Positions 1-32,000 of a stretch of DNA of 32,000 nt are shown piece by piece. The notes below the pieces were generated by a model. It worked only from the letters and a program-made list of their open reading frames with translations. It ran no database searches and was not told where the DNA came from. The position numbers were made by a program, and so were the translations under genes. The stretch comes from Pantoea cypripedii. GTDB taxonomy: Bacteria > Pseudomonadota > Gammaproteobacteria > Enterobacterales > Enterobacteriaceae. Position 1 is the stretch's first letter, and the number at the start of each line of letters is the position of its first letter. The stretch covers positions 2,744,412 to 2,776,411 of the forward strand of contig NZ_CP024768.1 in assembly GCF_011395035.1 (NCBI RefSeq), written 5' to 3'.

Positions 1-248
1 GGCGAGAGGTTTATCAGCTTGACAAGCTGGGCACCGATGAATCGCTTACCCTCAGCAAACGCTGTATCACGCTCACTGTCCGGCCGGTAGCTCAGGTCGT
101 AATAGCCGGTAAGGCTCATCAGTTCTGCGAGGATGAGCTTTTGCTGTGACTCGGTTGCAACGCCTTTCCCCATCGCTTTCAGGGCGTAGACAAAGGGGAT
201 ATTCTCAGACCATTTGTACGGCAGATACGGCTCAGGTGGCTTTATCAT
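1..248 (-). CDS. Phage morphogenesis-region protein, N-terminal part only (the gene runs off the window)
   Basis: ATG at 248-246 overlaps the portal TGA (ATGA). The frame stays open to base 3 (MIKPPEPYLPYKWSENIPFVYALKAMGKG...). It is absent from the ORF track because no stop lies in the window. Confidence 0.5.
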   Translation of the reverse strand, partial: MIKPPEPYLPYKWSENIPFVYALKAMGKGVATESQQKLILAELMSLTGYYDLSYRPDSERDTAFAEGKRFIGAQLVKLINLS

Positions 249-1858
249 GCTGCGGCCTCATTGAATGATTTGGCTGCATCGGCCACCGTCTGAAGTGTCT
301 GAGCACCGCCCTGAACAGACTGCATTGCTGCTGCATCCTGCTGCTGTTGTGCCTGCTGCTGAATAATCTGGTTGGCGTCATCCTCACTGCGCAGCCATTT
401 AGCCGGTACGCCGTAGCCATCCATCGCGTCGCGGAATGCTGTGCGGATATCAACATCAGCGGTAACGCTGGGGTCAACGGACGCTGCAATCTGGAGCATC
501 CCGGCAGTGGCCTGAAGCTGGCCCTGTTTCTCCTGACCAATCGCAGCCTGAAGCGGACTTTCAAAGGTGAACTGAACATCCTGCCCCTGAAGCGCTGGCG
601 GGATGTCATACTTCGAACCAAACGCGCCAGCCTGCATCAGTAAAGAGAACGTCATATCACACAGCTCGCCGTTGTAGTTCTGCTCAACCGGAGAGAACAG
701 CGGCAACGCCTGGCGGATGTATTCCTGCACGCGCTGACTTACTTCATATGCGGTCATGCCAGATGTCTGCGGAAGCGTCAGGCTGTTCAGATAGAAAGCC
801 TGGTGAATCATGTTGCGGACGTCTTCGCGGATATTCATGCCTGCCGGTAACTGAGCAGACTTGGTGAATTCAGCAATGTGATTGCGGATGTCCTGGTCAC
901 CTTCAATATCCGCCCACGTAATCCCGCCTGACATCAGGTTGAAGTCATCGCGGAACACTGATTTGTTAGCAACCAGTGGCGGGTCTACTGCTTTCTCGCC
1001 AGCCTCAAGCAGCACCCGGGTGATTGACTGAATCAGGCGAGCATCAGGCAGTGCAACAATCGTTGACGGTGAATAGGCGTACTGTGACCCCGAGACTGTC
1101 TGCCAGCGCGGTATGCAGTACATCCGGTTAAGCACCGGCGTTTCTTCCATGATGAATTCGTTTTCGCAGTCGATATAGAGCGAGACGAACGGCGCGCGGC
1201 TTTTGCCGATGGCATAGTCATCATGGGGAACAATGATGTGGCGACACTCAATTTCCCGGTACGGGTCTTTGTCGAGATTAGCGGTGACCTGCGGGCTTAT
1301 CTTGCCGCGGAACAATTGCTGAAGTGCTCGCGCCGTTGGCTTCCACTTGCGATGGATAGTGTCGATTTCACCATTACCATTCTCTGCCCAGGCGATATCA
1401 CGCAGGTGCCAGCAACGATAGAGCAAGCCAGCTGCATCTCTGTTCAGTTCAACGGTGATTGCACACTGCCCGAACGCTGCGAAATCGTGGTCGCCTTCTT
1501 TGGTGGCCCGGACAAACTGAGAACCACGGGAGTACATCGCCCGGTACTGAATGTCTCGCGCCGCCTCAAGCCAGACTTTCGATGAATGGTCCGGCTGATT
1601 GCCTTCAACGCTCAGGTTGAACCACTTATCACGTCGAAGCATTGAAGCAAACGCATCACCGAGCTCACGACGCGCGAGCACCGGATAGCTCGTCATGAGA
1701 TGATCGGCGAATTCATTGCCCAGTGAGCGGGTGATTGTGAAGTCAGCGCGCTCCGGATAGAAGTTGTCAGCGATTTCCTGCCAGAGCGACAGCAGAGACG
1801 ATTTCTTACTGAACAGGTGATCGCCGTTTTTAATCAGTTGCTGCGCTCTTGCGTCCAT
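245..1858 (-). CDS. Portal protein
   Basis: 537-aa ORF directly downstream of terL and a small coupled ORF. Size and position are typical of a portal. The Q-rich acidic C-terminus resembles podovirus head-to-tail connector proteins (recalled, not searched). Confidence 0.8.
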   Translation of the reverse strand: MDARAQQLIKNGDHLFSKKSSLLSLWQEIADNFYPERADFTITRSLGNEFADHLMTSYPVLARRELGDAFASMLRRDKWFNLSVEGNQPDHSSKVWLEAARDIQYRAMYSRGSQFVRATKEGDHDFAAFGQCAITVELNRDAAGLLYRCWHLRDIAWAENGNGEIDTIHRKWKPTARALQQLFRGKISPQVTANLDKDPYREIECRHIIVPHDDYAIGKSRAPFVSLYIDCENEFIMEETPVLNRMYCIPRWQTVSGSQYAYSPSTIVALPDARLIQSITRVLLEAGEKAVDPPLVANKSVFRDDFNLMSGGITWADIEGDQDIRNHIAEFTKSAQLPAGMNIREDVRNMIHQAFYLNSLTLPQTSGMTAYEVSQRVQEYIRQALPLFSPVEQNYNGELCDMTFSLLMQAGAFGSKYDIPPALQGQDVQFTFESPLQAAIGQEKQGQLQATAGMLQIAASVDPSVTADVDIRTAFRDAMDGYGVPAKWLRSEDDANQIIQQQAQQQQDAAAMQSVQGGAQTLQTVADAAKSFNEAAA

Positions 1859-2074
1859 TTAACCACCTAATTTATTGCTACTGCTTCCGGTAAGAATTGT
1901 GCTGGAGCGACCGCTTCGGCTCTGACTCTGTGCAATGCTGCGCAGGCGTGCCTGTTTCACTGCATCGGTATCCTCGGTTGGTGCCGCTTCCGTCTCTTCG
2001 GTCTGCACGGTTGGCGTGCTTGTACCGAGAATGCTGCCGACCACATTGCCAACTGCTTTTGTTACTCCGCCCAT
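1859..2074 (-). CDS. Small Ser/Thr-rich protein between terL and portal
   Basis: 71 aa. Its ATG shares one base with the terL TGA (TGATG), and its TAA abuts the portal ATG. Tightly coupled. Confidence 0.55.
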   Translation of the reverse strand: MGGVTKAVGNVVGSILGTSTPTVQTEETEAAPTEDTDAVKQARLRSIAQSQSRSGRSSTILTGSSSNKLGG

Positions 2075-3669
2075 CAGCGATTCCTCTTCATCTTCGAATG
2101 ACCGAGATTTACTTTTGGCGCGCCACTTCTGACACGGTAGCCGCCTCTGATTTGTTCCTGCTTAATGCCGTCGAACCACGACATCACCACGGCGTCTCCG
2201 TCATCCGGAGAGCGCCCGAGACGCTTAACCAGCGATTCTTTGGCTTCGAGGTGAATCATCCCGCCGCCGTTGCCACCGCGTTTCACCTCATAGGTTGGTG
2301 CGGTAAGGTCAGACAGGAGTGTCGGGTCATCAGGCAGGCAGATTGTTGAGCCGCCCGGCTGGTCAGGATTGAGTGCTTCGCGCAGCTTCCAGTAGGCCTC
2401 TGTTCGCACGTTGGCAAACTTCAGCAGGCCATCCTGCGTTCTGCGAGGTGAGGCTTTGACGCCCATATATGAGACGGTATCCACGCCGTTTTCACGGAGG
2501 TGGGCGTATGCATCGCCGCCCCAGCCACCGCCGATATCGACGATCACCTTTGCGCCATCGCGACGCTTTGAGATAACCAGACCGGCAACATCAGTGCCGC
2601 CTGGCGTTTCTTTGCCGGGAACCTTAATGAGTCTCGCGAACCAGGAGTCATGGCGAGGTGCAAGCACTGTGTTATCAGAGCCACCCTGTGCAACGTCCAC
2701 CCCAATGGCGCTCATTGGAATGCCAACAGGTGGTGCCTCAGTCCAGCGCTTCATAGCTGCCTGAACCCACGCAGTAGGGATTGCCTGATTAGGCTCGTCC
2801 TGCAATGAGGCTCTGAACTGGCCGTCACGGTATGCGTCGCGGAGTTCTTTCGGCAGGCTGTTCAGTATTCGTGAATATTCACCGTCCTGAGCTAGGTCGG
2901 GGTTATCACTCAGCTTTGCAGGGATGAATGTTCTCGACTTTGCATGAATCGGCGAACCATCTGGCGCATAGCCGTGCGGGCCATACCCATCAACCTCAAC
3001 CTCTTCATCTGCTTCGTTGCGGATATACCATCGCAATTCGCCAGGCTTTGCCGGATTGGGGTGATTCGGGTCGAGCCATGCTCCCCAATGCTGAATAACC
3101 CACAGGCCATTGGCATTTGTTGGCGGGTTACCTGTTGCCACCACCCGGCAGCGCTGACCTTTGGTCGTGGAGCGGTTCCAGATGGTGATGAATTCGTACT
3201 GCGCTTTGAGGAAGTCAGTGACCTCATCAAAGCAAATCAGGTCGTGCGGGTCGCCTTTGTAGCGCTGCTTGTCTTCTTCCAGCTCGCAGCCGCCGTACTG
3301 GATTAGCTGCTTCCCACTGCGCCACACGAGGTCTGAACCATTCCACCCAGTGCGATCGCCATCGAACAGTTTGCCAATCAGCTCGGCCTCGGCCAGCTTC
3401 TGGGCATCACCACGGATGCGCCGCAGAATCAGTGAGCGCTCATGCGATGTGACAGCCAGGCCATTAATCAGCGCGCTCTTGCCGCCGCCAGCCTGTCCGC
3501 CATAGAACAGTTCGTCAGCTTCACAGTAGTAAGCATCCGTCTGAGGGCCGGGATTCGGCACCCATGACATACCCTCAGTAGCTGCCATCACGTCTTTTTC
3601 GACAGCCTTCAGCTCTTCCGGCGACAGCGTTTTCAGGCGCTCCAGAACATCATCGAACGATATGCTCAT
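2074..3669 (-). CDS. Terminase large subunit
   Basis: 531 aa with Walker A GGQAGGGKS near the N-terminus. A C-terminal nuclease-type region follows. It sits directly after the small terminase subunit. Confidence 0.9.
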   Translation of the reverse strand: MSISFDDVLERLKTLSPEELKAVEKDVMAATEGMSWVPNPGPQTDAYYCEADELFYGGQAGGGKSALINGLAVTSHERSLILRRIRGDAQKLAEAELIGKLFDGDRTGWNGSDLVWRSGKQLIQYGGCELEEDKQRYKGDPHDLICFDEVTDFLKAQYEFITIWNRSTTKGQRCRVVATGNPPTNANGLWVIQHWGAWLDPNHPNPAKPGELRWYIRNEADEEVEVDGYGPHGYAPDGSPIHAKSRTFIPAKLSDNPDLAQDGEYSRILNSLPKELRDAYRDGQFRASLQDEPNQAIPTAWVQAAMKRWTEAPPVGIPMSAIGVDVAQGGSDNTVLAPRHDSWFARLIKVPGKETPGGTDVAGLVISKRRDGAKVIVDIGGGWGGDAYAHLRENGVDTVSYMGVKASPRRTQDGLLKFANVRTEAYWKLREALNPDQPGGSTICLPDDPTLLSDLTAPTYEVKRGGNGGGMIHLEAKESLVKRLGRSPDDGDAVVMSWFDGIKQEQIRGGYRVRSGAPKVNLGHSKMKRNR

Positions 3670-3670
3670 A

Positions 3671-4228
3671 TCACTTCATCGCTTTGGTAAGAGTGAATGC
3701 CAGGCGGCGGGCTATGGTGTTGAGGTCTTCGGATTTAACAGTGACTTCGCCAGAATGCTCGGTCTGAACTTTCTCCCTGAATGCCTGCACATTGACGTGC
3801 TTGCCAAGCAGCTCAAGGTTCTTAACCTTGTCAGGCCATTTAATTTTCTTGAGGATGTTTTCAGTCGTCGTTTCGTCGAAGTTGGTGATACTGGTATTGA
3901 TATCCAGACCGCTCAGCGTGGTGCGCCAGACTTTCGGCCATTCGCTGATTGGCTTGATACCACCGTCATCATTCAGGATGTCGAGCACATCCATCTGGTC
4001 GATTTCAGCCAGGCGGCGAAGCACATAATCAGCATCGATATCCACGCGTTCGTTACGCGCAGCCTGAAGCGCTGAAATCCGCTCCTGAATGTGAGGTTTG
4101 GTGAGGTTCTCGTAACCTGTCTCTTTAGCAGTCTTCTCGCTGTACCCTGCTCGAATAGCCGCTTGAGTTGCGTTCAGGTCGATAAGGTACTCGCGACAAA
4201 ACATTTCCTGCTTGTCGTTGAGCGCCAT
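3671..4228 (-). CDS. Terminase small subunit
   Basis: Start chosen at MALNDKQEMFCREYLIDLNATQAAIRAGYS (AGGAA SD upstream). This is the N-terminal HTH typical of the Terminase_2 small-subunit family. Its stop lies 1 nt from the terL ATG. Confidence 0.8.
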   Translation of the reverse strand: MALNDKQEMFCREYLIDLNATQAAIRAGYSEKTAKETGYENLTKPHIQERISALQAARNERVDIDADYVLRRLAEIDQMDVLDILNDDGGIKPISEWPKVWRTTLSGLDINTSITNFDETTTENILKKIKWPDKVKNLELLGKHVNVQAFREKVQTEHSGEVTVKSEDLNTIARRLAFTLTKAMK

Positions 4229-4351
4229 TTTAGAATTTCCTGCTGCTTTGTCGGATATATTGCCGTGATGTAGCGATACCACCACATCAGGATTCAGAGT
4301 GTTTATTCTGTCAAAGCCACTACATGAATGGCTTTTGCAGAATTTTATAAA

Positions 4352-4966
4352 TCAATGATTACGAAAGAATGCGTAGGTGCCAATCCCATCGCGACCTAAG
4401 TTGCTTTCGATGGTGTTGTTCTCAGCACAGAGGAACCCGTTGTCATCGAACCAGCGGAGCAGGCCGTAATGAGTCCAGTACCAGATGTGTTCGTCTTTTC
4501 GGAAATGGCGGGATCTGAGTATGTGCGATGAGTCCGTGAAGATGGGGACCGATACGAATACCCATTCAGTTGCCTGCTTAATGGCATTCTCCGGGATGTC
4601 GATATGCTCCAGTACATCCCAGAATGTCAGCGCTTTGCATTTGTGAGCGTAAATGTCGTGATAGGCACCACGGTTAATCAGCCACTCGACACCACGCGGG
4701 TTAACGTCATAGCCTTTACCGTTAATTGCTTCAACGAACTGGCCGCAGCCGATACCCACATCTGTTACAGGCCCCGTATAGTATCGGCGCACCAGGTCAA
4801 CGCGAGCCTGGGTAAGTTTGCGCCCCATCTCCGTGTCGGCCATCTTCTGGTATTTTGCGAAATAGTCGCCATCGTATGGCCTGTCTTTCGGTACGGGGTA
4901 ATGCCCGACGCCCAACTCGGGGAAGAAAGCCAGTTCGCGCTTTACCAGCTCAGAGATGTTTCTCAT
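4352..4966 (-). CDS. Class I SAM-dependent methyltransferase
   Basis: Start at MRNISELV (AGGA SD), overlapping the upstream gene by 17 nt. Motif I is VTDVGIGCGQF, post-I is GYDVN, and motif II-like is FWDVLEHI. Confidence 0.75.
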   Translation of the reverse strand: MRNISELVKRELAFFPELGVGHYPVPKDRPYDGDYFAKYQKMADTEMGRKLTQARVDLVRRYYTGPVTDVGIGCGQFVEAINGKGYDVNPRGVEWLINRGAYHDIYAHKCKALTFWDVLEHIDIPENAIKQATEWVFVSVPIFTDSSHILRSRHFRKDEHIWYWTHYGLLRWFDDNGFLCAENNTIESNLGRDGIGTYAFFRNH

Positions 4967-5840
4967 CCAGCCATCCTTTAACTTTTTCACTGAGGCCGGT
5001 AATCGTTTTGTCGCAGTTGTGATCCATTGACTGGCACATGCAGTAAACGTCCGGGTAGATGAATTTGGTGTTGGAGGTATCCATGTATCGCGGGTCGGAT
5101 ACCAGGTCGGGGTGATTGTTGCCACCGTGGCCGCCGAGAAGGCAGATTGTCGGTGTGCGGTATGCTGTCGCAGCTACCAGGGCGAAACTTACGCCGGTCA
5201 CCACCACAGTAGAACGCTCAATCAGCGCCATCACCTGAGTAATGCTCAGTTCGCCAGAGTGGTATTTCTCATGTGCGAATGGCTCACAGTCCGGTATCCA
5301 TTCTTTCTGGATGCCTGTATCGCAGGTGTCAGCAATGCTGATGCAGTGATAACCACGCTCGGCCAGTAATCGTGAGCACTGGTCAACGTAATCGTTCAGC
5401 GGTCCACGGGATTTATTGCACCACTCGTCACGCTCTGTTGTCGGGCGAATGATGACAACGGGTTTGTTATCGGGTAGCGCAATGGGTGCCGGATAGGACG
5501 GCATGTCCATTAGCGTTGATGGTTCGAAACCAAAGCAGTCTGCAAATGCCTGCATGATGCTTTTCTGTTTCAGGTCATCGTTGTTGTAGCGAGGCTGTAT
5601 TACCTTGCACTTATCAGGTGGGTCACTGAATTTGACCGTGCTTTTCTGTTCATTCCGCCTTTGTGTTCTCAGGTTGCTATTTGCCCTGATGAACTTCAGG
5701 CCGGGCATATCACAGAAAAACTCTGGCAGTGGAGTCCGTACATAAACATCCTTGCCCTGCTTCAGTAGCTCCCTGATAAATGGCCTCTGGAATATCGTGT
5801 CGCCAATACCGTGATAGGTATTTACTAAAACTTTCTTCAC
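4950..5840 (-). CDS. GT-B fold glycosyltransferase, GT9 (heptosyltransferase)-like
   Basis: 296 aa with a GTG start. The N-terminal HGIGDTIFQRPFIRELL and C-terminal ITQVMALIERSTVVVTGVSFALVAATAYRTPTICLLGG resemble ADP-heptose transferase signatures. A Cys/His cluster CMCQSMDHNC lies near the C-terminus. Confidence 0.6.
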   Translation of the reverse strand: MKKVLVNTYHGIGDTIFQRPFIRELLKQGKDVYVRTPLPEFFCDMPGLKFIRANSNLRTQRRNEQKSTVKFSDPPDKCKVIQPRYNNDDLKQKSIMQAFADCFGFEPSTLMDMPSYPAPIALPDNKPVVIIRPTTERDEWCNKSRGPLNDYVDQCSRLLAERGYHCISIADTCDTGIQKEWIPDCEPFAHEKYHSGELSITQVMALIERSTVVVTGVSFALVAATAYRTPTICLLGGHGGNNHPDLVSDPRYMDTSNTKFIYPDVYCMCQSMDHNCDKTITGLSEKVKGWLDEKHL

Positions 5841-6046
5841 TTCTCTGTCTCTCCAGCGTCACGACTCGAACCGGCCACATCGTCGTTCATGCGATGAAAG
5901 GGAAATCCAGCGAGTGGCTGGCAAAACCTTGCCTGCTCCTTTTGCTTACTGATGCGCTGGTACAGGGAGGTTCACCGCGATGCGGCCTGTAGGTCACGGC
6001 TAACATCAGGGCATGCACGGGAGGATCGGCCCGTTCGGGGAAGGCG

Positions 6047-6214
6047 TTACTCGGTGGCGGCCTGTTCCGTTGCAACATCAGCAACGATGTCGGTGATTTC
6101 CAGCACTGGCGCGTTCTCTGCCAGATATTTGGTAACCACAGCTGCTTTCAGGTCGTCGTTTTTGTTTACGATGGCTACAACTTCAGCCGAAGTAAGTGAT
6201 ACGGTCGTGGTCAT
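6047..6214 (-). CDS. Small acidic protein (55 aa), unknown function
   Basis: Hand-translated as MTTTVSLTSAEVVAIVNKNDDLKAAVVTKYLAENAPVLEITDIVADVATEQAATE. AAGGAAAC SD upstream. Below the ORF-track size cutoff. Confidence 0.45.
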   Translation of the reverse strand: MTTTVSLTSAEVVAIVNKNDDLKAAVVTKYLAENAPVLEITDIVADVATEQAATE

Positions 6215-6245
6215 TTCTGTTTCCTTGGTGCTGGGGAATGAAAAA

Positions 6246-6392
6246 TTAAGCCGAGGTGTTACCCGCTGATGCAGCAGCCGCTGCGGCCACTTTCTTCTGA
6301 AACCAGTTGCGGATGGTCACCCAGCCACCACAGACCAGAACGAGAGTTGAAATCACGGCGGAGTACCACGCCAGAATGTCGGTGAGAGTCAT
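6246..6392 (-). CDS. Small single-pass membrane protein (48 aa)
   Basis: ATG overlaps the Rz TGA (ATGA). Sequence is MTLTDILAWYSAVISTLVLVCGGWVTIRNWFQKKVAAAAAASAGNTSA, with one hydrophobic helix. Confidence 0.5.
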   Translation of the reverse strand: MTLTDILAWYSAVISTLVLVCGGWVTIRNWFQKKVAAAAAASAGNTSA

Positions 6393-6937
6393 TTCTTTTC
6401 TCCGGGGTTTGAATTTGCATCGCCAGCAATGACGCCAGCTTTCTGAAGTGATCTGATGTAACCCTGCAAGTAATCTATTTTTGCCTGGTCACTGATGATT
6501 CCGGCGCGGATGTCGAGAACAGACTGTCCAGCGTTTGCAGTGAGGTTGATTTTGGCTGCATCGCCCATGCTGCCGGTGCTGGTTGCTGAGTCTGTGCCGG
6601 GCTTGCAATTTGTGACGGCTTTGGCGTCGAGCTGCACGCGACTATTACCAGAGGCAACAGAACGACGCAGAGCTTCGTTTTCCTGCAACGCATCGGTGAG
6701 TTCTCCGGTGATTTTCTTATCGAGTGCGGCAACGGATGCCTGAACGCCGTTAAGTCCGTCGATGGCTTTCGACAGGTTTTCAGCTGCCTTGTCACTGATG
6801 GATTTCAGCTCGTTAGCCTGGGTGAGCTTCAGCTCTGAAATCTGGTTCGATTTAACCAGGTTATTGCCGAAGGCACCGATTACGACGCCAGCCCCAACTG
6901 CTATTGCGAACAGAAACGTGCTGGCTGATGTGCTCAT
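6389..6937 (-). CDS. Rz: i-spanin (Rz-like)
   Basis: Start at MSTSASTFLFAIAVGAGVVIGAF overlaps the endolysin TGA (ATGA). It has an N-terminal TM helix plus a long coiled-coil-like periplasmic region. An embedded lipoprotein ORF is present. Confidence 0.75.
   Translation of the reverse strand: MSTSASTFLFAIAVGAGVVIGAFGNNLVKSNQISELKLTQANELKSISDKAAENLSKAIDGLNGVQASVAALDKKITGELTDALQENEALRRSVASGNSRVQLDAKAVTNCKPGTDSATSTGSMGDAAKINLTANAGQSVLDIRAGIISDQAKIDYLQGYIRSLQKAGVIAGDANSNPGEKK
6475..6693 (-). CDS. Rz1: o-spanin (Rz1-like lipoprotein) embedded in Rz in another frame
   Basis: MRCRKTKLCVVLLPLVIVAC|SS has a lipobox-type signal followed by a Pro-rich mature part. GGAGAA SD. Lies entirely inside the Rz ORF. 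Confidence 0.7.
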   Translation of the reverse strand: MRCRKTKLCVVLLPLVIVACSSTPKPSQIASPAQTQQPAPAAWAMQPKSTSLQTLDSLFSTSAPESSVTRQK

Positions 6938-7482
6938 TGGTCCGCCTTCAGGCACAGCGCCTTTTCTTTGTCGCGACGGGCAACGAGTCCGGGCAATTTC
7001 TTCCCGCCAGAATTGACGAAATCAGGCAGGTGGTTGCACATCATCGTCCAGTTACCGGCCTGAGCGTATTTGTGTATTGAGGTTTCAAACCAACCTTTTC
7101 GCGCAGGGCTGTAATATTTCTGAAGGCCATCACATCCAACGTTGAAGACAGCACTGGTCATCGCGCTGAATGCGTTATCGGACATTGAGCGACCACGGAA
7201 GCTACGGTTAACGCAGTCTTCCGCAATGCTGATGTTCTTTTCCCAGTCCTTGGCGATCTGTTCGTCAGTCTTGCCCGACCAGACGTTGTGCGTGTTGCCA
7301 ATGCCATCGGTCAGCACGCCAGCCGGGCACACATAAGGATCACGCCGACAGCTTTCAGCATTTCCGATAAGCTCAAGTCCAGCCTGGTTGGTTCGCACAT
7401 TACCGGACGTCACCACAATGGCAATGATTGCCGACACCGAACACACCACGGAGCCAGCTTTAGCAATCTTCTTAATGGACAT
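6934..7482 (-). CDS. R: SAR endolysin (P1 Lyz-like lysozyme)
   Basis: An N-terminal weakly hydrophobic signal-anchor-release segment (AGSVVCSVSAIIAIVVTSG) is followed by NVRTNQAGLELIGNAESCRRDPYVCPAGVLTDGIGNTH. This closely matches the recalled P1 Lyz sequence. The start could be the GTG at 7497 instead. Confidence 0.85.
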   Translation of the reverse strand: MSIKKIAKAGSVVCSVSAIIAIVVTSGNVRTNQAGLELIGNAESCRRDPYVCPAGVLTDGIGNTHNVWSGKTDEQIAKDWEKNISIAEDCVNRSFRGRSMSDNAFSAMTSAVFNVGCDGLQKYYSPARKGWFETSIHKYAQAGNWTMMCNHLPDFVNSGGKKLPGLVARRDKEKALCLKADQ

Positions 7483-7702
7483 CGTTCTGCGCTTCACGTT
7501 TGGCTTTGCTGATCCGGTCCCATACGCCGAAGCCTACAGTCGTTAACCAGCCAAGGATTGATATGATCAACGTCCCTATGACACCTATCGCCGTCCATTG
7601 CTGAGGGGTATACGAATTAAGCAGGTCGCCAAGCCAGTAGAAAAAACCGGTGTACGTGACCGCTTTTGTACCCAACGCGATTTTGTCTGGCATAGTTTTC
7701 AT
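7472..7702 (-). CDS. S: Holin, phage 21 S-like (pinholin class) with dual-start motif
   Basis: MKTMPDKIALGTKAVTYTGFFYWLGDLLNSYTPQQWTAIGVIGTLIISILGWL has two TMDs and an M-K-T-M dual start. GAGGTGAT SD. It resembles the recalled S21 sequence. Confidence 0.8.
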   Translation of the reverse strand: MKTMPDKIALGTKAVTYTGFFYWLGDLLNSYTPQQWTAIGVIGTLIISILGWLTTVGFGVWDRISKAKREAQNDVH

Positions 7703-7807
7703 CTCATCACCTCGCTTGTTAGCGGCGGTGCTGTCTGTGGTCTCAAAGAAAAGTGCGCAACGCCACGTCGTTACAAGGAGTAAGTGAGCAGTGATTGGCG
7801 AGCGCAA

Positions 7808-7838
7808 ATAAAAAAGGGGCCGCTCAATGGCGACCCCT
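7808..7838 (-). terminator. Rho-independent terminator (second of two between Q and holin)
   Basis: On the minus strand AGGGGTCGC-cattga-GCGGCCCCT is followed by TTTTTTATTT. Confidence 0.7.
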
Positions 7839-7860
7839 GAAATTTGTAGGATTTAGAATG

Positions 7861-7904
7861 CAAAAAAGCTGCCGGTGCATTCCTAAGAACACTTACGGCA
7901 GCTT
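7861..7904 (-). terminator. Rho-independent terminator-like hairpin (first, promoter-proximal)
   Basis: On the minus strand AAGCTGCCG...CGGCAGCTT forms a 9-bp stem with a 21-nt structured loop. TTTTTTG follows. Confidence 0.5.
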
Positions 7905-7908
7905 ACCT

Positions 7909-8436
7909 TTAAATTGTGGCTAAATGGCTAACAGAAGTCAACATGTTATTTGCAGAATGCTTAACTTTCGATACGCGTTTGCGATCGTTAAAGGCATTTT
8001 GCAGCGGCTGGTACAAAATGAACAAACTAGCGTTGAGAATCTCATCTACCTCATTCCTGCACGTAGCGAATGACGGCTTTCTGAAACTCTCTCCACTTCT
8101 GCCGGACATTTTGCGGGGACTTGCGACCTTGTGATAGTAAGATGCAATTGCACGCTTGGATGAGCCGTGTGCGTAGTAACTGAGCAGGATGCCATAGGCT
8201 TTTTTATCGATAGACATGACGGAGTCCACGACCTGAGAAATCAAGAGTCCGTCATCATCGTTGCACATTGGCCTGGTTGTGTAGGGTTGCGGCTCAACGG
8301 TAGCCATGAAGTGCGCTATCATGCTGCTTTGCCGCTTCTCCAGCCTTCCGCTATAGACCCATGCACCCCATAATTCCATCCACCCATTAATCCAGTCGTG
8401 CTGGCCTTTATCGAGATTCAGCTCTCTTACCGACAT
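7909..8436 (-). CDS. Q: Late antiterminator Q (QuuD/PF06530-like)
   Basis: Start at MSVRELNLDK with a strong AGGAGG SD. LWGAWVY...RPMCNDDDGLLISQVV...LLSYYAHGSS matches the recalled QuuD-type pattern. Positioned immediately upstream of the lysis genes. Confidence 0.8.
   Translation of the reverse strand: MSVRELNLDKGQHDWINGWMELWGAWVYSGRLEKRQSSMIAHFMATVEPQPYTTRPMCNDDDGLLISQVVDSVMSIDKKAYGILLSYYAHGSSKRAIASYYHKVASPRKMSGRSGESFRKPSFATCRNEVDEILNASLFILYQPLQNAFNDRKRVSKVKHSANNMLTSVSHLATI
7913..7941 (-). promoter_or_regulatory. Candidate late promoter PR' (target of Q)
   Basis: On the minus strand TTGACT (7941-7936), a 17-nt spacer, then CACAAT (7918-7913), at the 3' end of Q. Short terminated leaders follow, as in the lambda PR'/6S arrangement. 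Confidence 0.35.
8111..8143 (+). promoter_or_regulatory. Candidate CII-dependent antisense promoter inside Q (paQ-like)
   Basis: TTGC-ggggac-TTGC at 8111-8124 on the strand antisense to Q. TAAGAT lies 13 nt downstream (8138-8143). Confidence 0.4.
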
Positions 8437-8539
8437 TTCTTCTTCCTCCTGGGTGATAAATCCCACGATTGAACATGAGTTGGCTGGGGTTCTGGTTTGA
8501 TGGGGGTGAAGTGGGTGAGAAGTTTGGTTAGCCAGGCGT

Positions 8540-8740
8540 TTACCATGCTGCGTGCTCTCCCGTTCCGCCGCAGTGCTGACATGGTTTCCTCACGATCTCG
8601 CCCGTTCCTGCATTGTTGAATATCGGGTAACAGCTTATGGTCCCTCTGCCAAAACAGATTGAGCATTTCACTTTTGGCGTGAACCTATTTCTCGCCATGG
8701 TTTTTCTGGCGTTATCCAGTACTTCTTCAATGGTCATCAT
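8540..8740 (-). CDS. Small DnaJ-type zinc-finger protein
   Basis: 66 aa with two CxxCxGxG motifs (CSICFGRG, CQHCGGTG). Its ATG overlaps the ninG TGA. Confidence 0.6.
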   Translation of the reverse strand: MMTIEEVLDNARKTMARNRFTPKVKCSICFGRGTISCYPIFNNAGTGEIVRKPCQHCGGTGEHAAW

Positions 8741-9369
8741 GCTGCCTGCTCCATTTGCCGTTTGCGTAGCTTTTCGTAATGACGTGCCCGGCGCGTGAAT
8801 ATGGCCTTCACCCGCTTCAGGTAGTCGATGTTGAATTTTCGTGGTTCGTTGTCAGCCTCAAGCCGTTCAACTCTCTCCAGGCTAATGCGCTCAATAAGCC
8901 GGATACGGAACTCCACAGCGTTGCCACTGAGTTGCCGGTTGCAGCGGGTGCACGCCGCATGGACATTGAACACGTTAAATCTGAGGTGAGATGCTGCACC
9001 GCGAGAGCGGTAATGGCTGGCGTCTACTGCGCTGCCGGTGAGGTAATTGCTGTTGCTGATGAGAACGCCGCCGCAACTGGCGCATTCTCTGCCCAAATCA
9101 CGGAACCGGATGTACCTGTTAAACGCTGCCTGAGCCTCTTTCTGCCATTCTGCTAAACCCTTTAACGCTTCCCTTCTCTGCCGTAAATCATCGCGCTGTA
9201 GCTTGTCCTGCTTCCTCTGTTCACGCGCAGCATTACGCTCATCAACCTTTTTGTTGAAGGCTATTGCGCATTTGAAGTTGTGGCAGACTTTCTGAAGAGA
9301 ACTTCGGGGGATGTATTGGGTGGAGCAGATGGGGCAGGTCTTAGGCTTGGGCGTTTTGCCTTTAGCCAT
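8737..9369 (-). CDS. ninG: NinG (lambda NinG/Rap family)
   Basis: MAKGKTPKPKTCPICSTQYIPRSSLQKVCHNFKCAIAF... has Cys clusters and a basic middle region, as in lambda NinG. AGGAGG SD. Lies in the nin region. Confidence 0.85.
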   Translation of the reverse strand: MAKGKTPKPKTCPICSTQYIPRSSLQKVCHNFKCAIAFNKKVDERNAAREQRKQDKLQRDDLRQRREALKGLAEWQKEAQAAFNRYIRFRDLGRECASCGGVLISNSNYLTGSAVDASHYRSRGAASHLRFNVFNVHAACTRCNRQLSGNAVEFRIRLIERISLERVERLEADNEPRKFNIDYLKRVKAIFTRRARHYEKLRKRQMEQAA

Positions 9370-9889
9370 TGGCGACCTCCTGTGCTTCAGTATTCACCGG
9401 CAGACCGTCATAGATTTCCTTCAGGTGCCCGCGAATATCCATGCGTCGCAGTGCGCTGAACATCATGTCGCACTCAGCCTGCTTGTTTCCCCTGAATGGT
9501 TTTGATTCCTCATTCACCCAGGACCAGTTGGCAGGCCAGCCATAAACCTTCTTCACCCGTCCTTTCACCACATGAAGCAATCCCCAGCCATCAGGTAAAT
9601 CAGCAACCTCCACGACGCCTGGTTCACTGATAAAAAATCGCCAGTCCCCCATTCCCTTCTCGGGGTCGATGCGGAATGGCTTTTTACGGTCTGCCAGCAA
9701 ATCAGCGCGTGAGCATTTGACCTCTACCAGGCATGACGCACCATTGCGGAAACCAATAGCGTCAGGCTGCTCTCCGTATGCGGTCCATGCGCGGAACTTG
9801 TCGTGAAATGCCACCTTGAATCCATTGTTTTGCAGGAAGCGGCAGGCGATATCGCAAAGCTCATCGTGAGATAGTTTTTCCTCAGCCAT
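9362..9889 (-). CDS. PD-(D/E)XK nuclease-fold protein (MmcB-like)
   Basis: 175 aa. PDAIGFRNGASCLVEVKCSRADL fits a D...ExK nuclease core. AGGAGAAG SD. Confidence 0.55.
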   Translation of the reverse strand: MAEEKLSHDELCDIACRFLQNNGFKVAFHDKFRAWTAYGEQPDAIGFRNGASCLVEVKCSRADLLADRKKPFRIDPEKGMGDWRFFISEPGVVEVADLPDGWGLLHVVKGRVKKVYGWPANWSWVNEESKPFRGNKQAECDMMFSALRRMDIRGHLKEIYDGLPVNTEAQEVANG

Positions 9890-10109
9890 TGGCTTCTTCT
9901 CCTATCAAATTCCACAGACTGTTTTTCTTCCATCCACGTTCTCCCGTTGGTTCCCGCTCTGAATAGGGCAACAACGCGCTCACAATCCACAGGCGCGGAT
10001 CCGTTGCGAGGGTCTTTCTGGTCTGGATGTTTCGGGAGGCGTAAGAGGCGAGGAGTTCGTTTGCTGTTTCAGTGTTAAGGGGTTCGTGGCAATACCAGCT
10101 ATATCTCAT
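9882..10109 (-). CDS. Hypothetical nin-region protein (75 aa)
   Basis: Strong GGGAGGGAAG SD. It overlaps both neighbours by 8-11 nt. Confidence 0.5.
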   Translation of the reverse strand: MRYSWYCHEPLNTETANELLASYASRNIQTRKTLATDPRLWIVSALLPYSEREPTGERGWKKNSLWNLIGEEANG

Positions 10110-10446
10110 TGGCTTCCCTCCCCTGCCTGATTAGCCGGTCAAACTCCTGAACTGGACTATGGCGGCACTCTTCGAAAACCGTATTCACAGAATCCTTTCG
10201 TGGTTTCTGGAAATTTTCCTGGCGCACTCTGGCAGGTTTGCCATCCATGTAGCCTACTCTCAGTCTGCAAACATGGTCGTGGTTATGACCCTGGCGACTA
10301 ACGATTCCGGCTGTCACCATTTTTGACAGCATCCCCATTGATGAGCATCGAAGAAATCCTAATGTCTCAATGTGGTTGTGTATCTGAGTTGATGTGGCAT
10401 GACCTTGCTCTTTCAGGTACTTGATAATCTCTTCGCGTATCATCAT
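10099..10446 (-). CDS. Hypothetical protein, possible winged-helix DNA binder
   Basis: 115 aa. The N-terminal IIKYLKEQGHATSTQIHNHI looks wHTH-like. Its ATG overlaps the methylase TGA. Confidence 0.45.
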   Translation of the reverse strand: MMIREEIIKYLKEQGHATSTQIHNHIETLGFLRCSSMGMLSKMVTAGIVSRQGHNHDHVCRLRVGYMDGKPARVRQENFQKPRKDSVNTVFEECRHSPVQEFDRLIRQGREANEI

Positions 10447-11033
10447 GCTGCGCTCCTGTTCTCTTTGATGCTGGCAATGCCCGGCAACAGATCAAACGCG
10501 TTATCACACTGATTGCCCCACATATCCCATCCTGAAACGCTGTCCCGGCTGAATAACTCGCAACGCGGAACGTCACCCAGCAGCCTGACGAGCAGATCCC
10601 TGAACTCTGGAGGCTTGGCGCTGTGCTCCATACGGGGAGCTGTAAGGTGCTGGCAGATTGACGCATCCAGTCGCTGTGGCAATTTACCGCGAACGGCAAA
10701 CAGGCAGTCCTCGCTATTGGCGCGAGTCATATGGCCCATGCCGATCGCACTATTACCCTTGTGTTTGTTGGTTTTGTGCCAGGTGAATCCCTTCATGGTC
10801 ATCAGCCGGAATCCCCAGGCATCCATTACTTTGAGGGCTTCAAGCGGCTGCGTTGGTACCCACCACATAGCCAGGAGGCACGAGGCAGGATCTGCCAGGC
10901 CCCACACTGGCAACCGACTAATGTCTGCCACGCTCATGGTTTGGTATTTATGCCCGGCACCACGCTTGCCATCGTCGGCTTTATCGCGATATGTCCAGGG
11001 TGGATCCGCATAAATCAACGTGTATTTTTTCAT
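10443..11033 (-). CDS. MT-A70 family DNA N6-adenine methyltransferase
   Basis: Catalytic motif IYADPPWTY. 196 aa. ATGA coupling to ninB. Confidence 0.85.
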   Translation of the reverse strand: MKKYTLIYADPPWTYRDKADDGKRGAGHKYQTMSVADISRLPVWGLADPASCLLAMWWVPTQPLEALKVMDAWGFRLMTMKGFTWHKTNKHKGNSAIGMGHMTRANSEDCLFAVRGKLPQRLDASICQHLTAPRMEHSAKPPEFRDLLVRLLGDVPRCELFSRDSVSGWDMWGNQCDNAFDLLPGIASIKENRSAA

Positions 11034-11467
11034 GCTGCTCTCCCGAAATAATCATTGCTGTACCGCACCTCGCGGAGCTTTACGCCATTTCCAACCGCCC
11101 ACGCTGATGAATACTCAATGAGGCTAGTCATGCGCTTGATGCCCATTTTTGCCGTTGATTCCCTGATGTTGCAGAATTCGCCTTCCAGGCCGGGTACAAC
11201 CTCAGCACCCAAACCAGTCGCCACGGCGTGACCAGACACGAACAGCGTTTTCCACTGAACAGGCGTTCTCTTCTCCTGCATCCAGATGGCCTGTTGTGCC
11301 ACGTCGCCGCATAGCGCATGGAACATGCTGTTCTGAAGGAGTGAGCGGTCGAAGTCAGTGATGCGGACAGTGAGGGGATGGTGGTCGCTGATGGGGAGTT
11401 TGTTTATCGCGTCTATCAGGTTTCTTCGTACCTGCTCATTTCGCAGGAAGAACGTCATTTTCTCCAT
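11030..11467 (-). CDS. ninB: NinB (Orf-family recombination mediator)
   Basis: 145 aa, alignable by eye to lambda NinB (DRSLLQN..., C-terminal ...GRAA). Confidence 0.8.
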   Translation of the reverse strand: MEKMTFFLRNEQVRRNLIDAINKLPISDHHPLTVRITDFDRSLLQNSMFHALCGDVAQQAIWMQEKRTPVQWKTLFVSGHAVATGLGAEVVPGLEGEFCNIRESTAKMGIKRMTSLIEYSSAWAVGNGVKLREVRYSNDYFGRAA

Positions 11468-11482
11468 CGTTTTTCTCCTGTA

Positions 11483-11653
11483 TCAGTCCTCTGGCGGGGT
11501 TGGTAGCGGCATCCAGTGAGTGATATTGGGAGCGACAAATTGGTTCGCTTGCCAGTTCCCCCAAATAAACGGATATGTAGTTACAAACCGGCCATCCCAA
11601 CAGATGAATAATCCATCCCGGTCTGGCAGGCGGTCAGAGCATTTAATCCACAT
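11483..11653 (-). CDS. DUF551-like small protein (56 aa)
   Basis: Hand-translated as MWIKCSDRLPDRDGLFICWDGRF...ITHWMPLPTPPED, a DUF551 hallmark. TGATG coupling. Below the ORF-track cutoff. Confidence 0.6.
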   Translation of the reverse strand: MWIKCSDRLPDRDGLFICWDGRFVTTYPFIWGNWQANQFVAPNITHWMPLPTPPED

Positions 11654-11748
11654 CACATTCCCCTCCTGACCATTTCACGAAGGCCAAAGAAAAGGGCCAG
11701 CATAGATGCGAGGCCCGATATCAGTTCTCCGATGTATGTGTCTGTCAT
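11653..11748 (-). CDS. Candidate 31-aa hydrophobic peptide
   Basis: MTDTYIGELISGLASMLALFFGLREMVRRGM. ATGA overlap with the upstream gene and TGATG overlap with the downstream gene. Confidence 0.35.
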   Translation of the reverse strand: MTDTYIGELISGLASMLALFFGLREMVRRGM

Positions 11749-11966
11749 GATTCACCTTTTATCTTCAGCCCTGCTTCTGTGATAGCTTCACGAACGTCCC
11801 GACTTTCCATCATGTGCTCGCACCCGTAGCCACAGTAATAGCCGCCTGTTGGCAATTCGATTTCAATCGACGCCCGGCTCGCTTCCCATACTTCAAGAGC
11901 TGCTGAGTAAGTCATGTTAAGCCTCCTGCCGGAGTACCATTTCTCAAAGAGTTCCTGTGAGTTCAT
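11745..11966 (-). CDS. Hypothetical nin-region protein (73 aa)
   Basis: Start at MNSQELFEKWY with an AGGAGG SD. ATGA coupled. Confidence 0.55.
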   Translation of the reverse strand: MNSQELFEKWYSGRRLNMTYSAALEVWEASRASIEIELPTGGYYCGYGCEHMMESRDVREAITEAGLKIKGES

Positions 11967-12127
11967 TGGGCCTCCTGTTTGCTGCGCGCCAGCCATGCTG
12001 ACCATGCTGCAAGCTCAATTACCTGTTGCTCACGACTTGGCAGCCCCCTGAATTCCTCAGGCTTAATGAATGTGTTTCTGAACCAATGCGTGAAGGTTTT
12101 CAACTCTGTCTCATCGTTGCTGGTCAT
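11963..12127 (-). CDS. Hypothetical nin-region protein (54 aa)
   Basis: Start at MTSNDETELK with an AGGTGG SD. ATGA coupled. Confidence 0.5.
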   Translation of the reverse strand: MTSNDETELKTFTHWFRNTFIKPEEFRGLPSREQQVIELAAWSAWLARSKQEAQ

Positions 12128-12306
12128 AGTCCACCTGTGTTTTTGGCGTTCTGGATTGCCGCTATCAAATCCGCAGCCCACACAGTTCGCTTCTCACCGC
12201 CAATAAACTCAATTACTACCATGCGATTGTTTGACCAGTGGCTATGCACTTGAACATCTGACTTGGAAGGTTGATCGTAATTTTTAATTTCGCTCGTTAC
12301 TTTCAT
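12124..12306 (-). CDS. Hypothetical nin-region protein (60 aa)
   Basis: Start at MKVTSEIKNY with a GAGGGGTGGGTG SD. Coupled to its neighbours. Confidence 0.5.
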   Translation of the reverse strand: MKVTSEIKNYDQPSKSDVQVHSHWSNNRMVVIEFIGGEKRTVWAADLIAAIQNAKNTGGL

Positions 12307-12476
12307 CACCCACCCCTCTGCTGGTTGCTGGCAGGCGACCGCCACTTTCTCACCACTTCGCGGGCTGCCGTTTCGATTTCTTTCTGGGTCGTTTTACCCC
12401 AGTCAATTTTTGACTTCTCCCCATACACCCGCTTAACCAGCTCATCACGGGTAAGGCCGTGGGTTACCTGTGTCAT
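12306..12476 (-). CDS. Hypothetical protein (56 aa) immediately after P
   Basis: MTQVTHGLTRDELVKRVYGEKSKIDWGK... with a GGGAGGA SD. Its ATG overlaps the P TGA. It is the last 56 codons of the 140-aa track ORF. Confidence 0.5.
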   Translation of the reverse strand: MTQVTHGLTRDELVKRVYGEKSKIDWGKTTQKEIETAAREVVRKWRSPASNQQRGG

Positions 12477-13171
12477 GATGTCCTCCCGGCTTTCAGAGTG
12501 GCGCGAAGCATGGCAACGCCTTCCAGTGATTTCTCTTTGGTGGATGGGATGGATAGCTTCAGCAGCTGCTTGCGTGGCTCCGGGATAATCTCGCCCGCTT
12601 CGATGCGCTGCGACATCTTGCGAAGTTCCGATCGACACTTCACGCGAAGCTCTGACTCGCTCAGATTCCCGGCGCGCATCATGCTGTACAGGCCGGTGAC
12701 CATCCAGTAATCGGCGTTGCTCTCCCAAGGATAATCTTCAGCTGAGTTGTAACCACCACGGCGGGCGCAGTAGGTCATCACCATTCCGTAGAGTTCGTCT
12801 TCGTCAGGCAGGCCAGCGGCGAGTGATGTCGCCTCTTTGCACCAGGCAATGAATTCTCCCGGCGATGGCAGGAACGGTGAGGCATTGGCGCGCGCCTGAC
12901 GCATCCCGGCTGACAACTGCTGCTTGCTGTGAATGCCGTTTTCGGCAAACGCGGCGATCCACTGACGTTTGGCCGATGCCTCGTCTTCAGGGCGCCTCCA
13001 TGCAGTGCTTACCGAGGCCGGGAAAACCTGCTTCAGGTTTGCGAACAGAGCATCAACCAGGCGCTCTACGTTTTCGTTAACGCCACGGTCTACAGGTTGC
13101 GGCCCATCGCCAGCCATACGGGCCAGTGCTCCGCCATCGCGGTTGTTAACTGCTGCAATGAGGTTTCTCAT
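12473..13171 (-). CDS. P: Replication protein P (DnaB helicase loader)
   Basis: Start at MRNLIAAVNN. It aligns along its length with recalled lambda P (FPAS..., RQWIAAFAENGI, SPFLPSPGEFIAWC, YPWESNADYWMVT, EPRKQL). Confidence 0.9.
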   Translation of the reverse strand: MRNLIAAVNNRDGGALARMAGDGPQPVDRGVNENVERLVDALFANLKQVFPASVSTAWRRPEDEASAKRQWIAAFAENGIHSKQQLSAGMRQARANASPFLPSPGEFIAWCKEATSLAAGLPDEDELYGMVMTYCARRGGYNSAEDYPWESNADYWMVTGLYSMMRAGNLSESELRVKCRSELRKMSQRIEAGEIIPEPRKQLLKLSIPSTKEKSLEGVAMLRATLKAGRTS

Positions 13172-14031
13172 ATGAATTTTTCCTCCCACTCACGACGGTC
13201 ATTCCAGTGATTAACTGGAGCATTCACAACCTGTTTGCTTCCACGATTCAGGGGTTGTTTGTTCTGGTAGCTGAGTTTCTGACTGGCAGTGATAAACCAG
13301 TTCTTTGGCTTCTCATGCGTGAACTCGATATCGAGCTTTTCCAGTTCATAGTTCAGGTCGATGTTCGGGTAGAGGCGCTTCCAAGCTTCGTAGTCCTTGT
13401 GGTTTAACCGAACGATATTTCCCTCGAACGCATACCGGCCTGACATAGCATGAACCGTAGCCTGCACCTCTCCCTCGCAAGTCGCGTCAGCGGCTTGGGT
13501 GTTATAGGGAATCAGGTTAAGGGAATCAGGAATCAGGTTAAGGGAATCAGCAGGATTTAAATTGTTCTCAACTGGTTCTTGCACCGTACTTGCACTGTGC
13601 TTTTCTGGTACTTCATTTAATTCAATGGGTTGAGGATTTATTTCCGGTTCTTCCACTGGGTCAGCATCATTCTTTACTGGTGCTTCTTCCGGTTCAGGTT
13701 GTGCGGTGCATGGTTCTGGTATCTCACTGGCCGCTTCTTTACAGTGTGGATTCTGATGCTTCTTCCAGTTTGAAATCTGGATATAGGCATTGCCATCCAC
13801 TGAATAGCGATTGATAAATTGGCGATCATGGAGTTGCTTCAGGCAGTCATCGCAATCGACATTGTCGAACGGCAACACGAGAGCTTTAATCTTTTTGGGG
13901 CGATCATCCAGCCGCCCCTCTTTATCTGCGATAGTCCACAACCCGGCAAACAACAGCCGGGCAAGTGGCGAGCATTCGGCCAGTTCATCATTTGTGAAAA
14001 AGCCAGGTTTGATGTTTCTGGATCGAGCCAT
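13168..14031 (-). CDS. Replication initiator (O-analogue) carrying internal origin iterons
   Basis: 287 aa directly upstream of and coupled to P. Acidic/Pro-rich linker and an internal tandem DNA repeat. The N-terminus (NIKPGFFTNDELAECSPLARLLFAGLWTIADKEGRL) is not lambda-O-like. Confidence 0.7.
   Translation of the reverse strand: MARSRNIKPGFFTNDELAECSPLARLLFAGLWTIADKEGRLDDRPKKIKALVLPFDNVDCDDCLKQLHDRQFINRYSVDGNAYIQISNWKKHQNPHCKEAASEIPEPCTAQPEPEEAPVKNDADPVEEPEINPQPIELNEVPEKHSASTVQEPVENNLNPADSLNLIPDSLNLIPYNTQAADATCEGEVQATVHAMSGRYAFEGNIVRLNHKDYEAWKRLYPNIDLNYELEKLDIEFTHEKPKNWFITASQKLSYQNKQPLNRGSKQVVNAPVNHWNDRREWEEKFI
13508..13551. repeat. Probable ori iterons
   Basis: Perfect 20-bp tandem repeat AATCAGGTTAAGGGAATCAG with 21-bp period (13510-13529 and 13531-13550). 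This gives four GGAATCAG cores. ATTTAAATT follows. The repeat encodes DSLNLIPDSLNLIP. Confidence 0.7.
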
Positions 14032-14040
14032 AAAGTCACC

Positions 14041-14841
14041 TTAAAAAGGGATATCCTGCCGCGCTTCTTCAAGCCGGTCAGACACCCATAATTTGAATGT
14101 GGTCCAGTTAGGTACGACTTTGGCGAACTCAGTTAGCTCATCCAGATCCAGGCCGTAACTATTCCACGCCTTGAGGTAACTCATGACGTGAGCTTGGTTG
14201 ATATAAATTCTGTTTTTCAGAATGCCGCGGATGTAATAAATGCGCTGTTCCTCTGGAGGCTTGCGCTTTGTTGCGGCGACACGTGGTATGTAATCGAAAA
14301 ACTCACCAGTTAACTCCTGTGTTATTTCCTGAGTGAGCTTTCTATCTGCGGCGATCTCGATTGCATCCAAAACTTCTTCAAGCTTGTAGATTCGGAGCCA
14401 TCGTTTAATGGCTTTCTTGCCATTATCATTAACCGTGAATGGATTAATGCAATCTTCGATTTTGGTGGCGACGATATCTACAACATCATCTTTCAGGCTT
14501 TTAAGGCCATCGCGCCAACTGATCATCATTTCCAGCTGTTCACGCTTTAGATTCAATTCCTGAAGCTGTTGGCGTTGCTTTTCCAACACAGAGTTATCAT
14601 TCAACTCTCGATCGCTCTTACCACCATTACAGCTTTCGCACGAGGTGATAAGGTTCATCAAGTCGTTATCCCCACCCTTACTGACAGGTGTAACGTGATC
14701 CACATGAAGAATCACGTCAGGCGCAGAACTTCCGCAGTACTGACACTTAAATCCGTCACGCTTGAATACTTCAAAGCGGATTTTCTTGGTTACACCTGAG
14801 CGAACCTTTTTTACCTGGTCAGGCGTTGGTTTCTTTGGCAT
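14041..14841 (-). CDS. HNH endonuclease-domain protein with an uncharacterised ~170-aa C-terminal domain
   Basis: Start at MPKKPTPDQV with an AGGAG SD. HNH core is CQYCGSSAPDVILHVDHVTPVSKGGDNDLMNLITSCESCNGGKSDR. Lies between cII and the initiator gene. Confidence 0.75.
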   Translation of the reverse strand: MPKKPTPDQVKKVRSGVTKKIRFEVFKRDGFKCQYCGSSAPDVILHVDHVTPVSKGGDNDLMNLITSCESCNGGKSDRELNDNSVLEKQRQQLQELNLKREQLEMMISWRDGLKSLKDDVVDIVATKIEDCINPFTVNDNGKKAIKRWLRIYKLEEVLDAIEIAADRKLTQEITQELTGEFFDYIPRVAATKRKPPEEQRIYYIRGILKNRIYINQAHVMSYLKAWNSYGLDLDELTEFAKVVPNWTTFKLWVSDRLEEARQDIPF

Positions 14842-14850
14842 AATTACTCC

Positions 14851-14917
14851 TGTGAATTGATCCAGTCTTTTCGCATCAGGCCTCAAAGAGTTCGTCGCTC
14901 TTTGGGGCTTTTTCTTT
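14851..14917 (+). ncRNA. oop: oop-like antisense RNA (candidate)
   Basis: Plus-strand TGGTCA (14816-21), 17 nt, then CATAAT (14839-44). Strong terminator GCCTCAAAGAG-ttcgtcg-CTCTTTGGGGC plus TTTTTCTTT (14879-14917), antisense to the cII 3' end. The predicted length of about 70 nt resembles lambda oop. Confidence 0.5.
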
Positions 14918-15160
14918 GGCGCTGATCGCCTCAATCGTTTCCTGCACTAACCGGCCCATAGGGCTGACTTCCCACGCCATGCGTGCGGTGCAGATAATTG
15001 CCGCCACAAAACGCCAGTCAACTCGGCTGATTTTCGATTCGTGGCAGCCAACACCTTTGGCAAATTCACGGCCAGTCATCTGAGATACAGCCAGTAGCAG
15101 GTCTGTCTGAGTGCGATTAATCTCGCTCTCGGTTGGTTTGCTGTAGTTTGCTGATTCCAT
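14876..15160 (-). CDS. cII: CII-like transcriptional activator
   Basis: Start at MESANYSK (94 aa). HTH REFAKGVGCHESKISRVDW parallels lambda CII AEAVGVDKSQISRWKRDW. Positioned after cro/nutR. TTGC-N6-TTGC sites occur elsewhere in the prophage. Confidence 0.7.
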   Translation of the reverse strand: MESANYSKPTESEINRTQTDLLLAVSQMTGREFAKGVGCHESKISRVDWRFVAAIICTARMAWEVSPMGRLVQETIEAISAKEKAPKSDELFEA

Positions 15161-15188
15161 TACGTAATATTCCTTTTGAAATGAGTTA

Positions 15189-15202
15189 TTGCGTGACATT
15201 GC
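15189..15202 (+). promoter_or_regulatory. Candidate CII binding site / PRE -35 region
   Basis: TTGC-gtgaca-TTGC on the strand pointing toward cI, just upstream of the cII start. This is the layout of lambda PRE. Confidence 0.5.
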
Positions 15203-15241
15203 GTGAAGCAGTCACGTCATTGAATCGTTTGTTTGATTACT

Positions 15242-15273
15242 GCCCTTTTTCAGGGCGGGGATGTTTAAGAGCG
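15242..15273 (-). promoter_or_regulatory. nutR (boxA + boxB)
   Basis: On the minus strand CGCTCTTAA (boxA) is followed 8 nt later by GCCCTGAAAAAGGGC, which is identical to the lambda nutR boxB. Confidence 0.85.
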
Positions 15274-15281
15274 GGAACTGC

Positions 15282-15503
15282 TTAGGCTGCGAAGATTTCA
15301 GGGTAGAGCTGTTCTTTGCTGAGTCCGGTAACTGCGATGTACTCACGCATCTTTGCTACCGGCAGGCTGCCGCCTCGTTTTTTAAGCATGTTGATGGCCT
15401 GAGGTGTTACGCCAACTTTCGCGGCTAGTTCCTTTTGGCTACCACCAACAGCTTCGACCGCTAGGTCAAGCGGAGTTACCGCTTTATTCACCTTGTTGAT
15501 CAT
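15282..15503 (-). CDS. cro: Cro-like repressor (HTH, YdaS/Cro family)
   Basis: Start at MINKVNKAV with a GGAG SD. HTH GSQKELAAKVGVTPQAINMLKKRG. Divergent from cI across the operator region. Confidence 0.75.
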   Translation of the reverse strand: MINKVNKAVTPLDLAVEAVGGSQKELAAKVGVTPQAINMLKKRGGSLPVAKMREYIAVTGLSKEQLYPEIFAA

Positions 15504-15523
15504 AGCTAACTCCAATTGCATTA

Positions 15524-15602
15524 AATCAACGTCATGTTAATTCATGGAGAGGATAAAATCAACATTATGATGATGGCTGCGGATAAACATGATGTTTATT
15601 AT
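15524..15602. promoter_or_regulatory. OR operators with PR (minus strand) and PRM (plus strand)
   Basis: Three 7+5+7 sites: AATCAAC-gtcat-GTTAATT (15524-42), AATCAAC-attat-GATGATG (15557-75) and GATAAAC-atgat-GTTTATT (15582-600). PR candidate is TTGATT / 17 nt / TAACAT on the minus strand. PRM -10 candidate is TATTAT (15597-602). Confidence 0.55.
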
Positions 15603-15623
15603 TCTGGTTCATCGGAGATATTT

Positions 15624-16331
15624 ATGACCAGCATCGCAGATCGCATTCAAAACATACTTAATCGAGAGGGGTTAAAGCAGAAGCAGCTTGCTGAAATGCT
15701 CAGCATTACGCCGCAGACGGTTAACAACTGGATTAAGAGAGATTCCATCAGCCGGGAGGCTGCCCAACAGATTTCTGAACGTTTTGGCTACTCCCTGGAT
15801 TGGCTGTTGACCGGCAAAGGAGATGCAAAGCCTGAGCACGATTCCAGCATTCCACCTGAGTCGGAATGGTTTGGTGTTGATCCGTGGGACGACAACACCC
15901 CGGTTGACGACGGCGAAGTTGCAGTGCGATTCTTAAAAGATATTGAATTTGCCTGCGGCGACGGCAGCGTTACCGATGAGGATTACAACGGATTTATGCT
16001 TCGGTTTTCTAAGGCCACCTTGCGCAGAGTTGGCGCGAGGACAGATGGCAGCGGCGTCCTATGTTTCCCGGCTCGCGGAGACAGCATGGAGCCGAACATT
16101 CCAAATGGCACCACTGTCGCAGTTAATACTGACGACAAGCGTATTATTGATGGGAAGATTTACGCCATCAACGAGAACGGCTGGAAGCGAATTAAGATGC
16201 TGTATCGCGTTGGCCCTGACATGCTCAGCATACGCAGCTACAACAAACAGGATCACCCGGATGAAGAGAAGTCAGCGCATGAAGTAGAAATTATTGGTCG
16301 CGTCTTCTGGTGGTCTGTTGTCGATTACTAA
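15624..16331 (+). CDS. cI: CI repressor (HTH + S24 LexA-like autopeptidase)
   Basis: Start at MTSIADRIQNIL with a GGAG SD. HTH QKQLAEMLSITPQTVNNWIKR. Catalytic GDSMEP and K in WKRIKML. Possible Cys-Gly cleavage site in EFACGDG. Confidence 0.9.
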   Translation: MTSIADRIQNILNREGLKQKQLAEMLSITPQTVNNWIKRDSISREAAQQISERFGYSLDWLLTGKGDAKPEHDSSIPPESEWFGVDPWDDNTPVDDGEVAVRFLKDIEFACGDGSVTDEDYNGFMLRFSKATLRRVGARTDGSGVLCFPARGDSMEPNIPNGTTVAVNTDDKRIIDGKIYAINENGWKRIKMLYRVGPDMLSIRSYNKQDHPDEEKSAHEVEIIGRVFWWSVVDY

Positions 16332-16346
16332 CATCTCCGCATCAAC

Positions 16347-16372
16347 ACAATCCCGCTATGGCGGGATTTTTT
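16347..16372 (+). terminator. Rho-independent terminator after cI
   Basis: AATCCCGC-tatg-GCGGGATT followed by a T run. Confidence 0.8.
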
Positions 16373-16390
16373 TTCGCCCAAATAAAATAA

Positions 16391-16499
16391 AATCCACACG
16401 AAATCAACCAAATGAATATCAATCAAGAAAATAAATCCACATACTGTTGACTATGAAATCCACATGTTGTTTAATCTATCCATCGACACGATGTTGATT
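16391..16499 (+). promoter_or_regulatory. OL operators and PL promoter
   Basis: PL is TTGACT (16447-52), 17 nt, then TTTAAT (16470-75). Operator-type sites are AATCCAC-atact-GTTGACT (16434-52), AATCCAC-atgtt-GTTTAAT (16457-75) and CATCGAC-acgat-GTTGATT (16481-99). Further AATC(A/C)AC half-sites lie at 16391, 16402 and 16421. Confidence 0.6.
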
Positions 16500-16525
16500 A
16501 ATCACCGGGACACGGAATTGAGTCT

Positions 16526-16556
16526 CAGCTCCTTAACAGATGGCGCTGAAAAAGCG
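16526..16556 (+). promoter_or_regulatory. nutL (boxA-like + boxB)
   Basis: AGCTCCTTAA (boxA-like) is followed by the GCGCT-GAAAA-AGCGC hairpin. It has the same GAAAA pentaloop as lambda boxB. Confidence 0.75.
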
Positions 16557-16584
16557 CAAACATTCAAAGCAGCAAGCTTTGTAG

Positions 16585-16654
16585 TGGGGTGTGGCTGGGC
16601 CTGCATGGACTGATCACCCATGAAAACCCTGGTTCGAATCCGGGGCACTCCACC
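16585..16654 (+). ncRNA. tRNA-like element (non-canonical, no D-arm) with alanine-type acceptor stem and encoded CCA
   Basis: Acceptor GGGGTGT/GCACTCC with G3:U70, A73 and CCA. T-arm CCTGG-TTCGAAT-CCGGG. Central hairpin CATGG-(9 nt)-CCATG. Only 11 nt lie where a D-arm should be. Total 70 nt including CCA. Confidence 0.45.
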
Positions 16655-16681
16655 ACAAAGCTAACTGACAGGAGAATGACC

Positions 16682-16852
16682 ATGAATACAAAACTGGTAA
16701 AAATCACAGTACGTGCATCAGGAAACTCTGTTTATATCGGTCGCACTTATGTTGGCCACACCAAAACCGAATTTTCATACAAAGGCCGCAAGGCTACCTG
16801 TGTTATCAACCCAAAACAGCGTTACATGAAGCTGGCTCCCCTTTCCCTGTAG
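16682..16852 (+). CDS. Small basic protein (56 aa) inserted between nutL and N
   Basis: MNTKLVKITVRASGNSVYIGRTYVGHTKTEFSYKGRKATCVINPKQRYMKLAPLSL. Its ACAGGAG SD lies in a 17-nt sequence that is repeated in front of N. Confidence 0.45.
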   Translation: MNTKLVKITVRASGNSVYIGRTYVGHTKTEFSYKGRKATCVINPKQRYMKLAPLSL

Positions 16853-16917
16853 TTATCTCACCATGCCGCCACAGAAACTTAGACGGCATTAATGAGCTAA
16901 CTAACAGGAGAACCAAC

Positions 16918-17229
16918 TTGAACGCACAAGAGCGTCGCCGTGCAGCCCGTGCTGAGAAGCAATCAGCATGGAAGCAAGCCAACCCCCTGTTGGTTGGTGT
17001 GAAAGCTAAACCTGATTGCCGCCCTATCCTCACGCTGAATCGCAAACCGACCGACCGTGTTGTGAAAGCAGTTGATACCGATACCGAGTATCACAAGCAG
17101 ATTCTTGCAGGTGCCGCGGCATACGTTGAATACCGCAGCAACCCTAAGCACCAGAAAGTAACCAACGAAGCTGGCCGTCAGATACATGCGGTGCAGAGGC
17201 AAAGAGGCAAGTCGATTCCTTTAGTTTGA
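16918..17229 (+). CDS. N: Antiterminator N (lambda N-like), TTG start
   Basis: MNAQERRRAARAEKQSAWKQANPLLVG...GKSIPLV aligns with lambda N (MDAQTRRRERRAEKQAQWKAANPLLVG...GKSIPLI). AGGAG SD 7 nt before the TTG. No in-frame ATG is available. Confidence 0.85.
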   Translation: MNAQERRRAARAEKQSAWKQANPLLVGVKAKPDCRPILTLNRKPTDRVVKAVDTDTEYHKQILAGAAAYVEYRSNPKHQKVTNEAGRQIHAVQRQRGKSIPLV

Positions 17230-17237
17230 GGTGAACC

Positions 17238-17549
17238 ATGGCACTCGACCACGGCATGTTAAATGTCCCGCTGGATAAGCGCGGCAATTTCCATAAGGAA
17301 CTGGATGACCATCTTGCAGCAGAAAAGCGCCGGAAAGAAGATGAGATGTTCGTTCGCAAAACAGCATTCAGCGATGACAAAGCGATAGCTAATGAGCTTT
17401 ACCTGAAGCTGGATAAAGACCTTGTTAAAGCTGAAGCAAAACGCCGTGGAATGAAGCTGAGTGAATTCCGCGAAGTGCTGAAAGATATTCGCGACTTCAG
17501 GCCGAAACGGGCACCAGTTGCATTTGCACCATTCATCAAGGCTGCTTAG
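17238..17549 (+). CDS. Hypothetical early-left protein (103 aa)
   Basis: GAGGTGA SD. Charged, helical-looking sequence. Followed by its own terminator. Confidence 0.6.
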   Translation: MALDHGMLNVPLDKRGNFHKELDDHLAAEKRRKEDEMFVRKTAFSDDKAIANELYLKLDKDLVKAEAKRRGMKLSEFREVLKDIRDFRPKRAPVAFAPFIKAA

Positions 17550-17562
17550 GCGGCCTTTTTTA
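17538..17562 (+). terminator. Rho-independent terminator
   Basis: AAGGCTGC-ttag-GCGGCCTT followed by TTTTTATT. Confidence 0.65.
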
Positions 17563-17602
17563 TTGGCATCGGAAATAAAGAATCAGTAACTGCGAGGTGA
17601 AT

Positions 17603-17779
17603 ATGCCTAACCTGAAAATTAATTATGCCGATGGAAAGTCAGAGGCAATCGAAAATGTTTACGAGGCTATTGACCACGGCGATGGAGAAATTAGTTTTTT
17701 CATTGGAAGTGGATTCACGAGATATCACGCTTTTGAGGTTGCTAATTTCGAAATTGTGAATAACGAGCAGGCCGAATAA
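17603..17779 (+). CDS. Hypothetical small acidic protein (58 aa)
   Basis: ATG 5 nt after the GAGGTGA SD. MPNLKINYADGKSEAIENVYEAIDHGDGEISFF... Confidence 0.5.
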   Translation: MPNLKINYADGKSEAIENVYEAIDHGDGEISFFIGSGFTRYHAFEVANFEIVNNEQAE

Positions 17780-17794
17780 CCGGCCTTTTTATTT
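17769..17794 (+). terminator. Rho-independent terminator
   Basis: AGGCCG-aataac-CGGCCT followed by TTTTTATTT. Confidence 0.65.
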
Positions 17795-17841
17795 CCCACT
17801 CCCCTTAACAGAGTGGGAGCAGATAATTGAGAGAGGTGAGT

Positions 17842-18180
17842 ATGGAAATCAAACTGCACATTATTACATTGGTTTGCATAAACGCAGGACTGTTCAGAAA
17901 GGTTGGAGATATGGAACATCAGGTTTATGAGATGAAAGGCAAAGGAAAGCCTGAATCTGCATGGACGCGAAAGAGAGATGAGCATTTCGGCCTCTGGCGT
18001 GAAGTGATGCGAACTGAAGTTATTATCGATGCCCCGCAACTGGATGGGAAAGAGCTGACCGAGCTGCAAATTCAATCTCTTATTGCTGAACGCAGTGACC
18101 TTGAAGCCAACTTCTATATTGCGAAAAAACGCATCAATGAGCGCATTGCGTCACTTCAGGCAATAGAGCATGCAGCATAG
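17842..18180 (+). CDS. Hypothetical protein (112 aa) with hydrophobic N-terminus
   Basis: GAGAGGTGAG SD. MEIKLHIITLVCINAGLF... followed by a charged coiled-coil-like C-terminus. Confidence 0.55.
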   Translation: MEIKLHIITLVCINAGLFRKVGDMEHQVYEMKGKGKPESAWTRKRDEHFGLWREVMRTEVIIDAPQLDGKELTELQIQSLIAERSDLEANFYIAKKRINERIASLQAIEHAA

Positions 18181-18205
18181 CCCGCCCCGAGCGGGTTTAT
18201 TTTTG
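18180..18205 (+). terminator. Rho-independent terminator
   Basis: CCCGC-cccga-GCGGG followed by TTTATTTTTG. Confidence 0.65.
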
Positions 18206-18226
18206 TGCGGTAAGTGGGAGGGGTGA

Positions 18227-18406
18227 ATGGAAGGTAATACAGAAAAAATCGTGGTGGATGTGTTCTTTCAGAATTACGGGCCGGGTGACGGAATACCTCC
18301 TCACTGGTGCTGCAAATTCATTCGTGATGGATGGGCAGATTACGAATATTTCGACACAGCTGAAGAGGCATATAACTTTGCCGCCCAGCATGGCTATACA
18401 GCTTAA
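18227..18406 (+). CDS. Hypothetical small protein (59 aa)
   Basis: Hand-translated as MEGNTEKIVVDVFFQNYGPGDGIPPHWCCKFIRDGWADYEYFDTAEEAYNFAAQHGYTA. GGGAGGGGTGA SD. Below the track cutoff. Confidence 0.5.
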   Translation: MEGNTEKIVVDVFFQNYGPGDGIPPHWCCKFIRDGWADYEYFDTAEEAYNFAAQHGYTA

Positions 18407-18450
18407 CCCGCCACCTTGCGGCTTTATAAGCATTACAGAAGGAGAGAGAA

Positions 18451-18684
18451 ATGAGCAAAGAAACAGGTGGACCAGCATTTCCAACAACCGACCCAAACTA
18501 TGACGAAAAGTGGTCTGGCTCTGGAATGGATTTAAGGGATTACTTCGCAGCTAAATTAATGCCAGCAATTATCGGTACGCTTAACGGGCCTGTAGTTTGT
18601 GAAGAAGCTAAAGGTGACTTCGATTATTACGCGACCACGGCTTACAAAATGGCGGATGCAATGTTGAATGCAAGGGGTAAATAA
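18451..18684 (+). CDS. Hypothetical phage protein (77 aa)
   Basis: GAAGGAGAGAGAA SD. MSKETGGPAFPTTDPNYDEKWSGSGMDLRDYFAAKLM... Confidence 0.6.
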   Translation: MSKETGGPAFPTTDPNYDEKWSGSGMDLRDYFAAKLMPAIIGTLNGPVVCEEAKGDFDYYATTAYKMADAMLNARGK

Positions 18685-19134
18685 ATGGCAGGAAATAACG
18701 TTAGGAGGAACTTCATTGGAGATGATAGGGCCTGCTCGCGATGCAAAGTGAGCATCATCGTAACAGAGGTTATGGTTCGCAGGAGTTCTTATGTCTGCAA
18801 CCGCTGCGAGGTAGAAAGGGCTACTGATTGGGCCAGAAAAAATAGAGAAAAGAAACGCGCATCGAATAATAGATATCAAGCAAAGAACTCAGCTAATCGA
18901 TCAGAAACAACGGCCAAGTGGAGGGCAAATCACCCTCAAAAGAAAGCAGCTCACCAAGCCGTTCAGACCGCTGTGCGAAACGGTAAGCTTACTAAAAAGC
19001 CGTGCCAGGAGTGTGGAAGCACTCACAGAATCCACGCTCATCATGACGATTACTCTCAACCATTAGATGTTATATGGCTATGTCACCAACATCACATGGC
19101 TCGCCACGCAATGCTTCGGGTGCGGGGCCAGTAA
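18685..19134 (+). CDS. HNH-like zinc-finger protein
   Basis: C-terminal CQECGSTHRIHAHHDDYSQPLDVIWLCHQHHMARH is a His-Me finger type motif. N-terminal CSRC...CNRC. Basic repeat-rich middle. Confidence 0.55.
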   Translation: MAGNNVRRNFIGDDRACSRCKVSIIVTEVMVRRSSYVCNRCEVERATDWARKNREKKRASNNRYQAKNSANRSETTAKWRANHPQKKAAHQAVQTAVRNGKLTKKPCQECGSTHRIHAHHDDYSQPLDVIWLCHQHHMARHAMLRVRGQ

Positions 19135-19152
19135 CAGCTGACAGGAGTGGGT

Positions 19153-19308
19153 ATGCAGCAACCGATAGAAGGGGAGCTGAGATTTAAGGATTTATCTGGC
19201 AAATATCATCATGCCAAACCAGGCAGTAAGGAATGGCATTGGGTGGCAGGGCAGATAAACGTCGAAATTTATGAAAAAGGGAAATGGCATCCAGGATGGA
19301 ATGAATAG
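19153..19308 (+). CDS. Hypothetical small protein (51 aa)
   Basis: Hand-translated as MQQPIEGELRFKDLSGKYHHAKPGSKEWHWVAGQINVEIYEKGKWHPGWNE. ACAGGAG SD. Confidence 0.45.
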   Translation: MQQPIEGELRFKDLSGKYHHAKPGSKEWHWVAGQINVEIYEKGKWHPGWNE

Positions 19309-19410
19309 CAGCGCAATGCCTGGCTCATGCTTGGCATTTCGGTGCTAGTCACCACACCAGAGGTTTACGCCTCGACCATTGAGACAGAACCAGAACGAAT
19401 CATCCTTTAT

Positions 19411-19438
19411 GCCCGGCGCAATGCTGGGCTTCTTTTTT
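19411..19438 (+). terminator. Rho-independent terminator with no obvious upstream gene
   Basis: GCCCGG-cgcaatg-CTGGGC followed by TTCTTTTTT. Confidence 0.6.
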
Positions 19439-19472
19439 CTGAAACCAACCAAAAAATTTATGAGGTATCCCC

Positions 19473-19646
19473 ATGCGGCTTTCTTTCGCAGGGGCAGCAT
19501 CGGGCTGCCCTGATTTTGACGCAATCAAATCTATTGAGTTTCACCCGAGCAACATTCTTACTGGCGCTGACTTTGCACAGCCGCCACATAAAAGCCTGCT
19601 TCAGAAGCTGGTCGATTTCCTACGCAGCAAAGGCCATCCGTTATGA
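19473..19646 (+). CDS. CIII-like candidate (57 aa)
   Basis: MRLSFAGAASGCP... and ...KSLLQKLVDFLRSKG loosely parallel lambda CIII (AIAGWPVAGCP, ESLLERITRKLRDGW). GAGG SD. Lies in the cIII position of the PL operon. Confidence 0.4.
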   Translation: MRLSFAGAASGCPDFDAIKSIEFHPSNILTGADFAQPPHKSLLQKLVDFLRSKGHPL

Positions 19647-19780
19647 GCCAGCAACAGGCGGAAAAGTACCGCAAGCAACAGGAAGAAGCAGAGCGCCAGC
19701 GAGAGATGCTGGAGAAGTCGAAGGACTTTGATTTTATCAATCTGATGCTGAGAAGCCTCGGCATGGGAGAGCGGAAATGA
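19643..19780 (+). CDS. Small charged protein (45 aa) in the kil position
   Basis: ATGA coupled on both sides. MSQQQAEKYRKQQEEAERQREMLEKSKDFDFINLMLRSLGMGERK. Confidence 0.4.
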   Translation: MSQQQAEKYRKQQEEAERQREMLEKSKDFDFINLMLRSLGMGERK

Positions 19781-20088
19781 AACTCACCTGGAACGACAAG
19801 CAGGAAATTCAGCAAATCATCGCCGGGTTTACTGAGCAGGATAACGAGAGCATTTACACGGAAGTGGAAAGCATCGTTGAAGGCAGCAAATCAAACCCGG
19901 CAGAAAACGCGATGACCGTGTTCCTGACGCCTCTGTTTGACTTCACCCTGGTGAGTGCCGCTCAGGATGACGTAACGGCTCAGGACATGGCTCAGGCATT
20001 CGTATGGGATTACGTCACTAAAGTGGTCCAGTGGAATCACGCGCTGGAGACATTCAAGGCGAGGCATTCGACGAGGGAGGCAGCCTGA
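19777..20088 (+). CDS. Acidic protein (103 aa) immediately upstream of the recombination genes
   Basis: Coupled to the exonuclease gene (TGATG). It occupies the gam/abc position. No recognisable motif. Confidence 0.55.
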   Translation: MKLTWNDKQEIQQIIAGFTEQDNESIYTEVESIVEGSKSNPAENAMTVFLTPLFDFTLVSAAQDDVTAQDMAQAFVWDYVTKVVQWNHALETFKARHSTREAA

Positions 20089-20906
20089 TGGAACCCGGCA
20101 TCTATTACGACATCAGCAACGAGGATTACCACTCAGGGCCGGGAATCAGTAAATCGCAGTTGGATGATATTGCGATCAACCCGGCCATCTTTCAGTGGCG
20201 CAAGGATGCCCCGGAGGATGAAGAGAAAAAGGATGCTCTTAACATGGGAACGGCGTTGCATTGCCTACTCCTTGAGCCTGACGAATTCGATAAGCGATTC
20301 ATCGTCGCTCCTGAATTTAATCGGCGCACCAACGAAGGGAAGGCAAGCGAGAAAACCTTTTTTGAAGACTGCTCAGGCATGGGTATGACGGTAATGGATG
20401 CCGAGCAGGGGAGAAAACTGAAGCTGATGAGAGCCAGCGCCCTCGCCCACCCCGCCGCCCGCTGGCTGCTGGAAGCTGAAGGTCATTGCGAAGCATCAAT
20501 CTTCTGGAATGACGTGGATACCGGGGAGCTTTGCCGCATTCGCCCTGACAAGTTTCTGTCAGGCCAGCCTGTCGTGGTTGACGTGAAAAAGGTTGCTGAC
20601 ATGAGCCGCTTTGCCCGTCACGTCGAAGAGTTTCGCTACCACGTCCAGGACGCCTACTACCGTGAGGGATTCAGCCACCAGTTTGGCGAGTATCCCCTTT
20701 TCGTTTTCATTGCCGTCAGTGAATCCATCGACTGCGGCCGGTATCCGGTGCGCACGTTCCAGCTCACCGAGGAAGACGTTTCCGTTGGTGATGCCTTGTT
20801 TCGCCGTGACCTCGCCGTCTATCACGAATGCAGGCAGTCAGGTAACTGGGGCGGCATCGAAGAATTAACACGCCCGGACTGGGCGAAGAGAAAGGATAAC
20901 GTATGA
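20088..20906 (+). CDS. PD-(D/E)XK exonuclease (RecE C-terminal / DUF3799-like)
   Basis: Start at MEPGIYYDISNEDYHSGPGISKSQL with a GGGAGG SD. This N-terminal signature is typical of the exonuclease VIII-like family. Coupled to recT. Confidence 0.75.
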   Translation: MEPGIYYDISNEDYHSGPGISKSQLDDIAINPAIFQWRKDAPEDEEKKDALNMGTALHCLLLEPDEFDKRFIVAPEFNRRTNEGKASEKTFFEDCSGMGMTVMDAEQGRKLKLMRASALAHPAARWLLEAEGHCEASIFWNDVDTGELCRIRPDKFLSGQPVVVDVKKVADMSRFARHVEEFRYHVQDAYYREGFSHQFGEYPLFVFIAVSESIDCGRYPVRTFQLTEEDVSVGDALFRRDLAVYHECRQSGNWGGIEELTRPDWAKRKDNV

Positions 20907-21802
20907 GCAACGAAGTTATGCAGTCGCCGGTAAACGAGGCCGACACCAAGGCGGCAATCTTCAGCCCGACCGGTTTGCAGAAATTACAGGCATTCGCTGA
21001 AGTCATGGCGCTGGGTAAAGCAACCGTTCCGGCTCACCTGGCGAATAAGCCGGCCGATTGTCTGGCTATCGCATTGCAGGCGGCGCAGTGGGGAATGAAC
21101 CCCTATGCGGTGGCGCAAAAAACGCATCTGGTTAACGGCACGCTGGGCTATGAGGCGCAACTGGTTAATGCAGTGATTACCAGCTCAACGGCTGTTCAGG
21201 GACGATTTAAGTATGAATACGGCGGCAACTGGGATGCATTCCGTCCGGGAGACAAGAACCCGAACACTGAAAAAGGTTTATGCGTTCGCGTTGGCGCGGT
21301 TCTTCGTGGAGAGACAGAAATCACATGGGGCGAGCCGCTTTACATGGAGTTTGTCACCACGCGCAATTCGCCGCTATGGAAGACGGCACCGAAACAGCAG
21401 CTGGCATATCTGGCCGTCAAATACTGGGCGCGACTCTACTGCCCTGATGTGATTCTGGGCGTCTATACCCATGACGAGTTCGATCAGGTACAGCGCTCAG
21501 AGCGAGATGTTACTCCAGCGCGTAGCCGGAATGACCTCAACAACCTGATTAACAGCAGGCCAGAAACACAACAACCCGAGCGCGAAATTAACCCGGCGAA
21601 TAACACCAGTGCACATCCGCGCACGCCGGACGAGTTGCTGTCTGATTTCACTGCTGCGGCTGCCGGTTCGGAGTCGGTCGCCGGTCTGGATAAGTGCTAC
21701 AAGTACGCAGCAAAAATGCTGGTAAGTGAGGCGGAAGTGCTGGAGAAAGCCACGGAGGTTTATCTGTTCCGCAAGGCTGAACTCGAAGAAGAGGCGGCCT
21801 GA
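20903..21802 (+). CDS. recT: RecT-family single-strand annealing protein
   Basis: 299 aa, ATGA coupled to the exonuclease gene. The conserved-looking core GYEAQLVNAVI...FKYEYGG is consistent with RecT. Confidence 0.75.
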   Translation: MSNEVMQSPVNEADTKAAIFSPTGLQKLQAFAEVMALGKATVPAHLANKPADCLAIALQAAQWGMNPYAVAQKTHLVNGTLGYEAQLVNAVITSSTAVQGRFKYEYGGNWDAFRPGDKNPNTEKGLCVRVGAVLRGETEITWGEPLYMEFVTTRNSPLWKTAPKQQLAYLAVKYWARLYCPDVILGVYTHDEFDQVQRSERDVTPARSRNDLNNLINSRPETQQPEREINPANNTSAHPRTPDELLSDFTAAAAGSESVAGLDKCYKYAAKMLVSEAEVLEKATEVYLFRKAELEEEAA

Positions 21803-21804
21803 CC

Positions 21805-22212
21805 ATGCGAAAAATAGCCATGTACCGTCGAAACAATCACCCAAACAGCGGCTTCAAGGAGAAGCTAGCCTACCAGTTAAGTAAAGGCCCAAAAACAGGC
21901 AGCGAACTCTGCGTCATCCTCAGCATGTCTCTCCGTGATTTCAATTCAAACATCCGTGACGTTATCAGCAAGCATGGTGAAACCCTCCAGGTAAATGCGA
22001 CTGACCCGGTAAAGGTTGGCCGCTTTATCGACAAAACCTACTCACTGGCAAGGAAGCCAAAGCGGGTTAATCCGAAGAAAGGAAGCCCGCTGATTGTCAG
22101 CTGGAAACAGCTTGCCAATACCGGCGAAGAGAAGCGCCTCGAATGTGAGGCGGCAGCCAAACGCCGGAGACGATTAATCAAAGCCGGATTCAATCCCGGA
22201 TGCCTGGAGTAA
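21805..22212 (+). CDS. Hypothetical basic protein (135 aa)
   Basis: ORF directly after recT. Lys/Arg-rich, possibly DNA-binding. Confidence 0.5.
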   Translation: MRKIAMYRRNNHPNSGFKEKLAYQLSKGPKTGSELCVILSMSLRDFNSNIRDVISKHGETLQVNATDPVKVGRFIDKTYSLARKPKRVNPKKGSPLIVSWKQLANTGEEKRLECEAAAKRRRRLIKAGFNPGCLE

Positions 22213-22216
22213 CACC

Positions 22217-22318
22217 ATGCACTACAGCAAAAGAGGACGTTACTGGATATCGATATTTACTGGCTGCGCTTTGTTTTGGGTAGCGGCTGTGATGATGATT
22301 TGGGGAGTGATGAGATGA
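22217..22318 (+). CDS. Candidate 33-aa membrane peptide
   Basis: MHYSKRGRYWISIFTGCALFWVAAVMMIWGVMR. GGAG SD. Its stop overlaps the next ATG (ATGA). Confidence 0.35.
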   Translation: MHYSKRGRYWISIFTGCALFWVAAVMMIWGVMR

Positions 22319-22764
22319 GAGTTACTGAAAATGGCGACACCTTTACTTGCTCCTGTGGATTTTCATGGGAGCGAGGACGTAACGGCGCACACAATTGCGA
22401 GCCAGGTCTGTATCGGCAGATTGGAGAACTGCAACAGAAGCTGGATGCAGTGGTGGCAGAGAATGCAGCGCTGCGTAAATTCATTATCGAAAGTTGCTAT
22501 ACCTATGATGGCGATGGGAGCGATATTTGCGACTCATATGTCAGTGCTGAAGAGTCACCATTGTTTCCTTCTTCCACTGATACTGAATCCATCCTGAACT
22601 CGCTGCGGGCGGAGGGTGTTGAGATGGTAGCCGATGCTATCGGTCAAAAGTGCAGTGAATTAAAAGTAGGCAGCAAAGAATGGAAATCACTAAAAAGCAT
22701 CGTATTCACGCTCATCAGTTTCTCATCCCAACTCCGCGCCGGTGATGCGGATAAGGTGGAATGA
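22315..22764 (+). CDS. Ead/Ea22-like protein
   Basis: Start at MRVTENGDTFTCSCGFSWERGRNGAHNC, then the coiled coil IGELQQKLDAVVAENAALRKF. This pattern is typical of lambdoid Ea22-like proteins. Confidence 0.6.
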   Translation: MRVTENGDTFTCSCGFSWERGRNGAHNCEPGLYRQIGELQQKLDAVVAENAALRKFIIESCYTYDGDGSDICDSYVSAEESPLFPSSTDTESILNSLRAEGVEMVADAIGQKCSELKVGSKEWKSLKSIVFTLISFSSQLRAGDADKVE

Positions 22765-23045
22765 TGGGAAATAAAAAAATATGGGACGGAAAACAATTAC
22801 CAGGAGTTGGTGACGAAGTTCTTATCCACTTGGGAAGTGCAGATAAATGGTGCCCCTATATCGTTGAGGGCTTTCACATCTGGCCGAGCCTGGAAGGTGA
22901 TACTGCATACCATAGCATCTTTGTTGACGTCTATTGCACATCAGGCAGCAATAAAATAAAAAACAGTCGGCTACTACGGGATGTGCGCCCTATTTTCTGG
23001 CGGGAAGGTGATGAATATGACCCATGCAAGGAGCCAACCAAATGA
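22761..23045 (+). CDS. Hypothetical protein (94 aa)
   Basis: ATGA coupled on both sides. Confidence 0.55.
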   Translation: MMGNKKIWDGKQLPGVGDEVLIHLGSADKWCPYIVEGFHIWPSLEGDTAYHSIFVDVYCTSGSNKIKNSRLLRDVRPIFWREGDEYDPCKEPTK

Positions 23046-23413
23046 AACCATTAACGGTAAGTGAGCGTCAGGCGCTGATTAAACATCTGAATATGTGCCT
23101 TAACGGCGATACTTTTTTCGATTCTATGATTGAATTTAATAAGCGTCAGCGTGAAATCAACAAAATAGCACTGGAAATTCTGAAGGCCGACAATACAGCA
23201 AATGGAGAACTTTTACATAGGTCTGAAACAACTGGGGATATCTACTTAGTCGCATCAGTTCCTGTGATGAAGCCGGTTAAATTGCCTGGAAGATTCCAGC
23301 CGGTGCTGAATGGCGGAAAGACAGCGATGTTTTTTGCTACAGACGGTCACTGGCTCAACCTAACTGAAGTCAAAGAAGCAATCAAAGAAGCCGGTGGAGA
23401 GGTGGAAGAATGA
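23042..23413 (+). CDS. Hypothetical protein (123 aa)
   Basis: Start at MKPLTVSERQ overlaps the upstream TGA. Confidence 0.55.
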   Translation: MKPLTVSERQALIKHLNMCLNGDTFFDSMIEFNKRQREINKIALEILKADNTANGELLHRSETTGDIYLVASVPVMKPVKLPGRFQPVLNGGKTAMFFATDGHWLNLTEVKEAIKEAGGEVEE

Positions 23414-23493
23414 CAACTGGCGAATGTGTAGCACTGGCGATTGGCTTCATCGCCTGCGTTATTCTCATGGCTAACTTGGGGTTACTGAAATGA
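23410..23493 (+). CDS. Candidate 27-aa membrane peptide
   Basis: MTTGECVALAIGFIACVILMANLGLLK. ATGA overlaps at both ends. Confidence 0.3.
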   Translation: MTTGECVALAIGFIACVILMANLGLLK

Positions 23494-23906
23494 CAATGCA
23501 GCTACTGAATGAGTTGGTTGAGTATGTGAATGGGCTGAGGGTACTGGTTGAAAGCGAGATTGCTGATTTCTGCGCGGGACTTGGTTCACCGGGCGAACCG
23601 GAATCGCCGGAAGAAATGCAGCGGCAATTGATGGATAGAGTGGCGGCTGTGTTTGATGGCAATCATATTCCTGACGCAGGGAAAATGACCGGATGGGTTA
23701 AGTGTAGTGACCGCTTACCTGACAAGAGCGGCGATTATCTTGTTTTGTGTCACTATCCTAATTTTCATGAAAGGTGTTTTGTTCAGCACGTTATGAACTT
23801 TCTGCACACCGCTTATGAAACACCGGTTATGCGCTGGTATGACCGCCAGAGAGCTGACTATATCACTCACTGGCAACTACTCCCGGAGGTACCAGATGAT
23901 AAGTGA
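23490..23906 (+). CDS. DUF551 domain protein
   Basis: C-terminal WVKCSDRLPDKSGDYLVL...ITHWQLLPEVP is the DUF551 signature. Confidence 0.65.
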   Translation: MTMQLLNELVEYVNGLRVLVESEIADFCAGLGSPGEPESPEEMQRQLMDRVAAVFDGNHIPDAGKMTGWVKCSDRLPDKSGDYLVLCHYPNFHERCFVQHVMNFLHTAYETPVMRWYDRQRADYITHWQLLPEVPDDK

Positions 23907-24138
23907 TGAGAGGCTGTCATTCATCGACCGCAACCCGGATATGTTTTACCCGGAGCATGTTGAGCTGGCCCGTGAACTTCTGGCGCTGCGGAAGGCGTTT
24001 AGTGAGCCTGTATGCTGTATAGAGACACCTGAACTTGATTACCTTGCCAATGGTAATGATGGTCGAGTTTACTGCCCGGAAGCGGAAGAGCATGGCGATA
24101 TATTTCTCTACCGCAAGCCACCAACTGATGAGATGTGA
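23896..24138 (+). CDS. Hypothetical protein (80 aa)
   Basis: Start at MISDERLSFIDRN with a GGAGG SD. Confidence 0.5.
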   Translation: MISDERLSFIDRNPDMFYPEHVELARELLALRKAFSEPVCCIETPELDYLANGNDGRVYCPEAEEHGDIFLYRKPPTDEM

Positions 24139-24392
24139 TGATGGGAAAATACACCCTGGTAGTTGAGTTTGAAGATGGAAAGGAACCAGCAATTAACGGC
24201 TCATTAGACGTGCTGGGAGGGAGGATTGTAGCTGCGGCTTTTGTGGATTATCGCGATGACTTTTTTACAGAAAATGAAGCTGAAGCCATAGAGGGAATTA
24301 TGGATGACAGCGACATGGTGGAACAGTGGTGTGATGATATGGGTGTTGATGCAGACGCCATCACTGAAAAAATTCGTCTTCTGAAAATTTAA
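24138..24392 (+). CDS. Hypothetical acidic protein (84 aa)
   Basis: The ATG shares a base with the upstream TGA. The start could be the GTG at 24135. Followed by a terminator. Confidence 0.55.
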   Translation: MMGKYTLVVEFEDGKEPAINGSLDVLGGRIVAAAFVDYRDDFFTENEAEAIEGIMDDSDMVEQWCDDMGVDADAITEKIRLLKI

Positions 24393-24412
24393 TACCCCTT
24401 CCAGATTAACCC

Positions 24413-24434
24413 AGCCGCTATATGCGGTTTTTTT
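24413..24434 (+). terminator. Rho-independent terminator
   Basis: AGCCGC-tatat-GCGGTT followed by a T run. Confidence 0.6.
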
Positions 24435-24459
24435 ACGCCTACAGTTCGGAGAAATAATC

Positions 24460-24669
24460 ATGCACGCAGATATGCTTGACGAAGCAGCGGAACGCGAACA
24501 ACAGATGATTGCCGTAGCTTTGGCTAACCGCAAGCGGCCTGAGATGAAATTCACCGGGCGCTGCTATTACTGCGGTGAGGTGATTCCGAAAGGGAATTTC
24601 TGTGACGAAGGATGCTGTCACGATTATGAGCGGCTGGAGCGGGCCAACAGGCATCGGAGGGTGGCATAA
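24460..24669 (+). CDS. TraR/DksA-family C4 zinc-finger protein
   Basis: CYYCGEVIPKGNFCDEGCCHDYERLE preceded by a helical N-terminus. This is typical of phage TraR-like proteins. Confidence 0.8.
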   Translation: MHADMLDEAAEREQQMIAVALANRKRPEMKFTGRCYYCGEVIPKGNFCDEGCCHDYERLERANRHRRVA

Positions 24670-24849
24670 ATGCTTAAAGTTCGCGACCCAACCTTTACCG
24701 AATATCTCAATGGTGTCGCATGGACGGAAGCAGGCAAGCCAATATTGCGCAAGGATGGCTGGTCCATTGAGCGTATTAAGTTTGCTGAACAGGTCTGGAA
24801 TGACTGTCGGCAGAAGATAAAGCCAAATAAGAATCGGAGAGTGGAATGA
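24670..24849 (+). CDS. Hypothetical small protein (59 aa)
   Basis: Hand-translated as MLKVRDPTFTEYLNGVAWTEAGKPILRKDGWSIERIKFAEQVWNDCRQKIKPNKNRRVE. Its stop overlaps the next ATG. Confidence 0.5.
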   Translation: MLKVRDPTFTEYLNGVAWTEAGKPILRKDGWSIERIKFAEQVWNDCRQKIKPNKNRRVE

Positions 24850-25193
24850 GTAGCCCTCTATTACGTGACCTTCAGAATGGATATCTGGATAAGGTTGAGC
24901 AAGACAGGGTTCAGGGTGTAATCGAACGTGCTCATAGGCTCTATCATGGCTACATTAGTGCACAAAAGGCATTTAGAGGCCTGGAGGTTGAATACCAAAG
25001 CAATGGTATCGCGCACCTTTACTGCGATAAGTGGCCCTTAACAGGAATGACTGGCTTAAGAGCTTTTAAGCAGGTTGGATGGAATTATTACGATCACTAT
25101 TCCGGGATATTGGGCCTGTATATCACCTCTGTTATTGGTGACAGGTGTTACATAAGGATTGACCTTAAGCACCCTCACATCACTCTGAAATAA
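24846..25193 (+). CDS. Hypothetical protein (115 aa)
   Basis: ATGA coupled ORF. No recognisable motif. Confidence 0.55.
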   Translation: MSSPLLRDLQNGYLDKVEQDRVQGVIERAHRLYHGYISAQKAFRGLEVEYQSNGIAHLYCDKWPLTGMTGLRAFKQVGWNYYDHYSGILGLYITSVIGDRCYIRIDLKHPHITLK

Positions 25194-25237
25194 TCCCCCA
25201 CCCCATTTAATTATCGCGCTATGCGTGAGGAGTTGTT

Positions 25238-25438
25238 ATGCCAACATATTTCTATAGCGGAAAAGTTTACAGGAATGGTAATGCCGCAAGATTAATTGAT
25301 GGAATTGTTGATTCTGATAATGCGAGAGAGGCAAGGCTGTCAGCGATTACCACTAATCTTGAGAGAGCCATTGAATTAGAATTGCTCGCCGGTTCAACTT
25401 TTGACGTTCATCTTGAACAGTTTCACAAAGTCGAATGA
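25238..25438 (+). CDS. Hypothetical protein (66 aa)
   Basis: GAGGAG SD. Confidence 0.5.
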   Translation: MPTYFYSGKVYRNGNAARLIDGIVDSDNAREARLSAITTNLERAIELELLAGSTFDVHLEQFHKVE

Positions 25439-25521
25439 CCCATCACCACCTCATCGCCCTGACCTGCTTCATCATCCTTGCCGCCATATGCTTCGTAACC
25501 ATATGGCGACATAACCGCTAA
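25435..25521 (+). CDS. Candidate 28-aa membrane peptide
   Basis: MTHHHLIALTCFIILAAICFVTIWRHNR. ATGA overlap with the upstream stop. Confidence 0.3.
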   Translation: MTHHHLIALTCFIILAAICFVTIWRHNR

Positions 25522-25562
25522 TCATTCACCTTTGTCACTATATGCCTGCATCAGGAGTAAAT

Positions 25563-25811
25563 ATGGAGAATGTCATCCAGATAAAGCCCAGCGAATGGGT
25601 GTCAGAATCTTTATTGATGGCTATCACCGGAATGAAGAAAAACACCATCAAATCAGCACGGGAAAAATGCTGGATGGAAGGACGGGAGTATAAGCATGTA
25701 TCTGGTGACGGAGCGCCAGCTTATAACAGCGCATGCTTCTACCGTCTCTCTGCTGTTGAAAAATGGATCGAGAATCAACCTGCTGCCACTCCCCGCGATA
25801 AATCTGCTTAA
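25563..25811 (+). CDS. xis: Excisionase-like protein
   Basis: Start at MENVIQIKPSEWV with a GGAG SD. EWVSESLLMAITGMKKNTIKSAREKCWMEGREYKHV is an excisionase-like HTH. Lies directly upstream of int. Confidence 0.7.
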   Translation: MENVIQIKPSEWVSESLLMAITGMKKNTIKSAREKCWMEGREYKHVSGDGAPAYNSACFYRLSAVEKWIENQPAATPRDKSA

Positions 25812-25843
25812 ATAGCCTTCCCTATCAACCAATGAGGTCACAT

Positions 25844-27133
25844 ATGTCTGGATATCCAACCGGAGTGGAGCGCCATGGGGAGACTCTGCGCATCTGGTTC
25901 ATCTACCAGGGGAAGCGCGTCAGAGAATCCCTTGGCGTTCCTGATACGCCAAAGAACAGGAAGATGGCAGCAGAACTGAGGGCATCAGTCTGTTACGCCA
26001 TAAAGACAGGGACATTCGTTTATGAAGAAAGGTTTCCTGAATCGAAGAATGTAACCCATAAGGAGAAAAGCAAAAAGTCTACGACCCTTGAGCAGCTTTG
26101 CATGCGTTGGATGGAGCTGAAAAAACCCGATCTGGCAAAATCAACGTTCAAGCGTTACACCAGCGATCTGAATCTCACCATGTATTTTCTTGGGAAAGAT
26201 ACCCTGGCCTCAGCCATCACTAACGAGGATGCGATCGCTTTCAGAAATGAGTTGCTGACTGGATATCACATTGTGCACGAAGGAAGAAAGACGAGGACAC
26301 AAAAGAAGGGTCGCTCTGTCAGGACAGTAAACGAAGCACTGAACGTGCTGAAGGGAATGTTTATGTTTGCTCATCGCAATGGGTATACCGGAGCGAATCC
26401 CTTTGCAGATGTTGGCTACCTCAAAAAGCAGAGGACACAGCCAGATCCCCTTACAAGAGATGAATTTGCAAGACTCATCGGAGGGTGCAGAAATGATCAG
26501 GCCAAAAATGTATGGACATTCGCCTGCTTCACGGGGTTGCGTCATGGGGAGATATCTGGCCTGGCATGGGAGGACATAGACACAAAAAACTGGACCGCGT
26601 CAGTAGAGAGGAACCTTCCCGTTCGGGGGCACTTTGCATTACCAAAAACGGAGTCAGGGAGAAGGACCATCCAGCTGACCCAGCCAGCAATTGATGCACT
26701 TAAGCGCCAGATGCCATTCACCCGTATGAATAAACCAGTGCCGGTTGATGTCCATCTTGGCCCAGGTATAGAGCCACGAAGAGATGACTGTACGTTTGTA
26801 TTCTCACCGCTCTACTCAACATCAAAGAACCAGGCTGGAGACTGGTACTCTCCAGGCTCCCTTGGAGCTATGTGGAACTTTGCCATGAAACGCGCCGGAC
26901 TAAGGCATCGGAAAGCATATGAGTCACGACACACCTACGCTTGCTGGGCGTTAAGTTCCGGTGCCAATCCAAGCTTTGTTGCTGTGCAGATGGGTCATGT
27001 GTCAGCGAAGATGATTTATGAGGTTTACGGGAAGTGGATGAGCGAGAACAACCAGTCCCAACTCGACATTCTCAACAGCAGTTTCGGCAACTATGCCCCA
27101 TCCATGCCCCAAAACGTAAGGGTTCCAGGATAA
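25844..27133 (+). CDS. int: Tyrosine integrase, Rac IntR-like (arm-binding DUF3596 N-terminus)
   Basis: Start at MSGYPTGVERHGETLRIWFIYQGKRVRESL. Blocks GRSVRTV, PDPL, GLRHGEISGLAWEDID, SRHTYACWALSSGANPSFVAVQMGH and MIYEVYGKW parallel the recalled IntR sequence. Confidence 0.9.
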   Translation: MSGYPTGVERHGETLRIWFIYQGKRVRESLGVPDTPKNRKMAAELRASVCYAIKTGTFVYEERFPESKNVTHKEKSKKSTTLEQLCMRWMELKKPDLAKSTFKRYTSDLNLTMYFLGKDTLASAITNEDAIAFRNELLTGYHIVHEGRKTRTQKKGRSVRTVNEALNVLKGMFMFAHRNGYTGANPFADVGYLKKQRTQPDPLTRDEFARLIGGCRNDQAKNVWTFACFTGLRHGEISGLAWEDIDTKNWTASVERNLPVRGHFALPKTESGRRTIQLTQPAIDALKRQMPFTRMNKPVPVDVHLGPGIEPRRDDCTFVFSPLYSTSKNQAGDWYSPGSLGAMWNFAMKRAGLRHRKAYESRHTYACWALSSGANPSFVAVQMGHVSAKMIYEVYGKWMSENNQSQLDILNSSFGNYAPSMPQNVRVPG

Positions 27134-27160
27134 TTTCAAGTATGACAGTGAGTTATGGTA

Positions 27161-27991
27161 TCAATGAGTGGTATAGCGAACGTGGCTAAACGAATGGAGC
27201 TGCGCTGAGGGGAACGGCATGACCGAGAAAAACGGACCGCACATTAGCGTCAGACCCATTTTTTTAAATTCATCAGGAACATCGACCAGACACATTTCCG
27301 TCATCTCATGACGTAACGGAATCAATGCCAGCCCTGAACCATCCAGCAAATAGTTGATTCGTGAATAGGTGCAGTTGAACACATGGTCTGCATAAACCGT
27401 CTCCGATTGCCCGGATATAGAGGTAAAAACCTCCAGTCCTTCACCATATTCCCGGACTTTCTCCACCACCGCGTTGGTAACGATACGTACATTAGCCGCC
27501 GACAGTCGCTCAATCATGAGGTCACGTAGCTTGTGGGAATCAAATGCATATTCCCGGGTGGTGAACACCGAATCAATCAGTGTCGGATTCATCAGACGTT
27601 TTACTGAGGCAGGTGCCTCGTCACATTCGGCACCAATACGCTGACAGAAACGCAGAAATTGATCGCCAGTGACTTTGCTTAACGACCCGGCAACCAGATA
27701 ATACTTGGCAAAATCATCATCGATGCAGTCGCGGAATTCATTAACGAAACGCGGAAAAGAGAGACGCGATCGTAAAGCAGTAAGAATACTTCGAGGGTAA
27801 TGATAGCCATTATGCACGCGCGCCTGGTTAACATATGACGCTCGTGACATTAGCTGTTGGCTTTTCTCAAAAATAGTGACCTGACAACCCTTTAACGCCA
27901 GCTGTTCCGCCAGATATAAGCCGAAAAAACCACCGCCAGCGATAACAATATTTTTCGCCGGGCCAGCCTTATTTTTTGAGGCCTGTTGCAT
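27161..27991 (-). CDS. FAD-dependent oxidoreductase, probably C-terminally truncated
   Basis: Start at MQQASKNK. Dinucleotide-binding motif IVIAGGGFFGLYLAEQLA...IFEK. Only 276 aa. Its stop lies 27 bp from the convergent int stop. Confidence 0.7.
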   Translation of the reverse strand: MQQASKNKAGPAKNIVIAGGGFFGLYLAEQLALKGCQVTIFEKSQQLMSRASYVNQARVHNGYHYPRSILTALRSRLSFPRFVNEFRDCIDDDFAKYYLVAGSLSKVTGDQFLRFCQRIGAECDEAPASVKRLMNPTLIDSVFTTREYAFDSHKLRDLMIERLSAANVRIVTNAVVEKVREYGEGLEVFTSISGQSETVYADHVFNCTYSRINYLLDGSGLALIPLRHEMTEMCLVDVPDEFKKMGLTLMCGPFFSVMPFPSAQLHSFSHVRYTTH

Positions 27992-28201
27992 ATGTGATCC
28001 CCAAACCTGACAAACCATTCTTAGGCAATGTCTGATACTTTTTTTGTGTCAGGAATGATACTGACTTTGGAATTAAAAGGAAACGAAAAGGAAAAGTTAA
28101 GATTGCGTTAGATCAGGTTCCAGGAGGAAACAGATGTTTCTCATGCCACACACTGAAGATTCGGTGGTAAAAGGTAGATAAAGGCAGTGAAAAAAAGTGA
28201 C

Positions 28202-28700
28202 TTAACACAAACACATAGTCATTGGATTACTCCAGCCATACTCAAAGCCCAGCTCATCGCAAATCGCACTGTCATCATGTTTTTTCCGACATTTCCCGGA
28301 GCTCGGCAACAGACGTAGGCGGTATCGGAGCAAGTTGAAGTGCACCATGGGGTAAAACTTACTGCATGTTGGATGTTTAGGCGCGCAAGGGTTTTAAACG
28401 CGCCCACCTTTCGGCGTCAGCAGCAGCAATGCGATAGCTCCCACCACATCATCCAGATGTACCACATGCGAGCCATCACTTGAATCGGTTTTCCTGACAG
28501 GAAATTGTCCGGTGTGACGGTTTGGTCCAACTGGCACGGCAAGGCGCACGATGTCCTCGCTGCTACCCGGCAAATCATGTAGCAGTTCTCCAGCGCCACC
28601 AGCATTTTACCGGCCACGGTTGCTGGCCGTAATGGCTGTGTTGTTTCATCATCCCCGCACCAAAACCATACACCAGGGTGAAATGATAACCTGCATTAAC
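28202..28700 (-). pseudogene. Diverged, frameshifted copy of the yeeZ 3' end
   Basis: Alignable by eye with 30118-30630. It shares AAAGTGACTTAAC just past the stop. It encodes ...ICDELGFEYGWSNPMTMCLC*, against ...ICDELGFEYSWSDPMTMPLG* in yeeZ. Frame breaks and a 9-bp indel are present. The track ORFs 28219-28407 and 28417-28617 are its fragments. Confidence 0.8.
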
Positions 28701-28764
28701 AATCCCTTGATTCAGTTGCAGCCAAGTGTAAGGATCGGCTCCTCACTTGCTACAGAACATTGCC

Positions 28765-29124
28765 ATGCTGAAACTCTTTGCAAGATACACATCGGTAGGT
28801 GTGATCAACACGTTAATACACTGGATCACCTTCGCCATCTGCGTCGAACGGGGTCTCCAGCAATCATTGTCCAACTTCATTGCATTTCTCGTTGCTGTAA
28901 CCTTCTCATTTTTCGCTAATGCCAAATGGACGTTCGGCTCAAATGCGACCACCATTCGCTACATCATGTATGTGTTCTTCATGGGAATGGTAGCGGTGAT
29001 GATAGGTTCATATGCTGACAGAATGAAAATTAGCCCAGTGGTGACGCTGGTTGTCTTCTCAGCCACCAGCCTAGTATGTGGATTTATCTATTCTAAATAC
29101 ATTATTTTCAGGGAAGATAAATGA
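28765..29124 (+). CDS. gtrA: GtrA bactoprenol-linked glucose translocase (flippase)
   Basis: [20 protein letters not shown]...[11 protein letters not shown]...[15 protein letters not shown] closely follows the GtrA consensus. 119 aa. Confidence 0.9.
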
Positions 29125-30047
29125 AAATATCTCTTGTTGTTCCTGTTCTTAATGAAGAGGAAGCACTGCCTGTTTTTTACGCTGCCATCCGCAATTTTCA
29201 GGGATTTGGCGATAATGATGTTGAAATAATTTTTATCAATGATGGAAGCACCGATAATACCGAGTCATTAATTCAGCAAATTGAAAAGACCGATCCCCTC
29301 GTTAAACATATTTGCTTTACACGTAACTTTGGTAAAGAACCCGCATTATTTGCCGGACTTGAATCATCAACCGGTGACGTGGTTATTCCTATCGATGTGG
29401 ATTTGCAGGATCCCATCGATGTCATCCCTCGTCTTATCGCCAGGTGGAAAGAAGGGGCTGACGTCGTTCTGGCAAAACGTATTGATCGTTCGTCCGATAG
29501 TCACCTGAAGCGCAAAAGTGCTGAATACTTTTATAAATTTCACAACTTGATCAGCAAGCCGCAGATTGAAGAGAATGTGGGTGACTTCCGCCTTATGTCT
29601 CGTGAAATCGTTGATAATATAAAACTTCTTCCTGAGAAAAATTTGTTCATGAAAGGCATTCTTTCATGGGTCGGTGGTCGTACTGCCGTCGTGGAATACA
29701 ACCGTGCCGAGCGAGTTGCAGGTTTGACAAAGTTTAATGGCTGGAAGTTATGGAATCTGGCGCTTGAAGGCATTACGTCGTTCTCCACTTTCCCTTTACG
29801 TGTGTGGACATATATTGGCTTTTTCGTCGCCGGGCTCTCATTCCTGTATGGTATATGGATGATTATTGACAAGCTGATTTGGGGCAACCCGGTAGCGGGT
29901 TATCCATCAATCCTCGTGTCAATTTTGTTTCTTGGTGGCATTCAGTTAATTGGTATTGGTGTACTGGGTGAGTACATCGGAAGAATTTATGTCGAGGCTA
30001 AACAAAGACCGAGATATATTATTAGAAATAAAGATAAAAAATCATGA
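29121..30047 (+). CDS. gtrB: GtrB bactoprenol glucosyltransferase (GT2)
   Basis: [17 protein letters not shown]...[10 protein letters not shown]...DVDLQDP is a GT2 DxD-type core. Two C-terminal TM helices. ATGA coupled to gtrA. Confidence 0.9.
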
Positions 30048-30054
30048 AAATATT

Positions 30055-30095
30055 TTCACGTGTCACACGCTGAAAAATCGGCGGCGACACGTGAA
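30055..30095. repeat. 10-bp perfect inverted repeat at the gtrB/yeeZ junction
   Basis: TTCACGTGTC (30055-64) and GACACGTGAA (30086-95) are separated by 21 nt. They lie between convergent gtrB and yeeZ. Confidence 0.6.
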
Positions 30096-30117
30096 GGGGA
30101 ACGTGAAATAAAGTGAC

Positions 30118-30945
30118 TTAACCCAAAGGCATCGTCATGGGATCACTCCAGCTATATTCGAAACCCAGCTCATCGCAAATCGCCCTGCCGTCGATGCTTT
30201 TTCCGACGTTGCCCAGTGGCTCGGCAACAAATGTCGGCGCTGTCAGCCCAAGCTGGCGTGCCACCGTGGGATAAAACTCACTGCGTGCAGGATGTTTTGG
30301 TGCGCACAAGTTATAAACGCGCCCGCCTTTCGGCGTCTGCAACAGCAATACGATGGCTTCCACCACATCATCCAGATGCACCAGATTCACCACATGCGAT
30401 CCATCACTTAAATCCGTTTTCCCGGCGAGAAAACGGCCGGGGTGACGGTTTGGCCCCACCAGCCCGGCAAGACGCACAATATCCACGCTGGTGCCCGGCA
30501 GATCGTGCAGCCAGTTTTCCAGCGCCACCAGCGTCTTACCGGCTACCGTTTCTGGCCGTAACGGGCTGCGTTCTTTCATCACTCCCGGACCCGGGCCATA
30601 CACCGATGTCGAACTGGTGAAGATAATCCGCGGGACTTTATAGGCCAGCGCCGTGTCCACCACGTTTTGCACCGCCTGCATATAGTCTTCGCCGCCCTGC
30701 ACCGTGCGACTGGCGGGTAAAGTCACCACCAATGCATCCACCGACAGTAGCGTATTCAGATCATCAGCTTCGCACTCAAGTTCCGGCGTCAGCACCAGCT
30801 GACACGCCTCAATACCGCAACGACGGGCCGCATCCACCCCATCCGGCGAGGTTTTGCTGCCCGTCACCTGCCAGCCGCGTGCCGTTAGCGCCATCGCCAG
30901 CGGCATGCCCAGCCATCCCAGCCCTACAATCGCGACCTTTTTCAT
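30118..30945 (-). CDS. yeeZ: YeeZ (NAD(P)-binding SDR/epimerase-family protein)
   Basis: MKKVAIVGLGWLGMPLAMALTARGWQVTGSKT... is collinear with recalled E. coli YeeZ. Divergent from the his operon, as in enterobacteria. Confidence 0.9.
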   Translation of the reverse strand: MKKVAIVGLGWLGMPLAMALTARGWQVTGSKTSPDGVDAARRCGIEACQLVLTPELECEADDLNTLLSVDALVVTLPASRTVQGGEDYMQAVQNVVDTALAYKVPRIIFTSSTSVYGPGPGVMKERSPLRPETVAGKTLVALENWLHDLPGTSVDIVRLAGLVGPNRHPGRFLAGKTDLSDGSHVVNLVHLDDVVEAIVLLLQTPKGGRVYNLCAPKHPARSEFYPTVARQLGLTAPTFVAEPLGNVGKSIDGRAICDELGFEYSWSDPMTMPLG

Positions 30946-31126
30946 ATCGACTCCTGGCTTCGCTACTCAAAGACATTTCATCTTAGTGCTGTCGTCTGTG
31001 TCAGACCAGCGCTAACTGTTTCGGGGGATTCCGGAAACTGACGTTAAAAAATTCTTGCCAGCCGACGTTATCTTCGTTAGGTTAATCAGCACGCAAATGA
31101 ATACCCATTCAGCAACGGAATTTTTT

Positions 31127-31174
31127 ATGACACGCGTTCAGTTCAACCACCATCATCACCATCATCCTGACTAG
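31127..31174 (+). CDS. hisL: his operon leader peptide
   Basis: ATG ACA CGC GTT CAG TTC AAC then CAC CAT CAT CAC CAT CAT, CCT GAC TAG. This reads MTRVQFNHHHHHHPD, with six consecutive His codons. Confidence 0.9.
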   Translation: MTRVQFNHHHHHHPD

Positions 31175-31237
31175 TCTTTCAGGCGATGTGTGCTGGAAGA
31201 CATTTAAGATCTTCCAGTGGTGTGAGCGCAAAGAGAG

Positions 31238-31269
31238 CCCCCGGAAGATCATCTTCCGGGGGTTTTTTT
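31238..31269 (+). terminator. his attenuator terminator
   Basis: CCCCCGGAAGA-tca-TCTTCCGGGGG followed by TTTTTTT, between hisL and hisG. Confidence 0.85.
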
Positions 31270-31325
31270 ATGGGCTGACGCAACCCAACTGAGTTCAGAC
31301 AGGATTGAATAAGAGGACAGGAACC

Positions 31326-32000
31326 ATGTTAGATAACACCCGTTTACGCATAGCTATGCAGAAATCTGGCCGTTTGAGTGATGAATCACGCGAACTGCTG
31401 GCGCGCTGCGGCATCAAAATTAACCTTCAGCAGCAGCGTTTGATTGCGTTTGCGGAGAACATGGCCATCGATATCCTGCGTGTGCGCGATGACGATATCC
31501 CAGGCCTGGTGATGGATGGCGTGGTGGATCTCGGTATCGTGGGCGAAAACGTGCTGGAAGAAGAGTTGCTGACGCGCCGTGCCCAGGGAGAAGACCCACG
31601 TTACTTTACCCTGCGTCGCCTCGATTTCGGTGGTTGCCGCCTGTCGCTGGCGATGCCGGTTGATGCCGAGTACACCGGCCCGCAATGCCTTGATAAGTCA
31701 CGTATCGCCACCTCCTACCCTCACCTGCTGAAAAAGTACCTCGATAAACAAGGCGTCGCTTTCAAATCCTGCCTGCTGAATGGTTCTGTCGAAGTGGCAC
31801 CGCGTGCCGGTCTGGCTGATGCAATCTGTGACCTGGTATCTACCGGTGCCACGCTGGAAGCGAATGGTCTGCGCGAAGTTGAAGTCATTTACCGCTCTAA
31901 AGCGGTGCTGATTCAGCGCGACGGCGAACTGAGCGGCGCCAAGCAGGAGCTGGTCGATAAACTGATGACGCGTATTCAGGGTGTGATCAAAGCACGCGAA
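31326..32000 (+). CDS. hisG: ATP phosphoribosyltransferase, N-terminal 225 codons (continues past the window)
   Basis: [34 protein letters not shown]...[28 protein letters not shown]... is highly similar to enterobacterial HisG. No stop in the window, so it is absent from the ORF track. Confidence 0.95.

Follow-up and report, generated by a model that had tools for sequence, protein, structure and literature searches.

Characterized phage glycosyltransferases act on the O-antigen, as in seroconversion, on DNA, as in the T4-type and TET-linked hypermodification systems, or on virion proteins, as in actinophages. In passages of the actinobacteriophage literature, one or more glycosyltransferases together with a methyltransferase are read as a sign of glycosylated capsid or tail proteins (PMC13313380, PMC11256854; citing Freeman et al. 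2023, Cell Host Microbe 31:1216), and the GT-B enzymes that act on DNA use donors that include Kdo and heptose (bioRxiv 10.1101/2023.12.21.572611). That a GT9-like fold can glycosylate proteins is known from TibC, which assembles into a dodecameric ring and has a beta-barrel of 97 residues at its N terminus, a thumb made of a beta-hairpin, and an iron finger formed by four cysteines (C339, C342, C358, and C370) over ~32 residues (PMC4358343). Here, we describe a cassette that matches none of the characterized phage systems by sequence, yet is kept in hundreds of phage genomes.

The window, a 32-kb stretch of Pantoea cypripedii DNA analyzed here as a whole, carries a lambda-like prophage in which two overlapping late genes, encoding a glycosyltransferase-like protein (GT) and a methyltransferase (MT), lie between the lysis genes and terS (Table 1). 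From high to low coordinates, the order is Q, a PR'-like promoter and terminator, holin, lysozyme, Rz, small open reading frames (ORFs), GT, MT, terS, terL, and portal; the Q gene matches Phage_antitermQ (E = 1.8e-24). The two genes and the SD sequence of the second had been recognized in a preliminary description, and the motifs listed there are all present in the respective ORFs: GIGDTIFQRP, TGVSFALVAATAYRTPTICLLGG, and CMCQSMDHNC in the first, VTDVGIGCGQF and DVLEH in the second.

Table 1. Features of the prophage late region surrounding the GT-MT pair (positions within the window)
Feature	Position	Strand	Details or basis
GT9-fold glycosyltransferase-like gene	4950-5840	minus	296 aa, GTG start, GGAG ~9 nt upstream
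Class I SAM methyltransferase gene	4352-4966	minus	204 aa, ATG at 4966, AAGGA 7 nt upstream
Overlap of GT and MT genes	4950-4966	minus	17 nt
Spacer upstream of GT gene	5841-6046	minus	206 nt, non-coding
Interrupted 15-bp hairpin between MT gene and terS	4305-4343	minus	fold calculation
55-aa ORF directly upstream of spacer	6047-6214	minus	jackhmmer against fetched loci
PR'-like promoter downstream of Q antiterminator gene	7941-7913	minus	promoter scan
Strong terminator downstream of Q gene	7838-7815	minus	terminator scan
Terminase small subunit, directly downstream of pair	3671-4285	minus	Pfam Terminase_2, E = 1.2e-39

The GT-like protein matches PHROG 6804 (E = 1e-66) and the MT matches PHROG 6564 (E = 2e-81), and relatives of the pair were found at 591 IMG/VR loci and among 913 cluster representatives at E <= 1e-3. 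Nucleotide identity between the pair and the related locus L008 is 94.5%/85.5%, and the corresponding dN/dS values, 0.106 for the GT gene and 0.083 for the MT gene, are similar to those of terL and portal. The PHROG matches, the hundreds of homologues, and the low dN/dS indicate that both ORFs are genuine genes rather than chance frames, and dN/dS values of about 0.1 that both are under purifying selection, even though the third gene of the cassette described below is missing. No near-identical DNA was found in the phage and Escherichia coli collections searched. The overlap suggests translational coupling of GT and MT. Among loci in which both gene boundaries were annotated or called, it also measures 17 nt in L008, L090, Klebsiella phage Eowyn, and Enterobacter phage Mulvp2; in JZ2, D3, PAJU2, L092, and L005, the two genes share 4 to 64 nt.

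The AF2 model of the GT-like protein (pLDDT 95.1), which starts with a Rossmann strand (E3-7) followed by a helix (H12-27), shows a predicted GT-B fold nearest to GT9, in the structural class of WaaC, WaaF, and TibC. When this model was compared with the PDB using Foldseek, the best 30 matches were all WaaF, TibC, WaaC, or 3tov, with E values from 7.6e-10, for WaaF (1psw), to 5.6e-7; the highest TM-scores were obtained with TibC (4rap; TMq up to 0.68). A profile of the GT-like family matches WaaF at E = 2e-5, aligning to its donor-binding C-lobe. The protein itself scores below threshold for both PF01075 (13.2 bits against a cut-off of 22; E = 0.057) and the NCBIfam heptosyltransferase II model TIGR02195 (19.5 bits against 134.6), and some of its homologues have a precomputed PF01075 match. 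Conservation does not extend to the Asp of the D(S/T)G donor motif of GT9: in the HMM alignment, the NDSG of WaaF aligns to g-v-g-v in the family and to T-G-V-S-F in the prophage protein. Because the family cut-offs are missed and this Asp is not conserved, heptose as the donor does not follow. The earlier label "GT9-like" is thus upheld for the fold only, not by the Pfam and NCBIfam cut-offs or the donor motif.

Within the family alignment, R58, Q60, R137, E139, and R145 are invariant, and D14 of the GxGD motif (GIGD here) is nearly so; the latter lies at the end of strand 1. The C-terminal Cys/His cluster that had been pointed out from the sequence, C267-x-C269-x4-H274-x-C276 (CxCx4HxC), is likewise invariant across the family and precedes the last helix directly; it is probably a structural metal site. 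The net charge of the N-lobe is +4 in the family. Net charge was rejected as a way to discriminate a protein from an acidic acceptor, given that the pI of the prophage protein is 6.7 but the family median is 8.7.

Across its entire length, the second protein shows 100% identity to a protein of P. cypripedii. It passes the Pfam cut-off for PF13489 (Methyltransf_23; 27.9 bits against 27; E = 2.2e-6), contains the SAM motif VGIGCGQF (GxGxG type), and its AF2 model (pLDDT 94.3) matches class I methyltransferases with E values from 6.5e-8 upward. The enzymes matched by Foldseek methylate small molecules, sugars, or the 2'-O of RNA; none of them is a DNA base methyltransferase. Its motifs and predicted fold thus identify the protein, in agreement with the preliminary description, as a class I SAM methyltransferase, Methyltransf_23/UbiG-like and of the small-molecule or sugar type.

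The pair is a reduced form, and the conserved core, of a widespread three-gene cassette comprising an MptE-like gene, the GT9-like gene (PHROG 6804), and the MT gene (PHROG 6564); we hold the enzyme classes and the membership in this cassette with high confidence. GT and MT are adjacent, co-oriented, and overlapping in D3, PAJU2, Eowyn, Mulvp2, and 77 of 80 IMG/VR loci, and the MptE-like, GT, and MT genes follow one another in that order in 84 of the 90 sequences examined. The third gene, upstream of the GT gene, encodes an MptE/Maf/sialyltransferase-like protein of ~190 aa with weak, sub-threshold matches to PF01973 (E = 5e-7 to 0.14) and a marginal one to the Cst-II N-terminus (E ~0.5). It is absent from the window and from the closest relatives, L008 and L090; besides L090, pair-only versions occur in L091 and a T4-like cyanophage. 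The third gene was either lost from this prophage lineage or never there. Fusions involving the GT-like domain include GT-MT (P0044), MT-GT, LicD-GT, and MptE-GT (at least nine cluster representatives), and tandem GT repeats also occur in the family.

The cassette spans several proteobacterial classes (gamma, alpha, and probably also beta), cyanobacteria, and jumbo phages, with identities of 30 to 50% across hosts; other carriers include Pseudomonas phage D3 (orf12/13), PAJU2, a jumbo Klebsiella phage, and a T4-like cyanophage. E. coli genomes seldom carry the cassette (detected in 10 of 5426), and plasmids almost never do (four records, two of them P. aeruginosa records of 52 to 57 kb with the GT gene at D3-like coordinates). 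The GT-like family appears to be restricted to phages rather than common to chromosomal lipopolysaccharide (LPS) loci. Placement is always within late or structural gene blocks: flanks across the 80 IMG/VR loci are mostly Q, lysis, and terminase families, an E. coli prophage shows the order Q-like gene, triad, holin, and genes for head completion, the neck, or tail completion surround the cassette genes in D3, PAJU2, a Bradyrhizobium prophage, L092, Mulvp2, and the T4-like cyanophage. It had been assumed that lambdoid phages normally pass from Rz straight to cos/terS. This does not hold, as the junction is a usual cargo site, where lambda bor is also located, and either it or the gap between Q and holin houses the same cassette in dozens of prophages.

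No conserved acceptor protein adjoins the cassette in the loci compared. A conserved small upstream acceptor was rejected, with the 55-aa ORF family present in only five, and a second small-ORF family in four, of the loci included in that comparison; collagen-like neighbors were rejected as well, being present in a single locus (L092). The Ser/Thr/Pro-rich tails of D3 orf6.5 and of a 128-aa Bradyrhizobium ORF were discarded as glycosylation acceptors because they are an alternative frame of the true MptE-like N terminus, which bears the ASGPS motif. Membership of the pair in a defense system was also rejected, as there were no PADLOC matches. A literature search for a characterized function of the cassette returned annotations only, e.g., in the tables of PMC10449497, consistent with the earlier statement that no role is established for such a cassette.

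The spacer preceding the pair occupies the site of the MptE-like gene in most relatives. Its GC content is 59%, against 50.5% for the whole window, and it is ~88% identical to its counterpart in L008, with indels that are not multiples of three; for this reason, we consider it non-coding, as had been proposed for a GC-rich stretch of about 200 nt. No MptE-like remnants were detected in it by tblastn with five MptE-like proteins or by a maximum-sensitivity HMM search in six frames, nor was a sigma-70-like promoter found by a simple scan, which could miss a weak one. The spacer as a structured RNA or member of a known RNA family was rejected (fold z = 0.01; no Rfam match). The 55-aa ORF upstream, which has no Pfam or PHROG match, is homologous to the N terminus of a 127-aa protein encoded directly upstream of the GT gene in L090, whose C-terminal domain, judged by eye, is probably Ig-like.

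On the other side of the pair, the 7-bp hairpin described previously (AAAGCCA/TGGCTTT, 4313-4335) is present and forms part of the longer stem listed in Table 1, with a folding energy of -17.3 kcal/mol (z = -3.86 against shuffles); L008 carries a 123-aa gene in its place. The stem was not called in the terminator scan and, lacking a U-tract, does not qualify as a canonical intrinsic terminator. Upstream of the pair is a late control region of the Q/PR'/tR' type (7815-7941), which most likely drives it. With neither a promoter-like site nor a canonical terminator flanking the pair, the "moron-like layout" previously attributed to it is unsupported.

What the two enzymes act on can be approached from this context. 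We tentatively propose that they are soluble cytoplasmic enzymes acting jointly on a sugar-bearing substrate, with virion proteins as the most likely acceptor; with more reserve, the cassette at large may target virion components for glycosylation and O-methylation. The pair would be produced in lytic growth alongside the lysis, packaging, and virion genes, because it belongs to a late operon that depends on Q, with no promoter-like site detected for the pair alone. The GT would attach a host-supplied nucleotide-sugar to the acceptor, and the MT would next cap the added sugar by O-methylation. The likeliest acceptor would be a phage-made particle component, by comparison with the actinobacteriophage GT-plus-MT systems, TibC, and Maf. 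Of the roles raised in the preliminary description, decoration of virion proteins, protein heptosylation, and LPS-core modification may each still apply.

Several observations are consistent with virion proteins as the acceptor. The conserved GT/MT overlaps and natural fusions point to functional coupling, both genes are under purifying selection in the absence of the third, and the context is late or structural; in addition, AP009624.1 labels the MptE-like product of PAJU2, ORF010, as a "structural protein". Precedents are the GT-plus-MT combination taken as a sign of virion glycosylation in passages on actinophages (PMC13313380) and TibC, a GT9-like enzyme with a Cys-bound metal that glycosylates a protein (PMC4358343). 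Yet the carriers have wholly different virion proteins (HK97-like, BPP-1-like, T4-like, and jumbo), while the acceptor-side residues of the N-lobe are invariant, and this mildly basic lobe is no less suited to an acidic acceptor (Kdo/LPS core, DNA, or ulosonic acid) than to a protein. In addition, lambdoid prophages hold the cassette at cargo hot spots outside the structural genes, its sialyltransferase-like, LicD, and methyltransferase partners are equally typical of lipooligosaccharide decoration, and the GT9 donor-sugar motif is not conserved. It is rather doubtful, if conceivable, that the cassette is a widespread virion-glycosylation system of Gram-negative and cyanobacterial phages that builds a short O-methyl-capped glycan on particle proteins, possibly an ulosonic-acid-plus-sugar unit like that of the LPS inner core.

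Alternatively, the GT9-fold enzyme could, like WaaC and WaaF, work on the cytoplasmic side of the inner membrane and glycosylate either the inner core of LPS or some other glycolipid that bears Kdo, with the MT capping the added sugar; the altered receptor would exclude superinfection in lysogens or spare progeny phage from adsorbing to cell debris. We regard this as unlikely. The LPS heptosyltransferases are the nearest solved folds and the only significant sequence-profile match, the acceptor-side lobe is basic across the family, and the sialyltransferase-like and LicD partners, as fusions or neighbors, are classic enzymes of lipooligosaccharide decoration. The pair also sits at the Rz-terS site, as does lambda bor, which is expressed in lysogens, and a GT without the MptE-like gene would need a ready-made acceptor such as host Kdo-lipid A might supply. 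However, there is no promoter-like site ahead of the pair, and structural operons enclose the genes in D3-like phages and the T4-like cyanophage. LPS cores differ greatly among the cassette-bearing hosts, Synechococcus included, whereas the cassette is kept at 30 to 50% identity across them. The apparent phage restriction of the family and the non-conserved donor motif also argue against this model.

A further scenario is that phage DNA is glycosylated after replication and before packaging and the sugar then methylated, as an anti-restriction hypermodification. DNA is the one acceptor common to every carrier phage, late expression beside terminase fits a post-replicative modifier, and the basic N-lobe and the CCHC cluster, which loosely resembles zinc knuckles, would suit such a role. 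Downstream DNA-modification neighbors occur as well: ParB_N in eight loci, TAGT in five, Dam-like/GNAT in three, and a ParB-methylase in the Pantoea sp. JZ2 prophage, while in L091, RNR is close to the pair, and HMUDK and a C5 DNA methyltransferase are encoded at a distance of 9 kb. GT-B enzymes that place Kdo or heptose on 5hmC are known, but those known to act on DNA are similar to T4 beta-GT, BshA, and MshA rather than to GT9 (10.1101/2023.12.21.572611). Moreover, no hydroxymethylase, TET/JBP, or other hydroxyl-creating enzyme is among the Pfam matches listed for the early and late ORFs of the window (25/42 families), where the sole DNA methyltransferase is an MT-A70 adenine methylase, and the MT of the pair resembles small-molecule or sugar methyltransferases rather than those of DNA. 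The restriction mapping of D3 was reportedly done with ordinary enzymes. Overall, we consider DNA an improbable target.

That the pair inactivates or makes a signaling or defense-related small molecule, or drains the host nucleotide-sugar pool, seems very improbable. The structural neighbors of the MT are mostly small-molecule enzymes (ChlM, BezA, NodS, and toxoflavin methyltransferase), MptE proper is a pterin pyrophosphokinase, and no acceptor protein is conserved beside the cassette. Neither protein, however, matches the defense-system library, anti-defense genes are mostly early, which makes the late/structural placement unusual, and the LicD fusions and tandem GT repeats point to glycan building. 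Finally, a non-functional remnant decaying after loss of the third gene is hardly credible: the MptE-like gene of 84/90 sequences is indeed replaced by the non-coding spacer, but neither ORF is disrupted, all residues invariant in the family are retained, the dN/dS of the two genes against L008 (0.11 and 0.08) is like that of terL and portal, and L090, L091, and the T4-like cyanophage likewise have only the pair.

The contribution of this prophage is to show that a GT-MT pair can be maintained by selection when the third gene is absent. If virion proteins are the target, D3, PAJU2, many enterobacterial prophages, and some jumbo phages have unnoticed glycosylated virions, and virion glycosylation in phages of Gram-negative bacteria would bear on how such phages are recognized by the immune system and cleared during phage therapy. 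If the LPS core were converted in a new way, host range and exclusion would be affected instead, and a new DNA modification would affect restriction evasion. The question is directly testable because D3 and PAJU2, well-studied and available phages, have the full cassette.

Among the known systems, the actinophage virion-glycosylation loci are alike only in gene content, a GT plus an MT in a late region, and their hosts are Actinobacteria. The phage DNA glycosyltransferases (T4 beta-GT, TAGT, and 5mYOX-associated) are also phage-encoded GT-B enzymes using host nucleotide-sugars; however, they adjoin C5 methyltransferase/TET or thymidylate-synthase-like genes, none of which is among the matches listed for the window. 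The third gene of the cassette shares motifs of the ASGPS and LLGYD type with Maf, Cst-II, and MptE (PF01973, GT42), all matches being sub-threshold; unlike Maf, which has flanking substrate-binding domains, its product is only ~190 aa and has none.

The likeness to TibC and AAH (BAHT) lies in the GT9-like catalytic fold, with a TM-score of up to 0.68, and in a Cys-bound metal module, putative in the phage protein, that is inserted in the C-lobe near the C terminus (PMC4358343), the phage cluster having a similar place in the chain. The phage protein is nevertheless not a member of the TibC/AAH family. It begins at the Rossmann strand and has no N-terminal beta-barrel of ~97 residues; its cluster has three Cys and one His within 10 residues, differing in ligand set and spacing; and the neighbors in the prophage are lysis and terminase genes, with no adjacent autotransporter gene.

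WaaC and WaaF (CAZy GT9, PF01075) share the two-Rossmann GT-B fold and provide the best structural matches (1psw, 2h1h, 2gt1, 6dfe, and 3tov). The R/K-W/G-P phosphate region and the G-E-(T/L) motif of WaaF are conserved in the GT-like family, and the Asp of the N-terminal GxGD may occupy the topological place of the catalytic D13 of WaaC. In contrast to these enzymes, the phage protein is ~30 to 50 residues shorter, falls below the Pfam and NCBIfam cut-offs, and lacks a conserved D(S/T)G Asp, and its family is set apart by the invariant CxCx4HxC, the late-operon location, and a constant MT partner.

Relatives of the two overlapping window genes for a predicted glycosyltransferase (296 aa) and a methyltransferase (204 aa) usually carry a third gene upstream of this pair, which is our main new finding. 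HMM searches placed this MptE-like gene upstream in 84 of 90 sequences (the window plus the 89 loci fetched up to that point), either directly or, in D3-like phages, a few genes away. Its product of ~190 aa weakly matches the Pfam family MptE-like (PF01973), marginally matches the N terminus of the Cst-II sialyltransferase, and is labeled "alpha-2,3-sialyltransferase" in RefSeq; PF01973 takes in the Maf flagellin glycosyltransferases too. Natural fusions tie the cassette enzymes together. Namely, MptE-transferase fusions occur in at least 9 cluster representatives and methyltransferase-transferase fusions in three, the transferase-family protein P0044 has the order transferase-methyltransferase, and another, P0212, is a LicD-transferase fusion; tandem transferase repeats occur as well. 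Ser/Thr/Pro-rich tails appear in D3 orf6.5 (5691-5978 of its locus) and in a called 128-aa ORF of a Bradyrhizobium prophage (5666-6052), but we reject them as genuine: they come from translating the actual 5' portion of the MptE-like gene in the wrong frame. D3 orf7 is therefore probably longer than annotated.

By tblastn, the transferase and methyltransferase genes are adjacent in Pseudomonas phages D3 (orf12/orf13), PAJU2, PMG1, and other Detrevirus phages, in Enterobacter phage Mulvp2, in jumbo Klebsiella and Serratia phages such as Eowyn, and in a T4-like Synechococcus phage. For a 595-kb uncultured phage, only the methyltransferase query gave a match. An IMG/VR scan gave 591 loci with relatives, and an exhaustive profile search gave 913 cluster representatives of the transferase family at E <= 1e-3, 570 of them at E <= 1e-30. 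Plasmids almost entirely lack the family (4 records, of which 2 are from P. aeruginosa, measure 52-57 kb, and have the transferase at D3-like coordinates), and it is rare in E. coli, where 10 of 5426 complete genomes had it.

No MptE-like gene or remnant occurs anywhere in the 32-kb window, and none was found in L090, another fetched locus, or over the 10 kb past the pair in L008, a close relative. The pair is maintained despite the missing third gene: between the window and L008, the transferase has a dN/dS of 0.106 and the methyltransferase one of 0.083, values that we deem close to those of terL (0.034) and portal (0.052). The pair also stands without a third gene in a 70-kb phage contig and the T4-like cyanophage; the window is one reduced member of the family, not unusual in itself, and its value lies in showing the pair as a self-sufficient core.

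The element in the window is a lambdoid prophage, since N, cI, cII, P, NinB, NinG, RecT, and an integrase complete the gene set shown in the table.

Late-region features of the prophage, from high to low coordinates
Feature	Window position	Strand	Basis or remark
Q antiterminator gene	7909-8466	-	Pfam/ORF annotation of window
PR'-like promoter	7941-7913	-	promoter/terminator scan
Strong terminator	7838-7815	-	promoter/terminator scan
Holin	between late terminator and lysozyme	-	gene order
Lysozyme	6934-7497	-	
Rz	6389-6955	-	
48-aa DUF1378-type ORF	between Rz and 55-aa ORF	-	
55-aa ORF	6047-6214	-	directly upstream of 206-nt spacer
206-nt spacer	5841-6046	-	59% GC
Transferase gene, 296 aa	4950-5840	-	
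Methyltransferase gene, 204 aa	4352-4966	-	
66-nt spacer containing hairpin	4286-4351	-	between methyltransferase gene and terS
terS	3671-4285	-	Terminase_2
terL	2074-3669	-	
Portal	245-1858	-	

Late control just past Q (7801-7941, minus strand) is lambda-like, and in it the promoter precedes a GC-rich 9-bp terminator that has a T-run; a weak Rfam suhB/mmgR match overlapping it (E = 0.085, below gathering) is probably merely the late terminator. Most of what the preliminary description had read around the pair was borne out: the two genes overlap by 17 nt, the Shine-Dalgarno sequences are present, all quoted protein motifs occur in the two ORFs, the spacer before the pair is GC rich (59% versus 50.5% for the window), and the hairpin after it folds at -17.3 kcal/mol (z = -3.9). 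The moron-like layout that it proposed is unsupported, since the promoter scan found no promoter-like site before the pair and the downstream hairpin has no U-tract. The simplest reading is that the pair would be expressed within the Q-dependent late transcript.

The 55-aa ORF is homologous to the N terminus of longer proteins in fetched loci (127 aa in L090, 1691-2074; 143 aa in L034/L035, 9839-10270) and looks like a shortened or minimal version of them. The L090 protein is encoded directly upstream of the transferase gene, and its C-terminal domain is, by eye, probably Ig-like. In L008, an additional 123-aa gene (3747-4137) separates the methyltransferase gene and terS, where the window has only the 66-nt spacer; there is therefore an indel at the downstream edge of the cassette. 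Elsewhere in the window, an MT-A70-family DNA adenine methyltransferase (10443-11033, minus strand) in the nin-like region is the sole DNA-modifying enzyme seen among the Pfam matches listed, and a tRNA-Ile (anticodon gat; 16586-16655, plus strand) called by ARAGORN inside the immunity/early-left region could be genuine or a false call. Past the integrase (25832-27133, plus strand), at a distance of about 1.6 kb, lie a GtrA-like gene (28747-29124, plus strand) and a GT2/GtrB-like gene (29121-30047, plus strand) of the classical type for bactoprenol-linked O-antigen glucosylation. These are flanked by a DAO-type oxidoreductase (27161-28018, minus strand) and an NAD epimerase (30118-30945, minus strand), and could derive from the prophage, another element, or the host.

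The earlier view of the first protein as GT9-like stands by fold but not by sequence. Its matches to Pfam PF01075 (E = 0.057; 13.2 bits, cut-off 22) and NCBIfam heptosyltransferase II (19.5 bits, cut-off 134.6) make it only marginally GT9, and it falls firmly in PHROG 6804, a family without assigned function. An AlphaFold2 model built on an alignment of 42 homologues reached a pLDDT of 95.1 and a pTM of 0.92, and its best 30 Foldseek matches in the PDB were all GT9-class, namely WaaF (1psw, E = 7.6e-10), TibC (4rap/4rb4, TMq up to 0.68), WaaC, and 3tov. The family profile also matches WaaF by sequence (E = 2e-5) across the donor-binding lobe; in that alignment, the GT9 D(S/T)G motif does not keep its Asp. 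Across the family, R58, Q60, R137, E139, and R145, among others, are invariant, D14 in GxGD is nearly so, and an invariant C267-x-C269-x4-H274-x-C276 cluster precedes the final helix. As to the suggested likeness to TibC/AAH, the bacterial autotransporter heptosyltransferases, the cluster occupies a similar place in the chain to the TibC iron finger (C339, C342, C358, C370), but its ligand set and spacing differ, and our model lacks the 97-residue N-terminal beta-barrel and probably also the thumb of TibC (PMC4358343). Because of these differences, we place the protein outside that group, as a predicted GT9-class GT-B transferase in its manner of working and not a demonstrated heptosyltransferase. 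One family member, P0244 (1032 aa), contains an intein (Hint and LAGLIDADG domains), which is unusual for an accessory enzyme.

The second protein is, as described earlier, a SAM methyltransferase: it passes the Methyltransf_23 threshold, matches PHROG 6564, and models at a pLDDT of 94.3. Its 100% identity with a protein of Pantoea cypripedii identifies the host, and no membrane segments are predicted in either member of the pair. Its Foldseek neighbors are small-molecule, sugar-nucleotide, chitooligosaccharide, and RNA 2'-O methyltransferases, with no DNA base methyltransferase among them. Both enzymes are of already known kinds, and databases label the genes "glycosyltransferase family 9 protein" and "methyltransferase"; literature searches on the cassette as a system found no known substrate reported.

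To describe the genomic setting, we counted Pfam families in the two nearest genes on each side of 80 IMG/VR loci. Upstream were RusA (15), Q antiterminators (about 18), and lysis proteins (about 25); downstream were holins (about 29), endolysins (about 24), TerL (about 16), TerS (12), HNH (10), ParB_N (8), and TAGT (5). The lambdoid cassette sites are therefore the Q/holin junction, as in E. coli LHM10-1, and the junction between lysis genes and terminase, as in the window and a Pantoea sp. JZ2 prophage, with a rough split, judged from ORF sizes, of about 38/80 and about 25/80. In six other phages (D3, PAJU2, the Bradyrhizobium prophage, environmental phage L092, Mulvp2, and the T4-like cyanophage), the cassette lies amid genes for head completion, the neck, and tail completion. 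In several prophages (L010, L011, L017, L018, L024), downstream of the three genes come one for a ParB_N protein (~222 aa) and, next, a 288-aa gene; as Pfam matches were pooled over neighbors, the five TAGT (TET-associated glycosyltransferase) matches were assigned to these 288-aa genes because gene sizes recur. In the 70-kb phage contig (L091, 1-12133), a 131-aa gene separates the transferase and methyltransferase genes, which adjoin ribonucleotide reductase and glutaredoxin genes; a C5 DNA methyltransferase and a 5-hmdU DNA kinase domain (HMUDK_hel) are encoded 9 kb away. Among the contexts, this alone hints at a link with DNA hypermodification.

The two enzymes, a transferase with a GT9 fold and a SAM methyltransferase of the sugar or small-molecule type, are co-inherited, overlapping, sometimes fused, phage-restricted, and located in late operons. 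The cassette comes with no sugar-biosynthesis genes, so the transferase would draw its nucleotide-sugar from the host, and the methyltransferase would then methylate the transferred sugar; in full cassettes, the MptE/sialyltransferase-like enzyme would add another residue, possibly first. As the acceptor, we tentatively favor virion components, given the late and structural context, the phage-restricted distribution, the database label "structural protein" that PAJU2 ORF010 carries as annotated, and the analogy with actinophage virion glycosylation, TibC, and Maf. The host LPS core, or another Kdo-bearing glycolipid, is a less likely target; LPS core is what GT9 enzymes canonically act on, the acceptor lobe is basic across the family, and the partner domains are of LOS type. 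DNA is the one acceptor universal to carriers, and DNA-modification genes occur among some cassette neighbors, but no hydroxyl-generating enzyme was seen among the 25 of 42 Pfam families listed for the window and the methyltransferase is not of DNA type, which makes this reading improbable. A small molecule ranks fourth and commands little of our confidence, and decay of the pair is very improbable.

The window points to a conserved phage glyco-module that is directly testable in D3 or PAJU2.

Follow-up and report, generated by a model that had tools for sequence, protein, structure and literature searches.

The leader of the lambda pL transcript is among the most studied of all regulatory RNAs, and the autoregulation of N, together with its relief by RNase III, is textbook material. 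Antitermination at nutL depends on N and that at putL is factor-independent; phage HK639 reportedly uses put-type antitermination (King et al. 2011). In lambda, the N leader is processed by RNase III (Steege 1987, as cited in PMC5371410). N/Nus complexes at nutL repress the translation of N, and RNase III modulates this effect across the structured leader (Wilson 1997, 2002, as cited in PMC5725501). Here we describe a locus of this kind in the window, by which we mean the whole 32,000-nt stretch of DNA that was analysed. Its N leader contains a compact tRNA-like RNA. This RNA is the apical domain of a leader-trailer hairpin of the lambda type, which separates nutL from the first ribosome-binding site. 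Our analysis shows that the hairpin processed in lambda is a hypervariable cassette site in related leaders, where several cassettes are tRNA-shaped and one scores above the threshold of the tRNA model. It also defines a small RNA family with an invariant alanine-identity acceptor stem and GAUCA loop, one compact G3:U70 form of which has been transferred intact behind an unrelated antiterminator RNA (put).

The features of the region are collected in Table 1. That the element sits in the leader of an N gene downstream of nutL, as an earlier note on this DNA had proposed, is borne out by the N antiterminator itself (Pfam N36, E = 4e-14; 45% identity to lambda N by tblastn), by the CI-like repressor and by an alignment of the leader with that of lambda. 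Transcription would start near 16482, and the putative pL went uncalled in a strict consensus scan because position 2 of its -10 hexamer is T. The boxB hairpin recurs in identical form in at least 20 related N leaders, and the first ribosome-binding region aligns with that of lambda N without a difference. Unlike lambda, the window has a 56-aa ORF between the leader and N, which has no Pfam or PHROG match; the same two collections were uninformative for the neighbouring small ORFs, and exact-sequence look-ups found neither N nor the 56-aa ORF on record. Scanned at gathering thresholds over the whole window, Rfam returned only the His leader (31150-31271), and the his region of the host in the window is only about 74% identical to that of E. 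coli, which makes the host a different member of the Enterobacterales.

Table 1. Features of the early-left region around the tRNA-like element, in window coordinates.
Feature	Position	Strand	Sequence, basis or remark
CI-like repressor gene	15534-16331		upstream of the pL region; Pfam Peptidase_S24, Phage_CI_repr
Terminator	16349-16376
Putative pL region	16390-16475	+	sequence reading; aligns with lambda pL and its transcription start
Operator-like repeats (three)	16390-98, 16433-41, 16456-64	+	AAATCCACA
Putative pL hexamers	16447-52 (-35), 16470-75 (-10)	+	TTGACT, TTTAAT; spacing 17 nt
nutL	16528-16557	+	boxA-like GCUCCUUAA 16528-36; boxB hairpin GCGCUGAAAAAGCGC 16543-57; aligns with lambda nutL
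Basal helix, 5' (leader) strand	16575-16585	+	AGCUUUGU; pairs with 16655-16662; fold of 16500-16700 and of a 96-mer
Compact tRNA-like RNA	16586-16655	+	ARAGORN, Rfam tRNA, cloverleaf MFE fold, covariation, covariance model R1
Acceptor stem	16586-92 + 16645-51	+	GGGGUGU/GCACUCC; G3:U70 and U7:G66 wobble
D region	16593-16603	+	GGCUGGGCCUG, 11 nt; 3-bp stem, 3-nt loop
Anticodon-like arm	16604-08 + 16618-22	+	CAUGG/CCAUG; 9-nt loop ACUGAUCAC 16609-17, GAU 16612-14
Linker	16623-27	+	AAAAC
T-arm	16628-44	+	CCUGG-UUCGAAU-CCGGG
A73; CCA	16652; 16653-55	+
Basal helix, 3' (trailer) strand	16655-16662	+	ACAAAGCU; overlaps A of CCA; folds
Ribosome-binding region, then 56-aa ORF	16663-16852	+	AACUGACAGGAGAAU; ATG 16682, stop 16850-52
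Second copy of ribosome-binding region, then N gene	16893-17229	+	GAGCUAACUAACAGGAGAAC; TTG start, 16918-17229, 103 aa

The tRNA-like element is present in the sequence as the earlier note had described it, with the coordinates shifted by one: G1 is nucleotide 16586 and the terminal A of the CCA is 16655, where the note had placed the element at 16585-16654. The layout can be read off as given there, starting 28 nt after boxB and comprising an acceptor stem, a T-arm, A73, a CCA and a 9-nt loop. The 11 nt seen in place of a D-arm are likewise as reported, and they fold further into a mini D-arm (GGC-UGG-GCC). The acceptor stem consists of G1-C72, G2-C71, G3:U70, G4-C69, U5-A68, G6-C67 and U7:G66; its first four pairs and A73 make up the alanine-identity set that had been pointed out, all of it in the window, and these pairs are invariant in the seven variants described below. 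Of the searches that had been suggested, ARAGORN calls tRNA-Ile(gat), with the anticodon at position 27 of the element, as its sole match in the 32 kb window. The Rfam tRNA model, in a permissive scan, covers 16586-16652 at 14.6 bits (E = 4.2), below its gathering threshold of 29, and there was no tmRNA match. The covariance model of the family itself (R1) scores the element at 108 bits, the sole strong match within the window.

The minimum free energy fold is a four-way cloverleaf with a 6-7 bp acceptor, the mini D-arm, a 5-bp stem and the T-arm. The bare 70-mer is of unremarkable stability (z = -0.58). With its flanks the fold is unusually stable (z = -3.6 to -3.7, equalled by 0 of 200 shuffles) because AGCUUUGU and ACAAAGCU form base pairs with one another and G(-2)U(-1), which are G16584 and U16585, do so with C74 and A73; within this basal helix A16583 is mismatched. 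A sole ARAGORN match, a conserved structure and stability in the presence of the flanks make the tRNA-like element more than a chance resemblance.

The closest described counterpart is the hairpin of the lambda N leader, which takes the same position in the pL transcript, from the boxB of nutL to the first ribosome-binding site. The flanks are homologous, through boxB-(A)CAUUCAAAGCAG..GCUUUG on one side and from CAAAGCUAACUGACAGGAGAAU on at the other, and the interior of the hairpin alone differs. Lambda GGCUUUGG corresponds by homology to the window leader strand, and lambda CCAAAGCU to the trailer strand. Both hairpins have a basal leader-trailer helix, an upper stem with the 5' strand GGGGUGUG and a 3' motif CC-ACCA. 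At the apex, the 70-nt cloverleaf of the window with its canonical T-arm and G3:U70 stands against a three-way junction in lambda that is not a tRNA, and 4-5 extra nt (UAGU / C) separate the basal helix from the upper stem in the window. Folds of the lambda, Sf6-type and window leaders agree in a common basal helix and vary at the apex (z = -3.7 to -4.2). The helical segments measure 3 + 8 + 2 + 6-7 bp with small internal loops in the window, 12 + 2 + 7 in HK639 and 3 + 7 + 8 in lambda. The window hairpin lies between boxB and the first ribosome-binding site and its helix spans about two helical turns, as expected of the lambda type. Cleavage by RNase III is known for lambda only, and the window is likened to it by sequence and fold.

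The anchors that flank this site were found in at least 30 related leaders, and we surveyed the sequence between them in 42 N-encoding IMG/VR loci, fetched by the N protein of the window, and in reference phages. At least 17 different cassettes occupy the site, from a plain hairpin of 19 nt (L260) to the 219 nt of Sf6, HK544, HK446 and mEp213. Given this diversity, and a plain hairpin as the shortest form, the helix is therefore the constant part and the apex is exchangeable. Most related N leaders are without a tRNA-like apex, so that leader function in general does not depend on one. Four cassette types contain the T-loop motif GGTTCRANTCC, for which the chance expectation is far below 0.01 in about 1.7 kb. 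The motif always lies 12-16 nt from the 3' end of the cassette and, as in a tRNA, directly adjoins the upper stem's 3' strand. One of the four (L272) comes from a locus whose N is 91% identical over residues 1-70. ARAGORN calls this cassette tRNA-Pro(agg), and the Rfam tRNA model scores it at 34.8 bits, above the threshold of 29. Its D-arm is canonical, and the lambda-type upper stem GGUGUG/CACACC serves as its acceptor, with A-CCA after it. Lambda, Sf6 and many others retain ...CACC-A-CCAAAGC, which, letter by letter, reads as the 3' strand of an acceptor, a discriminator-like bulged A and a CCA paired with the leader. The cassettes can be set out as a series that runs from L272 (34.8 bits) to the window element (14.6 bits), to types with a T-arm only (L264, L278), to the acceptor-like stem and A-CCA of lambda and Sf6 and to a bare hairpin. 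This series suggests a tRNA-derived origin for the whole family of leader hairpins, that of lambda included.

Homologues of the element were sought in several collections. A megablast search found a copy in HK639 (NC_016158 33688-33771, 84 nt, 95% identical) within the pL operon, which is unannotated in the GenBank record; HK639 is the one phage among phage records to carry the element. One of 5426 complete E. coli genomes has it, in the PEC148 prophage, and a plasmid collection held no copy. An 18-mer scan of IMG/VR gave 22 contigs, and a metagenome scan for short tRNA-like sequences of the form GGGGTG...CACTCC gave one new member (L189), its other matches being other compact phage tRNAs. Across all of these homologues, from HK639 and the E. 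coli prophage to the 22 IMG/VR contigs and the metagenome contig, the stretch of about 70 nt carries no annotation. Four further patterns scanned over viral sequences yielded no members beyond the 22 contigs, and their matches were ordinary tRNAs or chance. A scan of genome contigs with GGCTGGGCCTGN7TGATCA gave chance matches in 120 of 120 cases, mostly from high-GC genomes and none with a T-arm. Rfam, run on the lambda, Sf6, HK639 and environmental loci, has no family covering any such leader, and no description of the element was found in the literature searched. The RNA family to which the element belongs is small and unannotated, and Rfam does not include it.

The homologues comprise seven distinct variants, effectively three lineages, and in this set the invariant helices yield no covariation signal. 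Across the seven, 98.6% of the cells of the cloverleaf are paired, registers slid out of place fall to 27-54%, and the covariation score was reached by 0 of 500 shuffles. The compensatory changes that the earlier note had proposed looking for are present: five pairs change on both sides, of which the anticodon-like stem has three and the T stem two, and the stems are conserved. The acceptor stem with G3:U70, the mini D-arm and the loop core GAUCA are the same in 7 of 7 variants. The D-arm, with 3 bp and a 3-nt loop, never varies and is hence silent for covariation; the T-arm is canonical. The two variable stems differ between the enterobacterial and the environmental lineages at 11 of their 20 positions, the rest of the element at 4 of 50 (Fisher p = 6e-5). 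The G:U pairs (G3:U70, U7:G66 and a U:G in the T stem) are valid on the pL-sense (+) strand only, and the covariance model gives the reverse strand 14.7 bits, as compared with 108. It is therefore as pL-sense RNA that the element functions.

The environmental copies lie near the start of an operon, next to a divergent regulatory region. Their variants (L012/L019 and L189) have neither a leader-trailer helix nor an encoded CCA, and L012/L019 has G73 in place of A73. No protein partner is common to the enterobacterial and environmental loci, where the only shared translations are spurious ones across the element itself. Two ways in which the loop might act by base pairing were considered. A kissing-loop dimer through the palindrome UGAUCA is weakened by L189, which reads CGAUCA, so that the conserved core is GAUC(A); pairing of the loop with a downstream hairpin in HK639-type loci is not kept in HK639 itself.

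The copy in the early-left region of HK639 retains its flanking helix at the same 95% identity. In HK639-type loci the conserved block consists of GGAAUGUUUUGUAGU, the tRNA-like element and CAAAGCAUUUC, and conservation stops where the 12-bp leader-trailer helix ends. HK639 uses putL RNA and the window uses N and nut, and in HK639 about 470 nt including ORF45 lie between putL and the module. In the commonest arrangement, that of PEC148, the module starts about 12 nt after sequence homologous to the annotated HK639 putL RNA. Two mechanistically unrelated cis-acting antiterminator RNAs, nutL and putL, therefore precede the same module, which has moved intact between nut-type and put-type leaders.

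From the observed structure, conservation, position and homology to the lambda hairpin we infer which nucleases would act on the module, in which order and to what regulatory effect. We propose that the element is probably an RNA-processing module. RNase III and, after it, RNase P would act on it and so detach the antiterminator RNA from the message that follows; we put the probability of this reading at roughly one half. RNase III would cut the quasi-continuous helix of about 20 bp that leader-trailer pairing and the acceptor stem form together, as it does in lambda. The cut would sever nutL RNA bound by N/Nus (or, in HK639-like loci, put RNA bound by the polymerase) from the message, and so would set the translation and stability of the first early-left genes. 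RNase P would then trim the 5' side of the released pre-tRNA-like piece and 3' exonucleases its other end, to leave an RNA of about 70 nt. The sequence of the tRNA-like apex has all of the determinants of bacterial RNase P substrates that were compared (PMC10731613), namely U(-1)/G(+1), G1-C72, a 12-bp stack (7+5 or 6+6), the T-loop UUCGAAU and ACCA. The proximal 5' leader, however, is paired: in the fold, G(-2)U(-1) contact C74 and A73, and another 8 bp extend the helix. Such pairing of the leader with RCCA is an anti-determinant that can make RNase P slower by orders of magnitude (PMC10731613). Since pairing of the 5' leader extends over A73-C74 and further, RNase III is a likelier first nuclease than RNase P or RNase Z. 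Of the possibilities raised in the earlier note, a processing signal that separates nutL from the message is the best supported, on the strength of the lambda hairpin site and the basal helix; RNase P and RNase Z, the enzymes named in the note, are less likely to cut first. The processing reading explains the position of the element, its helix and the fact that it follows nut as well as put. L012, L019 and L189, with neither a leader-trailer helix nor an encoded CCA, are unlikely to undergo an RNase III step, and processing alone accounts neither for these copies nor for the invariance of the acceptor stem, the D region and GAUCA.

It is to this invariance that a different or additional function could speak. 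The element might be released as a stable alanine-identity tRNA mimic of about 70 nt, made in the first lytic minutes and acting in trans on the tRNA-binding machinery of the host, with the leader position merely securing early expression and processing. Its partner could be AlaRS, EF-Tu, the CCA-adding enzyme or RNase P, or the RNA could serve as a decoy that diverts a toxin or defence nuclease directed at tRNA. G3:U70 in an acceptor context of this kind, together with A73, reportedly suffices for AlaRS (Hou & Schimmel 1988; McClain & Foss 1988; Francklyn & Schimmel 1989), and the sequence appears compatible with a chargeable mimic. Three parts of the molecule are invariant in the seven variants while the other stems carry the five double-sided changes, and the clustering of substitutions in two stems (p = 6e-5) is the pattern of RNAs whose acceptor end and loop are recognised in a sequence-specific manner. 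Unrelated environmental phages carry the family too, still early in the operon though with no lambda-type helix, and the lack of a protein common to the two groups of loci implies a universal host partner. Several observations pull the other way: G73 in L012/L019, the missing CCA there and in L189, the related N leaders that mostly do without a tRNA-like apex, and the rarity of the family (one E. coli genome in 5426, one phage record, no plasmids). Nor do we know of a defence system that targets a CUGAUCA loop. We hold a trans-acting mimic to be a tentative proposal, with the odds against it. It is not exclusive of processing, to which it is a rival or an addition. A joint account, in which the lambda-type hairpin descends from a leader tRNA gene at a cassette site that is still live and the compact G3:U70 form is a released, alanine-chargeable mini-tRNA acting in trans in early lytic growth, seems to us rather improbable.

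The remaining explanations take the element to be a remnant, a working tRNA or a DNA site. The cassette series, with a near-complete tRNA at one end and a bare hairpin at the other, together with a C37 and an A-C closing mismatch that are not tRNA-like, would suit a partly decayed leader tRNA gene that now does no more than lengthen or cap the helix. We consider such a relic unlikely, since compensatory substitutions keep both variable stems, the 50 non-stem positions differ at just 4 sites between deeply diverged hosts, and the module moved intact between nut-type and put-type leaders. The earlier suggestion of a decayed tRNA-Ala gene, as it was stated, is not supported, given the same compensatory changes and the clustering of substitutions in two stems. 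A recent fragment of a host tRNA was also considered and rejected: nothing in the E. coli genomes matches at E <= 1e-5 except the PEC148 prophage copy. As a decoding tRNA with anticodon GAU, the element would read Ile codons, charged with Ile or, in deliberate mistranslation, with Ala. ARAGORN does call tRNA-Ile(gat) in all copies and GAU is conserved, and tRNA-Ala(UGC) genes of 58 nt without a D-arm occur in metagenomic phage tRNA arrays. Real tRNAs have a purine at position 37, and t6A37 is expected with a GAU anticodon. Set against the anticodon-loop rule (7 nt, U33, purine 37), the element has C37 in every copy and C33 in L189; its loop closes with A-C, A-A or U-A, its D-arm has 3 bp and a 3-nt loop, and it scores half of the Rfam tRNA threshold. 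G3:U70 would moreover put Ala at Ile codons and harm the phage's own proteins, and we regard decoding as very improbable. As for an integrase or satellite attachment site, or a Dam/SeqA GATC site, tRNA-like sequences are common as att sites and the loop contains GATC / TGATCA. A function of the DNA does not accord with RNA pairing preserved by compensatory changes, with G:U pairs valid on the pL-sense strand only, with the 14.7 bits of the reverse strand against 108, or with at least 25 loci and no interrupted copy among them, and we give it hardly any credence. The processing module, with or without a second role for the excised RNA, is the reading we prefer.

Beyond the lambda-type leaders, the element is most like tRNA, and tRNA-Ala in particular. 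It shares with tRNA the 7-bp acceptor, the T-arm UUCGAAU with G53-C61, a UGG at the D-loop position and A73-CCA, and E. coli tRNA-Ala has the same first four acceptor pairs. The family covariance model gives E. coli alaT 24.8 bits, and ileT is absent among the matches at E <= 1. It differs from a canonical tRNA in its reduced D-arm, the lack of a U8/N9 spacer, C37 and the mismatched closing pair, and from tRNA-Ala in its Ile-type anticodon and in being embedded in an mRNA leader. With the tRNA-like domain of tmRNA it has in common an alanine-type acceptor with G3:U70, no proper D stem, a canonical T-arm and ACCA. Membership of the tmRNA class, a resemblance the earlier note had raised, does not follow: 35 nt separate the 5' strand of the acceptor from the T-arm, ARAGORN makes no tmRNA call and the Rfam tmRNA model has no match at E <= 10. 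The element is only 70 nt long, has no tag frame and no pseudoknots, and its D region GGCUGGGCCUG does not have the GGAUUCGAC-type motif of tmRNA. The phi80 M3 RNA, a phage substrate of RNase P without a T-loop (PMC5499578), was considered as a homologue and set aside, as it is annotated at phi80 36229-36288 as the oop homologue, outside the N leader.

The order found here suggests a general design rule, in which an antiterminator RNA is followed by an excision module and then by the message. Should the released RNA be charged or serve as a decoy, it would represent a tRNA mimic of a new kind, encoded by a phage. The element has parallels in other organisms and sequence families, where the likeness is one of function, by analogy. 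In MALAT1, with its mascRNA (compare PMC8457004), and in the rrn leader-trailer helices with their spacer tRNAs (compare PMC10250234), a tRNA-shaped unit within a long transcript is excised and so defines the ends of its neighbours. In the rrn operons, as in the window, the module comes after a boxA/boxB antitermination site and lies within a leader-trailer helix.

The tRNA-shaped element in the window is followed by a series of features leading to N, which are collected in the table below together with the RNA leader at the chromosomal end of the window. Two copies of a ribosome-binding region of the lambda type, (A)AGCUAACU(G/A)ACAGGAGAA, are present, and it looks as if a small ORF had entered between leader and N and the ribosome-binding site of N had been duplicated in the process. 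The start codon of N is TTG (16918) in the window, whereas it is ATG in lambda. In the predicted fold of a 201-nt segment, CUCCU of the boxA-like sequence (16528-16536) is paired with the Shine-Dalgarno sequence AGGAG (16670-16675) of the first ORF. This modelled pairing could be a leader-closing interaction that would occlude the ribosome-binding site, or else could be due to chance. The prophage itself adjoins the his operon, and the chromosomal region at 30400-32000 shows only about 73-75% identity to E. coli, which makes the host a different member of the Enterobacterales.

Features downstream of the tRNA-shaped element in the window
Feature	Position	Remarks
Ribosome-binding region, copy 1	16657-16684	precedes 56-aa ORF
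56-aa ORF	16682-16852	no known family
Hairpin between 56-aa ORF and N	about 16863-16889	
Ribosome-binding region, copy 2	16893-16920	precedes N
His operon leader	31150-31271	Rfam, 116.7 bits; hisG next

The environmental copies of the element have in common a conserved sequence just downstream of it (CAACGAAGGGGGAGACACGC-GAAA-G; contigs L019, 2678-2890, and L189, 205-240). In L019, the roughly 200 nt that come next contain no long ORF and may be a further structured RNA. Spacing varies among loci with put-type antitermination. In the commoner arrangement, represented by the PEC148-type locus (L002), putL leads into the tRNA-like module within about 12 nt, whereas in HK639 (L001, 2586-3000) an insertion of ~470 nt that includes ORF45 separates the two.

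Compact tRNA-like elements with the alanine-identity pair G3:U70 are also found elsewhere. Four metagenome contigs (L152, L237, L217 and L208) carry 58-nt tRNA-Ala(UGC)-like genes that have G3:U70 and a 4-bp anticodon stem, with the D-arm entirely absent. L152 may hold a phage tRNA array, since it contains several further matches to the tRNA model. A second group, of 63-nt elements (L157, L162, L222 at 5395-5457, and L226), combines the acceptor stem of the window element, GGGGUGU/GCACUCC, with a D-region resembling that of tmRNA (AAUAGGUUCGAUU); the remaining parts are a hairpin with a GNRA cap, AAGAC, and a T-arm. These look like 'mini tmRNAs' consisting of the tRNA-like domain only; the one in L222 is immediately adjacent to the 3' end of an ORF that resembles DNA cytosine methyltransferases. 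The best non-family matches to the covariance model built from homologues of the element, at 40-41 bits, are 77-nt G3:U70 elements in L146 (about 2551-2642, minus strand) and L148 (101-192). Both have the form GGGGUGC.../GCACUCC-ACCA; their 10-nt D region is unstructured, and the central hairpin is long. The L146 element, for which ARAGORN made no call, lies just upstream of ORFs resembling the small and large terminase genes.

Related phages carry different cassettes at the N-leader site. Sf6, HK544, HK446 and mEp213 (L251-L254) share a highly structured 219-nt apical cassette (z = -4.2 for fold stability against shuffled sequences) for which an Rfam search returned no match. Four other loci (L259, L265, L266 and L267) have a 65-nt apical cassette that places a second boxB-like hairpin (GCGUGAAAAAGCGC) within the processing hairpin; this second hairpin might offer N an additional binding site. 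In IMGVR_UViG_3300011794_000001 (L272, 1394-1475), the cassette site is occupied by another tRNA-like element, one whose D-arm is canonical. It scores 34.8 bits with the Rfam tRNA model, above threshold, and is called tRNA-Pro(agg) by ARAGORN; the lambda-type upper stem serves as its acceptor stem, and a proper anticodon loop is lacking. The cassettes of L264 and L278 (134 and 154 nt) are called neither tRNA nor tmRNA by ARAGORN. They retain a T-arm adjacent to an acceptor-like stem of 9 bp and A-CCA, but the place of the D and anticodon arms is taken by an insertion of more than 100 nt, a topology reminiscent of tmRNA.
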